From: a plasmid
Sequence record: NZ_CP011600.1
Length of the DNA: 64,000 nt
Strand: one strand, 5' to 3'
This document shows, piece after piece, positions 1-64,000 of the stretch; positions within the stretch are counted from its first letter, which is position 1; every line of letters starts with the position of its first letter. The notes beneath the pieces were generated by a model that saw nothing but the letters and a program-made list of their open reading frames with translations, did no database searches and was not told where the DNA came from. Position numbers and translations under genes: made by a program.

Positions 1-235
1 AAATCCATCGACCAGGTCAGGTTGGGCGCCGCCGGACGGAGCAGCGGCAGACGTTCTGTTGCCAGCCCTTTACGACGTCGCCTGCGTTTTACGCCCAGCC
101 CGCTCAGATGATAAAGGCGGTATTCAGACCGACTGATAGCTGATTTTGAGTTGCCAAAAAGAGCGCTCCTATTCAGTACAAAAAAGATGGTAATGTTTCA
201 TAAAATCTCTTAGGCCTTGCAGGAATGGTTTTGAA

Positions 236-664
236 ATGAATGGATCTTGTTTGTGTGGAACAATTGAATTTGAACTTACTCATAAACCAGCAGTGTTTTA
301 TCGTTGTCATTGCTCGCTATGCAGAAAGCAGAGCGGCGTAGGTTACAATCTCGCCACACTAGTCAAAGACAGCGAGTTTCGCTGGATTAAAGGGGAAAAT
401 TGCATTGCTTCATGGTCTAAGCCAACGGGGTACCGTACAGATTTTTGCAATGTATGTGGCTCAACTGTGCCTAACAGTCTGCGAGACGTACCTTATGTCT
501 GGGTTCCTGTCGGTTTAATTGACGAACGTCTTGAAATGGAATGTGCAGGAGACTTCTGCACTGATGATGCAATGCCCTGGGATGAAACCCGCTCACCTAG
601 TTGTCACGCTGGACCTGTCAAGTCGCTAGCCTCGCTTTTAAAGTACCTGAAACTCAATTCCTGA
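236..664 (+). CDS. GFA-family (CENP-V/glutathione-dependent formaldehyde-activating-like) zinc protein
   Basis: 142 aa; Cys-rich motifs CLCGxxxF...CHCSLC...CNVCGS typical of the GFA fold; ATG preceded by a weak Shine-Dalgarno (SD). Confidence 0.6.
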   Translation: MNGSCLCGTIEFELTHKPAVFYRCHCSLCRKQSGVGYNLATLVKDSEFRWIKGENCIASWSKPTGYRTDFCNVCGSTVPNSLRDVPYVWVPVGLIDERLEMECAGDFCTDDAMPWDETRSPSCHAGPVKSLASLLKYLKLNS

Positions 665-1228
665 GCGTCAGCATTTGGCACAAAGCAGACATTAAAGACT
701 ACAGCATCGGATGCCGCGTTAGCGGCATGGAGGCGCCAGATGAAGCTGCATGTATCAGTGGAGTCAAATGGCGCCGAAAGCCCGGCGTAGCCGGTTACCT
801 GGCTATAAATTCTGCCACCCTTCCCCCTGCCCTGATTAGCCTTAACCCGCTTACAGCAATGAAGAAGTTAAAGTAATCCCTTTTAACCCCGGTGAGCGGG
901 CTTTACGGCGTTTACGACGTAAAGGGCGTGATTTCCGGGGCCTTAGCGGCGGCAGCTTGCTGCTGACGCTTAGGGGGATGTTCTTCAGTTATTTCAGCAA
1001 CACCAGGGAACTTAACACGGTAGCTGCTAAGCCATACCCGCTATAAACGCGCTGCGTAACAAAGGGCATTCGACAGATAAAATGGCGGTGGTGTTTGCGG
1101 GGGTAAGTGAAAGTGAGAGTGAATATCGCGCGGCGCTGGAATACCTGCAACCCTGCGGCGTTCCCGTCATTCCGGGCGCTATTCCTTTTCTGACATCGTT
1201 CAGCCAGGGGTCGTCTCAGAAAACGGAA

Positions 1229-2555
1229 TCTATGGTCACTCCCGTTTTTGCAACACCGATTTTGACGACAAGTTGGCTTGCTTGAATCTATCCGGCGTCT
1301 GAATGGGATTTTATTCCCGCGCCTCGATGAGTTCCGCGCCTGATGAACCTCCAGAAAATATACGGCTTCAATGAGCCTTTCCGTTTTACAGGTTCCTCAA
1401 CAGGCCGGTGGGCCGTTAGTATCATCAATATCAGTATTCGCAAAACCAGATGAATGATTGTTTAAACTGGTGTATTTCTGCCTTTATGCTTCGTAAGTTT
1501 GCTGTCGCGCCGTCAGTGCCCAGGCTATTCTGGCCAGCTTGTTTGCCAGAGCACAGGTGACGACAAAGTTGCTTTTCCGACACAACAACTCCCTGACCCA
1601 GTCGGCCAACTTGCCAGACTGGTGTTCCAGTTTTTGTATGAATACCCTGGCACACTGAACCAACAAAGTTCGGATCTTTTTGTTGCCCCGCTTGCTAATC
1701 CCTAACAATGTCGTCCGACCTCCCGTGCTGTACTGTCGGGGTACCAGCCCTGTTGCCGCCGCAAAGTCACGGCTGCTGGCGTACTGCTTCCCGTCGCCAA
1801 TCTCAGTTGAAATAGTACTGGCAGTCAGCGTTCCAACGCAGGGAATACTCAGCAAGCGCTGTCCAACCTCATCTTCGTCCAACTTTCGTTTCAACTGAGA
1901 TTCCAGATCTTTAATCTGCTCAACAAGATAGTGATAATGCTGTTGTAATTTCAGCAGTAACTGGCTGAGATAAAGAGGCAAACTACTGTCCTCAAGAAGG
2001 GTACTCAGTCGACTAATAACGGCAGCACCTCGCGGAACGCTGATACCAAATTCCAGCAGAAAAGCATGCATCTGATTAGTTGTTTTCACCTTATCCTGAA
2101 CCAGGGATTCACGGACACGATGCAGAGCTCGCATTGCCTGCTGAGATTCGGTTCTGGGCTGCACGAAACGCATAGATGGACGTGATGCTGCTTCACAGAT
2201 AGCTTCAGCATCAACGAAGTCATTTTTGTTGCTTTTAACGAATGGGCGGACAAATTGCGGTGATATCAGCTTTGGAAAATGCCCTAACTCTGCCAGCTTG
2301 CGTGCCATAAAGTGAGAACCGCCACAGGCTTCCATCGCGATGGTTGTTGCCGGGCATGTCGCCAGAAATTCGATTAGCTTTGGTCGGGTGAATTTTTTAC
2401 GGTAAACGGCCTTCCCACGATGATCCTGACAATGAATATGGAAAGAGTTCTTACCCAGATCGATACCAATAAGCGCAATGTTTTCCATGATGGTTCTCCG
2501 AATGAAAGCCTGTCCTCAGCATAGTACTGGGAAGGAGGGAGTGACCATCTCATTA
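1229..2555 (-). mobile_element. IS110-family (IS1111 subgroup) IS5075/IS4321-like element, copy 1, 1327 bp
   Basis: Identical 1327-bp unit found 5 times, always inserted at the same position inside a 38-bp Tn3-family IR (the known target of IS4321/IS5075); ends TCTATGGTCACTCC...GGAGTGACCATCTCATTA. Confidence 0.85.
1484..2488 (-). CDS. IS110-family transposase (334 aa)
   Basis: ORF is identical in all 5 copies; N-terminal MENIALIGIDLGK (DEDD/RuvC-like fold of IS110 transposases). Confidence 0.85.
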   Translation of the reverse strand: MENIALIGIDLGKNSFHIHCQDHRGKAVYRKKFTRPKLIEFLATCPATTIAMEACGGSHFMARKLAELGHFPKLISPQFVRPFVKSNKNDFVDAEAICEAASRPSMRFVQPRTESQQAMRALHRVRESLVQDKVKTTNQMHAFLLEFGISVPRGAAVISRLSTLLEDSSLPLYLSQLLLKLQQHYHYLVEQIKDLESQLKRKLDEDEVGQRLLSIPCVGTLTASTISTEIGDGKQYASSRDFAAATGLVPRQYSTGGRTTLLGISKRGNKKIRTLLVQCARVFIQKLEHQSGKLADWVRELLCRKSNFVVTCALANKLARIAWALTARQQTYEA

Positions 2556-2566
2556 AATAAAGCACG

Positions 2567-3124
2567 CTAAGCGTGCGTGGAGGCTGGCACCCAGCGGTAC
2601 AGCGTCGGAATGGACACGCCGAGGTTCTTGGCCACGTCCTTGGGCGGCACCCCGCTGGCCAGCAGCTTCTTGGCCGACTCGATCTTGCTGTCGGTCATCT
2701 TCGGCTTGCGGCCGCCTTTGCGGCCGAGCTGCTTGGCGACTTCCAGCCCGGCGCGGGTGCGCTCGACGGTCAGCTCGCGCTCCATTTCGGCAAGGCTCGC
2801 CATGACGTGGAAGAAGAACCGCCCGGATGGTGTGCCGGTGTCGATGGAGTCGGTGAGGCTCCTGAACTGGACACCGTGCTTGTGCAGATCGCCGACCAGA
2901 TCGACCAGTTGCTTGACCGACCGGCCCAGCCGGTCGAGCTTCCAGACGACCAAAGTATCGCCTTCGCGCAGCATTTCGAGCGTCTTGGCCAAGCCAGGCC
3001 GGTCTGCCCGCGTGCCACTCACCTTGTCCTCGAAGACCTTTTTACATCCGGCCTTGCTCAAGGCTTCGCGTTGCAGCTCCAGGTTCTGATCCTGCGTCGA
3101 GACGCGCGCATAGCCAATCAACAT
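2567..3124 (-). CDS. tnpR: serine recombinase (resolvase) TnpR
   Basis: 185 aa; MLIGYARVSTQDQNLELQ catalytic-Ser N-terminus and C-terminal HTH (GVSIPTLYRW); about 85% identical to the TnpR at 15814. Confidence 0.9.
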   Translation of the reverse strand: MLIGYARVSTQDQNLELQREALSKAGCKKVFEDKVSGTRADRPGLAKTLEMLREGDTLVVWKLDRLGRSVKQLVDLVGDLHKHGVQFRSLTDSIDTGTPSGRFFFHVMASLAEMERELTVERTRAGLEVAKQLGRKGGRKPKMTDSKIESAKKLLASGVPPKDVAKNLGVSIPTLYRWVPASTHA

Positions 3125-3486
3125 GGCTTGTCTCGCGCCCGGTCGATGCGTTCCTGCATCGCCTGCATCACTTCTTCGTGGGTGTACGATCTGGCGTTGG
3201 CGTCGGTGGCTTGCCGCAGGGCTTCCTCAACCTCGCGCGTCATCCGCTCGTAATCCTCCGGCCACAGCGCTTGCTCCATGCGCAGCGACGCCTGACCCAG
3301 CAGGTGCAGCAGGCTGAACAGCCGCATGTCGTTGGTGGCGACGATGCGCTCCCGAATCTGCTCCTGAATAGCTTCGCTAGCCCGATGCGCTTGTGGTGTG
3401 GCAGTCCCCTCGTAGTCAGCGGGGAATTCCGCTTCCTCGGCAATCCTTGCCCAGGCGCTGGCCAGCGCCTCGATGGTTGACGTGCT
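3118..3486 (-). CDS. hypothetical protein (122 aa, acidic, helical)
   Basis: Start MSTSTIEAL overlaps the stop of the upstream gene by ATGA, and its 3' end overlaps the tnpR start by 7 bp, so it is translationally coupled. Confidence 0.45.
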   Translation of the reverse strand, partial: STSTIEALASAWARIAEEAEFPADYEGTATPQAHRASEAIQEQIRERIVATNDMRLFSLLHLLGQASLRMEQALWPEDYERMTREVEEALRQATDANARSYTHEEVMQAMQERIDRARDKPC

Positions 3487-3998
3487 CATTTCCGCCGCTC
3501 CTGTGCTCTTTGGCGAATCAACCGGCCAAGGGGCCTCGACGCGAAAACCAGCAGCATCACGCCTATCGGATACCAGGTCGAGAAGACCACCAAGGCATCG
3601 AAGGCTGGCCGTCCGGTGTTGGTAGGCAGTACGGCGGTCACAGCCATCAACCCGCCGACCGTCCAGATGATGCGCCACACGTAGGGCATCACGCGGGGCA
3701 CGTAGCCGTCATCGAAAGCGGTCTGGTAGTAGCGGCGCAGGCCGCGCTCGGCAAGCGCCTGGCGCTGCCGCTCCGACAGCGCATCCGTCCGGCCATACCA
3801 GCGCCGGAATGGTGGACAGCGCAGCAGCAAAGGGGTGAAGAGGATCATCACCGCCACGATCGCGACACCCCACGCCATGACGGCGCCGGCATCGGGCCGC
3901 TTGGCGTTCTCGATCACGGGCGCGAAGACGCCCGGAGCACCGATCATCCAGAACAGCGCAATGTGCTGATGGAAGGAGAGCTTCATTTGCTCATCCAC
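3486..3998 (-). CDS. hypothetical integral membrane protein (170 aa, about 4 TM)
   Basis: Hydrophobic segments LFWMIGAPGVF, VAIVAVMILFTPLLL, IIWTVGGLMAVTAVL, YPIGVMLLVFA; overlaps both neighbours. Confidence 0.45.
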   Translation of the reverse strand: MDEQMKLSFHQHIALFWMIGAPGVFAPVIENAKRPDAGAVMAWGVAIVAVMILFTPLLLRCPPFRRWYGRTDALSERQRQALAERGLRRYYQTAFDDGYVPRVMPYVWRIIWTVGGLMAVTAVLPTNTGRPAFDALVVFSTWYPIGVMLLVFASRPLGRLIRQRAQERRK

Positions 3999-4309
3999 TT
4001 GCGCAGCAGGCGCTTTTTCAGGGAGGCGCGTTCTTGCGGGTTGCGTCCCTTGTGATTGGCGATGCGATCCGCCGTGGCGGCCTGGCGCTTGACGGGCCAG
4101 TAGGAGCGGCCATCCTTGCCCATCGACCAGACGCTGCTGGCCTGGTTTTCCAGCAGGGGCAGATGGGCGCTCAGGGCTTCGGGCGACGCGCTGGTCAGCG
4201 CCGTGCGCTCACGGGTGCGCCAGCGCTGATGCCAGAGCTTCTTGTCCTCGCGCTCGCTGCCGCAGGTCGTGTGCCCGACGATGGGTGTTTTGCGGCGGCT
4301 GCGGCTCAT
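3983..4309 (-). CDS. hypothetical basic protein (108 aa)
   Basis: Lys/Arg-rich; overlaps the downstream gene by 16 bp; first gene of an apparent 4-gene unit ending in tnpR. Confidence 0.4.
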   Translation of the reverse strand: MSRSRRKTPIVGHTTCGSEREDKKLWHQRWRTRERTALTSASPEALSAHLPLLENQASSVWSMGKDGRSYWPVKRQAATADRIANHKGRNPQERASLKKRLLRKWMSK

Positions 4310-4563
4310 AACGTAGTGGTCTCCAAGAACATTCAGGACTGATCCCAGGCGTCGATGGTCAAGACCTGATCGGCAGGACAGGCGGCTACGCGGTCGGGAA
4401 CTGGATGGTGTTCAGTCTCATGCCGACCCCATTCGATTGATCGCGTCGCTTGCGGCACGCTGCGACGCAAGGAGGTTTGCGACCTGGTTTAGCAGCCGTG
4501 TCCGCTGCATGTCTGTTACCTATCTCCCCGACCGCTCATTGGACCAACTCCAGAGATTGGGCT

Positions 4564-4920
4564 CTATCGCTCAGCCAATACGAAACCGGCATTGGCTGAT
4601 GCCACAACCGAGACTAACACAAATGGCTCGGTACCTGTATTTCGCGCCCCGTGCACTTGGCCCGGTCTTGCCACGGCTATCTCACCTTCCCTGAGGGCAC
4701 GAACAATCCCATTGCCCTGAAAGTAATCAGCCATTCCCGACAAAACAGTCCACGTGTCTTGGCCGTGAGGATGAATGTGAGCCGCAATTTCCTGCCCGGG
4801 ATGGACATGCCAAACCACGATAATTGAGTCTCGGGTTTCAAGCACAACGGAACGAATAGGCTCGCCTTCGGACGGCTGAACATACTCGGCTACAGAAAAT
4901 ATTCTCGATTCAACAGTCAT
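4564..4920 (-). CDS. cupin-domain protein
   Basis: 118 aa from MTVESRIF (GAGGGA SD); cupin His motifs HVHPGQEIAAHIHPHGQD...GQVHGARN; the longer 191-aa ORF call is an N-terminal over-extension into hepT. Confidence 0.65.
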   Translation of the reverse strand: MTVESRIFSVAEYVQPSEGEPIRSVVLETRDSIIVVWHVHPGQEIAAHIHPHGQDTWTVLSGMADYFQGNGIVRALREGEIAVARPGQVHGARNTGTEPFVLVSVVASANAGFVLAER

Positions 4921-5311
4921 CGGAGATCCCTCTTTCACAGTTGTCGTTACGGTCTTCATCGTCGGCATCCTGACGCACGGCGGGCAATTGCTGGAGCAAC
5001 GCCGGCAGCCATTCCTGTACCGTCTCCCACACCACATCGAGGTTGATGTCGAAATAGCCGTGAGCCATGCGATTACGCATATTGCGCATGCTGCGCCACG
5101 GCACGTCGGCATGCGCCTGGGTGAACTCGACGTAGCCATCCATCACCTTTGTGGCCGCCTCGCCGATGACGATCAGGCTCATGATGACGGCCTGCTGGGT
5201 GCGCTTGTCGGCCAAGAAGTCGTCCTTGGCCATCCCTTCCACGAAGCTGCGCGCATCGGTTGCGGCCTGCTGAATGTGGTCGAGGTAATCGGGCAGGCGG
5301 TTCTCGCTCAT
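4910..5311 (-). CDS. hepT: HepT-like (DUF86/HEPN) toxin
   Basis: 133 aa; HEPN Rx4-6H motif (RNRMAHGY); 4-bp overlap with the upstream nucleotidyltransferase gene. Confidence 0.7.
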   Translation of the reverse strand: MSENRLPDYLDHIQQAATDARSFVEGMAKDDFLADKRTQQAVIMSLIVIGEAATKVMDGYVEFTQAHADVPWRSMRNMRNRMAHGYFDINLDVVWETVQEWLPALLQQLPAVRQDADDEDRNDNCERGISDDC

Positions 5312-5604
5312 ATCGGTTGCGCCTCCGCGAGCACCTTGGCCCGGAACTTCGGCGGCAGGTCGCCGGGAGTCAGCAGATCGACGTCAACGCCGAGCAGCGA
5401 TTTCAGTTCTTCTTCCAAATCGCCCAAGTCCAACAACGTGGCACCGGGCAGCGCATCGACCAACAGGTCGAGGTCGCTGCCATCCCGGTCGGTGCCATGC
5501 AGCACCGAGCCGAAGACGCGCGGGTTCGCGGCGCGAAAGCGGCCTACCGCTTCACGCACTGCGCTTCGCTTCATGTCAAGCACAACAGACGGTCGCATGC
5601 GCAT
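5308..5604 (-). CDS. mntA: MntA-like minimal nucleotidyltransferase antitoxin
   Basis: 98 aa; GSxxxGxxxxxSDxD nucleotidyltransferase motif (GSVLHGTDRDGSDLDLLV). Confidence 0.7.
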   Translation of the reverse strand: MRMRPSVVLDMKRSAVREAVGRFRAANPRVFGSVLHGTDRDGSDLDLLVDALPGATLLDLGDLEEELKSLLGVDVDLLTPGDLPPKFRAKVLAEAQPI

Positions 5605-5607
5605 CCT

Positions 5608-5700
5608 TTCTTATCGAAACTCGTTGAGATGATATGCAATCAAGAATAGAATTTCAAGAACTATTTTCGAGAATCGCAATGCCTTGATTCCCGTGCCGCG
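5608..5700 (-). promoter_or_regulatory. putative res (resolution) site of Tn#1
   Basis: About 85-bp stretch whose reverse complement is about 80% identical to the tnpA-tnpR intergenic region at 15368-15450 (shared core TGCGATTCTCGAAAAnAGTTCTTGAAA). Confidence 0.6.
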
Positions 5701-5705
5701 CCGGT

Positions 5706-5730
5706 TGTCACTTTCAGAAGGCGACAGCAC
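5706..5730 (+). repeat. Tn402/Tn5053-family 25-bp terminal IR (IRt-like)
   Basis: TGTCACTTTCAGAAGGCGACAGCAC matches 22 of 25 positions of the Tn5053 IR (TGTCATTTTCAGAAGACGACTGCAC) as recalled from memory. Confidence 0.6.
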
Positions 5731-5791
5731 GAAATATCAAAAGTCGACCGCACGGTCTTTTCTGACGTTGGAGTCGCCTCAGAAAACGGAA

Positions 5792-7118
5792 TCTATGGTC
5801 ACTCCCGTTTTTGCAACACCGATTTTGACGACAAGTTGGCTTGCTTGAATCTATCCGGCGTCTGAATGGGATTTTATTCCCGCGCCTCGATGAGTTCCGC
5901 GCCTGATGAACCTCCAGAAAATATACGGCTTCAATGAGCCTTTCCGTTTTACAGGTTCCTCAACAGGCCGGTGGGCCGTTAGTATCATCAATATCAGTAT
6001 TCGCAAAACCAGATGAATGATTGTTTAAACTGGTGTATTTCTGCCTTTATGCTTCGTAAGTTTGCTGTCGCGCCGTCAGTGCCCAGGCTATTCTGGCCAG
6101 CTTGTTTGCCAGAGCACAGGTGACGACAAAGTTGCTTTTCCGACACAACAACTCCCTGACCCAGTCGGCCAACTTGCCAGACTGGTGTTCCAGTTTTTGT
6201 ATGAATACCCTGGCACACTGAACCAACAAAGTTCGGATCTTTTTGTTGCCCCGCTTGCTAATCCCTAACAATGTCGTCCGACCTCCCGTGCTGTACTGTC
6301 GGGGTACCAGCCCTGTTGCCGCCGCAAAGTCACGGCTGCTGGCGTACTGCTTCCCGTCGCCAATCTCAGTTGAAATAGTACTGGCAGTCAGCGTTCCAAC
6401 GCAGGGAATACTCAGCAAGCGCTGTCCAACCTCATCTTCGTCCAACTTTCGTTTCAACTGAGATTCCAGATCTTTAATCTGCTCAACAAGATAGTGATAA
6501 TGCTGTTGTAATTTCAGCAGTAACTGGCTGAGATAAAGAGGCAAACTACTGTCCTCAAGAAGGGTACTCAGTCGACTAATAACGGCAGCACCTCGCGGAA
6601 CGCTGATACCAAATTCCAGCAGAAAAGCATGCATCTGATTAGTTGTTTTCACCTTATCCTGAACCAGGGATTCACGGACACGATGCAGAGCTCGCATTGC
6701 CTGCTGAGATTCGGTTCTGGGCTGCACGAAACGCATAGATGGACGTGATGCTGCTTCACAGATAGCTTCAGCATCAACGAAGTCATTTTTGTTGCTTTTA
6801 ACGAATGGGCGGACAAATTGCGGTGATATCAGCTTTGGAAAATGCCCTAACTCTGCCAGCTTGCGTGCCATAAAGTGAGAACCGCCACAGGCTTCCATCG
6901 CGATGGTTGTTGCCGGGCATGTCGCCAGAAATTCGATTAGCTTTGGTCGGGTGAATTTTTTACGGTAAACGGCCTTCCCACGATGATCCTGACAATGAAT
7001 ATGGAAAGAGTTCTTACCCAGATCGATACCAATAAGCGCAATGTTTTCCATGATGGTTCTCCGAATGAAAGCCTGTCCTCAGCATAGTACTGGGAAGGAG
7101 GGAGTGACCATCTCATTA
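5792..7118 (-). mobile_element. IS5075/IS4321-like element, copy 2 (1327 bp)
   Basis: Identical to copy 1. Confidence 0.85.
6047..7051 (-). CDS. IS110-family transposase
   Basis: Identical 334-aa ORF. Confidence 0.85.
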   Translation of the reverse strand: MENIALIGIDLGKNSFHIHCQDHRGKAVYRKKFTRPKLIEFLATCPATTIAMEACGGSHFMARKLAELGHFPKLISPQFVRPFVKSNKNDFVDAEAICEAASRPSMRFVQPRTESQQAMRALHRVRESLVQDKVKTTNQMHAFLLEFGISVPRGAAVISRLSTLLEDSSLPLYLSQLLLKLQQHYHYLVEQIKDLESQLKRKLDEDEVGQRLLSIPCVGTLTASTISTEIGDGKQYASSRDFAAATGLVPRQYSTGGRTTLLGISKRGNKKIRTLLVQCARVFIQKLEHQSGKLADWVRELLCRKSNFVVTCALANKLARIAWALTARQQTYEA

Positions 7119-7150
7119 AATAAAGCACGCTAAGGCGTAGTTCCCTCGGG

Positions 7151-7585
7151 CTACACCGCGTCCGCACTGCGCGGTTCTTTCTTCCCTTGCAGTGACGCAA
7201 TCAGCGGGCAGGAAACGTTCCCCTTCCGCGCATGGCAGGCGCACACCAAATCAGACAGCACGGCCTCCATGCGCGCCAGGTCAGCCATCCTCTCGCGCAC
7301 GTCCTTGAGCTTGTGCTCGGCCAGGCTGCTGGCTTCCTCGCAATGGGTGCCATCCTCCAGCCGCAGCAGCTCGGCGATCTCATCCAGGCTGAAGCCCAAC
7401 CGCTGGGCTGATTTCACGAAGCGCACCCGCGTTACATCCGTCTCGCCATAGCGGCGAATGCTGCCGTAAGGCTTGTCCGGTTCCGGGAGCAAGCCCTTGC
7501 GCTGATAGAACCGGATGGTCTCCACATTGACCCCGGCCGTCCTGGCGAAAACGCCAATGGTCAGGTTCTCCAAATTGTTTTCCAT
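7151..7585 (-). CDS. merR: mercuric resistance regulator MerR
   Basis: 144 aa; HTH N-terminus and metal-binding Cys (C..C...C) consistent with Tn21/Tn501 MerR. Confidence 0.95.
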
Positions 7586-7656
7586 ATCGCTTGACTCCGT
7601 ACATAACTACGGAAGTAAGCTTAAGCTATCCAATTCAGATTCGAAAGGACAAACGT
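7586..7656 (+). promoter_or_regulatory. merR/merT divergent promoter-operator (merO dyad CCGTACATAACTACGG)
   Basis: TTGACT -35, the dyad, then TAAGCT -10 with MerR-type spacing between divergent merR and merT. Confidence 0.7.
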
Positions 7657-8007
7657 ATGTCTGAACCTCAAAACGGGCGCGGCGCGCTCTTCACTGGCGG
7701 GCTGGCCGCCATCCTCGCCTCGGCTTGCTGCCTCGGGCCGCTGGTTCTGATCGCCTTGGGGTTCAGCGGCGCTTGGATCGGCAACTTGACGGTGTTGGAA
7801 CCCTATCGCCCCATCTTTATCGGCGTGGCGCTGGTGGCGTTGTTCTTCGCCTGGCGGCGCATCTACCGGCCGTCAGCCGCCTGCAAACCGGGTGAGGTTT
7901 GCGCGATTCCCCAAGTGCGAGCTACTTACAAGCTCATTTTCTGGGGCGTGGCCGTGCTGGTTTTGGTCGCGCTCGGATTTCCCTACGTCGTGCCATTTTT
8001 CTATTGA
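7657..8007 (+). CDS. merT: mercuric transport protein MerT
   Basis: 116 aa from MSEPQNGRGALF; CC pair in the first TM helix. Confidence 0.9.
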   Translation: MSEPQNGRGALFTGGLAAILASACCLGPLVLIALGFSGAWIGNLTVLEPYRPIFIGVALVALFFAWRRIYRPSAACKPGEVCAIPQVRATYKLIFWGVAVLVLVALGFPYVVPFFY

Positions 8008-8022
8008 TCACAGGAGTTCACC

Positions 8023-10189
<2,167 letters not shown>

Positions 10190-10205
10190 AAAAAGGAGGT
10201 TTTCA

Positions 10206-10571
10206 ATGAGCGCCTACACCGTGTCCCGGCTGGCCCTTGATGCCGGGGTGAGCGTGCATATCGTGCGCGACTACCTGCTGCGCGGATTGCTGCGTCCGGT
10301 GGCGTGCACCCCGGGCGGCTATGGCCTGTTCGATGATGCCGCCTTGCAACGGCTGTGCTTCGTGCGGGCGGCCTTCGAGGCGGGCATCGGCCTGGACGCG
10401 CTGGCGCGGCTGTGCCGGGCGCTGGATGCTGCGGACGGCGATGAAGCGGCCGCGCAGCTTGCCGTTCTGCGCCAGTTCGTCGAGCGTCGGCGCGAAGCGT
10501 TGGCCGATCTGGAGGTGCAGTTGGCCACCATGCCGACCGAGCCGGCACAGCACGCGGAGAGTCTGCCATGA
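10206..10571 (+). CDS. merD: MerD co-regulator
   Basis: 121 aa; MerR-like HTH. Confidence 0.9.
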
Positions 10572-10804
10572 ACAGCCCCGAGCGCTTGCCGTCCGAGACG
10601 CACAAACCGATCACCGGCTACCTGTGGGGCGCGCTGGCCGTGCTCACCTGTCCCTGCCATTTGCCGATTCTCGCCATTGTGCTGGCCGGCACGACGGCCG
10701 GCGCGTTCATCGGAGAGTACTGGGGTATCGCAGCCCTCACGCTGACCGGTTTGTTCGTCCTGTCTGTGACACGACTGCTGCGGGCCTTCAAAGATCGATC
10801 ATGA
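10568..10804 (+). CDS. merE: MerE
   Basis: 78 aa; two TM helices with the CPCH motif; overlaps merD. Confidence 0.85.
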
Positions 10805-10856
10805 GCGCTTCCCATTGAGACAAACCACGCTGTCGCTACGTTGCCTCATGCCGGCA

Positions 10857-10970
10857 TCAAATTCGGCTGAGTAGCTTCTCGCCATCTGGACGTAGCTCAC
10901 CCTTGGGTGAAACATGCCGATACAGGGTCTGCCGCGTGACGCCAAGTTCCTGGCACAGGTCGCCGACCTT
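10857..10970 (-). pseudogene. tniR: 3' fragment (C-terminal HTH, about 37 aa) of a serine resolvase, putatively tniR of a Tn5053-like element, truncated by the Tn#3 IR
   Basis: Minus-strand translation reads ...KVGDLCQELGVTRQTLYRHVSPKGELRPDGEKLLSRI*, a resolvase/invertase C-terminus; the N-terminal part is missing. Confidence 0.5.
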
Positions 10971-10991
10971 GGGGTCACCTCAGAAAACGGA

Positions 10992-12318
10992 TCTATGGTC
11001 ACTCCCGTTTTTGCAACACCGATTTTGACGACAAGTTGGCTTGCTTGAATCTATCCGGCGTCTGAATGGGATTTTATTCCCGCGCCTCGATGAGTTCCGC
11101 GCCTGATGAACCTCCAGAAAATATACGGCTTCAATGAGCCTTTCCGTTTTACAGGTTCCTCAACAGGCCGGTGGGCCGTTAGTATCATCAATATCAGTAT
11201 TCGCAAAACCAGATGAATGATTGTTTAAACTGGTGTATTTCTGCCTTTATGCTTCGTAAGTTTGCTGTCGCGCCGTCAGTGCCCAGGCTATTCTGGCCAG
11301 CTTGTTTGCCAGAGCACAGGTGACGACAAAGTTGCTTTTCCGACACAACAACTCCCTGACCCAGTCGGCCAACTTGCCAGACTGGTGTTCCAGTTTTTGT
11401 ATGAATACCCTGGCACACTGAACCAACAAAGTTCGGATCTTTTTGTTGCCCCGCTTGCTAATCCCTAACAATGTCGTCCGACCTCCCGTGCTGTACTGTC
11501 GGGGTACCAGCCCTGTTGCCGCCGCAAAGTCACGGCTGCTGGCGTACTGCTTCCCGTCGCCAATCTCAGTTGAAATAGTACTGGCAGTCAGCGTTCCAAC
11601 GCAGGGAATACTCAGCAAGCGCTGTCCAACCTCATCTTCGTCCAACTTTCGTTTCAACTGAGATTCCAGATCTTTAATCTGCTCAACAAGATAGTGATAA
11701 TGCTGTTGTAATTTCAGCAGTAACTGGCTGAGATAAAGAGGCAAACTACTGTCCTCAAGAAGGGTACTCAGTCGACTAATAACGGCAGCACCTCGCGGAA
11801 CGCTGATACCAAATTCCAGCAGAAAAGCATGCATCTGATTAGTTGTTTTCACCTTATCCTGAACCAGGGATTCACGGACACGATGCAGAGCTCGCATTGC
11901 CTGCTGAGATTCGGTTCTGGGCTGCACGAAACGCATAGATGGACGTGATGCTGCTTCACAGATAGCTTCAGCATCAACGAAGTCATTTTTGTTGCTTTTA
12001 ACGAATGGGCGGACAAATTGCGGTGATATCAGCTTTGGAAAATGCCCTAACTCTGCCAGCTTGCGTGCCATAAAGTGAGAACCGCCACAGGCTTCCATCG
12101 CGATGGTTGTTGCCGGGCATGTCGCCAGAAATTCGATTAGCTTTGGTCGGGTGAATTTTTTACGGTAAACGGCCTTCCCACGATGATCCTGACAATGAAT
12201 ATGGAAAGAGTTCTTACCCAGATCGATACCAATAAGCGCAATGTTTTCCATGATGGTTCTCCGAATGAAAGCCTGTCCTCAGCATAGTACTGGGAAGGAG
12301 GGAGTGACCATCTCATTA
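10992..12318 (-). mobile_element. IS5075/IS4321-like element, copy 3 (1327 bp)
   Basis: Identical to copy 1. Confidence 0.85.
11247..12251 (-). CDS. IS110-family transposase
   Basis: Identical 334-aa ORF. Confidence 0.85.
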   Translation of the reverse strand: MENIALIGIDLGKNSFHIHCQDHRGKAVYRKKFTRPKLIEFLATCPATTIAMEACGGSHFMARKLAELGHFPKLISPQFVRPFVKSNKNDFVDAEAICEAASRPSMRFVQPRTESQQAMRALHRVRESLVQDKVKTTNQMHAFLLEFGISVPRGAAVISRLSTLLEDSSLPLYLSQLLLKLQQHYHYLVEQIKDLESQLKRKLDEDEVGQRLLSIPCVGTLTASTISTEIGDGKQYASSRDFAAATGLVPRQYSTGGRTTLLGISKRGNKKIRTLLVQCARVFIQKLEHQSGKLADWVRELLCRKSNFVVTCALANKLARIAWALTARQQTYEA

Positions 12319-12329
12319 AAAATCGTACG

Positions 12330-15299
12330 CTAAGACCCAGAGAGCGGACGTAGCGGTCGGAATTTCCCCACGCCTACTTTGGAGCTACTGCGCCAGAGGT
12401 AATCGCCGGTCAGGTTGATATGCTCCCAACCCAGCGGCGACAGGTACTGCAACAGCCCTTCATCGACACCATGGCCGTGGCCGCGCAAAGCATTCGCGGC
12501 GCGCTCCAGGTAGACCGTGTTCCACAGCACGATGGCCGCCGTCACCAGGTTGAGGCCACTGGCCCGGTAGCGCTGCTGCTCGAAACTGCGGTCGCGGATT
12601 TCGCCCAGCCGGTTGAAGAACACCGCCCTGGCCAGCGCATTGCGGGCTTCGCCCTTGTTCAATCCGGCATGCACACGACGGCGTAGTTCCACGCTTTGCA
12701 GCCAGTCCAAGATGAACAGCGTGCGCTCGATGCGCCCCAGCTCGCGCAGCGCAACGGCCAGGCCGTTCTGGCGCGGGTAGCTGCCGAGCTTGCGCAACAT
12801 CAGCGAGGCCGTCACCGTGCCCTGTTTGATCGAGGTAGCCAGGCGCAGGATTTCATCCCAATGGGCACGAATAGCCTTGATGTTCAACTTGTCGCTGCTA
12901 ATCGTCGGTCTGAGTGCGTCGTAACTGGCTTCACCCTTAGGGATGAACAGCTTGGTGTCGCCCAGGGCGCGGATGCGCGGCGCGAAGCGGAAGCCCAGCA
13001 GATGCATGAGGGCAAAGACATGATCGGTGAAGCCCGCCGTGTCGGTGTAGTGCTCCTCGATGCGCAGGTCGGACTCGTGGTACAGCAGGCCGTCGAGCAC
13101 GTAGGTCGAGTCGCGCACGCCGACGTTCACGACCTTGGTGTGGAACGGCGCGTACTGGTCGGAGATGTGCGTGTAAAACGTCCGCCCTGGGCTGCTGCCA
13201 TATTTCGGGTTGATGTGCCCGGTGCTCTCGGCCTTGCTGCCGGTGCGGAAGTTCTGGCCGTCCGACGATGACGTGGTGCCGTCACCCCAATGCTCGGCGA
13301 AGGGATGCCGGAACTGCGCGTTCACCAATTCGGCCAGCGCCGTCGAATAGGTTTCATCGCGGGTATGCCAGGCTTGTAGCCAGGCGAGCTTGGCATACGT
13401 TGTGCCGGGACAGGACTCGGCCATCTTGGTCAGGCCGAGATTGATCGCGTCGGCCAGTATGGTGGTCAGCAGCAGGTTCTTGTCCTTGGCCAGGTCGCCC
13501 GATTTCAGGTGCGTAAAGTGGCGGGTGAAGCCCGTCCATTCATCCACTTCCATAAGCAGTTCGGTGATCTTGATGTGCGGCAGGATCATCGCGGTCTGGT
13601 CGATCAGCGCCTGCGCGGTGTCAGGCACCGCCGCATCCAGAGGCGTGATCTTCAGGCCAGACTCGGTGATGATGGCGTCCGGCAGGTCGTTGGCCGCCGC
13701 CATGCGGTTGACGGTCGCAAGCTGTGTTTCTAGCAGCGTCAGCCGGTCATGCAGGTACTGGTCGCAGTTGGTGACCACAGCCAGCGGCAGTTCGCTGGCC
13801 AGCTTGAGGCTGGCGAATTTCACAGGCGGTACCAGGTAGTCCTCGAAATCCTTGAACTGGCGTGAGCCTTGCACCCAGATGTCGCCGGAGCGCAGCGCGT
13901 TCTTCAGTTCCGACAGTGCGCACAACTCGTAGTAGCGCCGGTCGATGCCGGCATCGGTCATCACCAGCTTCTGCCAGCGCGGCTTGATGAAGTCGGTCGG
14001 CGCATCGGCAGGCACCTTGCGTGCGTTGTCGCTGTTCATGCCGCGCAGCACCTCGATGGCGTCCAGCACATCCTTGGCAGCGGGCGCAGCCCGCAGCTTG
14101 AGCACGGCGAGGAATTCCGGCGCGTACCGGCGTAACGTGGCGTAGCTCTCGCCGATGCGGTGCAGGAAATCGAAGTCCTCGGGCTGCGCGAGCTTCTGCG
14201 CTTCGGTGACATTTTCGGCGAAAGCATCCCAGGATAGTACGCCCTCGATGGCGGCGAACGGATCGCGGCCCGCTTGCTTGGCCTCGATCAGCGCCTGGCC
14301 GATGCGCCCGAACAGCCGCACCTTGGCGTTGATCGCCTTGCCGGATGCCTGAAACTGCTGCTGATGCTTGTTCTTGGCGGCGTTGAACAGCTTGCCCAGG
14401 ATGCGGTCGTGCAAGTCGATGATTTCGTCGGTGACCGTGGCCATGCCCTCGATGGCGAGCGCGACCAGGGTGGCGTAGCGCCGCTGCGCCTCGAACTTGG
14501 CCAGGTCGGCGGGTGTCATCTGGCCACCCTCGCGGGCGATCTTGAGCAGGCGATTCTGGTGCACCGACCGCTCGACGCCGGAAGGCAGGTCGAGCGCCTG
14601 CCATGCCTTGAGGCGTTCGATGTGTTCGAGCATGTGCCGCGAATTGGGCTTGACGGGTGACTGGCGCAGCCAGGCCAGCCAGGTCGTTTTGCCGTTGTCC
14701 CGGCGTTTGAGCAGATCGTCAAGGCGGCGACGATGCGCGTCCGATAGCGGTTCGGACAAGGTTTCGTAGATTTGCCGGTTGGCGCGGGTGATCGCCTCGG
14801 CACAGACGCGCTCGACAACATCCAGCGTCGGCAAGATGACGTGTCGGTGCCGCAGGTCGTCGAGAACACTGTTGGCCAGCATGATGCCCTTGTCGGTTTG
14901 CAAGGCCAACTCGGTCGCGGCATGGACAGCCTGCCGATAGTGCGCCAGGCCGAACGGCTCCATGCCCAAATATGCACGCAGCTCAAGCAGATGCTCGCGC
15001 CGGGTTTCTTCCCTCTCTGCATACTGTGGCCAGCACGATGGATCGATGCGCAGTTGCCGTCCGATCCATTGCAGCAGGGGCATCGGCACCGCAGCGTCGG
15101 GCAGCAGGCCCTGACCGGGAAAGCGCAATAAGCATAATTGCACCGCGACACCCAGGCGGTTGGCGTCACCGCGCCGCTGGCGGATTAGTGACAGGTCGGG
15201 TTCGCTGAACGTGTAGAGCCGGATGAGTTCGTCTTGGGTATCGGGCAACGCCAAGAGACTGTCGCGCTCTGCGGCGGAGAGGATTGAACGGCGGGGCAT
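12330..15299 (-). CDS. tnpA: Tn3-family (Tn21-subgroup-like) transposase TnpA
   Basis: 989 aa; [21 protein letters not shown]-terminus resembles the Tn21 TnpA N-terminus as recalled from memory; the stop lies within the IR. Confidence 0.9.
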
Positions 15300-15344
15300 G
15301 CAGTCTCCTTCTTCTCAAAAACGTAGGTTTGCGACAATCCCGCT

Positions 15345-15460
15345 CAACCCTCTGGCGCGGTACAGCAAATCAATGCGTTGCGATTCTCGAAAACAGTTCT
15401 TGAAACTTTATTCTTGAATTCTTATCATATCAACGCGTTTCGAGAAATAGTGATGTAGCC
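15345..15460 (+). promoter_or_regulatory. putative res site / operon promoter of Tn#3
   Basis: Lies between divergent tnpA and the small-ORF/tnpR unit; shares the about 85-bp conserved core with 5608-5700. Confidence 0.6.
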
Positions 15461-15509
15461 AACCGCTGCCCCAAGTGGCTTTGACGTGTTTACGAAAGGA
15501 GAAAGACTC

Positions 15510-15806
15510 ATGGGTATTTTTGACAGACTTTTCGGTGGCCACCACGGTGGCGGTTACAGCGGTGGTGGGCATCACGGTGGTGGGCATCACGGTGGTGGCG
15601 GTGGGTACGGAAGCGGCGGGCCGCCAGCGGGCGGGTGGGGTAATGGCGGCCTTGCTTGCCCCAACTGCAAGGCATCTAACGCGCCAGGCGCTCGCTTCTG
15701 CCAGCAGTGCGGGACTTCGTTGGTTCCTTCGGCTTGCGCGCAATGCGGAACCACACTGCAACCGGGTACGAAGTTTTGCGCTCAGTGCGGCAAGGCAGCG
15801 GTCTGA
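15510..15806 (+). CDS. small Gly/His-rich protein with C-terminal double zinc ribbon (98 aa)
   Basis: AAAGGAG SD 8 nt upstream of the ATG; N-terminus FGGHHGGGYSGGGHHGGGHHGGGGGYGSGG (includes a tandem 15-bp DNA repeat); C-terminus CPNC..(17 aa)..CQQC..(8 aa)..CAQC..(9 aa)..CAQC; its stop is 7 bp upstream of tnpR. Confidence 0.6.
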   Translation: MGIFDRLFGGHHGGGYSGGGHHGGGHHGGGGGYGSGGPPAGGWGNGGLACPNCKASNAPGARFCQQCGTSLVPSACAQCGTTLQPGTKFCAQCGKAAV

Positions 15807-15813
15807 CCGTGCC

Positions 15814-16380
15814 ATGCTCGTCGGCTATGCGCGCGTCTCGACGCAGGATCAGAACCTGGAGCTACAGCGAGAGGCCTTGACCCAGGCCGGGTGCCAAAAG
15901 CTCTTTGAGGACAAATTAAGCGGCACGAGAGCCGAGCGCCCCGGCTTGGCCAAGGCGCTTGAAATGCTACGCAAGGGAGACACGCTGGTCGTCTGGAAGC
16001 TGGATCGCCTGGGCCGTAGCGTCAAGCAATTGGTCGATCTGGTCAGCGAGTTGCACAAGCAGAGCATCCAGTTCAAGAGTCTCACCGACGCCATCGACAC
16101 CGGCACGCCGTCGGGACGGTTCTTCTTTCACGTCATGGCCAGCCTCGCCGAAATGGAGCGCGAGCTGACGGTGGAGCGGACCCGTGCAGGATTGGCGGTC
16201 GCCCGGCTGTCAGGCCGCAAGGGAGGACGCAAACCGAAGATGACCAAAAGCAAGATTGAATCGGCCAAGAAACTGCTCGCCAGCGGGATCGCTCCCAAGG
16301 ACGTGGCCAAGAACCTCGGGGTCTCAATCCCGACGTTGTATCGCTGGGTGCCGGCTTCCGGTCACGCTGAACAAAAATGA
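15814..16380 (+). CDS. tnpR: serine recombinase (resolvase) TnpR
   Basis: 188 aa from MLVGYARVSTQDQNLELQ; the longer 301-aa ORF call is an upstream over-extension. Confidence 0.9.
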   Translation: MLVGYARVSTQDQNLELQREALTQAGCQKLFEDKLSGTRAERPGLAKALEMLRKGDTLVVWKLDRLGRSVKQLVDLVSELHKQSIQFKSLTDAIDTGTPSGRFFFHVMASLAEMERELTVERTRAGLAVARLSGRKGGRKPKMTKSKIESAKKLLASGIAPKDVAKNLGVSIPTLYRWVPASGHAEQK

Positions 16381-16399
16381 ACTCAGAAGAAGGACGAAG

Positions 16400-17359
16400 A
16401 TGAGCACCAATCACTCCCATGCCCTACCCAGCGAGCGCAATGAAAAATCGCTCTGGATCGCCCTGGCGCTGACCGGAAGCTTCCTGCTGGCCGAAGTCGC
16501 CGCAGGCATTGTTTTCAACAGCCTGGCCCTGCTCTCAGATGCGGCGCACATGTTCACGGATGCAGCGGCGCTGGCCATCGCCTTGGCGGCTGTACGGGTG
16601 GCGAGACGGCCAGCCGATGCCAAGCGCACCTATGGCTACTACCGCTTCGAAATCCTTGCGGCCGCATTCAACGCCCTGTTGCTCTTCGGCGTCGCTGGCT
16701 ACATCCTGTATGAGGGCTGGCAGCGTTTGCGCGAGCCAGCGCAGGTTCAGTCCAGCGGGATGCTGGTGGTAGCAGTGCTGGGTCTGATCGTCAACCTCAT
16801 CAGCATGCGTATGCTTCAGGGCGGCAAGGACAAGAGCCTCAACGTCAAAGGCGCTTATCTGGAGGTCTGGAGCGACATGCTTGGCTCCATCGGCGTGATC
16901 GGAGCTGCGCTGGTCATCCGATTCACCGGCTGGGTGTGGGTAGATGCGGTCGTCGCCGTGGCAATTGGGCTTTGGGTGCTGCCACGAACTTGGCTGCTAC
17001 TCAAGGAAAGCCTGAATGTCTTGCTGGAGGGAGTCCCAGACGGCATTGACATGGGAGCCTTGATGGCATCTGTTCAGGCCGTGCCAGGCGTGACAGGGCT
17101 GCATGACTTGCACGTATGGGCGCTCACGAGCGGCAAGGTCAGCATGACCGCTCATATCGTGTATGCGCCGGAAATAGGGCCCGACGAGTTGCTCAAAACC
17201 CTCAAGTTGTTGCTGGCTGACCGATTCAGCATCTTCCATACGACGCTGCAACTGGAGATTGTTGCCTGTGAGCACAGCGTCGATGGGTGCAACTTCGTGG
17301 ATCATCGCCACAAAGAACCGAGTTCTCAACCAGACCAAGCCGCAGCCCGGCAGGCGTGA
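16400..17359 (+). CDS. czcD: cation diffusion facilitator (CzcD-like Zn/Co/Cd efflux)
   Basis: 319 aa from MSTNHSHALP; six TM helices with the CDF signature HxxxD pairs (HMFTDAAAL, SDMLGSIGV) and a His-rich N-terminus. Confidence 0.8.
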   Translation: MSTNHSHALPSERNEKSLWIALALTGSFLLAEVAAGIVFNSLALLSDAAHMFTDAAALAIALAAVRVARRPADAKRTYGYYRFEILAAAFNALLLFGVAGYILYEGWQRLREPAQVQSSGMLVVAVLGLIVNLISMRMLQGGKDKSLNVKGAYLEVWSDMLGSIGVIGAALVIRFTGWVWVDAVVAVAIGLWVLPRTWLLLKESLNVLLEGVPDGIDMGALMASVQAVPGVTGLHDLHVWALTSGKVSMTAHIVYAPEIGPDELLKTLKLLLADRFSIFHTTLQLEIVACEHSVDGCNFVDHRHKEPSSQPDQAAARQA

Positions 17360-17412
17360 CTAATGGGACTCCTACTACCCGGCTAGCCAAACCGGTCTTA
17401 GCGTACGATTTT

Positions 17413-18739
17413 TAATGAGATGGTCACTCCCTCCTTCCCAGTACTATGCTGAGGACAGGCTTTCATTCGGAGAACCATCATGGAAAACATTGCGCTTATT
17501 GGTATCGATCTGGGTAAGAACTCTTTCCATATTCATTGTCAGGATCATCGTGGGAAGGCCGTTTACCGTAAAAAATTCACCCGACCAAAGCTAATCGAAT
17601 TTCTGGCGACATGCCCGGCAACAACCATCGCGATGGAAGCCTGTGGCGGTTCTCACTTTATGGCACGCAAGCTGGCAGAGTTAGGGCATTTTCCAAAGCT
17701 GATATCACCGCAATTTGTCCGCCCATTCGTTAAAAGCAACAAAAATGACTTCGTTGATGCTGAAGCTATCTGTGAAGCAGCATCACGTCCATCTATGCGT
17801 TTCGTGCAGCCCAGAACCGAATCTCAGCAGGCAATGCGAGCTCTGCATCGTGTCCGTGAATCCCTGGTTCAGGATAAGGTGAAAACAACTAATCAGATGC
17901 ATGCTTTTCTGCTGGAATTTGGTATCAGCGTTCCGCGAGGTGCTGCCGTTATTAGTCGACTGAGTACCCTTCTTGAGGACAGTAGTTTGCCTCTTTATCT
18001 CAGCCAGTTACTGCTGAAATTACAACAGCATTATCACTATCTTGTTGAGCAGATTAAAGATCTGGAATCTCAGTTGAAACGAAAGTTGGACGAAGATGAG
18101 GTTGGACAGCGCTTGCTGAGTATTCCCTGCGTTGGAACGCTGACTGCCAGTACTATTTCAACTGAGATTGGCGACGGGAAGCAGTACGCCAGCAGCCGTG
18201 ACTTTGCGGCGGCAACAGGGCTGGTACCCCGACAGTACAGCACGGGAGGTCGGACGACATTGTTAGGGATTAGCAAGCGGGGCAACAAAAAGATCCGAAC
18301 TTTGTTGGTTCAGTGTGCCAGGGTATTCATACAAAAACTGGAACACCAGTCTGGCAAGTTGGCCGACTGGGTCAGGGAGTTGTTGTGTCGGAAAAGCAAC
18401 TTTGTCGTCACCTGTGCTCTGGCAAACAAGCTGGCCAGAATAGCCTGGGCACTGACGGCGCGACAGCAAACTTACGAAGCATAAAGGCAGAAATACACCA
18501 GTTTAAACAATCATTCATCTGGTTTTGCGAATACTGATATTGATGATACTAACGGCCCACCGGCCTGTTGAGGAACCTGTAAAACGGAAAGGCTCATTGA
18601 AGCCGTATATTTTCTGGAGGTTCATCAGGCGCGGAACTCATCGAGGCGCGGGAATAAAATCCCATTCAGACGCCGGATAGATTCAAGCAAGCCAACTTGT
18701 CGTCAAAATCGGTGTTGCAAAAACGGGAGTGACCATAGA
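17413..18739 (+). mobile_element. IS5075/IS4321-like element, copy 4 (1327 bp, inverted relative to the others)
   Basis: Identical sequence in the opposite orientation, consistent with the orientation-specific IR target. Confidence 0.85.
17480..18484 (+). CDS. IS110-family transposase
   Basis: Identical 334-aa ORF. Confidence 0.85.
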   Translation: MENIALIGIDLGKNSFHIHCQDHRGKAVYRKKFTRPKLIEFLATCPATTIAMEACGGSHFMARKLAELGHFPKLISPQFVRPFVKSNKNDFVDAEAICEAASRPSMRFVQPRTESQQAMRALHRVRESLVQDKVKTTNQMHAFLLEFGISVPRGAAVISRLSTLLEDSSLPLYLSQLLLKLQQHYHYLVEQIKDLESQLKRKLDEDEVGQRLLSIPCVGTLTASTISTEIGDGKQYASSRDFAAATGLVPRQYSTGGRTTLLGISKRGNKKIRTLLVQCARVFIQKLEHQSGKLADWVRELLCRKSNFVVTCALANKLARIAWALTARQQTYEA

Positions 18740-18761
18740 TTCCGTTTTCTGAGACGACCCC

Positions 18762-20366
18762 ACCAAGGGCAGCCATGGCATTGACCTCTTCAAGTCTGGA
18801 CTGAAGCAGAGTCATACGGCTGGCAATGTACTCATGATAATCAGCAGATACGGGCAGTGGCAGCGCCGGTGTGAGTTTGTCAAAGTCCTTTTCGGGAATG
18901 AGGTAATCATCAAAATTTTTGTAGCGGCGTGAGCCTTTAACCCAGATGTCCCCGGAGCGCAACGCTCCCTTAAGCTCGCTGAGCGCACAAAATTCATAAT
19001 ACTGCCGGTCAATACCCGCAGGTGTAATCACCACCTTGCGCCAGCTTTCAGGGACAAACTCAAGCGGCGCAGTCGCCGGAACTTTACGTGACTGCTTCCG
19101 GTACATATCCTTGATCACAACCAGCGCATCAGCCAGAGGTTGTGCTGCCGGGGTTGCGACTAACTGTAAAGCGGACAACATGCGCGGGGCATATTTCCGT
19201 AATGTGCTGTATTTCTCAGTAATAATATGCAGCGGGTCAAAATTATTTTTTCTGGCGAGATGGCGTGTTTCCTCCAGACTGGCGACAAATTCAGGCCACG
19301 GGAGTATGTTTTCTATTGCGAGCCATGGATCGCCACCGGAGTCGCGGGCATCAGACAGCGCCTGACCAACATCGATGTACTGCCTCAGTTTGGACTGGAT
19401 CAGCTTTCCGGTCTGCTGAAGGCGCTCAGCCTGTGTTCTTTTGGCTTTGTTGAAAAGGCTGTTCAGCATTCGTTCATGCAGCTCAATCACTTCGTCTGTC
19501 AGTGTGGCTCTGGCTTCTTCCAGCACGCAGACCAGGATCGCATGACGGCGGGCTGCTGAAAATCGGGTCAAATCCCGGCTACTCATCTTTCGGCCTTCCC
19601 GCGCCAGTTTCAGCAACCGGTTCTGGTGAATGGTACGATCTATACCTTCAGGTAATGCCAGCGATTCAATGCTGCTGAGCCGATCAAGATGTTGCAGTAC
19701 GTTCTTACCATTGATTTTACCCGGCGGTTGCAGAAGCCATGTCAGCCTGGAAGGCTGATTATCTGATGACTCAAGTAAACGATCCAGGGCATCCCGGTGC
19801 GCCGGAGTTAACGGGGCATTCAGGGTCTGAAATACGATTTTATCTCCGCCAGCCATGGCCTCCGCACAGGTCCGCTCCACGACATCAATCGCGGGAATTA
19901 TCACGTTGTTCTGCCGGAGCCAGACCAGTAACTCTTCGGCCAGGAGAATACCTTTATCGGTGCGCGTCGCCATCGACAACAGGTGCGTAATACCGTCCTG
20001 CTGTATTTTGCCGGTGAACGCCTTTACGCCAAGATAGCGGTACAGTTCGGTTAAATGCTCACGCCGGGTCGTATCCCTGCCGGAAAGGTAAGCAGGCCAG
20101 AGATCCCCGGTAAGCTTTAGCCTGCTGGCGATATGCTTCAGCAGCGCATCAGAGGGTGGGATTTTTTTATCCGGAGCAAAGCCGACATTTTTCAGGTAGC
20201 AAAGAAGGACGGCAAAACCAAAACGGCTGGCAGGTTTACGGTGAGCACTGATAAGTGCCAGATCATGCTCACTGAAATAGGCCATTCGGGTCAGCGTTAA
20301 CTCATCATCTGGCAATGCCAGTAATGATTCTCTTTCCGACAGAGAAAGAATCTGCCTCCTTGCCAT
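18762..20366 (-). pseudogene. tnpA: 3'-truncated Tn3-family transposase gene (N-terminal about 535 aa of about 990)
   Basis: MARRQILSLSERESLLALPDD... is colinear with the TnpA at 12330-15299 but only about 45% identical; the frame runs into the Tn#3 IR/IS copy 4 at 18761. Confidence 0.75.
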
Positions 20367-20444
20367 ATAGTTTCCCTCATAAATTATTTGATGCGGAATT
20401 TTTAACAAAAATGGTATCGCATAAGGGTACACCCTATTGCTATA

Positions 20445-20498
20445 GGCAAGCCTGTTCAAAAAACAGGCTTGCCGTACAATAATTCTCTATATCCAAAC
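20445..20498 (+). repeat. repeat R1 (11-bp-stem hairpin GGCAAGCCTGTT-CAAAAA-ACAGGCTTGCC plus a core shared with R2)
   Basis: Core CAAAAAACAGGCTTGCCGTACAATAATTCTC... recurs at 21000-21040 with about 32/41 identity. Confidence 0.5.
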
Positions 20499-20540
20499 TG
20501 ACCCCTAAGAGACTGGCAAACCATACATAACCTTGAAACG

Positions 20541-20939
20541 TTGGCCGAACGCGCCGGGCTGGCGACGCGCAGTGATGCGGGTCACAAGTCGATTTCTCGT
20601 GCCAGCCGGGGATGTGATCGCCTCTCCTGGCTTAATGCCATCATCTCGGAAAAAGCCCCTTTCAACCCTTATGACGCCCGTTGCGCCTGCAAGCACATTG
20701 AGGTTACAGAGGATTTCTTCGCCATTCTCGGCATCCCGCTAAAACAGGTTTACCGGGAACGCGCCAGGCTGCTTAAGGCCAACCCGGAAGAAATCATATC
20801 CTCCGGGGATGTCCGGTTAATCGCTATCAAGGTTGAGAACTGGACGCGTAAGGCCGCTGCCGGGTTAGCCAGGATGAAAGCGAAGCGTGAAGTGGCTCGC
20901 CAGCGCAAACAGGAATACTACTCCCTAACCTTTGCCTGA
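20541..20939 (+). CDS. hypothetical protein (about 132 aa, non-ATG start, no clear SD)
   Basis: Only a long ORF between direct repeats R1 and R2; could be a GC-driven artefact. Confidence 0.3.
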   Translation: MAERAGLATRSDAGHKSISRASRGCDRLSWLNAIISEKAPFNPYDARCACKHIEVTEDFFAILGIPLKQVYRERARLLKANPEEIISSGDVRLIAIKVENWTRKAAAGLARMKAKREVARQRKQEYYSLTFA

Positions 20940-20999
20940 TCCCCGCCTACTACCGCCTTAGCTGGCGGGGATTCTGCACGTCTGCAATAAACCTCAGTA

Positions 21000-21040
21000 C
21001 AAAAAACAGCCTTAACGTACAATAATTTTCGAAATCCAAC
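21000..21040 (+). repeat. repeat R2 (direct copy of the R1 core)
   Basis: CAAAAAACAGCCTTAACGTACAATAATTTTCGAAATCCAAC. Confidence 0.5.
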
Positions 21041-21312
21041 CCATCCCGCCTACAGGAATGACGGATTTTTCGGCGGTTCCGGCGTAGACCCACCACAACT
21101 GCTGTATAGCTTGTGGGTAAGTGATAATGAAGTGCAAACGAGATGGCGCAAATACTCTTTTGGTTTATCTTTTAATTACTTACGTATTAAAAGATAAACC
21201 AAAAAATAAAAGACATTACTGTTATCCCCTTTAAAAAGTGGATAACCGAACAGCATCGGCGCGAGCGCCTCAAAAGTAGCTCCCCACGCTAAAGCGCGGG
21301 GCATTCAGAACG

Positions 21313-21357
21313 GAATCCCTCGATGGCTAACAGGCGAGCTGTTAGCCATCGAGGGAT
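21313..21357. other. perfect 20-bp-stem hairpin (AATCCCTCGATGGCTAACAG-gcgag-CTGTTAGCCATCGAGGGATT)
   Basis: Seen directly; there is no flanking T-run, so it is not a canonical terminator. Confidence 0.6.
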
Positions 21358-21802
21358 TGGACAAATCCGGCCACGCCGGATACGTCAGCAAATATCGCTG
21401 AAGAATTAGCTTACACGCTCGTAAGCGGCTCTTACGACCCGCTAACGCGGAGATACGCCCCAACTGCGGCTTCGCCTTGTTGTGACCACTCCGACCGCGC
21501 ACAAAAGCCTCTGAGCCGCTTTTAGCGGAATATGGCTTTGCAGGGTGAAGGGATGGATAGGCGATCCCTTTCGATCCCTCACTGGTATCGGCGGCTAACC
21601 CTCGGTGCTACCTGTCATTTCATCCTGCCGCCTTACATGCGCTAACGCGCATAAATCCCCGTTCCTCAGTGGAACGAAAACTCACGCTAACAGGGTAGTG
21701 ACCGGGTAGCCACGATAACTGCCAACAAAATTAGCTTATAGGTTAATTCTACCTTGTCTGAAATTAGCCTATAGGTTAATATTAATAGAAATGGGAGGTC
21801 AC

Positions 21803-22132
21803 ATGTTTAGCGTTGTTTATCACCCGGAAGCCAGGGAAGAAGCCACAGCATTACCCGTAAAAATCAGGGTGAAGTTTGACCGTCTCATCGGCAAACTGGA
21901 GTATGACGCCCGATTACTGCGGGAGCCGGACACGAAGCCCCTGGGCGATGGACTTTTTGAGATCCGCACGATGGGGACGGACATAGCCAGGGGAATCTGG
22001 GTATACCACAAAGGCAATACCATCATCATGCTCCGTGTTTTCATCAAGAAGTCACAGAAAACGCCAGCGAAAGAAATCGATCTCGCCAAAAAGCGGTTAG
22101 CGGAGGTACTTAATGAAACTGGTAAGCCATAA
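21803..22132 (+). CDS. higB: HigB/RelE-family toxin
   Basis: 109 aa from MFSVVYHPEA (GGGAGG SD); toxin-first order with an overlapping downstream HTH antitoxin. Confidence 0.7.
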   Translation: MFSVVYHPEAREEATALPVKIRVKFDRLIGKLEYDARLLREPDTKPLGDGLFEIRTMGTDIARGIWVYHKGNTIIMLRVFIKKSQKTPAKEIDLAKKRLAEVLNETGKP

Positions 22133-22394
22133 AGAACTGCATAACGAGTGGATGCAGGACGATGAATATCGCGCTGCATGGCAGGAAGAAGAACGTAAGG
22201 AAAAGCTCAGGGAGCTGCTTGCTGAATGGCGCAAGCATGACAACCTGACAAAAGCGCAGGTTGCTGAACGCATGGGGGTTACACCTCCGGTTATTTCTCG
22301 CCTGGAAAACAACATCACCAAAGCCAGCATCGACACACTGACCCGCTACGCTCACGCCTGCGGCATCAAGAAACCTGTCATTGCCCTGTACTGA
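22113..22394 (+). CDS. higA: HigA-type XRE-family HTH antitoxin
   Basis: 93 aa; HTH LTKAQVAERMGVTPPVISRLEN; 20-bp overlap with higB. Confidence 0.7.
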   Translation: MKLVSHKELHNEWMQDDEYRAAWQEEERKEKLRELLAEWRKHDNLTKAQVAERMGVTPPVISRLENNITKASIDTLTRYAHACGIKKPVIALY

Positions 22395-22397
22395 ATA

Positions 22398-22427
22398 GCC
22401 AGCCCTCCGGGGCTGGCCTTTTTGTTT
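22398..22427 (+). terminator. rho-independent terminator after higA
   Basis: GCCAGCCC-tccg-GGGCTGGC followed by CTTTTTGTTT. Confidence 0.7.
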
Positions 22428-22771
22428 CGGTCAGTCCCAAAATTTTGTTAAAGCAAGTTTAAAATGTCACCTGTTTCTCCAAAGTTGAAATGTCACTTCT
22501 AAGCCAATCTATTTATACATAATCTTTACATCTTTCCCCGGTGACAAAGTGCTAATTGGTCTGTAATGTTCAATGTGTGGCAGGCAAGCCGCCGGTGACT
22601 TAGGCATAAGTTGCTGATGGGTCGAAAAGAATCTCCGAGACTGCCTTGTGGGCAAACTTGTCATTGGCAGGGCCGATGGTGAGGGTTGAAGGTCGTTCTG
22701 GAAAGCTCGAAACGTGGGAACAATACCGGTTACGTAAACCACGAACTGTCCAAGGCTGCGGCAGTATAAAT

Positions 22772-23591
22772 GGCACTGTTGCAAAGTTAGCGATGAGGCA
22801 GCCTTTTGTCTTATTCAAAGGCCTTACATTTCAAAAACTCTGCTTACCAGGCGCATTTCGCCCAGGGGATCACCATAATAAAATGCTGAGGCCTGGCCTT
22901 TGCGTAGTGCACGCATCACCTCAATACCTTTGATGGTGGCGTAAGCCGTCTTCATGGATTTAAATCCCAGCGTGGCGTTGATTATCCGTTTCAGTTTGCC
23001 ATGATCGCATTCAATCACGTTGTTCCGGTACTTAATCTGTCGGTGTTCAACGTCAGACGGGCACCGGCCTTCGCGTTTGAGCAGAGCAAGCGCGCGACCA
23101 TAGGCGGGCGCTTTATCCGTGTTGATGAATCGTGGGATCTGCCACTTCTTCACGTTGTTGAGGATTTTACCCAGAAACCGGTATGCAGCTTTGCTGTTAC
23201 GACGGGAGGAGAGATAAAAATCGACAGTGCGGCCCCGGCTGTCGACGGCCCGGTACAGATACGCCCAGCGGCCATTGACCTTCACGTAGGTTTCATCCAT
23301 GTGCCACGGGCAAAGATCGGAAGGGTTACGCCAGTACCAGCGCAGCCGTTTTTCCATTTCAGGCGCATAACGCTGAACCCAGCGGTAAATCGTGGAGTGA
23401 TCGACATTCACTCCGCGTTCAGCCAGCATCTCCTGCAGCTCACGGTAACTGATGCCGTATTTGCAGTACCAGCGTACGGCCCACAGAATGATGTCACGCT
23501 GAAAATGCCGGCCTTTGAATGGGTTCATGTGCAGCTCCATCAGCAAAAGGGGATGATAAGTTTATCACCACCGACTATTTGCAACAGTGCC
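22772..23591 (-). mobile_element. IS26 (820 bp)
   Basis: 14-bp IRs GGCACTGTTGCAAA / TTTGCAACAGTGCC at exactly 820-bp spacing; Tnp26 ORF inside; the flanks GTATAAAT and GATCTCCA give no 8-bp target-site duplication. Confidence 0.9.
22824..23546 (-). CDS. tnpA: IS26 transposase Tnp26
   Basis: MNPFKGRHFQRDIILWAVRWYCKYGISYRELQEM... matches IS6-family Tnp26. Confidence 0.9.
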   Translation of the reverse strand: MLMELHMNPFKGRHFQRDIILWAVRWYCKYGISYRELQEMLAERGVNVDHSTIYRWVQRYAPEMEKRLRWYWRNPSDLCPWHMDETYVKVNGRWAYLYRAVDSRGRTVDFYLSSRRNSKAAYRFLGKILNNVKKWQIPRFINTDKAPAYGRALALLKREGRCPSDVEHRQIKYRNNVIECDHGKLKRIINATLGFKSMKTAYATIKGIEVMRALRKGQASAFYYGDPLGEMRLVSRVFEM

Positions 23592-23751
23592 GATCTCCAT
23601 GCCCTCCGTGGCCGTGGAAAAGATGCATTAGCGGGCAGACCAGCAATAACAGATATGGCCAGTAACCTGCCACATGTGACCAGTGTTCGCGCAGGAGGGC
23701 AAATGCCGCGATCGCGGCGACAGCAATAAGCGCATAGGTGGTACTTTTCAT
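23592..23751 (-). pseudogene. small membrane/His-rich ORF downstream of silP whose C-terminus is replaced by IS26 sequence
   Basis: MKSTTYALIAVAAIAAFALLREHWSHVAGYWPYLLLLVCPLMHLFHGHGGHGDRH then reads into the IS26 IR; shorter than 60 aa, so it is absent from the ORF track. Confidence 0.3.
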
Positions 23752-23791
23752 ACCGGACTCCTTCTGTTCGTAACAGCCCCTTCACTCAGTG

Positions 23792-26239
23792 TTATTTCCC
23801 GAGCCTGACACTTTTCAGACGCAACGCATTCACAATGACGCTGACGGAGGAAAGAGCCATGGCCGCCGCCGCAATAACTGGCGACAGCAGTATTCCATAC
23901 ACAGGATAAAGCAGACCTGCAGCCACAGGCACGCCAAGTGCGTTGTAGATAAATGCAAAAAACAGATTCTGTCGGATATTTTTCATGGTGATTTCTGACA
24001 GATGACGGGCCCTGTTCAGTATCATCAGGTCGCCTTTGAGAAGGGTGACTCCGGCACTTTCAATTGCCACATCTGTACCCGTTCCCATGGCTATACCCAC
24101 GTCAGCCGCTGCCAGCGCCGGGGCATCATTCACACCGTCTCCGGCCATCGCAACCACATGGCCAGACGCTTTCAGTCGGGTTATCACTGCTTTTTTGCCA
24201 TCCGGCAGAATCCCGGCTTCAACCTCATCTATTCCCAGTTTCCGTGCGACTGCTTCAGCGGTAAGCTGGTTATCCCCGGTGAGCATAACGATGCGGATCC
24301 CCGCCTGACGCAAAGCTTTAAGCGCATCCGGCGTGGTTGCTTTCACGGGATCCGAGATAGCTATCAGGCCTGCAAGGTGCCCGTCTGTGGCCACATAGAT
24401 AACGGTAGCGCCTTCCATCCGCAACGTATCCGCAACGGCCTTTTGATTATCAATAACGATACTGTTTTCCTGCATAGCCAGTTCATTACCAATAACAACC
24501 CGTTGACCTTCGACATCGCCTGAGACACCTTTACCCGACGGCGCATTGAAATGAGTGACTGCGGGTATTGCGATCCCCTTTTCCTGTGCTGCTTTAACTA
24601 CTGCCATACCCAGCGGATGCTGCGAGCCTTTTTCCACTGCGGCCGTTACACGCAAAAGAGATGTTTCCCCACCCGGATTGAGACTGATAATCCCTGTCAC
24701 CGTCGGCGAACCTTCCGTGAGCGTGCCTGTTTTGTCGACAACCAGCGTGTCCACTTTTTCAAGACGCTCAAGGGCTTCGGCATTCCTGATTAACACCCCG
24801 GCCTGGGCTCCTTTGCCCACCCCCACCATTATCGACATCGGCGTGGCCAGCCCCAGCGCGCAGGGACAGGCAATAATCAGGACCGACACAGCCGCAATGA
24901 GACCGTGCGCCATCCTGGGCTCGGGCCCCCAGACAGACCAGATCATGAAAGCAACAACCGCGATAAGTATCACCAGAGGAACAAACCAGCCTGAAACGCT
25001 GTCAGCCATTCTCTGGATGGGGGCCCGCGAACGCTGTGCATCAGCGACCATCTGAACAATTCGTGAGAGCATCGTTTCATCACCGACTTTCTCTGCACGG
25101 ATGATAAGACTACCTGTCTGATTAATGGTCCCCCCGATGACAGGGTCACCCTCCGTTTTGGTAACAGGCATAGATTCCCCGGTCACCATCGATTCATCAA
25201 CGGTTGTTTTGCCTTCGACCACGATACCGTCGACCGGAATACTCTCTCCAGGTCTGATGCGGAGCTTATCGCCAGGCAGGACATCTTCCGCATTAATATC
25301 CGTTTCATGACCGTCTTGATCCAGCCGCCTGGCGGTTTTGGGGGCAAGGTTAAGAAGCGCAGTAATGGCACCTGAGGTTTGTTCCCTTGCCCGCAATTCA
25401 AGGACCTGTCCCAGCAGAACAAGCACCGTAATAACTGCTGCGGCTTCAAAATAAACGGCCACCAGGCCATCCATGTTTCTGAACGATGCAGGAAACCAGG
25501 AGGGGAAGACGGTTGCAATGACGCTGTAAACCCAGGCTACGCCGGTCCCCATTGCAACAAGGGTAAACATATTCAGGGAGCGGTTACGTAACGACATTAC
25601 GGCCCGGGCGAAGAATGGCCAGCCACACCACAACACGACAGGGGAGGCCAGAAGCAGCTGCAGCCATGTGTTGTACTGTGGCGGTACTGTATTCCTCAAG
25701 TCGGGAAACAGATGAGATCCCATTTCGAGTACCAGAACCGGAAACGCCAGCAACAACCCCAGCCAGAAGCGTCTTGTCATGTCGTGAAGTTCATCACTCG
25801 GCCCCGTGGATGCCGTAGCTACGAGCGGCTCCAGTGCCATTCCACAGACAGGACAGCTTCCGGGACCACTGCGGCGTATCTCCGGGTGCATCGGACATGT
25901 CCACACACCTTCAGAATTCTCTTTTTCCGCCTGGTGGTGAGGCTGTTTTATCTGATCAGGGCTGACTTCGTGATGATCGTGGTGATGGTGATGGGAATGT
26001 TCACTGGCATCTTCGGTAAGATAACGATCGGGATGGGCTTTAAATTTACTCTCACAGCTGGCGGAGCAGAAATAAAGTTGATGGTCCTGGTATCGAATGC
26101 TGCTGTGCGCCCTGTCGGGCAGGATGGCCATCCCGCACACGGGATCTCTCACCTTATGCAATACGTGGCCCTCGTCCGGGGATAATGTCTGCTCAGAAGC
26201 AGTCTGGTTGTTGTGTTGCACTGCATTGTCATTTTTCAC
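23792..26239 (-). CDS. silP: Ag+/Cu+ P1B-type ATPase SilP
   Basis: 815 aa; N-terminal CxxC metal-binding motifs, CPC in TM6, [17 protein letters not shown]. Confidence 0.85.
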
Positions 26240-26365
26240 AGTAACTCTCCTTATGCATACCGAAGCATCTTCTGTCTTCAGGGTATGTCATGGATGCGAT
26301 TACCACGAATATCGCCGGCACAGGAGTGCCTGCTACCGGCGTCCCGTTATCAGCCGTTCCGCTGA

Positions 26366-26812
26366 CTATTCGATTCGCTGGAAGACTTTTTTACTTCCAT
26401 CCGGTGAGAATGCGATAACATCGTAAGCCTCTTTTCGGGCTCCCATCTCCATTCCAGGACTTCCTGCTGGCATACCGGGGGTGGCGAGACCGTATATACC
26501 CGAACCAGACTGCATTGCCTTATGTATCGTTGTCGCAGGCACATGGCCTTCAATGATCAAATTACCGGCAACCGCGGTATGACAACTTCGTAGTCCTGCA
26601 GGAATAGCATGCTTTTCTTTCAGGGCTGACAGCGCCTGATCATTCATGACGTGAGTTCGTACTTCAAACCCGTCTTTTTCCATCGCCTTGCCCCACAGGG
26701 AACAACAGCCACAGTTTTCAGATTTGTACATATCAATCACTTTTTCACTCGCCATTGCGGGCAGTGAAAGGCCGAGAGCCAGGGCCACCAGGACCACTTT
26801 TTTCATACTCAC
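26366..26812 (-). CDS. DUF411/CopG-family periplasmic protein (sil ORF105/silG-like)
   Basis: 148 aa; signal peptide with CGCCS and HVMND motifs; occupies the position between silA and silP. Confidence 0.7.
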   Translation of the reverse strand: MSMKKVVLVALALGLSLPAMASEKVIDMYKSENCGCCSLWGKAMEKDGFEVRTHVMNDQALSALKEKHAIPAGLRSCHTAVAGNLIIEGHVPATTIHKAMQSGSGIYGLATPGMPAGSPGMEMGARKEAYDVIAFSPDGSKKVFQRIE

Positions 26813-26892
26813 CTCTGTATATTATCGATATAACCCCTGACGTCAGGATGAATCAGTACAGAAGGGCACCCACAGAGGATGCCCTTACAGGG

Positions 26893-29800
26893 TTATGACA
26901 CGCTTTTTTTATGTCTGCGCAGCCAGATTAATTTGTAGGCGGCAGGAATTATGAACAGGGACAGCAGCGGAGCCGTGATCATCCCACCAATCATGGGTGC
27001 CGCGATACGGCTCATGACTTCTGAACCTGCACCGGTTCCCCAGAGTATTGGCAGCAGACCCGCAATGATCACCGCCACGGTCATGGCTTTCGGCCGGACA
27101 CGCAGCACGGCACCATGATAGAGGGCTTCATCAAGACCTTCCGGTGTGAACGTCTCTTTACGGGACAATTCCGGGTGCACTTCAATGGCATGACGCAGAT
27201 ACATCAGCATGACCACGCCAAACTCTGCTGCCACCCCGGCCAGAGCGATAAACCCCGTTCCGGTTGCGACAGACATATGGAAGCCCTGCCAGTACAGGAA
27301 CCATATCCCGCCAACCAGGGCGAACGGCAGGCTCATCAGGATCAGCAGGGCTTCATCAACCCGGCGGAATGCCAGATACAACAGGATGAAGATGATCATC
27401 ACCGTCATCGGCACCATCAGCTTCAGTTTCTTGTTGGCATGCTCAAGCAGTTCAAACTGTCCGGAGAATGACACGCTGGTACCCGGTCTCAGTTTCACTT
27501 TCTGACTGATCGCCGTTTTAATGTCATTAACCACCGACACCATATCCCTGCCGCGCGCGTCAATGTAAATCCAGCTGGCTGGACGGGCATTTTCCGTTTT
27601 CAGCATAGTCGGCCCGGAAACGACCTTAATATCCGCAACATCGCCCAGCGTGATCTGCTGCTTCATCGGGGTCAGGATCGGCATCTGTTTCAGGGCCTGC
27701 GGGCTGTTCCGGTAATCCTGCGGATAGCGGATATTAATCGGGTACCGGGCCACGCCTTCAACCGTTTCCCCTACCGTCGCGCCGCCGATGGCTGATGAGA
27801 TGAACAGCTGCACATCGCCCACCGTCATTCCGTAGCGGGAGGCTTTTTCCCGGTTGATATCCACATCAATGTAGCGCCCGCCTTCCAGTCGCTCTGCGAG
27901 AGCAGACACTACGCCGGGTACGGTTTTGGCGACCGCTTCGATACTCTGCGCCGTTGCATCGATATCGGACAGAACCGTTCCGGACACCTTGATACCTATC
28001 GGGCTTTTGATCCCGGTTGAGAGCATATCAATACGGTTACGGATTGGCGGCACCCAGAGGTTTGCCAGCCCCGGTAAACGGACGGTCCTGTCGAGTTCTT
28101 CAATAATCTTGTCAATCGTCATGCCTGGACGCCACTGATCCTCAGGTTTGAGCTGGATCGTGGTTTCAACCATTTCGAGCGGTGCGGAATCCGTGGCGGT
28201 CTCTGCTTTACCGGTCTTGCCAAATACAGAGGCCACTTCAGGAACGCTTTTGATTAACTTGTCCGTCGTCTGCAGGAGCGCTGCAGCTTCAGCCGGAGAG
28301 ACACCCGGCAGGGTCGACGGCATATACAACAGGTCGCCCTCGTTAATCTTCGGCAGAAACTCACCGCCCACCTGGCTCAGTGGCCAGATAACGGTGAAAA
28401 TGGACAAGGCCGCAACCAGCAGGGTTGTTTTTGGCCAGTGGAGAACCCGCAACAGCAATGGATGATACGCTTTGATCAGTACCCGGTTCAGGGGGTTACT
28501 GGTCTCTGCAGGAATTTTCCCCCGGATCCAGAATCCCATCAGAATCGGAATGACGATGATGGCCAGCGCGGCCGCGCCCGCCATGGAGTACGTTTTCGTG
28601 AATGCCAGCGGGCCAAACAGACGTCCTTCCTGACCTTCCAGGGTAAAGATAGGAATAAAGGACAGGGTGATGATCAGCAGGCTGATAAACAGTGCGGGTC
28701 CCACTTCAACGGAGGCATCGGTAATCACCTTCCAGCGGGTGGCGTTGTCAATCTGCTCACCCGGATGCTGATGATCCCACTCCTCAAGCCGCTTATGCGC
28801 ATTCTCAATCATCACAATGGCGGCATCCACCATCGCACCGACGGCAATCGCTATCCCTCCCAGCGACATGATATTGGCGTTCAGTCCCTGGAAGTGCATG
28901 ACGATAAAGGCGATACACAGACCAAGCGGCAGAGAGATAATCGCCACCAGGGCAGAACGTACGTGCCACAGGAACAGGGCACAGACGATGGCCACCACGA
29001 TAAACTCTTCCAGAAGTTTGGAACTGAGGTTATCAATCGCCCGGTCGATTAACTGGCTGCGATCGTAGGTGGTCACGATTTCAACGCCTTCAGGCAGGCT
29101 GGCCTTCAGCGTCTCAAGTTTATCCCTCACTGCCGTGATAACGTCGCGCGCATTTTTACCCGATCGCAGGATCACCACGCCGCCTGCAACTTCTCCCTGG
29201 CCGTTCAGCTCGGCAATACCACGCCGCATTTCGGGCCCGGTCTGCACGCGGGCAACATCCCGCAGATAAACCGGCACGCCGTTCTCGCCTGTTTTCAGGA
29301 CGATGTTATTAAAATCGTCGATGCTCTGAAGATAACCGCTGGCACGGACCATATACTCCGCTTCGGCCATTTCAACGGATGAGCCACCGGCCTCCTGGTT
29401 AGACGATTCAAGGGCCTGTTTTACTTCGGGCAGGCTGATACCGTACTGGGACAGTTTTACCGGATTGACCTGAATCTGGTACTGTTTCACCACGCCGCCA
29501 ACCGAAGCGACCTCAGCCACGTTCGGGATGGTTTTCAGCTCAAATTTCAGGAACCAGTCCTGCAGAGAACGCAGTTCTGAAAGGTCGTGTTTTCCGCTGC
29601 GATCGACAAGGGCATATTCAAAAATCCAGCCCACACCCGTGGCATCCGGACCGATTTCAGAACTCACCCCGGCGGGCAGTTTTCCCTGAACCTGATTCAG
29701 ATATTCCAGCACGCGGGAACGGGCCCAGTACAGATCGGTGCCGTCTTCAAAAATGACATATACATACGAATCACCGAACTGTGAAAAACCACGCACAGTT

Positions 29801-30039
29801 TTTGCGCCAGGTACGGAGAGCATGGTGGTGGTAAGTGGATAGGTGACCTGGTTTTCTACAATCTGCGGGGCCTGGCCGGGATAGCTGGTTTTAATAATGA
29901 CCTGCACATCTGACAGGTCAGGCAAGGCATCGACCGGCGTGTTAATAATCGTCCATGTACCCCAGATGCTGAGAAACAGGGCCCCCATCATGACCAGGAA
30001 ACGGTTGGCGACAGAGCGCCGGATAATCCATTCAATCAT
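26893..30039 (-). CDS. silA: RND heavy-metal efflux pump SilA/CusA
   Basis: 1048 aa; 12-TM RND architecture, CusA-like. Confidence 0.9.
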
Positions 30040-30049
30040 CGTCGTCTCC

Positions 30050-30999
30050 TCAGTGCCCTGAATGCATATTTACAGGCTGGTCAGACATTGCTGGCATACT
30101 GCTTTCTGTTTTTTCAGGATGGCGCATACGTTCCAGCGCGCCCGTAATATTGGCTTCGGAGTCAATGAGGAACAGACCACTGACCACCACGGTATCGCCT
30201 TCATTCAGGCCGGAGCCGATGCCGGACTGTTGTTGTGATTCATGCAGAACGTGGATCTGTTTCGGCACAAACTTGCCTTCATCATCAACAGTAATCACGC
30301 GCTGTTCTTTGCCGGTATCGATAACGGCCTGGCTTGGTATCAGCAGCATCTCCTGGCTCTTGGTATTGAGTTTCAGATAGGCATTCATGCCCGGCTTGAG
30401 AAACTCATCCTTATTAGAAACCTGGAGACGGACCTGAAGCGTACGGGTTGTCTGATCCACGCTGGGAAGAATGTTCCATTTTTCGACATGGAATGTTTTA
30501 TCCGGATAAGCCGGTACCGAAATTTCAAACTGCGACGTATCTTTCAGCAGATAGGCGATAGATTCCGGCACTGCAGCGCTGATCCAGACCGGGTCCATCC
30601 CCTGAATCTGAGCCACCACCTTATCTTTCGAAATATTCATGCCGGTGCGCAGGTCAAATGCAGTAATGACACCATCAATAGGTGCTTTAATGGTAAAACG
30701 GGTCTGGATTGTGCGGGTTGAACGCAGTCTTTGAATATCCTCTTCCGGCATACCAGCCAGACGAAGTCGCTCCAGAACCCCTTTTATCTGGGTTGGCGTA
30801 CCGCCTGTACCGGATAGCAGCAGGAACTCACTTTGTGCCTCAACCCATTCAGGAATGGTGATATCGATAAGCGGAGTGCCTTTCTTCACATGATCGCCAA
30901 TCGTCAGGGGATACACTTTTTCGACGAAACCGTCAGAGCGCGCCTGCACAATGACAAACTGATACTCGTTGTAACTGACATTAGCCGGGATTGTCTGAG
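30050..30999 (-). pseudogene. silB: 5'-truncated membrane-fusion protein gene silB/cusB (C-terminal about 316 aa only)
   Basis: The ORF reads straight into the IS5-like left end at 31000; no N-terminus, and no silF/silC/silRS/silE upstream. Confidence 0.8.
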
Positions 31000-32195
<1,196 letters not shown>

Positions 32196-32646
32196 TTAGC
32201 ACAAAATGCTGCTGTCGAAGCTCTGGAACACTGGTGCGCGCATTAACCAGGCGCTGAGCGATAGGCCAAGAGTGCCAATTTTGCCCGTCAGTTTTCCCGT
32301 AACTATGCTCTTTCTAACGTAACTCTTTACACCATTTGTAAGAAGTTCAATGAAGTCGCTAAAGAAAAATGGTTTGAGCCGCTTGAAGAAGAGACGCACG
32401 TTTCTGAATACGAATAGCAGAAGCCATACTGAAGCATGAACGTTCGAGATGATATTGAGCTGAAAATATTGACGACAAAGAACAAGCGAGAAGCAGTTAT
32501 CCTAATAGTTGCAACTATTAATAAAAATTGAAACACTCAATACTTTTATTCTATGATCTCCATCGCAATTTCTATCAATTTAAATACAATTATCAAAAAT
32601 CAATTATAATGTAATAATAAAACCAATTAATAGCGTTGAGGAAATT

Positions 32647-34319
32647 ATGAGCATAAACCCTATAATAATAAGGCAAAATTTTAAAATCGGCGAATTGGAC
32701 GCTGAATCAGACACACTTCTCTTGGAAAACTGTTTTATTGATAGTGGTTATCTTTCTAAACTATTAAACCCATCTGATACATCATCTATAGTTATAGGAA
32801 GAACAGGCGCAGGAAAAAGTGCTTTGTTGCACATGGTGGCAAACAAAGCACATAAATATAAAAAACTTGACCCTAATGATATTTCAATAGGTTTTCTAGA
32901 GCATTCAGATATAATTTCATTTTTTGAAGAGTTAAATGTTAATCTTGATATGTTTTATAAAGTATTATGGCGACATATTTTAATTATGGAATTATTAAAA
33001 ATACGCCATGACATTAAGAGTGAATCTGATACGAATAGCTTTTTCTCAAACTTGCTTAGCAGGCTAAAAAAGATGAGATAAAACGAAAAGCCCTTGAGTA
33101 TTTTAGGGAGTGGGGAGATAAATTTTGGATAGATACTGACACCCATCTTAGGGAAATAACATACAAACTGGAACGTGATACTAAGGCTTCGATTGGCACA
33201 GAATACAGTGCTGTAAATCTTAGTGCTGAATATGCAAAAAAACTAACCGAAGAACAAATACATGATGTTAAGAAACGAGCAAATGAGGTTGTCAGTAGGT
33301 TACAGATTCAAAAACTTAATGAAATACTTTCATTGCTTGCTGAATATTCTTTTGATGACCCACAAAAAAACTATTACATCATTATTGATCAACTGGATGA
33401 TAACTGGGCGGAAAATGATACAAGATATAAATTTATAAGAGCGCTAATTGAAGAGATTAAGGTGTTTCGTAAAATTAAAAATATCAAAATAATAGCTGCT
33501 TTACGCCTGGACCTTTTACGATCAGTATTTAATATTACAAGAGGCTCTGGTTTTCAGGAGGAAAAATATGAGTCATATATACTTGATATAAAATGGACCT
33601 CTCAACAACTAACCGAATTAGTCCAAAAACGAGTGCGAGAGGTATACAAAAGACAATATACTCGAGAAGATGTTACTATTAAAGATATATTTCCAAAAGC
33701 AAAGGGGGGGCATTTAGGCATCACCCCTATTGAATATATAATTGAAAGAACATTATTTCGACCAAGAGACGTTTTACAATACGTGAATGAGTGTTTTAAT
33801 GTGGCACTTAACAGAGAAAGAATATCATGGGATTCAATTCATAAAGCGGAGGCAGTCTATTCCTTAAAGCGCCTGAGATCTCTAAAAGAAGAATGGGGGG
33901 ATATATACCCTTCCTTTGAGGAAACAATTGAAATACTGAGAAATCTTCCTGATAAATTTAGTAGAACATCTATGTCAAAAAACACTATAGACGCGGTATT
34001 AAGTGAATTATCCATTCAAAATACTACTGATCCATGTGCTATTACAGCAAACAAATTTTTAGAAGGAGAATCAAGAGAACAGGATGTCATTAATGAAATA
34101 ATGCTTTGTCTTTATACAGTTGGAATTGTAGGTTTCAAGATTAGTAGCCTGACACCTTACAAATGGGCATTCAGAGACAGTACACCAACAACAAAAAATG
34201 AAATCAAACGTGCCAGTCTGATGAAAATTCATAAGATGCTCCATTCAGCTCTAGATATAAGAATAATTACTGGAAATCGCTATGAACGCGATGATGAGGA
34301 AGATATTGAGTGTTCTTAA
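32647..34319 (+). CDS. P-loop NTPase (about 556 aa if read through a -1 shift) in an AT-rich islet; the 0-frame stops at 33081 and the -1 frame continues from 33060
   Basis: Walker A GRTGAGKS (32647-frame) and Walker B IIIDQLDD (downstream frame); the frames join at A-AAA-AAG (33066-33072); local GC is far below the flanks. Confidence 0.5.
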
Positions 34320-34543
34320 TTATATTATCTTTTGGTTTATAACATTTTTTGCCAGAAACAAGGATTATTCCCACACACACTAAGAAACTTTACTTTGAAG
34401 ATGGACGGATGACAGCAGGAGCCGTCCTCTTTTCTGTTACTTACATCCTGACATTCCTCCATTTATCCCAAATATTCAGTACTGGACGCACCTTTGAGTA
34501 TCATTCAAACTGATTGTAAGATTTAAACTTACAATCGTGAGGC

Positions 34544-34816
34544 TTGTATATCGCCAGAACAATAACAGTGGATCTCGGACACGAACTCCGTGACTTCATA
34601 GAATATCTCATTGAATCAGGTGATTATCGTACGCAGAGTGAGGTGATCCGCGAGTCACTTCGTCTCCTTCGCGAGAAACAGGCAGAATCACGTCTCCAGA
34701 CCCTGCGGAATTTACTGGCAGAAGGCCTGAGCAGCGGCGAGCCTGTGGTGTGGGAAAAGGACACGTTCCTGAAAAAAGTTAAAGCAGGCACAAAGCCTGC
34801 CGGTGAAAAACGTTAA
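34544..34816 (+). CDS. parD: ParD-family (RHH) antitoxin
   Basis: About 90 aa; ...RTITVDLGHELRDFIEYLIESGDYRTQSEVIRESLRLLREKQ...; non-ATG start, so the boundary is uncertain. Confidence 0.65.
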   Translation: MYIARTITVDLGHELRDFIEYLIESGDYRTQSEVIRESLRLLREKQAESRLQTLRNLLAEGLSSGEPVVWEKDTFLKKVKAGTKPAGEKR

Positions 34817-35101
34817 ACTCACACCTAAAGCCAGTCAGGATCTTGAGGATATCTGGTATTACGGCTACCACCATTTTCGGTGAGGAGAGGGCCGACAGAT
34901 ATATTAATCAGCTCTCCGCTTTTTTTTTGTTTTGGAGTGCTCATAATATCGGTACTCCCCGTCCTGAACTGGGGGAATACATATTGGCACTACCCGTTGA
35001 ATGACATATGCTTTATTTTCTGCAGACTGATACTGAAATTATTATTATCCGTATATTAAGTCAGCATCAGGATGCCGGCCGTCATCTCAACTGGGCAGTA
35101 G
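34801..35101 (+). pseudogene. parE: parE toxin gene disrupted by at least 2 frameshifts
   Basis: VKNVKLTPKASQDLEDIWYYGYHHF | GEERADRYINQLSAFF | LQTDTEIIIIRILSQHQDAGRHL is spread over three frames; a T-homopolymer sits at the shift. Confidence 0.6.
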
Positions 35102-35464
35102 TCGGCAACCACATTGCGCTGCGTGAAAACTGACAGGGTTACAGGGGTGTACCAGGTCAGAATTCACGTAGCGCATCCTCCCCTTCCCTGCTCCCTTCCT
35201 TTTTTTGTTCGATCCTGTTTGTCCTGGCATTACCCCAATTCTCCCAAAAACCGTAAAACAGCCATCAACCCGCGTCATTACTGGCTTCATGGAGGATCTG
35301 AGCAGAAAAAGGATCCTTTACGTATTTGGTTTTACCCGCAATAATGCGGGATAAGACAACAAAAGGATCCGCGCGCTGCGATTTATTGTCATGGCAGGAT
35401 CGGCCCGTCAGGTGCAAAATACCTGTATCCATAAACAGTGCGTGCGCTACGTGAAAAATAACTC

Positions 35465-36205
35465 ATGAACAGCATCATTCCCTTGCAGAATTCACCAGAA
35501 CGCGTCTCCCTGCTGCCGATCGCCCCGGGCGTTGATTTTGCGACCGCGGTGGCACTCCGGCGGATGGCCACCTCAACAGGTGCCACGCCGGCTTACCTCC
35601 TGGCGCCGGAAGTGAGCGCCCTCCTCTGGTATATGCCTGACCAGCGTCACCACATGTTGTTCGCCACCATGTGGAATACCGGGATCCGTATCGGTGAAGC
35701 CCGGACGCTCACCCCGGAATCGTTCGACCTGGATGGTCTGCGCCCTTTTGTTCGGGTGCTGTCGGAAAAAGTGCGGGCACGTCGTGGCCGGCCGCCAAAA
35801 GATGAAGTGCGTCTGGTACCGCTGACGGATGCCAGTTTTGTGCGTCAGATGGAAAGCTGGATGGTCACCACCCGCCCCCGCCGGCGTGAGCCGTTATGGC
35901 CGGTCACGGATGAGACAATGCGCAACTGGCTGAAACAGGCGGTGAAGCGGGCTGAAGCTGACGGCGTGCATTTTTCGATCCCCGTGACGCCGCATACTTT
36001 CCGTCACAGCTATATTATGCACATGCTTTATCACCGGCAGCCCAGGAAGGTCATCCAGGCACTGGCCGGGCATAAGGATCCGCGCTCGATGGAAGTCTAT
36101 ACCCGGGTATTTGCGCTGGACATGGCTGCCACCCTGGCCGTTCCCTTTACCGGTGATGGGCGAGATGCCGCGGAGATCCTTCGCTCCCTGCCCCCGGCCG
36201 GCTGA
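35465..36205 (+). CDS. tyrosine site-specific recombinase (phage-integrase family)
   Basis: 246 aa; R..HxxR..Y catalytic signature (GEARTL..., [19 protein letters not shown]). Confidence 0.7.
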
Positions 36206-36663
36206 GATTGACGGCCCTGGCATGACGTCCTGTATTCCGCTAATACGAAATACAGGAGCAGAGCGCATTCAGTGCCCCTCCCTGCTCCAGCACACCAGGA
36301 CATCATTCGGATGACTGAACAGCCGTGGTCTTGCACGGTGACCTGCAAGCCTGCAGGCATCGACATACCGCAGACAAGACAGGACACAGGCCGTACATCC
36401 CACAGTGTATTGTTTCCTGAAAGCTCAGTGAATCATCCCGTTAATTGCGAAAGTCATTCACCCCTGTGGCTCACTCCCTTCTGCCATCGGTCTCCTGTTC
36501 GCATTTAGCAGTGTGAAGCTGGCGCCGGGTTATACAGACAGCTGCAGTCTCATCCTGCCGGGCTAAACCTGCAATACACAGGGGAACGGATACCGTCAGG
36601 TAACATGACCGTCTCAGCATCCGATTGAGATTTTCGTAAGGGGTATAGAGCTTTACTGAAAAA

Positions 36664-36910
36664 TTGACTGTGGCATGTTAACACGTGTGGAGCAGTGCAC
36701 AGACCTGGGAATATCGCCGTTAAACCCGCATACCGTAGTCAATATCTGCGTATCACGGCCTGAAATCACATATGACAGTCAATATTGTTCGATCATGGCA
36801 GACATGATGGAGAACACATATTGACTGCGGTATGCGTGATGCATATCACAGTCAATGGAATGTCCTTAGCGGCATCCGGCAGTCATGTTATGCATATCGC
36901 AGTCAATTTT
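36664..36910. repeat. RepFIB iteron array, upstream set
   Basis: At least 6 copies of CATAT(C/G)(A/G)CAGTCAAT-like 15-19-mers in both orientations. Confidence 0.7.
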
Positions 36911-37925
36911 CTGGCTTCATCGCTGAGAGAGCTTCGGCCAGTTTAAGGGGATCGATGCCAGCAGCCTTCAGCGCCTTAATGACTTCGTCATAATTTTGCT
37001 CTGGCGCCTTCTCTTCTTCCTCTTTGCGCGGAACCTTCACAGGACCACTGATGAGTTTGGGGTTGCGATAATGCACGCTGAAATAGGTGGCTCGGCCACG
37101 TTTAAACTCAGTGTAATCCAGATAACCAATATCCCGCAGCTGCTCCATCGCCTTACGCACCGTGTGGTTCTGCGTATAGACATTTGAGGTGAGATTCAGC
37201 CGGTCACGCATCCGTTTCATGGAAATAGGTGCAGGATTCTGGGGAAGACTTTCGATGTAGGTATAAAGCGCCTGGGCTGATTCCTTGCGCTGCAGGGCGT
37301 CAATGGCTTTCAGCCGCAGCAGTACCCTTCTGTCCATGTGGTAAAGCTCAAACAGCTTAGGTTCAGCCTTGATATCAACGATATCCTCGTTGATATCATA
37401 ATAGGCTGACTGCACCAGATGGGTGGTCCATCCTTTGGTCTCGCTCTGGAACTTCAGCGTAACCGAGGCGAGTTTAAACAGGGAATTACTGATGCGATCG
37501 CGCATTTTTTTGTTTGAACGACGGGAGTCAAATCCGCACATCTTAACGAATTCGACGAACGACAGTTCCAGGGTGTCACTTTTTACCCCATACTCCGACA
37601 TGGAGCGAATTATCCCCAGCCAGACTTTAAAATCCGTGTCCATATCAAGACGCGAACCGGTGATCTTAACGTCAGTGTATCCTTCGCTTTTGGCAATGGA
37701 CAGCTGTACAAGCTCCTCAGTCGCGTCTGTAACGTTTTTCCGGTTCGCCTTGCTCTTCCCTGTTGATTTCAGAGTTGGGACGAAGAGACCGAGTCTCATG
37801 AGCGCTACTGGCTGCACGGTACTGGTGCTGTTGACATCCAGCTTAACAACTTCACCGGTTGTCTTATCAACCTCCTGAAGGTTCAGAAGTAAGCTGTTAT
37901 TTTCGCTCGTCATCTTGATCCTCAA
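36903..37925 (-). CDS. repB: RepFIB replication initiator RepB/RepA
   Basis: 340 aa (probable start MTSENNSLL); flanked on both sides by iterons, the IncFIB arrangement. Confidence 0.8.
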
Positions 37926-37954
37926 CGGTTATCCACAAAAGGATGTAGTAATAC

Positions 37955-38375
37955 GTATCGCAGTCAACGGATATACATACCTCAGTAAATACCGTTGCAT
38001 ATCACAGTATTAGATTATGCATATAACAGTCAACATTTTACATTCCACAGTCGATCCAGACAGACGTTAAAGCCAGTTACAGCGCATGCTGGAGCGATCC
38101 GGGGATCTCTTTTGGATCTCATTATGATCTCCTTGGGATCAATTATTGGATCGAGACCATGAATAACCCAGATACAAGCCCGGAAGCGCCACACCAGATA
38201 TCCAGAACCCTGGCCTTATTTTCCTGAATACGCTCTGGAAGATTGAGATCTACAGGTACAACAATGAAACATTGACTGCGGTATGCTGAGTCGTCTTTCC
38301 TCTTCCTCGACACAGATGCGGTAAGCATCATACCATAGTCAATATATTACATACCGCAGTCAATTTCATTATTAC
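37955..38375. repeat. RepFIB iteron array, downstream set
   Basis: The same iteron family (CGCAGTCAAC, CAGTCAAT, ATTGACTGCGGTATG) recurs several times. Confidence 0.65.
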
Positions 38376-38654
38376 TGGCTGATCCCGAGCCATCTTTAGC
38401 AACCCGACGTACGTGCAATCTGTGAATTCTGTGATTTTCCGCTTCCTCGCCGCTTTCTCACTGTGTGAGATCGCTTACTGCGGCGAGCGGCAGTGATTAA
38501 TATTGCCTGCGGTATGTACTCTTTTGTAATCCCCTGCGTTCTTTCATTACCCAATGTGGTTCACTTTGCACTTTTTCGTGTACTTTGCGATTTTATTGTT
38601 GCTTTGCAATGAATTCCAAGATTTAATAAAATAATGCAAAGTGATGATTAAAGG

Positions 38655-39830
38655 ATGTTCAGTATGGGACTCATGGATACACTCAACCAGTGCATAAGTG
38701 CTGGTCATGAAATGACGAAAGCAATCGCCATTGCACAGTTTAATGATGACAGTCCGGAAGCCCGGAAAATAACCCGGCGCTGGAGGATTGGTGAAGCGGC
38801 AGATTTAGTTGGCGTGTCATCTCAGGCTATCAGGGATGCCGAGAAAGCTGGCCGGCTGCCGCACCCTGATATGGAAACCCGTGGGAGAGTTGAGCAACGC
38901 GTTGGTTATACCATCGAACAAATCAATCACATGCGGGATGTATTTGGTACACGACTGCGCCGTGCTGAAGATGCGTTTCCGCCGGTGATTGGCGTTGCAG
39001 CTCACAAAGGTGGTGTTTACAAAACCTCAGTATCCGTTCACCTGGCTCAGGATCTTGCTCTGAAAGGACTCCGTGTTCTGCTTGTTGAAGGCAATGACCC
39101 ACAGGGAACTGCTTCTATGTATCACGGATGGGTGCCCGATCTTCATATTCATGCTGAGGACACTCTCCTGCCCTTTTATCTTGGGGAAAAGGATGACGCC
39201 AGCTACGCTATAAAGCCCACCTGCTGGCCTGGCCTTGATATCATCCCGTCCTGTCTGGCACTGCACCGCATTGAAACCGAGCTGATGGGGAAATTTGACG
39301 AAGGCAAATTACCTGCTGACCCGCACCTGATGCTCCGTCTGGCCATTGAAACTGTCGCTCATGATTATGACGTGATAGTTATCGACAGCGCACCCAACCT
39401 TGGTATCGGTACGATAAATGTTGTATGCGCTGCTGATGTTCTGATTGTCCCTACTCCGGCAGAGCTGTTCGACTACACCTCCGCACTGCAGTTTTTCGAT
39501 ATGCTTCGTGACCTGCTTAAGAACGTGGATCTTAAAGGCTTCGAGCCAGATGTCCGTATTCTGCTTACCAAATACAGTAATAATAATGGCTCGCAGTCCC
39601 CGTGGATGGAAGAACAAATTCGGGATGCCTGGGGAAGCATGGTCCTTAAAAATGTTGTGCGCGAAACGGATGAAGTCGGCAAAGGTCAGATCCGTATGAG
39701 AACCGTTTTTGAACAGGCTATTGATCAACGTTCTTCAACCGGTGCCTGGCGTAATGCCCTCTCTATCTGGGAGCCTGTTTGCAATGAGATTTTTGATCGT
39801 CTGATTAAACCACGCTGGGAGATTAGATAA
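38655..39830 (+). CDS. sopA: partition ATPase SopA (ParA family)
   Basis: 391 aa; very close to F-plasmid SopA from memory; Walker A KGGVYKTS; the promoter region carries CTTTGC repeats. Confidence 0.9.
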
Positions 39831-40801
39831 TGAAGCGTGCTCCTGTCATTCCAAGACATACCACACATACTCAATCGACTGAAGATACTTCATCACCGGC
39901 GCCGGCCGCGCCGATGGTGGATTCATTAATTGCGCGCGTGGGTGCTATGGCCCGCGGTAATGCAATCTCTCTTCCGGTAAGTGGACGGGAAGTAAAATTT
40001 ACCCTTGAGGTGCTCCGGGGAGACTCTGTTGAGAGCGCTTCACGCGTATGGTCAGGCAATGAGCGCGATCAGGAACTACTTACCGAAGATGCTCTGGATG
40101 ATCTCATTCCTTCATTTTTACTGACCGGTCAGCAGACTCCAGCTTTCGGCCGCCGGGTTTCTGATGTCATAGAAATTGCAGACGGCAGCCGTCGCCGTAA
40201 AGCCGCAATCCTGACGGAAAGTGATTATCGCGTTCTGGTTGGTGAACTGGACGATGAGCAGATGGCTGCATTGTCCCGACTGGGTAACGATTATCGGCCG
40301 ACGAGTGCTTATGAACGTGGCCTGCGTTATACAAGCCGGCTGCAGAATGAGTTTGCAGGAAATATTTCTGCGCTTGCCGATGCGGAAAACATTTCACGTA
40401 AGATCATTACCCGCTGTATTAATACGGCCAAACTGCCTAAATCCGTTGTTGCCCTGTTTGCACATCCTGGAGAACTGTCTGCCCGGTCAGGTGAAGCCCT
40501 TCAGAAGGCTTTTGCAGATAAAGAAGAATTACTGAAGCAGCAGGCTGAGACTCTCCACGATCAGAAGAAAGCGGGACTAATCTTTGAAGCTGAAGAGGTC
40601 ATTAGTCTTTTAACATCCGTACTGAAACAATCTCCCGCATCAAGAGTTAATCTGAGCTCACGTCATCAGTTTGCTCCAGGGGCAACAGCATTGTATAAGG
40701 GCGATAAAATGGTGCTTAACCTGGATAAGTCCCGCATTCCTGCGGAGTGTATAGAGAAAATAGAAGCCATTCTTAAGGAGCTTGAGAAACCAGGAGTCTG
40801 A
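39830..40801 (+). CDS. sopB: centromere-binding protein SopB (ParB family)
   Basis: 323 aa; ATGA overlap with sopA. Confidence 0.9.
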
Positions 40802-40883
40802 TGCGGACACGCATTAGTCTACGGTGATCTCCCTTTACTTCATTTCCTTTCTCACAGGCCAGAAAACATAACTGGCCTGAATA

Positions 40884-41652
40884 TTCTCTCTGGGACCACG
40901 GTCCCACCTGCGTCATCTGTCAGCTTATCTGCCTTGGACCACGGTCCCACCTGCATCGCCGGTCAGGTTATCTCCCTGGGACCACGGTCCCACCTGCATC
41001 GTCGGTCAGCTTATCTGCCTGGGACCACGGTCCCACCTGCATCGCCGGTCAGGTAATCTGTCTGGGACCACGGTCCCACCTGCGTCATCGGTCAGGTTAT
41101 CTGACTGGGACCACGGTCCCACCTGCGTCGTCGGTCAGGTTATCTGCCTGGGACCACGGTCCCACCTGCGTCATCGGTCAGCTTATCTGTCTGGGACCAC
41201 GGTCCCACCTGCGTCATCGGTCAGCTTATCTGTCTGGGACCACGGTCCCACCTGCATCGTCTGTCAGGTTATCTGCCTGGGACCACGGTCTCACCTGCGT
41301 CATCGGTCAGGTTATCTGTCTGGGACCACGGTCCCACCTGCGTCGTCGGTCAGGTTATCTGACTGGGACCACGGTCCCACCTGCGTCATCGGTCAGGTTA
41401 TCTGTCTGGGACCACGGTCCCACCTGCGTCATCGGTCAGGTAATCTGCCTGGGACCACGGTCCCACCTGCGTCATCGGTCAGCTTATCTGCCTGGGACCA
41501 CGGTCCCACCTGCATCGTCTGTCAGCTTATCTGCCTGGGACCACGGTCCCACCTGCGTCGTCGGTCAGGTAATCTGCCTGGGACCACGGTCCCACCTGCA
41601 TCGTCGGTCAGGTAATCTGCCTGGGAGCACGGTCCCACCTGCATCGTCGGCA
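40884..41652 (+). repeat. sopC: sopC-like centromere: about 18 tandem 43-bp repeats, each with the inverted core GGGACCACGGTCCCA
   Basis: Period-43 array seen directly; repeats are contiguous with no unique spacers, so this is not CRISPR. Confidence 0.85.
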
Positions 41653-42126
41653 CATTATTAGTTTGGGACAACGGTTAAGCAATGCCTGTCACGAACAGGT
41701 ATTGGCTTGTCGCCAGCAACCTGTTGAGCGGAGTAATCACGCAGCAGGGCGGCTATTACAGGTGATGGTGAAAGCTCTGTTGGGATCTGAACGAAGCATG
41801 TTGAGTGAAATTTGCAAAATTTCGCGGGGTGTGCGGCTTAATTTTAAATTTCCGCCAGCATTTTTAAAACCAGCTGCCGCCGCTGCGCGTTGGCCGGTCC
41901 TTCGTCCGGCCGGTAACCAGTCCCGGCCGTTCTTACGACCCTGGATGAACATGGTCCCGTCATCAGCGTCTCCAGTGTGATGTCGTTTGTCACGCCGTCC
42001 GAGGGGATATCAGGGACACAACATATGGTAGAAAAAGCAGCTGTCTGAGACACAATATATTGATTATCCACAGTAACGGGGGATAACCGTGTGGGTAACA
42101 TATTGAAAGTCCAACACGTTATCTGA

Positions 42127-42432
42127 TTAACTGACTTTGTAAACGCCGCTGAACCATGAAAAAAATCCGGGGGAATCATCACAGCGCATAAACATACCGT
42201 TATGTTTTTGGGTGACGGCAAGGAGGCCCCTGTTATCACCACATACCTTGTCAAAGGTTTCCATTCCTATCCTTATCAGGCTCTTTTCGTTATTTTCGGG
42301 AGAGATCCGGAGATGTTTTGTCAGCCAGACAGGATAGGTATCAGCGTTACGCCAGTACTGCAATTCAATCACTGAAGCCATTCCCCAGACAGTGAAGAAT
42401 AAGAAAACCACACCTGCGATTTTGCTACCCAT
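42127..42432 (-). CDS. hypothetical small membrane protein (101 aa)
   Basis: AAGGAA SD; hydrophobic N-terminus MGSKIAGVVFLFFTVWGMASV. Confidence 0.4.
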   Translation of the reverse strand: MGSKIAGVVFLFFTVWGMASVIELQYWRNADTYPVWLTKHLRISPENNEKSLIRIGMETFDKVCGDNRGLLAVTQKHNGMFMRCDDSPGFFSWFSGVYKVS

Positions 42433-42485
42433 ATTGTTCCTTAACATTGATTTAATACATTCCTTGCTCCTCGCACCGGAGCACA

Positions 42486-42737
42486 TCACAGATACTGATT
42501 GAGATCCACTCCACGCAGCGGCTGGTTTTGACGTTCTGTGATCAATTGCACCAGGTCTTTTTCGTCCAGCGCATCGAGCATTTGTTCATACAGAGCCGCG
42601 GGCACACAATAAAAAACAGGGCGGTTGCGGTCAATAATCGCGACCGGGTAGCCGCCGCCGGCACTGGCGGTGGCCACCGGATCGTTTTTAAGTTCGCTGA
42701 CGCTGGCAGTCACATCACACAGAATGATGTTTGTCAT
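42486..42737 (-). CDS. Phd/YefM-YafN-like antitoxin-domain protein
   Basis: 83 aa from MTNIILCDVTASVSELKNDP...VAIIDRNRPVFYCVPAALYEQMLDALDE; pattern resembles YafN, which follows dinB in E. coli. Confidence 0.5.
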   Translation of the reverse strand: MTNIILCDVTASVSELKNDPVATASAGGGYPVAIIDRNRPVFYCVPAALYEQMLDALDEKDLVQLITERQNQPLRGVDLNQYL

Positions 42738-42815
42738 GGTTCCCCCCTGAGACAAGTCATCTGTATGATCGGTAAAGTAAGCTCTGGCGGCAAGTCCCTT
42801 CTGTCATTTCAACGG

Positions 42816-44087
42816 TCAGAAACGGGCAACCGGCAGCTCCTTCCAGCGGGTGGTATATGCCGGTGACAGCATCTCCCGTTTCATCTGCCAGTCCGGCGCA
42901 ATACCCCGTCCGGCAAACCAGACTTTCCCGAGTCCGGAATGATTAATACCGTCGAGCACCTTCATCAGCGCATCGCTGTGCGGCCGTGGCTGCACGTCAT
43001 CGAACAGATTCAGCTGTGCAACGCCGTTCGGGCTGAAATCATTGAGCATTATCCCCGCTTTTGCGTAGCGGTGGCCATCGAGCCAGATCCTGTCCAGAGA
43101 CCTGACCGCTGCCGCTATAATGTCCCGGGTGTCACGGGTAGGGGTGTTCAGTTTCTCAGTGGCCACGTTACCGTAGTACGGTTCATTAACCGCAAAAGGG
43201 GAGGTTTTGATGAAGATGCTGATATGCCGGCAGTACTGCCGCTCACCTCGCAACTTTTCTGCTGCGCGCTCGGCGTACTGGCAGACGGCCTGGCGCATTT
43301 CTTCATAGGTGGTGATCCGCTGCCCGAAGCTGCGACTGCAGACAATCTGCTGTTTCGGCGGCGGCGCTTCCTCCAGTGAAATGCAACTCTCGCCGTTCAG
43401 CTCACGTACCGTGCGCTCCAGCACTACGTTGAAGTTTTTGCGGATAAACGCGGGGTTCGTCAGCGACAGCTGCAGGGCGGTGGTGATCCCCATAACGTGC
43501 AGCTTTTTCGCTATCCGGTTCCCCACGCCCCATATTTCTTCCACCGGCTGCAGGCTGAGTAATTTTGCCGTCCTGCGTGGATTATCGGGCGACAGCGCCA
43601 GCACCCCCCTGAATTGTGGCCATTCCTTTGACGCCCACTGCGCCGATTTGGCCAGTGTTTTTGTGGCGCCGCAGCCGACACCGATCGTCAGTCCGGTTCC
43701 ACTGAGAACGTGCCCACGCAACTGCCTGCCAAAATCCTCCAGATCCATACATTGGCCAATTCCCCGGGCATCCAGGAAACATTCGTCTATCGAGTATTGT
43801 TCGACGCGGGGAGACAGCTCCTCCAGCAGGGCGACCACGCGGTTACTCAGGCTAGCGTAGAGCTCGTAATTGCTGGAAAAAACGTACAGTTTTTCAGGAA
43901 ACTGCGCCTCTTTGAGCTGGAACCAGGGGGTTCCCATCTTTATACCCAGCCGTTTGGCTTCAGCACTCCGGGCAATAACGCAGCCATCGTTGTTACTGAG
44001 AACGACGACCGGTTTTCCGCGCAAATCCGGCCTGAAAACCCTCTCGCAACTGGCGTAGAAGGAGTTGACGTCGGCCAGGGCGAACAT
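42816..44087 (-). CDS. umuC: error-prone DNA polymerase V catalytic subunit UmuC (Y-family)
   Basis: 423 aa; [16 protein letters not shown]-terminus. Confidence 0.9.
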
Positions 44088-44512
44088 CAGTCTGTCCCCC
44101 GGGTTTTATGAATGAAGGCCGTCACCACACCGAAAATTTGCAGCGTTTCCGGATCCGGGTACAGGGAAGGGAAGTCCGGGTTCATCGCCTGCAAGGCCGG
44201 CCGTGGCGTCAGAAGCAGGCGTTTTACCGTAAATTCACCCTCAATTTCCGCGATAACAATATCCCCGTGCCGCGGCTGTTCTGCTTTATCCACGACCATC
44301 AGATCGCCGGAATAGAGGCCAATATCAGTCATTGAGTTGCCAATCGCCCTGACAAAATAGGTGGAGTGGCGCCGGTGAATGCAGTACTCATTCAGATCCA
44401 GTTCAGACTCAGTGTAGTCCGCAGCCGGTGACGGAAAACCCGCAGGGCATCGCTCTGTGAACAAAGGAATTTTTACTATGCTGGCTTCTGATACTGCAGG
44501 AATGAACTTCAT
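44087..44512 (-). CDS. umuD: UmuD (LexA-like S24 peptidase)
   Basis: 141 aa from MKFIPAV; Ser (GNSM) and Lys (KRL) dyad; ATGA overlap with umuC. Confidence 0.85.
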
Positions 44513-44532
44513 CGTATTTTCCCCTCGCTTGA

Positions 44533-44552
44533 AACTGTATATATATACAGTG
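44533..44552. promoter_or_regulatory. LexA (SOS) box
   Basis: AACTGTATATATATACAGTG carries the CTGT-N8-ACAG consensus, 20 bp upstream of umuD. Confidence 0.8.
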
Positions 44553-45863
44553 TGCGCCGGGAGACCGGTAAAGATCAAGGGGTGAAAGTCCCCGACCATT
44601 GAAGGACCAGCAATCCACAGGGTCCCTGAGTCATGCGTTGTATACCGTGAGGTATGGGGCGAAGCGTTGACAGGGGTGTTGACAGGCCAGCCATTGAGCC
44701 ACGAAATGTATATTAAATTCCCGGGTGCCGACGTTGTACTGTTTACGGAAGGCAACATCATAGGGTGCGTTACTGCGAGTGCCATATGGACCCGGCGGGG
44801 TCTGAGACCCTGGCATGTCAATACGATCTTTACGCGGGAACCGGGAGATCTCCCCTCTGACCATCTGCCAGTGCCGGAGATGGCCCGCACCGGGAAGGCG
44901 AGGAGCCGAAGCCGGTGATGTACGGAGAGGAGAAGTCGGACTTGCTCATAGTAGCTGCGAAGCTGGCGAACAATCCGCAAGGAGCGGAGTCAGTGGAGCG
45001 AAGGAGCGGGGCCAAGGGAAACGCGGAACAGCCACACATGCGCCGGACGCAGAGCCGGGAAAGTATGTCACAGAGGCTGTCACGCGTGCGGGAAGCTGCG
45101 AAGCAGCGGAAGAAAGAACGGTTTACCGCATTGTTCCACCTCCTGACAGCAGAGGCACTGGAGAACGCATTCCTCTCCCTGAGCAGGAAAGCGGCTGCCG
45201 GAGTTGATGGTGTCAGGTGGAAGGACTACGCCGAAAACCTGAAGGTCAACATAGCAGATCTGCACCGGAGGCTTCATCAGGGCAGTTACAGGGCTCAGCC
45301 CGGCAGGCGGCACTACATCCCGAAAGCGGATGGAAAACAGCGCCCGCTCGGCATCGCCTCACTGGAGGACAAAATCGTCCAGTATGCGCTGGTTAAGATC
45401 CTGAATGCAGTCTACGAAAATGACTTTATGGGGTTTTCATACGGGTTCAGACCCGGGCGAAGCCAGCACAATGCGCTGGACGCACTGGCCACAGGGCTGG
45501 TTCGGACCAATGTAAACTGGGTACTGGATGCCGATATCAGTCAGTTCTTCGACAAGGTAAGCCATGAATGGCTAATCAGGTTCATAGAACACAGAATCGG
45601 CGACCAGAGGGTAATCAGGCTCATACGAAAGTGGCTCACAGCCGGGACCTCAGAGGAAGGAGAATGGCGGGCATCGGAGGAAGGCACCCCACAGGGTGCG
45701 GTTATCTCGCCGCTGCTGGCAAACATCTACCTCCACTATGTCTTCGATCTGTGGGCGCATCAGTGGCGACGCCGCCATGCCACAGGCAATGTGGTCATGG
45801 TCAGATACGCAGATGACATAGTCATCGGGTTCGACAAGCGAATCGACGCTCAATGCTTTCGTA
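44552..45863 (+). mobile_element. group II intron fragment (5' RNA domains plus a 3'-truncated IEP ORF), cut by IS26
   Basis: Begins GTGCG immediately after the LexA box; structured GC-rich about 360-nt leader; intron-encoded RT ORF. Confidence 0.6.
44915..45863 (+). pseudogene. group II intron reverse transcriptase/maturase, 3'-truncated (RT domains 0-5 only)
   Basis: RT motifs ...IPKADGKQRPLGIASLEDKIVQ..., FMGFSYGFRPGRSQHNAL, VRYADDIVIG (YADD); the X/maturase and En domains are missing because the ORF runs into the IS26 IR. Confidence 0.8.
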
Positions 45864-46683
45864 GGCACTGTTGCAAATAGTCGGTGGTGATAAACTTATC
45901 ATCCCCTTTTGCTGATGGAGCTGCACATGAACCCATTCAAAGGCCGGCATTTTCAGCGTGACATCATTCTGTGGGCCGTACGCTGGTACTGCAAATACGG
46001 CATCAGTTACCGTGAGCTGCAGGAGATGCTGGCTGAACGCGGAGTGAATGTCGATCACTCCACGATTTACCGCTGGGTTCAGCGTTATGCGCCTGAAATG
46101 GAAAAACGGCTGCGCTGGTACTGGCGTAACCCTTCCGATCTTTGCCCGTGGCACATGGATGAAACCTACGTGAAGGTCAATGGCCGCTGGGCGTATCTGT
46201 ACCGGGCCGTCGACAGCCGGGGCCGCACTGTCGATTTTTATCTCTCCTCCCGTCGTAACAGCAAAGCTGCATACCGGTTTCTGGGTAAAATCCTCAACAA
46301 CGTGAAGAAGTGGCAGATCCCACGATTCATCAACACGGATAAAGCGCCCGCCTATGGTCGCGCGCTTGCTCTGCTCAAACGCGAAGGCCGGTGCCCGTCT
46401 GACGTTGAACACCGACAGATTAAGTACCGGAACAACGTGATTGAATGCGATCATGGCAAACTGAAACGGATAATCAACGCCACGCTGGGATTTAAATCCA
46501 TGAAGACGGCTTACGCCACCATCAAAGGTATTGAGGTGATGCGTGCACTACGCAAAGGCCAGGCCTCAGCATTTTATTATGGTGATCCCCTGGGCGAAAT
46601 GCGCCTGGTAAGCAGAGTTTTTGAAATGTAAGGCCTTTGAATAAGACAAAAGGCTGCCTCATCGCTAACTTTGCAACAGTGCC
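45864..46683 (+). mobile_element. IS26 (820 bp), inverted relative to the copy at 22772
   Basis: Exact 14-bp IRs; the flanks CTTTCGTA and TTCTGACG give no target-site duplication. Confidence 0.9.
45909..46631 (+). CDS. tnpA: IS26 transposase Tnp26
   Basis: Identical to the ORF at 22824-23546. Confidence 0.9.
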   Translation: MLMELHMNPFKGRHFQRDIILWAVRWYCKYGISYRELQEMLAERGVNVDHSTIYRWVQRYAPEMEKRLRWYWRNPSDLCPWHMDETYVKVNGRWAYLYRAVDSRGRTVDFYLSSRRNSKAAYRFLGKILNNVKKWQIPRFINTDKAPAYGRALALLKREGRCPSDVEHRQIKYRNNVIECDHGKLKRIINATLGFKSMKTAYATIKGIEVMRALRKGQASAFYYGDPLGEMRLVSRVFEM

Positions 46684-46786
46684 TTCTGACGCCGGACATC
46701 GGCGGTACGGCAAAAACCGCGGATGTGACCAACGCCGTGGTTGAATTTATCACCTCGAAGGCAACCGTAGCTGAGACGGCATAACG
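46684..46786 (+). pseudogene. 3' remnant of a tartrate/isocitrate-dehydrogenase-family gene (ttuC-like), truncated by IS26
   Basis: In-frame C-terminus ...LTPDIGGTAKTADVTNAVVEFITSKATVAETA*; weak identification. Confidence 0.4.
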
Positions 46787-48046
46787 ATGAGAAATGAACA
46801 GGCCGCAGAGATTCTGCAAAATATCTTTCAGCGTGCTGTTGACAGTGCCCGTCCCGGGCCTGTCATACCCCCGGCACTACCTGAAAAACCGAAAGGTCGT
46901 TGTGTAGTGATTGGCGCGGGTAAAGCCTCTGCCGCGATGGCCGCAGCGGTAGACGCGGCCTGGCCGGATGTGGATGTCAGCGGTGTCGTGGTAACTCGCT
47001 ATGGTCACGCCGTCCCTGCCGGTCGTATTCGTATTCTGGAAGCGGCTCATCCGGTGTCCGATGCCATGAGCGAAATCGCCGCGATGTTGATCGTGGAGTC
47101 GTTGCGTGGACTGACCCCGGATGATCTGGTGCTGGCGTTGATTTCCGGTGGTGGTTCGGCGCTGATGGCACTTCCTGCACCGGGGCTGACCCTGGCCGAT
47201 AAGCAGGCGATTACCCGCGCGTTGTTGCACAGCGGGGCCAATATCAGGGAGATGAATCTGGTGCGCCGCCATCTGTCAGCGGTTAAAGGGGGCAAACTGG
47301 CGCTGCTGGCACAACCGGCACGGCTGGTTTCTCTGATTATCAGCGATGTTCCGGGCGACAACCCAACCGACGTGGCGTCAGGTCCAACGGTTGCCGATAA
47401 CAGTACTCCGGGGGATGCGCTGAAAGTGCTGGAACGCTATGGCATTCCCGTCGCAGAGCCGGTGCGTTATGTGCTGACTCATCCTCAGCAAGGACAACCG
47501 CAGCCTGGAGATGCTGAAACTAAACTGATTGCTACCCCGGCATTAGCCCTTGCCGCCGCAGCAGCAGCCGTGCGGCAACATGGCTTAACGCCGTTGATCC
47601 TCGGTGATGCTATCGAAGGTGAGAGCCGCCAGGTTGCTGTCGTGATGGCGGGGATTGCCCGATCGGTGAAACAGTATGGTCATCCCGTTAAAGGGCCAGC
47701 GGTGTTGCTGTCAGGAGGGGAAACCACCGTCACGGTGACCAATGGCCGCGCAGGTAAAGGCGGGCGTAATACTGAATTTCTGCTCAGTCTGGCCTGTGCC
47801 TTACAGGGAGAAGCCGGTATCTGGGCGATTGCCGGAGACACTGACGGTATCGATGGTACGGAAGATGCAGCCGGTGCCATGATCTCACCGGACACACTGA
47901 CACTCGGGAAACTGAATGGTCTGAATGCCGCCATGTATTTGGATGAACATGACAGCTACAGTTATTTCCACTCCATTGGCGACCTGGTGATAACCGGTCC
48001 CACCCTCACCAACGTGAATGATATTCGCGCCATATTAATTGCCTGA
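46787..48046 (+). CDS. ttuD: glycerate 2-kinase (MOFRL family, TtuD/GckA-like)
   Basis: 419 aa; MOFRL-family layout. Confidence 0.7.
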   Translation: MRNEQAAEILQNIFQRAVDSARPGPVIPPALPEKPKGRCVVIGAGKASAAMAAAVDAAWPDVDVSGVVVTRYGHAVPAGRIRILEAAHPVSDAMSEIAAMLIVESLRGLTPDDLVLALISGGGSALMALPAPGLTLADKQAITRALLHSGANIREMNLVRRHLSAVKGGKLALLAQPARLVSLIISDVPGDNPTDVASGPTVADNSTPGDALKVLERYGIPVAEPVRYVLTHPQQGQPQPGDAETKLIATPALALAAAAAAVRQHGLTPLILGDAIEGESRQVAVVMAGIARSVKQYGHPVKGPAVLLSGGETTVTVTNGRAGKGGRNTEFLLSLACALQGEAGIWAIAGDTDGIDGTEDAAGAMISPDTLTLGKLNGLNAAMYLDEHDSYSYFHSIGDLVITGPTLTNVNDIRAILIA

Positions 48047-48064
48047 TTGCCTGACTCTACCCCA

Positions 48065-48100
48065 CAGTTTTCCCGGACATCCGGGAAAACTGTTATTTCT
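48065..48100 (+). terminator. rho-independent terminator
   Basis: ACAGTTTTCCCGG-acat-CCGGGAAAACTGT followed by TATTTCTG. Confidence 0.75.
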
Positions 48101-48437
48101 GTAATCACCTTCGTGATTTATTAAATATTTTGAGATCAAAAAAGGCTTTGGTGAATAAATCGAACTTTTTTTGAGTTGAAGGAGCAGAGCACGCATCTGA
48201 TCCACCGAAACACCATTTTTCAGTAGGTTTCGATTAGTCACTTAAACCTGCCGTCAGAAGAGTCAACTTTAAAGTCCTAAGGAAATAAGCTCCTTGAATT
48301 AGGAGGATGTCTAACAGAGGACACTCCCCCTGAAGGTCACCAGGGGGCCAGGCCGTGATGTAAAAACCATTACTAATTGTCCTTTCCTGAAACCCCCTGT
48401 CGGACCATCAGTGTAGGGGGCCGCTTGGAAAACGGAA

Positions 48438-49764
48438 TCTATGGTCACTCCCGTTTTTGCAACACCGATTTTGACGACAAGTTGGCTTGCTTGAATCTAT
48501 CCGGCGTCTGAATGGGATTTTATTCCCGCGCCTCGATGAGTTCCGCGCCTGATGAACCTCCAGAAAATATACGGCTTCAATGAGCCTTTCCGTTTTACAG
48601 GTTCCTCAACAGGCCGGTGGGCCGTTAGTATCATCAATATCAGTATTCGCAAAACCAGATGAATGATTGTTTAAACTGGTGTATTTCTGCCTTTATGCTT
48701 CGTAAGTTTGCTGTCGCGCCGTCAGTGCCCAGGCTATTCTGGCCAGCTTGTTTGCCAGAGCACAGGTGACGACAAAGTTGCTTTTCCGACACAACAACTC
48801 CCTGACCCAGTCGGCCAACTTGCCAGACTGGTGTTCCAGTTTTTGTATGAATACCCTGGCACACTGAACCAACAAAGTTCGGATCTTTTTGTTGCCCCGC
48901 TTGCTAATCCCTAACAATGTCGTCCGACCTCCCGTGCTGTACTGTCGGGGTACCAGCCCTGTTGCCGCCGCAAAGTCACGGCTGCTGGCGTACTGCTTCC
49001 CGTCGCCAATCTCAGTTGAAATAGTACTGGCAGTCAGCGTTCCAACGCAGGGAATACTCAGCAAGCGCTGTCCAACCTCATCTTCGTCCAACTTTCGTTT
49101 CAACTGAGATTCCAGATCTTTAATCTGCTCAACAAGATAGTGATAATGCTGTTGTAATTTCAGCAGTAACTGGCTGAGATAAAGAGGCAAACTACTGTCC
49201 TCAAGAAGGGTACTCAGTCGACTAATAACGGCAGCACCTCGCGGAACGCTGATACCAAATTCCAGCAGAAAAGCATGCATCTGATTAGTTGTTTTCACCT
49301 TATCCTGAACCAGGGATTCACGGACACGATGCAGAGCTCGCATTGCCTGCTGAGATTCGGTTCTGGGCTGCACGAAACGCATAGATGGACGTGATGCTGC
49401 TTCACAGATAGCTTCAGCATCAACGAAGTCATTTTTGTTGCTTTTAACGAATGGGCGGACAAATTGCGGTGATATCAGCTTTGGAAAATGCCCTAACTCT
49501 GCCAGCTTGCGTGCCATAAAGTGAGAACCGCCACAGGCTTCCATCGCGATGGTTGTTGCCGGGCATGTCGCCAGAAATTCGATTAGCTTTGGTCGGGTGA
49601 ATTTTTTACGGTAAACGGCCTTCCCACGATGATCCTGACAATGAATATGGAAAGAGTTCTTACCCAGATCGATACCAATAAGCGCAATGTTTTCCATGAT
49701 GGTTCTCCGAATGAAAGCCTGTCCTCAGCATAGTACTGGGAAGGAGGGAGTGACCATCTCATTA
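48438..49764 (-). mobile_element. IS5075/IS4321-like element, copy 5 (1327 bp)
   Basis: Identical to copy 1. Confidence 0.85.
48693..49697 (-). CDS. IS110-family transposase
   Basis: Identical 334-aa ORF. Confidence 0.85.
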   Translation of the reverse strand: MENIALIGIDLGKNSFHIHCQDHRGKAVYRKKFTRPKLIEFLATCPATTIAMEACGGSHFMARKLAELGHFPKLISPQFVRPFVKSNKNDFVDAEAICEAASRPSMRFVQPRTESQQAMRALHRVRESLVQDKVKTTNQMHAFLLEFGISVPRGAAVISRLSTLLEDSSLPLYLSQLLLKLQQHYHYLVEQIKDLESQLKRKLDEDEVGQRLLSIPCVGTLTASTISTEIGDGKQYASSRDFAAATGLVPRQYSTGGRTTLLGISKRGNKKIRTLLVQCARVFIQKLEHQSGKLADWVRELLCRKSNFVVTCALANKLARIAWALTARQQTYEA

Positions 49765-49863
49765 AATATCCTACGTTAAGCCTGTTTTTTGAGCTGGCAT
49801 GACGGGCAGCTATGAGCGAAGTATAGTCATTCGCCCTATCTCTTTTGTCGCACTTTCAACAAG

Positions 49864-49901
49864 GGGGTCGCTTGGAAAGCGGAACGAGGTCAGTCTCCGC
49901 C
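49864..49901 (+). repeat. degenerate second IR-like sequence in direct orientation (GGGGGTCGCTTGGAAAGCGGAACGAGGTCAGTC)
   Basis: 19 of the first 22 nt match the IR at 48416; lies 83 bp inside it. Confidence 0.5.
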
Positions 49902-50100
49902 CGGACTGCTCAGCTCTTTAAACAGCAAAAGAGAGGCATCTTATGAGAAGGGATTGTTCAGTATGTCAGGGCAGACTGCTTTTTCATCCGCAGGTACTGA
50001 GGGTAAATGCTCAATTCCGGTACGATTCTTACTCTATAGCCAGACAGAATTCAGCATTGTGCTGAACCCGAATCTTTTTTTACTCTGACAGGCCTGTTCA

Positions 50101-51111
50101 TCAGAACCCTGAAAAAACAATTTTCCCGTTCACATTTTTATTTTCCATGTCCTCATGAGCCCGGCGAAGTGCTTTAGCATTCAGCCTGCCATACTCTGCC
50201 AGCAACGGAGGTTTGAGCTTACCGGAATCCAGCATGCATGAGAGTTTGTTAAGAATATCATGCTGTTTAGACATGTCCGCAGTAGCATGCATGGGGCGGG
50301 TAAACATTGCCTCCCAGTGAACAGAAACGCTCTTAAATTTGATCAAACGCAGATCCAGTGGTTCAGGGTCGTCGATGAGTCCGATACGGCCTTGTGGGGC
50401 AATAATTTCGGCCATATTTTCCCAGGCAGATGGCGTGGTGTACGTTGAGAAAATCCGGGTAACGGGAGGAAGCCCAGCAATACTGGCAACCTGTGGCGCA
50501 AGCGCACATGAATGATCCAGGACATAATGCGCACCAAACCCGCGAACCGCTCTGACACTCTCCTGCCGGGAGGCAGTCCCGATGATGTTCACCCGACTCA
50601 GAGTGCGGGCAAGCTGTATAGCCATACAAGGGACTCCGCCCGCACCGCCAAGCATCAACAGGGTCTGATCAGCATCTCCGTTCACTGACAACTGCAGACG
50701 ATCAAATAACATTTCCCAGGCTGTCAGACCGGTCAGAGGAACCGACGCTGCAGCTTCAAAACTTAGTGCTGCCGGCTTTATCCCCGTAATGCGTTCGTCA
50801 ACCAGCTGAAACTCTGCGTTGGCTCCCTGGCGATCGAGCACACCGGCATAGAAAACGTGGTCACCTGGCCTGAACAGCGTCACATCTGGTCCGGTTGCTT
50901 CAACAACACCGGAAGCGTCGTATCCCATAACTACCGGATTGCCTGCAGAGGGACTGATGTTTCGCCGGCTTTTCAGGTCCCGTGGGTTAACCGCGACCGC
51001 CCTGACTCTGATCAAAAGATCACGCCCCTTGGGCATGGATGGGTGGGGAAGCGACAAATCTTCAATAACGGATGTACTTTCCCCGGGTTGCCAGAAACCA
51101 ACGGCTTTCAT
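50101..51111 (-). CDS. zinc-type alcohol dehydrogenase / quinone oxidoreductase (MDR superfamily)
   Basis: 336 aa; GroES-like N-terminus and Rossmann motif GGAGGVPCMAIQLA. Confidence 0.7.
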   Translation of the reverse strand: MKAVGFWQPGESTSVIEDLSLPHPSMPKGRDLLIRVRAVAVNPRDLKSRRNISPSAGNPVVMGYDASGVVEATGPDVTLFRPGDHVFYAGVLDRQGANAEFQLVDERITGIKPAALSFEAAASVPLTGLTAWEMLFDRLQLSVNGDADQTLLMLGGAGGVPCMAIQLARTLSRVNIIGTASRQESVRAVRGFGAHYVLDHSCALAPQVASIAGLPPVTRIFSTYTTPSAWENMAEIIAPQGRIGLIDDPEPLDLRLIKFKSVSVHWEAMFTRPMHATADMSKQHDILNKLSCMLDSGKLKPPLLAEYGRLNAKALRRAHEDMENKNVNGKIVFSGF

Positions 51112-51571
51112 TCTGTCTCCTTAAAAAGGTCAGTCACCAGATAAATAAATGTAAAAGTGTGCGGAACGCGATACCCGCCAGTGCCCCCGGCAGTGCAAAT
51201 CGAAAAATACGCGGAAAGCGGGCGCTGATGCCCATGAATATACCAATGCCCGGCAAATCAAAACTGTTGATGAGAAATCCGGCTGACCGGTTAATTTCGT
51301 TAACGGTCAGGTTACCGCTATGGATAAGGTCAGTCGGTAATGCTGTCAACCTGTTGATGACTATTTTAATCTGTAGTCATTCAATCCTTGTAACATCAGG
51401 ATGATCCTGGTGTCAGTGAAAATACGAAATCAACACGTTGGTATCATTACCCACCAGTGAACTGACGTCGGCATTTTGAATCTCACTTCGGCGTGCCCCC
51501 TCCGAATGGCGCAAAACATTTCGTGGTATGGCATGATAGCACCCGAAGAGAGTCAATTCAGGGTGGTAAAT

Positions 51572-52654
51572 GTGAAACCAGTAACGCTATACGATGTCGC
51601 AGAGTATGCCGGTGTCTCTTATCAGACCGTTTCCCGCGTGGTGAACCAGGCCAGCCACGTCTCTGCGAAAACGCGGGAAAAGGTGGAAGCGGCGATGGCG
51701 CAGCTGAACTACATTCCCAACCGCGTGGCACAACAACTGGCGGGCAAACAGTCGTTGCTGATTGGCGTTGCTACCTCCAGTCTGGCCCTGCACGCGCCGT
51801 CGCAAATTGTCGCGGCGATTAAATCTCGCGCCGATCAACTGGGTGCCAGCGTGGTGGTGTCGATGGTAGAACGAAGCAGCGTCGAAGCCTGTAAAGCGGC
51901 GGTACATAACCTTCTCGCGCAACGCGTCAGTGGTCTGATCATTAACTATCCGCTGGATGACGAGGATGCCATTGCTATGGAAGCTGCCTGCGCTAATGTT
52001 CCGGCCCTATTTCTTGATGTCTCTGACCAGACTCCCATCAACAGTATTATTTTTTCCCATGAAGACGGTACGCGACTGGGCGTGGAGCATCTGATCGCAT
52101 TGGGTCACCAGCAAATCGCGTTGTTAGCCGGTCCATTAAGTTCTGTCTCGGCGCGTCTGCGTCTGGCGGACTGGCATAAATATCTCACACGCAATCAAAT
52201 TCATCCGATAGCGGAACGGGAAGGCGACTGGAGTGCCATGTCCGGTTTTCAACAAACTATGCAAATGCTGAATGAGGGCATCGTTCCCACTGCGATGCTG
52301 GTTGCCAACGATCAGATGGCGCTGGGCGCAATGCGCGCTATTACCGAGTCCGGGCTGCGCGTTGGTGCGGATATCTCGGTAGTGGGATACGACGATACCG
52401 AAGACAGCTCGTGTTATATCCCGCCGTTAACCACCATCAAACAGGATTTTCGCCTGCTGGGGAAAACTAGCGTGGACCGCTTGCTGAAACTCTCTCAGGG
52501 CCAGGCGGTGAAGAGCAATCAGCTGTTGCCCGTCTCACTGGTGAAAAGAAAAACCACCCTACCGCCCAATACGCAAACCACCTCTCCCCGCACGTTGGCA
52601 GATTCCTTAATGCAGCTGGCACGACAAGTTTCCCGACTTGAAAGCGGGCAGTGA
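51572..52654 (+). CDS. lacI: lactose repressor LacI
   Basis: 360 aa from GTG (VKPVTLYDVAEYAGVSYQTVSRVVNQ); lacI promoter upstream; the 392-aa ORF call is an over-extension. Confidence 0.95.
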   Translation: MKPVTLYDVAEYAGVSYQTVSRVVNQASHVSAKTREKVEAAMAQLNYIPNRVAQQLAGKQSLLIGVATSSLALHAPSQIVAAIKSRADQLGASVVVSMVERSSVEACKAAVHNLLAQRVSGLIINYPLDDEDAIAMEAACANVPALFLDVSDQTPINSIIFSHEDGTRLGVEHLIALGHQQIALLAGPLSSVSARLRLADWHKYLTRNQIHPIAEREGDWSAMSGFQQTMQMLNEGIVPTAMLVANDQMALGAMRAITESGLRVGADISVVGYDDTEDSSCYIPPLTTIKQDFRLLGKTSVDRLLKLSQGQAVKSNQLLPVSLVKRKTTLPPNTQTTSPRTLADSLMQLARQVSRLESGQ

Positions 52655-55850
<3,196 letters not shown>

Positions 55851-55856
55851 TAATAA

Positions 55857-57155
<1,299 letters not shown>

Positions 57156-57220
57156 GAAATTAATGTCGGATATGGCGCGAACGCCTTATCCGACCAACTT
57201 ATCAGGACGGAATGTTAAAA

Positions 57221-57360
57221 ATGAACATGTCGATGACAGAAAAAATAAAAGCAGGCAAGCTATTTACCGATATGTGCGAAGGCTTACCTGAAAAAAGACT
57301 TCGTGGGAAAACATTAATGTATGAGTTCAATCACTCGCATCCATCAGAAGTTGAAAAAAG
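57221..57360 (+). pseudogene. lacA: lacA 5' fragment (about 46 codons) truncated by IS1
   Basis: MNMSMTEKIKAGKLFTDMCEGLPEKRLRGKTLMYEFNHSHPSEVEK, then the IS1 end GGTAATGACTCCAAC. Confidence 0.85.
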
Positions 57361-57375
57361 GGTAATGACTCCAAC

Positions 57376-57774
57376 TTATTGATAGTGTTTTATGTTCAGA
57401 TAATGCCCGATGACTTTGTCATGCAGCTCCACCGATTTTGAGAGCGACAGCGACTTCCGTCCCAGCCGTGCCAGATGCTGCCTCAGATTCAGGTTATGCC
57501 GCTCAATTCGCTGCGTATATCGCTTGCTGATTACGTGCAGCTTTCCCTTCAGGCGGGATTCATACAGCGGCCAGCCATCCGTCATCCATATCACCACGTC
57601 AAAGGGTGACAGCAGGCTCATAAGACGCCCCAGCGTCGCCATAGTGCGTTCACCGAATACGTGCGCAAACCGTCTTCCGGAGCCTGTCATACGCGTAAAA
57701 CAGCCAGCGCTGGCGCGATTTAGCCCCGACATAGCCCCACTGTTCGTCCATTTCCGCGCAGACGATGACGTCAC
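57376..57774 (-). CDS. insB: IS1 InsB (InsAB' 3' frame)
   Basis: ...[68 protein letters not shown]... Confidence 0.8.
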
Positions 57775-58070
57775 TGCCCGGCTGTATGCGCGAGGTTACC
57801 GACTGCGGCCTGAGTTTTTAAGTGACGTAAAATCGTGTTGAGGCCAACGCCCATAATGCGGGCGGTTGCCCGGCATCCAACACCATTCATGGCCATATCA
57901 ATGATTTTCTGGTGCGTACCGGGTTGAGAAGCGGTGTAAGTGAACTGCAGTTGCCATGTTTTACGGCAGTGAGAGCAGAGATAGCGCTGATGTCCGGCAG
58001 TGCTTTTGCCGTTACGCACCACCCCGTCAGTAGCTGAACAGGAGGGACAGCTGATAGAAACAGAAGCCAC
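57771..58070 (-). CDS. insA: IS1 InsA
   Basis: [43 protein letters not shown]... Confidence 0.85.
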
Positions 58071-58110
58071 TGGAGCACCTCAAAAACACCATCATACACT
58101 AAATCAGTAA

Positions 58111-58207
58111 ACCACTTCACATTAATGGCAGCAAACACCCGAACCGGCAGATGAGCTCCGTGTTGTTCTACGGCGCAAATAGGTAGTACGGCGACGATAT
58201 TCGCCAT
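58111..58207 (-). pseudogene. 5' fragment (about 32 codons) of a creatininase/creatinine-amidohydrolase-family gene truncated by IS1
   Basis: MANIVAVLPICAVEQHGAHLPVRV... (family motif VLPxGxxEQHGPHLP) runs into IS1. Confidence 0.5.
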
Positions 58208-58445
58208 ATCCAGTTTACTGAATTCCCGCGTGGTGAGATCACACCACTAGGGAGAAGACGGTTTAAGCATGTTTACCTCCGGTTTTGTCTAACAATAAAA
58301 GATACGGTACGTTGCATTTAGGGCATTTTAGACCGGCTCTATGTCCTGCTATGTGCTAACTTTTCCAGTTTAATGGCCTCTCGTCGAGTTGTGTGGCAAC
58401 AGTGTTGCCACCGGCGGAAATCCGCCGGTTTGAATGCTTTTTTGT

Positions 58446-60179
58446 TCAGCAGGCGACGAGGTGCCCGTCGCCAAAATCGGTAAAGCGCTGCGGTACTCTC
58501 TGATAGCCGATGGGTTTGATCGGTTCTGGTCTTATCGGCATTGCGCTGGTGGCTCGGGGTTGCCGTCTTTGCTGAACGTCAGGTATAGGAACGGCGCTGA
58601 GCAAGTGCTGAGTATAAGGATGCTGCGGATGGTGCAACACTCGATCTCGTGGGCCGATCTCCACGAGCTGGCCGCCAAACATCACCGCTACCCGGTGGCA
58701 GATGCGCTCCACCACCGCCATATCATGGGAAATAAACAGATAGCTGAGCCGATAGCGCTGACGCAAATCTTCCAGCAGCGTCAGCACCTGCGCCTGTACT
58801 GAAACATCCAGCGCGGAAACCGATTCATCGGCGATGATCACTTTCGGGTTCAGCGCCAGCGCGCGGGCAATGCAAATGCGCTGGCGCTGGCCGCCGGAAA
58901 ACTGGTGCGGATAACGCCGCATCGCTTCCGCTGGCAGGCCGACCTGCTGCAATAGCTGCGCCACCCGCTCCGTGCGCTGTACTGCGGGCATCTGCTCATG
59001 AATCAGCAGCGGCTCCCCAACCAGGTCGAAAATAGTTTTGCGCGGATTGAGCGCCGCCCAGGGATCCTGAAACACCATCTGCAAATCGCGGCGTACCGCT
59101 CTTAACGCCTCGTCCTTCAGGCCGTGCAGCTCCTGTCCGTTAAGCTGCGCGCTGCCGCTAAATGGCACCATATTCATCAGCGCTTTTGCCGTCGTCGATT
59201 TACCGCAGCCGCTTTCACCGACGATGCCCAACGTCTCGCCGGGGAAAAGATCGAAGCTGACGCCATCGACGGCATGGACTTCGCGACGCACGCGCAGGCC
59301 GTCGCCGCGCACCGGAAAGCGCACGCTGAGGTCGCGGACGCTGAGCAACGGTCGCGTCGCCTCGACCGGCGCCAGCGCGGGCGCCTGGCCCAGCACCGGT
59401 ACCGCCTGCAACAGCTGGCGGGTATAAGCCGCCTGCGGCGAGGTAAACAGCGTTTTTGCCGGAGCCTGCTCCATGATTTTGCCGTGACTCATGACCAGCA
59501 CATCATCGGCCATTTCTGCCACCACTCCCATATCGTGGGTGATCAACAGCAGGCTGGTGGAAAACGCCTGCTGCAGTTCGCGCATCAACTCGAGGATCTG
59601 CGCCTGAATAGTGACGTCGAGGGCCGTGGTCGGCTCATCGGCAATCAGCACCTGTGGCTGGCACAGCATTGCCATGGCGATCATCACCCGCTGGCGCATA
59701 CCGCCGGAAAGCTCGTGCGGATACTGTTGCAGGCGCTTCTCCACATGACTGATTTTGACCGCGTCCAGCATCGTGCTGACCCGGCTGCGCCGTTCACGGC
59801 GGCCCAGCACTTCGTGGCGTTGCAGCGTCTCTTCCAGCTGCTGGCCCACCGTCATCAGCGGATTGAGCGAGGTCATCGGTTCCTGAAAAATCATGGCAAC
59901 CGACTTGCCGCGCAGCAGCTGCATTTGCCGCTCCGGCAGGCTGAGCAAATCCTGGTTATCAAAAATAATCGCGCCGCCTGGAATCTGTGCCTCCTCCGGA
60001 AGCAAACCCATGATCGCCAGCGAAGTCAGCGATTTACCGCTGCCCGACTCGCCGGCAATGCACAGAGTTTTTCCCGGCCAGAGCGCAAAGCTGACGTCAT
60101 CCACCACCCGCTGTGTACCAAACTGGATCGACAGGCGCTCGACCGAGAGCAGCGGCGCCGGAAATAGGACTGCTGACAT
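58446..60179 (-). CDS. ABC transporter ATP-binding protein with duplicated (fused) ATPase domains, GsiA/DppDF-like
   Basis: 578 aa from [11 protein letters not shown] (TTAGGAGCG SD); two sets of Walker A ([16 protein letters not shown]) and ABC signature ([16 protein letters not shown]). Confidence 0.85.
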
Positions 60180-60186
60180 AACGCTC

Positions 60187-61134
60187 CTAATTAAACACGC
60201 TGTTGGGAAAATAGAACGACACCACCCAGTTAGGCCGATCGACGATTTCGCTGATGCGCAGATCGCCGCACACGGAGCAGAGCATATAGGCCTCTTCCGC
60301 CGACATCCCTTGTTCGCGGCACAGCGCATCGATGGTATAGCTTACCGCGTCGCGGGCGGCGGTCATCAGGTCAGGGCCAATGCCGGTGAAGGCGCTGTAG
60401 CCGTGCCGATCCAGATGTTGGGTCACTGGGCCAGGGGTGGCGAAACGCGGCGTTTTCAGCGGCATATCTTTAACCACTTCCAGCTTCACCACCACGTCCA
60501 TCGCGCTTTCAATCGCCGTGCCGCAGACTTCACCATCGCCCTGCGCGGCGTGGGTGTCACCAATAGAAAACAACGCGCCTTCTACTTCCACCGGTAGCCA
60601 TAATGTGCAGCCAGCGGCCAGATCGCGAATATCCAGATTGCCGCCCACGCGGCGCGGCGGCACCACCGAATGATGGCCCGCGGCGGCGGGAGCGACGCCG
60701 AGGGTACCGGCGAAGGGTTTCAGCGGTACGCGGCCATATCGGCCAAAGGCGCAGGGGGTTAAGCCCTGGCGGTCATATTGCCACAGCGTCAGCGCCGGAT
60801 CAGAAAACTGATCGGCCAGCAGGCCGAAGCCCGGGATATTCGCAGTCCAGCCAAAGCCGCTGGGACGAAAGGATTCCAGCGTCACCTTTAGCGCATCGCC
60901 CGGCTGAGCGCCTTCCACATAGACCGGGCCACTGACCGGGTTGAGCTTATCAAACGGCAGCGTTGGGATATCCGCTGCGGTAGAACCGGCGTTGAACCAG
61001 CCGTTAGCCGCATCCAGGCAGTGAAACTCCAGTTGGCTGCCGGAAGCTACGTGCAGGACCGGGCTCAGGCTGTTATCCCAGCCGAAATGATGTTGAGCAT
61101 GATGAATGGTCTTCACCAGACAATTTTGGCACAT
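60187..61134 (-). CDS. acetamidase/formamidase-family (FmdA_AmdA) amidohydrolase
   Basis: 315 aa; embedded between the substrate-binding-protein and ATPase genes of the ABC operon. Confidence 0.7.
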   Translation of the reverse strand: MCQNCLVKTIHHAQHHFGWDNSLSPVLHVASGSQLEFHCLDAANGWFNAGSTAADIPTLPFDKLNPVSGPVYVEGAQPGDALKVTLESFRPSGFGWTANIPGFGLLADQFSDPALTLWQYDRQGLTPCAFGRYGRVPLKPFAGTLGVAPAAAGHHSVVPPRRVGGNLDIRDLAAGCTLWLPVEVEGALFSIGDTHAAQGDGEVCGTAIESAMDVVVKLEVVKDMPLKTPRFATPGPVTQHLDRHGYSAFTGIGPDLMTAARDAVSYTIDALCREQGMSAEEAYMLCSVCGDLRISEIVDRPNWVVSFYFPNSVFN

Positions 61135-61178
61135 CCTGACTCTCCTTTAAGCAGCGGCGCCGTCCCGGCGCCATCAAA

Positions 61179-62786
61179 TTATTTCAGTCCGATATAGTCG
61201 TAGTTGACTGGTACATGCACTGGATCGACATACAGCGCGTCCTCGCCCCCCATGCGTGCGGAATGTACGGTGTAGCGCTTCTCGTTGAATACCGGCACCC
61301 AGGGCGCGTCATCCATTGCAGTGATGAAGATTTTGCGCCAGGCTTCAATGCGCGCGTCCTGCTGGTCGGGTTTCACCATGCTGTCCGCCGCGGCCGCCTG
61401 CGCGTCCAGCGCTTTGTTGCAGTAGCGCGCCCAGTTCCAGCCGCCCTCTACCGCCCCGGCGCAGCCGAGGATCGGGCCATAGAAGTTGGAGGGATCCGGG
61501 AAATCGGCGATCCACGCCATGCCGCCGGACCAGACCATCGGCGCTTGGCTGGCGGAGCCGCCCGCCGCAATCACATTCGCCTGCGCCAGGGATTTGATGC
61601 TGGCGTGGATGCCCACTTTGGCCAGATCCTGCTGGATAGACTGGGCGATACGCGGCTGCGGATCGGTATTCATCACGTACAGTTCGGTAGCAAAACCGTT
61701 GGGGAAACCCGCTTCGCTGAGCAGTTGCTTCGCTTTTGCCGGGTCGTAGCTGAAACCCTGATATGCCTTGTCATAACCGGGCATGGCGGGTGGCAGTGGC
61801 TGGTTGGCCGGCGCCGCGCGTCCATTAATGATGCGCATGATGCGATCTTTGTTGACCGCCATGTTCACCGCCTGGCGGACTTTGAGATTATCGAAAGGCG
61901 GCAGCGTGGTTTTCATCGTCACGTAGCCGGTCTGCAACTGGTCGCCGGTGACCATCAGGCCCTTATAGGCCGGGTTGTTTTTAAACGACAGAAACTGTGC
62001 GGGCGGTACGCCGTCGCCGGCAATATCCACTTCGCCTTTTTCCAGCCGCAGCAGAGCGACCGAGGGATCCTGTCCCATTTCGAACTTTATGTGATCCAGC
62101 CGCGGCACGCCGGCTTTAAAGTAGTTCGGGTTTTTGCGGAAGATCAGCTCCTGGCCCAGCTTCCACTCCTGGAGCTCAAACGCGCCGCTGCCGACCGGAT
62201 GCTTGCCGAAGTCGGCGCCCCATTTCTCCACCTCCTCACGGGGAACCACCGAGGCAAAGTTCAGCGCCAGCACATGCAGGAAGGTGGCGTTGGGCTCTTT
62301 CAGAGTGATTTTTACCGTATGATCGTCGACGACCTCGATACCGCTCAGGGTCGTGCTTTTACCGCTGGCCTCCTCGTCATAGCCCGCGATGGGACTGAAG
62401 AACCCGGCGCCCGGACTTTGGGTTTTCGGGTTGACTGTGCGTTCCAGAGAATATTTCACGTCCGCCGCCGTGACCTCGCGGCCGTTGTGGAATTTCACCC
62501 CTTTGCGTAGCACAAAGGTGTAGACCTTGCCGTCCTCGGAAATGGCGTAGCTCTCCGCCAGGTCGTTCACCAACTCGGTGGTGCCGGGACGATAGTCCAT
62601 CAGGCCGTCGAACAGGCTTTTGATCATCGACCAGTTTTGCCAGTCATAGCCAATGGCCGGATCGAGGGTCGCCACGTCGTTCTGGTAGGTCACCACGATA
62701 TCGCCGCCGGTCTTCTCGTCAGCCTGCGCGCCATAAGAGAAACAGGCCGCGGCCACCGCCATTGTCAATAACGCATTTTTCATCAT
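61179..62786 (-). CDS. ABC transporter periplasmic substrate-binding protein (family 5, peptide/nickel/glutathione type)
   Basis: 535 aa; signal peptide MMKNALLTMAVAAACFSYGAQA. Confidence 0.85.
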   Translation of the reverse strand: MMKNALLTMAVAAACFSYGAQADEKTGGDIVVTYQNDVATLDPAIGYDWQNWSMIKSLFDGLMDYRPGTTELVNDLAESYAISEDGKVYTFVLRKGVKFHNGREVTAADVKYSLERTVNPKTQSPGAGFFSPIAGYDEEASGKSTTLSGIEVVDDHTVKITLKEPNATFLHVLALNFASVVPREEVEKWGADFGKHPVGSGAFELQEWKLGQELIFRKNPNYFKAGVPRLDHIKFEMGQDPSVALLRLEKGEVDIAGDGVPPAQFLSFKNNPAYKGLMVTGDQLQTGYVTMKTTLPPFDNLKVRQAVNMAVNKDRIMRIINGRAAPANQPLPPAMPGYDKAYQGFSYDPAKAKQLLSEAGFPNGFATELYVMNTDPQPRIAQSIQQDLAKVGIHASIKSLAQANVIAAGGSASQAPMVWSGGMAWIADFPDPSNFYGPILGCAGAVEGGWNWARYCNKALDAQAAAADSMVKPDQQDARIEAWRKIFITAMDDAPWVPVFNEKRYTVHSARMGGEDALYVDPVHVPVNYDYIGLK

Positions 62787-62795
62787 CTTCCCCTG

Positions 62796-63716
62796 CTACT
62801 TTTTGACATCAATGCGCGGATCGACCCACGGCAGCACCAGATCCGCAATAAGGTTGCCGCCAACAATGGCAACCGCTGACACGGTGGTTACCCCGACAAT
62901 CACCGGGATATCCACCTGTTGAATCGCCTGCCAGGCCAGCTGACCGATACCCGGCCAGCCAAAGACCGATTCGACTACCACCAGTCCGCCCATAAAAATG
63001 CCGATATCAATGCCTATCATCGGAATTAGCGGCAGCACGGCATTCGGCAGCACGTGACGCAGCAGTACGCGGGTTCGGCCCAGCCCTTTGGCCCGCGCGG
63101 TACGGATAAAATCCTGATGCAGCACCTCAATCATCGACGAGCGCAACATGCGTGAATACCAGCCGCTGCCGAGCAGGCCGAGGGTTAGCGCCGGTAGCGC
63201 CAGATGGCTGAAGCCGCCATAGCCTCCCATCGGGAACCAGTTGAGTACCACGGCGAAAAGATAGAGAAAAAGCATCGCGGCGATGAACTGCGGCGCCGAA
63301 ACACCGATAAAGGAGAGCGCCATCAGAAGCCGGTCCGCCAGCCCGCCGCGTTTTAACGCCGCCAGGGTGCCGAGGGCGATCCCCAGTACCAACTCGCAGA
63401 GAATACCCGCCGCCATCAGCTGCAGTGACGGCCCGATACGGGCGGAAACCAGTTCACTCACTTCGCTGCGCTGAATAAACGAGCGTCCCAGATCGCCGTG
63501 CAGCAGCCCCTGCAGATAACGCCAATATTGCTGATAAAACGGCAGATCCAACCCCAACTGATGGCGGATGTTTTCGACTACTTCCGGCGTGGCACTGCGC
63601 CCGGCGATTTGGCGCGCTGGATCGGCGGGCAACATAAACAGCAGCAAATAGCAGATCAACGTAACGCCAAGCAGGATCAGCCCGGCATGCAACAGACGTT
63701 TTCCCAGAAATAGCAT
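62796..63716 (-). CDS. ABC transporter permease (DppB/GsiC-like)
   Basis: 306 aa; 6 TM helices; EAA-like loop. Confidence 0.85.
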   Translation of the reverse strand: MLFLGKRLLHAGLILLGVTLICYLLLFMLPADPARQIAGRSATPEVVENIRHQLGLDLPFYQQYWRYLQGLLHGDLGRSFIQRSEVSELVSARIGPSLQLMAAGILCELVLGIALGTLAALKRGGLADRLLMALSFIGVSAPQFIAAMLFLYLFAVVLNWFPMGGYGGFSHLALPALTLGLLGSGWYSRMLRSSMIEVLHQDFIRTARAKGLGRTRVLLRHVLPNAVLPLIPMIGIDIGIFMGGLVVVESVFGWPGIGQLAWQAIQQVDIPVIVGVTTVSAVAIVGGNLIADLVLPWVDPRIDVKK

Positions 63717-64000
63717 TAGTTTCGTCCTTTTAAGCCGGGATCGAGGGCGTCGCGCAGGGCGTCACCAGCGATATTGAAAGAGAGCGACAGCAGCACAATC
63801 GCCGCGCCGGGAAAGAACACCAGCCAGGGAGCCGAAGTAAAATAGCTCTGGCTTTCAAAGATGATGTTGCCCCAACTCGGCGTTGGCGGCTGTACCCCCA
63901 CCCCGAGGAACGATAGAGTAGCTTCCAGCAGGACTGTGGTGGAGATGCCTAGTGTGGCCCAGACCAGCACCGTTGGCGCCAGATGTGGAATTAAATGCAC
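63716..64000 (-). CDS. ABC transporter permease (DppC/GsiD-like), 3' part only; the gene continues beyond the window edge
   Basis: C-terminal 94 aa; ATGA overlap with the downstream permease. Confidence 0.75.
   Translation of the reverse strand: MHLIPHLAPTVLVWATLGISTTVLLEATLSFLGVGVQPPTPSWGNIIFESQSYFTSAPWLVFFPGAAIVLLSLSFNIAGDALRDALDPGLKGRN

Follow-up and report, generated by a model that had tools for sequence, protein, structure and literature searches.

A Zrd-family double zinc ribbon gene with a putative metal-buffering role between res and tnpR of transposon TnShfr1

The window analyzed here is a stretch of plasmid DNA of 64,000 nucleotides (sequence record NZ_CP011600.1), and the element under study carries the following features (window coordinates, strand where one applies).

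10971-10991: left inverted repeat (IR), outer 21 bp of 38 (GGGGTCACCTCAGAAAACGGA), Tn21-type, mirrored at 18741-18761
10992-12317, minus strand: IS4321/IS5075-like element of the IS110 family in the left IR, transposase at 11247-12251 (DEDD_Tnp_IS110, Transposase_20), name from RefSeq, where the arrangement is the same
12318-12334: left IR, inner 17 bp (AAAAATCGTACGCTAAG), overlapping the tnpA stop
12330-15299, minus strand: tnpA, Tn3-family transposase, 989 aa (DDE_Tnp_Tn3 E 2e-157; NF033527 1281 bits)
15330-15460: approximate res and divergent promoter region, comprising a conserved block at about 15368-15456 and tnpA-proximal sequence from about 15330
15400-15428, plus strand: sigma-70-like promoter TTGAAA-17-TATCAT towards zrd-tnpR-czcD, 10/12 matches, kept in sister elements
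15405-15433, minus strand: overlapping divergent promoter-like sequence TTGATA-17-TAAAGT towards tnpA, 9/12 matches
15495-15501, plus strand: zrd Shine-Dalgarno (SD) sequence AAAGGAG, 8 nt 5' of the ATG, predicted anti-SD pairing -8.7 kcal/mol
15510-15806, plus strand: zrd-family gene, 98 aa, with an MGIFDRLFGG motif, a disordered His/Gly tract and a double zinc ribbon
15534-15598, plus strand: 15-bp tandem repeat GGTGGGCATCACGGT encoding GGGHH units, 4.3 copies, 80% matches, polymorphic between plasmids
15657-15791, plus strand: double zinc ribbon core, residues 50-94 (PF12773), two CXXC-N10-CXXC sites
15814-16380, plus strand: tnpR serine resolvase, 188 aa (Resolvase E 1.5e-47, HTH_7), ATG 7 nt past the zrd stop
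16400-17359, plus strand: czcD/zitB-like CDF exporter, 319 aa (Cation_efflux and ZT_dimer), 19 nt past tnpR
17397-17413: right IR, inner 17 bp
17414-18740, plus strand: another IS4321/IS5075-like element, interrupting the right IR, with its transposase at 17480-18484; inverted relative to the left element and 100% identical to it
18741-18761: right IR, outer 21 bp, mirroring 10971-10991

By its DDE Tn3 transposase, 38-bp IRs and serine resolvase, the element is the Tn3-family transposon TnShfr1; RefSeq lists an identical tnpA under the name 'TnShfr1 family transposase'. A preliminary description made from the sequence had placed a small ORF upstream of a CzcD-type exporter in an IR-bounded unit, which was borne out with the refinement that both 38-bp IRs are split by IS4321/IS5075-like insertions. 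No target duplication is present, the 5-bp flanks of the two IRs being different (ACCTT and ACCAA). The exporter scored 289.7 bits against TIGR01297 (82.35 required) and 250 bits against the ZitB model NF002923, below its cut-off of 408, and is thus assigned to the CDF family and not as a ZitB equivalog.

The small ORF, zrd, runs from an ATG at 15510 to a TGA at 15804-15806; its coordinates, its SD energy and the 7-nt gap between its stop and tnpR agree with the earlier account of a 98-aa ORF with a strong SD in the res-tnpR position. The predicted anti-SD pairing compares with a mean of -2.35 kcal/mol at random window positions, and the SD and start are unchanged across the four elements compared. 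Conservation in related transposons, on which the preliminary description had made its case depend, was found, including in a diverged element on an Ottowia plasmid. Homologues were present in 301 of 185,579 species genomes. The zinc-ribbon core (45 codons) is under purifying selection (dN/dS 0.08-0.25), and the value for the window gene and the Ottowia element (0.15, at dS 0.46) indicates that the Zrd protein sequence has been kept within the transposon lineage; codons 2-10 gave pN 0.21 and pS 0.81. Indels in the G/H tract of the elements compared are multiples of 3 and keep the frame, and apparently frame-disturbed zrd alleles are present in plasmid records. Low-complexity sequence and a long antisense ORF at 15408-15815 would fit a chance open frame in GC-rich, repeat-bearing DNA, but against this stand the Pfam match (E 4e-14), the 301 homologous loci, the selection on the core and on codons 2-10, the invariant SD and start, and the experimentally detected transcript of the Pseudomonas aeruginosa PAO1 homologue (PMC12301328). 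The conservation data already refute the chance-frame reading, whose probability is negligible, and by the same data the 98-codon ORF is a genuine conserved gene.

The four-CxxC double zinc ribbon described earlier was recovered by Pfam DZR (PF12773) well above threshold (52.9 bits, cut-off 27.3; residues 50-94, full model 1-45), with the four CxxC pairs forming two CXXC-N10-CXXC sites whose eight Cys are invariant in 28 homologues. Structure prediction for the window protein gave pLDDT below 50 for residues 1-45, consistent with disorder, and 80-87 for residues 46-98. At the N-terminus, the family shares the motif M-G/S-F/I-L/F-E/D-R/K-L-L/F-G-G-H-H, followed by a linker that averages 30% Gly and 13% His in 94 homologues, with recurring HHGGG/HGGGH units. 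The G/H tract of the window protein (GGHHGGGYSGGGHHGGGHHGGGGGYGSGG) is encoded by the 15-bp tandem repeat, as had been proposed from its low-complexity His/Gly N-terminus, and the suggested repeat-number polymorphism was found across plasmids as 98-aa and 93-aa alleles. The window protein holds only six His, its eight Cys lying in mononuclear sites, and a few homologues have no linker His, so His-mediated binding cannot be the whole function. His/Gly-rich metal-binding segments occur in the tails of Escherichia coli ZraP and in the prion octarepeat (HGGGW core); the resemblance to Zrd is compositional only, since these are unrelated proteins of another compartment (ZraP is periplasmic). At the DNA level, the repeat gives a sub-threshold compositional match to the Rfam 'Prion pseudoknot'.

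Database searches with the window protein returned little that was specific: a PDB sequence search gave generic zinc ribbons only (DZANK1, eL40, bL32, YfgJ), Foldseek against PDB gave a best E of 0.1 with nothing specific, the metallothionein family models of Pfam and NCBIfam gave no match, and NCBIfam, which has no Zrd-family model, gave a domain-level match to a phosphatase N-terminus only. In Rfam, no riboswitch (e.g. the czcD/NiCo motif) was found at 15200-17500.

Zrd of PAO1 (PaZrd) was named by Barrows et al. 2025 (Front Microbiol 16:1608957; PMC12301328), the family having been recognised only in that year and in one species. In that study, zrd was induced by Cd and Zn in a CadR-dependent manner (EMSA, ChIP, RT-qPCR), and metallothionein-like buffering was proposed as a model (PMC12301328). 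A word-index search of proteins that started from the homologue of P. chlororaphis missed PaZrd; its sequence was taken from locus L097, which was located in metagenome contigs through the 23-nt CadR site given in that study and which matches the 376-bp opdD/PA1026 intergenic region and that site. Alignment of the family (A1, row 1 = window Zrd) with PaZrd by hhalign gave 99.8% probability and E 4e-28 over 88 columns at full length, and blastp gave 49% identity over the ribbons (E 4e-13). Judged by these alignments, the window ORF belongs to the Zrd family and is a full-length homologue of PaZrd. Both are small proteins associated with Zn/Cd detoxification genes, PaZrd having an MGFFERLL N-terminus, an HHGGGHH tract and two CXXC-N10-CXXC ribbons. 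PaZrd is encoded by a stand-alone chromosomal gene with a CadR-activated MerR-type promoter, whereas the window zrd has no CadR operator and lies inside a transposon behind the res promoter, followed by tnpR and czcD. The N-terminus of the family is conserved and, by the present analysis, translated, a point left open by the 2025 authors (PMC12301328).

Neighbouring genes at 92 zrd loci were classed by tblastn with chosen representatives; all-against-all clustering of neighbour ORFs was noisy, because high-GC DNA yields long spurious antisense ORFs. A metal export link or a CadR-type operator was found at 84 of the 92 loci and no link at eight. A cadR-controlled P1B-ATPase gene precedes zrd at 29/92 loci, with a ZIP gene then following in 15 of those (ATPase-zrd gap 24-26 nt, zrd-ZIP gap 7 nt), czc(C)BA precedes it at 11/92, and further loci adjoin a CDF gene. 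The ATPase passes a Cd-family model, and the adjoining regulator scored 166 bits (cut-off 151) as a CadR-PbrR equivalog. Nineteen of the 92 loci have their own MerR-type (CadR-type) promoter/operator at zrd, with an exporter within 6 kb in one. The CadR-type motif gave 45 matches in homologous loci, all oriented towards zrd, compared with 0.13 in shuffles, and was not found anywhere in the window. By this genomic context the family is part of the Zn/Cd efflux response of Beta- and Gammaproteobacteria, and a metal-related role of Zrd is strongly supported. The preliminary description had suggested that the protein binds, chaperones or senses metal in a way coupled to resolvase expression; a metal role is upheld by the 84 of 92 Zn/Cd-linked loci and the induction of PaZrd by Cd and Zn, and the coupled sensing is not, the CadR operator having been lost. 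Metal dependence of tnpR expression is not supported. The wide occurrence of the family, in 301 species genomes and within the cadR-cadA, czc and CDF clusters of many genera, extends it well beyond the species in which it was named.

These contexts also bear on whether Zrd could be a dedicated exporter partner, that is, a metallochaperone or adaptor that would capture metal on its His/Gly arm, dock on cytosolic domains of CDF or P1B (or ZIP) transporters and hand metal over or stimulate transport. In favour of this, zrd is closely linked in operons to transporters of three unrelated classes, the short N-terminal motif under purifying selection resembles a docking peptide, and so limited a capacity for metal (8 Cys, few His) would be more in keeping with a carrier than with a sponge. 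However, no transporter is present within 6 kb at 27 of the 92 loci, and we regard this reading as possible, if rather doubtful.

The res region was delimited, approximately, by a conserved block of about 90 bp that contains recurring TTCTYGAA motifs as well as the divergent promoters. This block is kept in four elements, in which the first downstream gene is zrd, zrd, an antitoxin gene and tnpR, respectively. A homology breakpoint at 15397 was considered as the res crossover and ruled out, as it is the Tn21-type IR end of a sister element abutting there. The promoter scan returned three sites (0.5 expected), with no further plus-strand match in the zrd-tnpR-czcD unit and no convincing terminator inside it. 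With a single predicted promoter upstream and no convincing internal terminator, the predicted cotranscription of zrd with tnpR and czcD is supported.

A dedicated SD for tnpR is missing from two TnShfr1-type elements (-2.4 kcal/mol in the window and -0.2 kcal/mol in the other), compared with -7.7 kcal/mol in a relative in which tnpR directly follows res (L025), and the spacing from zrd stop to tnpR start is conserved among the elements compared. Since tnpR is without its own SD, its translation is probably coupled to zrd, and the connection between the two genes, as far as it can be read from a predicted shared transcript and an SD-less tnpR, appears mechanical. The same strong zrd SD beside an SD-less tnpR, together with the conserved spacing, would also fit zrd in TnShfr1 being mainly a leader cistron that feeds ribosomes to tnpR, its protein a dispensable hitchhiker; a repeat tract that tolerates indels and the apparently frame-disturbed plasmid alleles point the same way. 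The selection on the ribbon core between window and Ottowia genes argues against it, as do loci where zrd is intact beside a decayed tnpR (L007-L010), and the chance that this is the main role appears slim.

The order res, small ORF, tnpR, cargo, which had been described as departing from the usual layout, recurs in the Ottowia plasmid element (TnpA 70%, TnpR 90%) when homologues are sought in related elements. In L025 the order is res-tnpR-zrd, so zrd does not always adjoin res. The res block is shared with sister elements, one of them in the window, whose res-tnpR slots are occupied by an MNT/HEPN pair and by various other genes. Toxin-antitoxin (TA) pairs embedded in the transposition module of Tn3-family elements were surveyed by Lima-Mendez et al. 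2020 (mBio; PMC7157771), among them TnSod9, with HEPN/MNT between tnpA/res and tnpR, and all non-TA passenger genes in that survey lie away from the transposition module (PMC7157771). Published precedent for a gene between res and tnpR is limited to TA pairs, and no discussion of the TnShfr1 zrd ORF was found in the literature. TnShfr1 resembles the TA-bearing elements in that a passenger gene, placed behind the res promoter, separates res from tnpR, but its slot holds a single metal-related gene with matches to zinc-ribbon families only and no TA pair. The zrd gene adds a member to a family that was named only recently, and its place within the transposon is unusual. Non-TA cargo is accepted between res and tnpR in this Tn3 lineage, and such cargo can, it appears, take over the resolvase translation start.

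Proximity to res would be explained if Zrd were a nucleic-acid-binding or regulatory zinc ribbon, for instance one that modulates transcription, translation or resolvase/res activity in a metal-dependent way. Many proteins that bind nucleic acids contain zinc ribbons, weak PDB matches include ribosomal eL40 and bL32 as well as RadD, and the slot otherwise holds autoregulated TA modules (PMC7157771). Yet a resolvase gene is nearby at only 12 of the 92 loci, all of one lineage, the protein has no basic surface and no HTH, no structural match reaches significance (best E 0.1), and zrd is separated from res in L025. This makes a nucleic-acid role quite improbable.

The reading we favour, at about even odds, is that of a Zrd-family Zn/Cd-efflux protein, encoded in a regulator-free TnShfr1 unit, with a putative metal-buffering role. 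Zrd would be a small cytoplasmic protein with an N-terminal motif, a disordered Gly/His tract and two Cys4 ribbons, and zrd and czcD would form a two-gene metal-tolerance cargo flanking tnpR. All three genes would be transcribed from the res-embedded promoter TTGAAA-17-TATCAT; since the CadR operator is absent from TnShfr1, zrd expression would be regulator-free, and by analogy with Tn3/gamma-delta, TnpR bound at res probably represses the promoter. Ribosomes finishing zrd probably re-initiate on tnpR. The two Cys4 sites and the HHGGG repeats of Zrd may bind Zn(II)/Cd(II), and the protein may buffer free cytosolic metal, in a metallothionein-like way, while the co-expressed exporter removes it. 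Bacterial metallothioneins (SmtA/BmtA, PmtA) are, like Zrd, small, Cys/His-containing and induced by metal excess, with a zinc-finger-like fold and a proposed sequestration function (PMC12301328), but they form polynuclear Cys clusters, whereas in Zrd each of two separate Cys4 ribbons forms a mononuclear site, beside a disordered His/Gly arm. Counting against buffering, the mononuclear Cys sites may be purely structural, the His are few, and about 20 Klebsiella/Raoultella plasmids retain tnpR-czcD with zrd severed by IS26, so zrd is not needed for the persistence of these remnants.

We know of no dedicated cytosolic protein that serves bacterial Zn/Cd exporters. In a bolder and unlikely extension, Zrd would be this missing partner of Zn/Cd efflux, an HHGGG-arm chaperone or buffer delivering to CDF, P1B or ZIP transporters, and TnShfr1 would combine zrd and czcD in a regulator-free 'carrier plus pump' unit whose first cistron gates resolvase translation; if so, resolution of the transposon would be tied to expression of its own cargo. 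The TnShfr1 copy of zrd, stripped of metal regulation, is spreading on clinical Enterobacter/Klebsiella plasmids, and the plasmid-borne three-gene unit offers a compact natural construct for the study of Zrd function.

The 98-aa ORF (zrd) and the features surrounding it in the Tn3-family transposon TnShfr1 were placed as follows.

Features of TnShfr1 and its sister element
~2567-5769, minus strand: sister element without tnpA, an IS at both ends
10971-10991 and 12318-12334: left inverted repeat (IR) of TnShfr1, split
12330-15299, divergent: tnpA (DDE_Tnp_Tn3), 989 aa
15495-15501, plus strand: zrd Shine-Dalgarno (SD) sequence AAAGGAG, 8 nt before the ATG
15510 (ATG) to 15804-15806 (TGA), plus strand: zrd, 98 aa
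15534-15598: tandem repeat (Tandem Repeats Finder), 15-bp unit, 4.3 copies, coding for GGGHH units
start 15814: tnpR (Resolvase and HTH_7), 7 nt past the zrd stop
start 16400: czcD (Cation_efflux and ZT_dimer; TIGR01297, 290 bits), 19 nt past tnpR
17397-17413 and 18741-18761: right IR of TnShfr1, split

Pairing of the zrd SD with the anti-SD was predicted at -8.7 kcal/mol; random window positions averaged -2.35 (sd 2.5). The C-terminal half of the ORF scored 52.9 bits (E 4e-14) with Pfam DZR (PF12773; cut-off 27.3) and was also matched by several single zinc-ribbon models. The preliminary description was correct throughout and its finding is real: the strong SD, the 7-nt gap to tnpR, the tandem-repeat origin of the His/Gly region, the C-terminal double zinc ribbon and the downstream CzcD-type exporter inside the IR-bounded unit were all recovered. 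Against Rfam the region gave a single, sub-threshold match, 'Prion pseudoknot' (15572-15602; 20.6 bits, E 0.93), which falls on the repeat coding for GGGHH and echoes, in composition, prion octarepeat DNA; the octarepeat peptide HGGGW binds copper.

The ORF is a real gene under purifying selection. A protein search returned 63 relatives sharing its architecture, 55-146 aa in length (mostly 83-118 aa), and homologous small ORFs, for which the preliminary description had proposed searching related elements, were found at 301 loci, mostly in Burkholderiales (scan of one genome per species), with the position after res shared by the Ottowia plasmid element L020. Across a 28-member alignment, all eight Cys were invariant and the N-terminal start M-G/S-I/F-L/F-x-R/K-L/I-F/L-G-G-H-H was conserved. 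In the 45-codon ribbon core, dN/dS was 0.08-0.25 where dS was unsaturated (window versus Ottowia element: dS 0.46, dN 0.07; Nei-Gojobori), and codons 2-10, pooled from 16 homologues, gave pS 0.81 and pN 0.21. Gly/His (G/H) tract lengths differed by multiples of three, and SD, start and stop-to-tnpR spacing were invariant across four elements. AlphaFold2, run with the family alignment, predicted order for the ribbon pair (residues 46-98, pLDDT 80-87) and disorder for the N-terminal half (pLDDT <50). Among 94 small homologues the linker, 41 residues long at the median, was 30% Gly and 13% His, and its commonest His-bracketed units were HHGGGH and HGGGH. Variovorax homologues (P0009, P0010; L006, L010-type records) are publicly annotated as beginning 36-38 codons before the conserved MG start, and these starts are probably mis-called, since the annotated frames read through the CadR operator.

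In Pseudomonas aeruginosa PAO1, the PaCadR site was determined and a second genomic target, GACCCTGTAGTGGCTACAGCCTT, was found in the 376-bp opdD-PA1026 gap, upstream of an unannotated ORF named zrd; CadR binds there by EMSA and ChIP, and zrd induction by Cd and Zn needs CadR (Barrows et al. 2025, PMC12301328). PaZrd has a disordered N-terminus, whose translation the authors left undecided, and two CXXC-N10-CXXC ribbons, and metallothionein-like sequestration was proposed (PMC12301328). The 23-mer CadR site, searched for in metagenome contigs, led to this locus as contig L097, where the gap measures 376 bp, the promoter is TTGACCCTGTAGTGGCTACAGCCTTTTCACT and the ORF, of 91 aa, starts MGFFERLLMGGRHHGQGGGHHGGGHH. 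The family alignment matched the L097 ORF in profile comparison (99.8% probability, E 4e-28, 88 columns), and the window protein matched it by blastp (E 4e-13; ribbons 49% identical), which by sequence places the window ORF in the Zrd family. The selection data, codons 2-10 included, indicate that the Zrd N-terminus is translated.

For genomic context, 92 loci were classed by tblastn with representative neighbours.

Genomic company of zrd
29/92 loci: directly downstream of a P1B-type ATPase gene with a divergent MerR-family gene, gaps 24-272 nt; in 15 of these 29 a ZIP-family gene lies 7 nt after zrd
19/92 loci: a MerR-type promoter of its own; 18 of these stand alone and one has an exporter within 6 kb
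12/92 loci: adjoining a resolvase gene
11/92 loci: after czc(C)BA
6/92 loci: some exporter within 6 kb
4/92 loci: zrd then ZIP, upstream side cut off or different
3/92 loci: CDF gene within 1.2 kb (e.g. L012, CDF then zrd)
8/92 loci: no link found

The ATPase neighbour passes the cadmium-family P1B model and the MerR-family neighbour exceeds the CadR-PbrR equivalog cut-off (166 versus 151 bits). The analysis shows the Zrd family to be associated with the Zn/Cd efflux regulon. Many Comamonadaceae have zrd and ZIP together in cadA-zrd-ZIP operons under CadR control, and the pair also occurs in mobile contexts, with ZIP 7-10 nt past zrd in L035-L037, L048, L052, L056, L072-L080, L083 and L084, and ~120 nt past it in L011 (CsoR/RcnR-type repressor, zrd, ZIP) and L025. 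Since ZIP proteins are usually importers, a ZIP gene in a metal-excess operon is unexpected.

Stand-alone zrd genes of Dickeya, Pseudomonas, Variovorax, Cupriavidus and Acidovorax all carry a MerR-type promoter 60-130 nt before the start (e.g. TTGACCCTGTAGTAACTATAGGGTGTTGAAT). As a regular expression, the motif gave 45 matches on both strands of 937 kb, all in zrd orientation, against a mean of 0.13 in locally shuffled sequence; sites lay between cadR and the ATPase gene or just before a zrd not behind a P1B-ATPase (mostly stand-alone), with three exceptions (L011, L025 and a minus-strand match in L045). The same scan found no CadR-type motif in the whole window, showing at the sequence level a loss of the operator from the transposon copy. 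Zrd would bind Zn/Cd at its Cys4 sites and HHGGG units and would buffer the metal or hand it off. For buffering the chances appear even; an exporter-specific chaperone seems less likely. The conserved N-terminal motif and low metal capacity lean towards partner binding, the many stand-alone CadR-controlled copies towards an autonomous role.

In RefSeq the identical transposase is called "Tn3-like element TnShfr1 family transposase" and the ORF "zinc ribbon domain-containing protein" (WP_025714488.1, 98 aa; WP_024946414.1, 93 aa; Enterobacter and Klebsiella plasmids with the window's gene order); in the literature found, the name TnShfr1 served solely to label entries in gene maps or IS lists. 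Its 38-bp Tn21-type IRs are each interrupted by a 1.3-kb IS4321/IS5075-like element, and it lacks a target duplication, since the flanking 5 bp differ (ACCTT versus ACCAA). By eye, merA, merD and merE-like ORFs (8267-10804) end ~170 nt before the left IR.

From tnpA to the czcD end, the sole plus-strand sigma-70-like match was TTGAAA-17-TATCAT (15400-15428, 10/12), overlapping a divergent 9/12 match pointing at tnpA, and no convincing terminator was found between zrd, tnpR and czcD. This promoter lies inside a ~90-bp block (~15368-15456) conserved in four elements, followed first by zrd (window, Ottowia L020), by an MNT/HEPN antitoxin gene (sister element, in L002 and in the window at 5560-5800) or by tnpR (Aquabacterium L025). 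Because the block is conserved while the first gene varies, it behaves as expected of a putative res with embedded promoters, its bounds being approximate. Resolvase of Tn3/gamma-delta is established to repress its own promoter, and TnpR would by this analogy autoregulate through 15400-15428.

The sister element reads IR, res block, MNT/HEPN-type pair, cupin gene, three hypothetical genes, second tnpR, IR; its res block is nearly identical to that of TnShfr1, its tnpR has 82% nt identity to 15811-16368, and in other plasmids (L002, L093) its IR abuts TnShfr1 at window 15396/15397. Such cargo points to an open slot between res and tnpR in this lineage, filled in TnShfr1 by the metal gene. Toxin-antitoxin (TA) pairs embedded beside res, within the transposition module, are documented (Lima-Mendez et al. 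2020, PMC7157771); in TnSod9 of Shewanella a HEPN/MNT pair lies between tnpA and tnpR (PMC7157771). Where tnpR directly follows res its SD is strong (-7.7 kcal/mol, L025, order res-tnpR-zrd-ZIP); in TnShfr1-type elements tnpR lacks one (-2.4 and -0.2 kcal/mol; czcD -5.4). Since the stop-start gap is 7 nt and tnpR is SD-less, termination-reinitiation coupling is the simplest reading: ribosomes ending zrd would re-initiate at tnpR, and zrd in this slot probably controls resolvase translation.

In one Burkholderiales bin and three short assemblies (L007-L010, L018), zrd, a decayed tnpR and czcD stand beside czcCBA without tnpA, and in L090 a CDF gene follows zrd by 58 nt; the zrd-CDF association is therefore older than the transposon and reaches beyond it. 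The chromosomal or MAG module, with its resolvase gene in fragments (L007 5190-6830, likewise the others), looks like a domesticated remnant of transposon cargo.

Repeat-number polymorphism, which the preliminary description had raised, was present: seven PLSDB records carry the 98-aa allele, and three lack one 15-bp unit. A rearranged G/H tract, with an internal frame shift then recovery, occurs in one record and a 1-nt insertion in another (L093 3611-3907, pKAM622_3; L094, pEnt261). Some tract variants may be assembly errors; the repeat is either unstable in vivo or error-prone in assemblies. In about 20 Klebsiella/Raoultella plasmids tnpR-czcD is kept but IS26 truncates zrd at window 15773.

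The system is not categorically new, TnShfr1 being catalogued, the ORF annotated and the family named in 2025. New are the placing of this plasmid-borne gene among Zrd-family members, the wide range of Zrd links to operons of cadA, czc, CDF and ZIP and to CadR boxes, the evidence for a coding N-terminus, and the recognition of a non-TA gene in the res-tnpR slot.

Across the 64 kb, five near-identical IS4321/IS5075-like (IS110-family) copies (1207-2571, 5769-7134, 10971-12337, 17397-18761, 48416-49788) each sit in a terminal inverted repeat of Tn21 type; all such ends seen in the window appear to have been struck, so the transposons concerned should be immobile. At 40799-41786 a 43-bp unit recurs head-to-tail about 23 times (central copies ~90% identity); this array may represent iterons of the plasmid or its partition site. 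Two identical IS26 in inverted orientation (22772-23591, 45864-46683) bracket ~22 kb that opens with large RND-type ORFs and a heavy-metal P-type ATPase gene (815 aa, 23792-26239; silP-like by eye), the ATPase gene coming first.

Follow-up and report, generated by a model that had tools for sequence, protein, structure and literature searches.

A dnaX-type slippery heptamer in a plasmid-borne ATPase gene very probably reflects a one-base deletion in a candidate phage-defence gene

A P-loop ATPase gene whose two parts lie in different reading frames and meet at the heptamer A-AAA-AAG raises the question of whether the split is a programmed −1 frameshift, as in dnaX, or a lesion in a gene that elsewhere encodes a single protein. 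The gene is found in a 64,000-nucleotide stretch of plasmid DNA from sequence record NZ_CP011600.1 (the window), where it occupies a low-GC islet. The GC content is 0.29–0.37 across approximately 32400–34400, compared with 0.49–0.58 in the flanks (400-nt windows), and it is 0.334 (33.4%) for the split gene, compared with 0.537 (53.7%) for the whole window. The islet lies between an IS5 element, whose right inverted repeat spans 32180–32195 and which ends at 32195, and parD at 34544–34816. These GC values and coordinates bear out an earlier note on this DNA, made from the letters alone, which had described a low-GC islet between an IS5-like element and parDE. The parE gene beside parD is also broken. 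The features of the locus are listed below.

32528–32557, + strand: sigma-70-like promoter match TTGAAA-18-TATGAT, 10 of 12 consensus, the best match upstream of the gene
32638–32642, + strand: Shine-Dalgarno sequence GAGGA, 4 nt ahead of the ATG at 32647 (direct reading)
32647–33081, + strand: 5' fragment of the ATPase gene, a 144-codon ORF (ORF1) with ancestral residues 1–142, then M-R-stop
32797–32820, + strand: Walker A (P-loop) GRTGAGKS, residues 51–58 (ORF reading)
33066–33072, + strand: lesion, an A6 run at 33066–33071 and then G, where the run of the intact allele is A7, in CTA AAA AAA GAT (L-K-K-D)
33072–34319, + strand: out-of-frame 3' part in the −1 frame, with ancestral residues 143–557, then stop
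33378–33401, + strand: Walker B IIIDQLDD, residues 245–252; G33396 is the first base of the codon for the invariant D251
33704–33710, + strand: G7 run, intact in the window; the A6 plasmids of K. pneumoniae have G6 and with it a second frameshift

Promoter-like sites occur in the region at the level expected by chance (11 versus 10.6 from shuffled sequence), and the listed promoter is a consensus match only. A terminator scan of the region found none, and an Rfam scan of 30500–36500 matched no family. The junction reads AGC AGG CTA AAA AAG ATG AGA TAA, with the heptamer in the phase of the 0 frame. The −1 frame stays open between 33072 and the stop codon at 34317–34319, contains IIIDQLDD, and carries residues 143–557, that is, 415 codons beyond the junction together with Walker B. 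Reading of the sequence thus confirms that Walker A lies in one frame and Walker B with the rest of the protein in the −1 frame, that the frames meet at A-AAA-AAG (33066–33072), and that the 0-frame stop is the third codon past the heptamer, all as the earlier note had it. Its short product of 144 aa is likewise correct in size, but the trans-frame product comprises 557 aa rather than the 556 given. The 144-aa ORF is annotated as WP_016236299.1 in identical plasmids, and RefSeq annotates only 33333–34319 of the 3' part, from a TTG start, as WP_223883545.1.

When one A is restored, the fused reading is identical to WP_000026497.1. It matches the NCBIfam model NF047389 (P-loop ATPase, Sll1717 family) with 212.8 bits against a cut-off of 75 (E = 9.7e-63), and residues 14–536 align to profile positions 1–454 of 454. 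Walker A, Walker B and the invariant residues of the family are present in this reading. Invariance was tabulated across 70 homologues on the cluster representative P0001, which is 99.6% identical, and G51, R52, T53, G54, G56 and K57 of the P-loop are invariant among them. The one feature of an NF047389 member that the window copy lacks is an intact ORF, owing to the one-base deletion at 33066–33071, and the window copy is a pseudogene allele of a member of this family. The fold is that of an ORC/Cdc6- and STAND-like AAA+ protein. Pfam returned nSTAND1 (21.7 against a gathering score of 27.1) and AAA below threshold only, and a profile search against PDB sequences matched no PDB chain. PADLOC assignments (PDC-M28C, mad8 and PtuA) were partial and weak, with a best E value of 4.7e-4, and were not used.

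An intact allele of the same gene is common on related plasmids. A megablast search of 32500–34400 against 72,556 plasmids (PLSDB) gave 87 records at ≥99% identity, most of which match over 1902 nt and not 1901 nt. Alleles were counted exactly with short junction-spanning queries. Among the 71 complete plasmids with the junction, 48 carry A7 and 23 carry A6; these are the only run lengths, and neither A5 nor A8 occurs. Plasmids with A7 carry the gene as a single uninterrupted 1674-nt CDS encoding the 557-aa WP_000026497.1, and the window gene differs from this intact CDS (loci L002, L003 and L028–L030) by the one missing A and is otherwise identical. The A7 carriers include E. coli pABWA45_1, K. 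variicola pKV1, K. pneumoniae pINF078-VP, R. planticola pJBIWA001_4 and Citrobacter pCFR-9161. Complete E. coli genomes hold 22 A7 copies, named "P-loop ATPase, Sll1717 family" in RefSeq, versus one A6 copy. The 23 A6 plasmids derive from K. pneumoniae (17), E. coli (1), Serratia (2) and Raoultella (3). In public contigs (NCBI, ENA, JGI and Logan), the exact 144-aa product occurs on at least 1000, the exact 328-aa downstream ORF on 514, and the intact 557-aa product likewise on at least 1000. The intact gene shares the site beside parD, an integrase gene and the IncFIB repB, while IS5 and the sil operon have taken the place of the upstream neighbours of the window copy. The comparison of A7 and A6 alleles supports the replication slip in the A-run that the earlier note had offered as its alternative to recoding. 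Uninterrupted A7 homologues, which that note had named as the finding that would speak for a pseudogene or an artefact, are present in these 48 plasmids and in diverged relatives, and they go against recoding.

The heptamer A-AAA-AAG is present in the phase required of an X_XXY_YYZ slippery site. However, the intact 1674-nt gene contains 10 in-phase heptamers of this form, and the occurrence of one at the junction is no more than chance. Loss of any one A from the in-frame sequence CT-A-AAA-AAA-G leaves A-AAA-AAG in phase together with a continuation in the −1 frame; since the heptamer is an automatic result of the deletion, it is not independent evidence for recoding. Elements that stimulate frameshifting were also sought, namely a stem-loop or pseudoknot of good stability 5–8 nt past the heptamer and a Shine-Dalgarno-like sequence ahead of it. 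The 78 nt downstream of the heptamer (33073–33150) fold with −10.5 kcal/mol (z = +0.67), which 149 of 200 shuffled sequences equalled or bettered, and the first small stem, of 6 bp, begins 19 nt past the heptamer. No Shine-Dalgarno-like element is found 10–14 nt upstream of the heptamer in TTTTTCTCAAACTTGCTTAGCAGGCT.

The split arrangement and its site were not found to be conserved among homologues in the 71 plasmids, in 79 surveyed loci or in the alignments. A chromosomal copy in K. michiganensis (82% identity) is a single ORF reading AGA TTA AAA AAA GAT at this point, and an E. coli copy (81% identity) is a single ORF reading CGT CTT AAA AAA GAT, so that synonymous codons around the junction differ in both. 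Homologues at 30–84% identity are likewise encoded as one collinear ORF. Alignments of 18 and of 70 homologues show no break in collinearity at the junction, and the Lys-Lys position at the site varies (RK, SR, GR and NR). An exhaustive family search of 1.84 billion representatives yielded 546 clusters (50% identity) at E ≤ 1e-30, nearly all of which align as one stretch from about residue 5 to 540 in proteins of 540–560 aa. In a species-level survey, 69 of 79 loci proved intact. Six carry frameshifts, no two of them at the same residue. The sole locus broken at residue 142 is the K. michiganensis locus L044, which carries the same plasmid allele; the other five are broken at residue ~90, at 117 and 340, at 162 and 205, at 350, and at 417. 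This distribution suggests that members of the family are pseudogenised occasionally and at arbitrary places.

An AlphaFold2 model of the intact protein was obtained from the 70-sequence alignment (pLDDT 84.4, pTM 0.83). The model comprises an AAA+ core with Walker A at 51–58, a long helical insert at approximately 88–235, and Walker B at 245–252, followed by a helical lid and a C-terminal alpha/beta domain of winged-helix-like appearance. Residue 142 falls within the helical insert, past Walker A and ahead of Walker B. According to the model, the 144-aa product would contain the P-loop but neither Walker B nor most of the core sheet, and it should be unable to form a P-loop ATPase core. The two products would thus not both be plausible as functional proteins. 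The earlier note's central proposal, a dnaX-type programmed −1 frameshift giving a short and a long product, is not supported, given the unsplit A7 homologues, the lack of stimulators and the lack of Walker B in the short product.

The A6 allele occurs in two haplotypes, a window type and a K. pneumoniae type. Besides the window itself, two Serratia and three Raoultella plasmids and the K. michiganensis locus L044 carry the window type. Apart from the one missing A, it is identical to the A7 haplotype, and its downstream part bears no further lesion. Six loci, five from K. pneumoniae and one from E. coli (L007), provided the sequence of the K. pneumoniae type, and 18 of the 23 plasmids with A6 fall outside the window type. 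In the K. pneumoniae type, G33396T changes the Walker B residue D251 to Tyr (codon TAT), and shortening of the G7 run at 33704 to G6 introduces a second frameshift. There are also changes in and beside the G-run at 33895–33902, whose length differs among K. pneumoniae assemblies, as well as two further substitutions. Consequently, with D251Y and the second frameshift, a shift at the A-run could not give a working protein in this lineage. All changes of the K. pneumoniae type lie 3' of the A-run; the 870 nt upstream and the 250 nt of 3' flank are free of changes. This clustering (about five events in 53% of the compared sequence, roughly P = 0.04 by our own calculation) appears consistent with decay after the frameshift.

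The flanking sequences of the two haplotypes also differ. Those of the window type resemble the A7 plasmid L029, and those of the K. pneumoniae type resemble L002 and L030 (positions 34763, 35323 and 35509). The presence of A6 on at least two flanking haplotypes could reflect recurrent slippage rather than a single event, and recombination, to which the mosaic flanks point, can likewise explain two A6 haplotypes. Because the flanks are mosaic, their single-nucleotide differences do not discriminate between one and two origins of A6. The islet itself is nearly invariant across all plasmids. This near-invariance indicates recent spread, so the undamaged downstream frame of the window type is uninformative about selection.

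The deletion, the intact allele elsewhere, the missing stimulators, the missing conservation and the further decay in one lineage are all demonstrated here. A one-base deletion in the A7 run very probably broke a candidate phage-defence ATPase gene, with no programmed frameshift. The locus would originally have held one gene for a 557-aa AAA+ ATPase, low in GC, horizontally acquired, usually solitary and adjoining the IncFIB replicon of Enterobacterales F-type plasmids. One A would then have been lost from the in-frame A7 run (CTA AAA AAA GAT, Leu-Lys-Lys-Asp), most likely by replication slippage. Normal translation is expected to cover 144 codons and to stop within the helical insert that separates the two Walker motifs, and the short product is probably non-functional. 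With A-AAA-AAG left in phase by the deletion, a small amount of −1 slippage is probable: a few ribosomes may slip on the heptamer and produce traces of the full-length protein, amounting in E. coli to around 0.3%, with a few per cent as the upper limit, when no stimulators are present. Such read-through would be an incidental leakiness of the mutant allele and not the output of an evolved recoding signal. These magnitudes correspond to those of Sharma et al. (2014), who found approximately 0.3% −1 shifting on the three best V_VV.A_AA.G heptamers without stimulators, cited an upper bound of approximately 3.7% in the best 3' context, and placed A_AA.A_AA.G among the most shift-prone heptamers of E. 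coli even without stimulators (PMC4066793).

Some observations sit uneasily with simple loss. The A6 allele is common, both among the plasmids (23 of 71) and in public contigs, where the 144-aa product is found at least 1000 times and the 328-aa ORF 514 times; the downstream part of the window type is undamaged; and A6 on at least two flanking haplotypes could mean recurrent slippage. An attenuated, leaky allele kept by selection would accommodate the frequency of A6 and the untouched downstream frame. In this "savior"-type indel, −1 slippage would supply a low dose of the full-length ATPase, with less cost or toxicity to the plasmid or host and with some function kept. A review describes savior indels and low-level compensatory frameshifting in other genes, where the concept is established (PMC5009743), and the high shift-proneness of the heptamer without stimulators in E. 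coli also favours such an allele (PMC4066793). Nevertheless, the intact downstream frame carries little weight in a recently spread, near-invariant islet; the largest A6 lineage, with D251Y and a second frameshift, has not preserved a full-length product; and no stimulators accompany the heptamer. We regard retention of a leaky allele as very unlikely. The more definite proposal that A6 is itself selected, with slippage (plus any transcriptional slippage) giving approximately 0.3–4% full-length protein and tuning down a costly or autotoxic defence gene, is highly improbable; if it were true, recurrent A7-to-A6 events on different plasmid backbones would explain the high A6 frequency. Hardly more credible is a phase-variable contingency switch, in which slipped-strand mispairing would convert A7 (ON) to A6 (OFF) and back and create population heterogeneity in a defence gene. 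Alleles that differ in run length only, on at least two flanking haplotypes, are what a switch would leave, but just two lengths occur among 71 plasmids, the decay after A6 in one lineage is irreversible, and recombination between mosaic flanks can account for the two haplotypes. Moreover, the tract is not conserved in homologues as a long homopolymer should be, and a 7-nt run is short for high-rate phase switching.

The remaining two readings are less probable still. A dnaX-type frameshift that sets a regulated ratio of the 144-aa and 557-aa proteins would explain a canonical heptamer in phase, a 0-frame stop close behind it and a long open −1 frame. These same properties follow automatically from a deletion in CT-A-AAA-AAA-G, and uninterrupted A7 homologues exist, neither a Shine-Dalgarno-like element nor a hairpin stimulator is present, the site and the arrangement are not conserved across hundreds of homologues, and Walker B and most of the ATPase core are missing from the short product. 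Programmed frameshifting is accordingly very improbable here. A homopolymer miscall in this assembly has the smallest chance of all, close to nil. Homopolymer indels are a common class of error, and the G-run at 33895–33902 varies among K. pneumoniae assemblies, but A6 recurs in 23 independently assembled plasmids from several genera and laboratories, and its exact product is found on at least 1000 contigs (NCBI, ENA, JGI and Logan). The sequencing slip that the earlier note had allowed for is unlikely on the same grounds.

We return to the broken ATPase gene and to the predicted role of its intact form. The earlier note also proposed that a solitary ATPase gained by horizontal transfer could serve in defence. 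For this usually solitary gene the proposal finds support, and a computational prediction to the same effect is already published: in its Table S10, the DefensePredictor study (Science 2026) lists the intact WP_000026497.1 as a "Predicted novel defense gene", with a mean log-odds of 14.7 against a strict cut-off of 4 (PMC13092281). In the main texts of the literature searched, no paper on "Sll1717" or "WP_000026497" was found, and the protein is named only in that supplementary table. Among 82 homologous loci, no universal partner gene was found. Homologues do, however, occur in neighbourhoods of defence type. A CAP12/Pycsar-type TIR gene lies directly upstream in four Pseudomonas species and an Isosphaeraceae MAG, and a type I restriction-modification gene (hsdR or hsdS) occupies the same position in several Beta- and Gammaproteobacteria and an Eisenbacteria MAG. 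The Photobacterium homologue is located in an island with SIR2 and a helicase, and the K. michiganensis and E. coli homologues are near integrases and IS elements. From its fold, remote homology and neighbourhood, the intact protein would most likely be a nucleotide-dependent, oligomerising sensor or switch ATPase in phage defence, acting alone or with a lineage-specific effector such as TIR.

Two other kinds of neighbour were seen. A ribonucleotide reductase gene lies upstream on the same strand in seven loci, from Gammaproteobacteria to Acidobacteriota. A weakly HEPN-like gene upstream in related plasmids was considered as a partner and rejected: it is 565 nt away and has normal GC content, K. 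variicola pKV1 lacks it, and the window has lost it by deletion.

These findings identify the feature as a pseudogene allele of a catalogued gene and remove a false candidate for programmed recoding. They also provide a reusable rule: a one-base loss from an in-frame A7 run before G always mimics a dnaX heptamer with a −1 continuation, and near-identical alleles should therefore be checked before recoding is called. As regards annotation, the two "hypothetical proteins" in these plasmids should become one pseudogene. The family of the intact gene is widespread and experimentally uncharacterised, and it is a credible anti-phage candidate whose prediction is already in the literature.

The window gene shares with E. 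coli dnaX the heptamer A-AAA-AAG and a 0-frame stop shortly after it. In dnaX, the heptamer is accompanied by an upstream Shine-Dalgarno-like element and a downstream stem-loop, in a conserved arrangement; the shifted product is the short one, and this product, gamma, keeps the complete ATPase module and loses the C-terminal domains only. In contrast, the window gene has no stimulators, its shifted product is the long one, its short product lacks Walker B, and its homologues are unsplit. The ORC/Cdc6- and STAND-like AAA+ proteins, among them BrxC of BREX and RdrA of RADAR from defence systems as well as the archaeal SSO1545 and PAB2304, show only 10–17% identity, and the partner genes of BREX and RADAR are absent here. 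A closer likeness is to DS-41, defined in the DefensePredictor study by AAA2 (WP_033812887.1), a single 502-aa protein that protects E. coli from several BASEL phages (PMC13092281). Both are single-protein P-loop ATPases in which a long helical insert separates Walker A (at about residue 55) from Walker B (at about residue 250), followed by an (R/S)PR(D/E) motif in the lid. BLASTP against WP_033812887.1 gives 21% identity over 194 aa (E = 6e-4), from Walker B to the RPRD motif of the lid. The NCBIfam DS41_1 model (NF053860) aligns to residues 18–428 with E = 5e-15, but its score of 55.4 bits, against an equivalog cut-off of 370 bits, places the protein in a different family. By these alignments, the relation appears to be one of distant homology with the same architecture and without membership. 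The closest known system remains the NF047389 family itself: from the window copy, frameshifted at codon 143, the full protein is not made by standard decoding, whereas WP_000026497.1 is intact on IncF plasmids of E. coli, Klebsiella, Raoultella and Citrobacter.

The flanks of the P-loop ATPase gene (Sll1717 family) contain the following features, the last of them belonging to a related plasmid (locus L002).

About 31000-32195, IS5 element, adjoining a truncated silB (region 30050-32195)
34544-34816, parD
34816-35133, parE region, downstream of parD
L002 4774-5583, gene encoding 269 aa, also present in L001, L004-L009 and L025-L030

The silB gene beside IS5 is truncated (339 aa), and the same place in related plasmids is occupied by two other genes, WP_000533745.1 and WP_000654269.1. 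Since the IS5 right flank reads TTAG and no matching 4-bp duplication is found on its left flank, an IS5-associated deletion or rearrangement at 30050-32195 is suggested. Most related plasmids carry the 269-aa gene on the upstream side of the ATPase gene, at a distance of 565 nt; neither the window nor K. variicola pKV1 has it. Its GC content is normal, and its product gives a weak match to HEPN_RiboL-PSP (E = 3.7e-5) that falls under the gathering score. On the downstream side, the parE toxin gene is broken in the window, with ParE-like sequence in two ORFs of one frame (34843-35004 and 35008-35133) divided by an in-frame stop at 35002-35004. The annotation of the related plasmids gives ParD only, with no ParE.

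Within the ATPase gene, the G-run at 33895-33902 and the adjacent AT differ in length among the K. pneumoniae-type plasmids (L004-L009), in which the equivalent run is G8, G7 or G6. The variation may be genuine, produced by slippage in a gene that no longer functions, or it may come from miscalled homopolymers in the assemblies concerned. Frameshifted pseudogenes also occur in five other species-level homologues (L061, L062, L070, L097 and L105), each broken at a different position; therefore, the family is lost fairly often.

Among the 82 homologous loci surveyed for neighbors, seven (L018, L045, L047, L058, L074, L088 and L093) carry a ribonucleotide reductase gene upstream of the ATPase gene on the same strand. 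Depending on the locus, the reductase is of class Ia (nrdAB), of class II or intein-containing, and the arrangement is found in taxa from Pseudomonas to Acidobacteriota. This neighborhood could mark a hotspot for integration, or the two genes could be linked in function. Homologues in L071, L109, L048, L076 and L077 are part of type I restriction-modification operons or immediately follow them: the distance to the upstream HsdR gene is 25-93 nt in L109 and L071 and 782 nt in L048, the distance to the upstream HsdS gene is 13 nt in L076, and an HsdS-like ORF is nearby in L077. In five loci, the gene directly upstream encodes a CAP12/Pycsar-type TIR-domain protein of roughly 295 aa, separated from the ATPase gene by -3 to 36 nt in Pseudomonas (L037, L038, L040 and L043) and by 215 nt in Isosphaeraceae (L086). 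This direct adjacency suggests a two-gene variant of the system, composed of TIR and ATPase.
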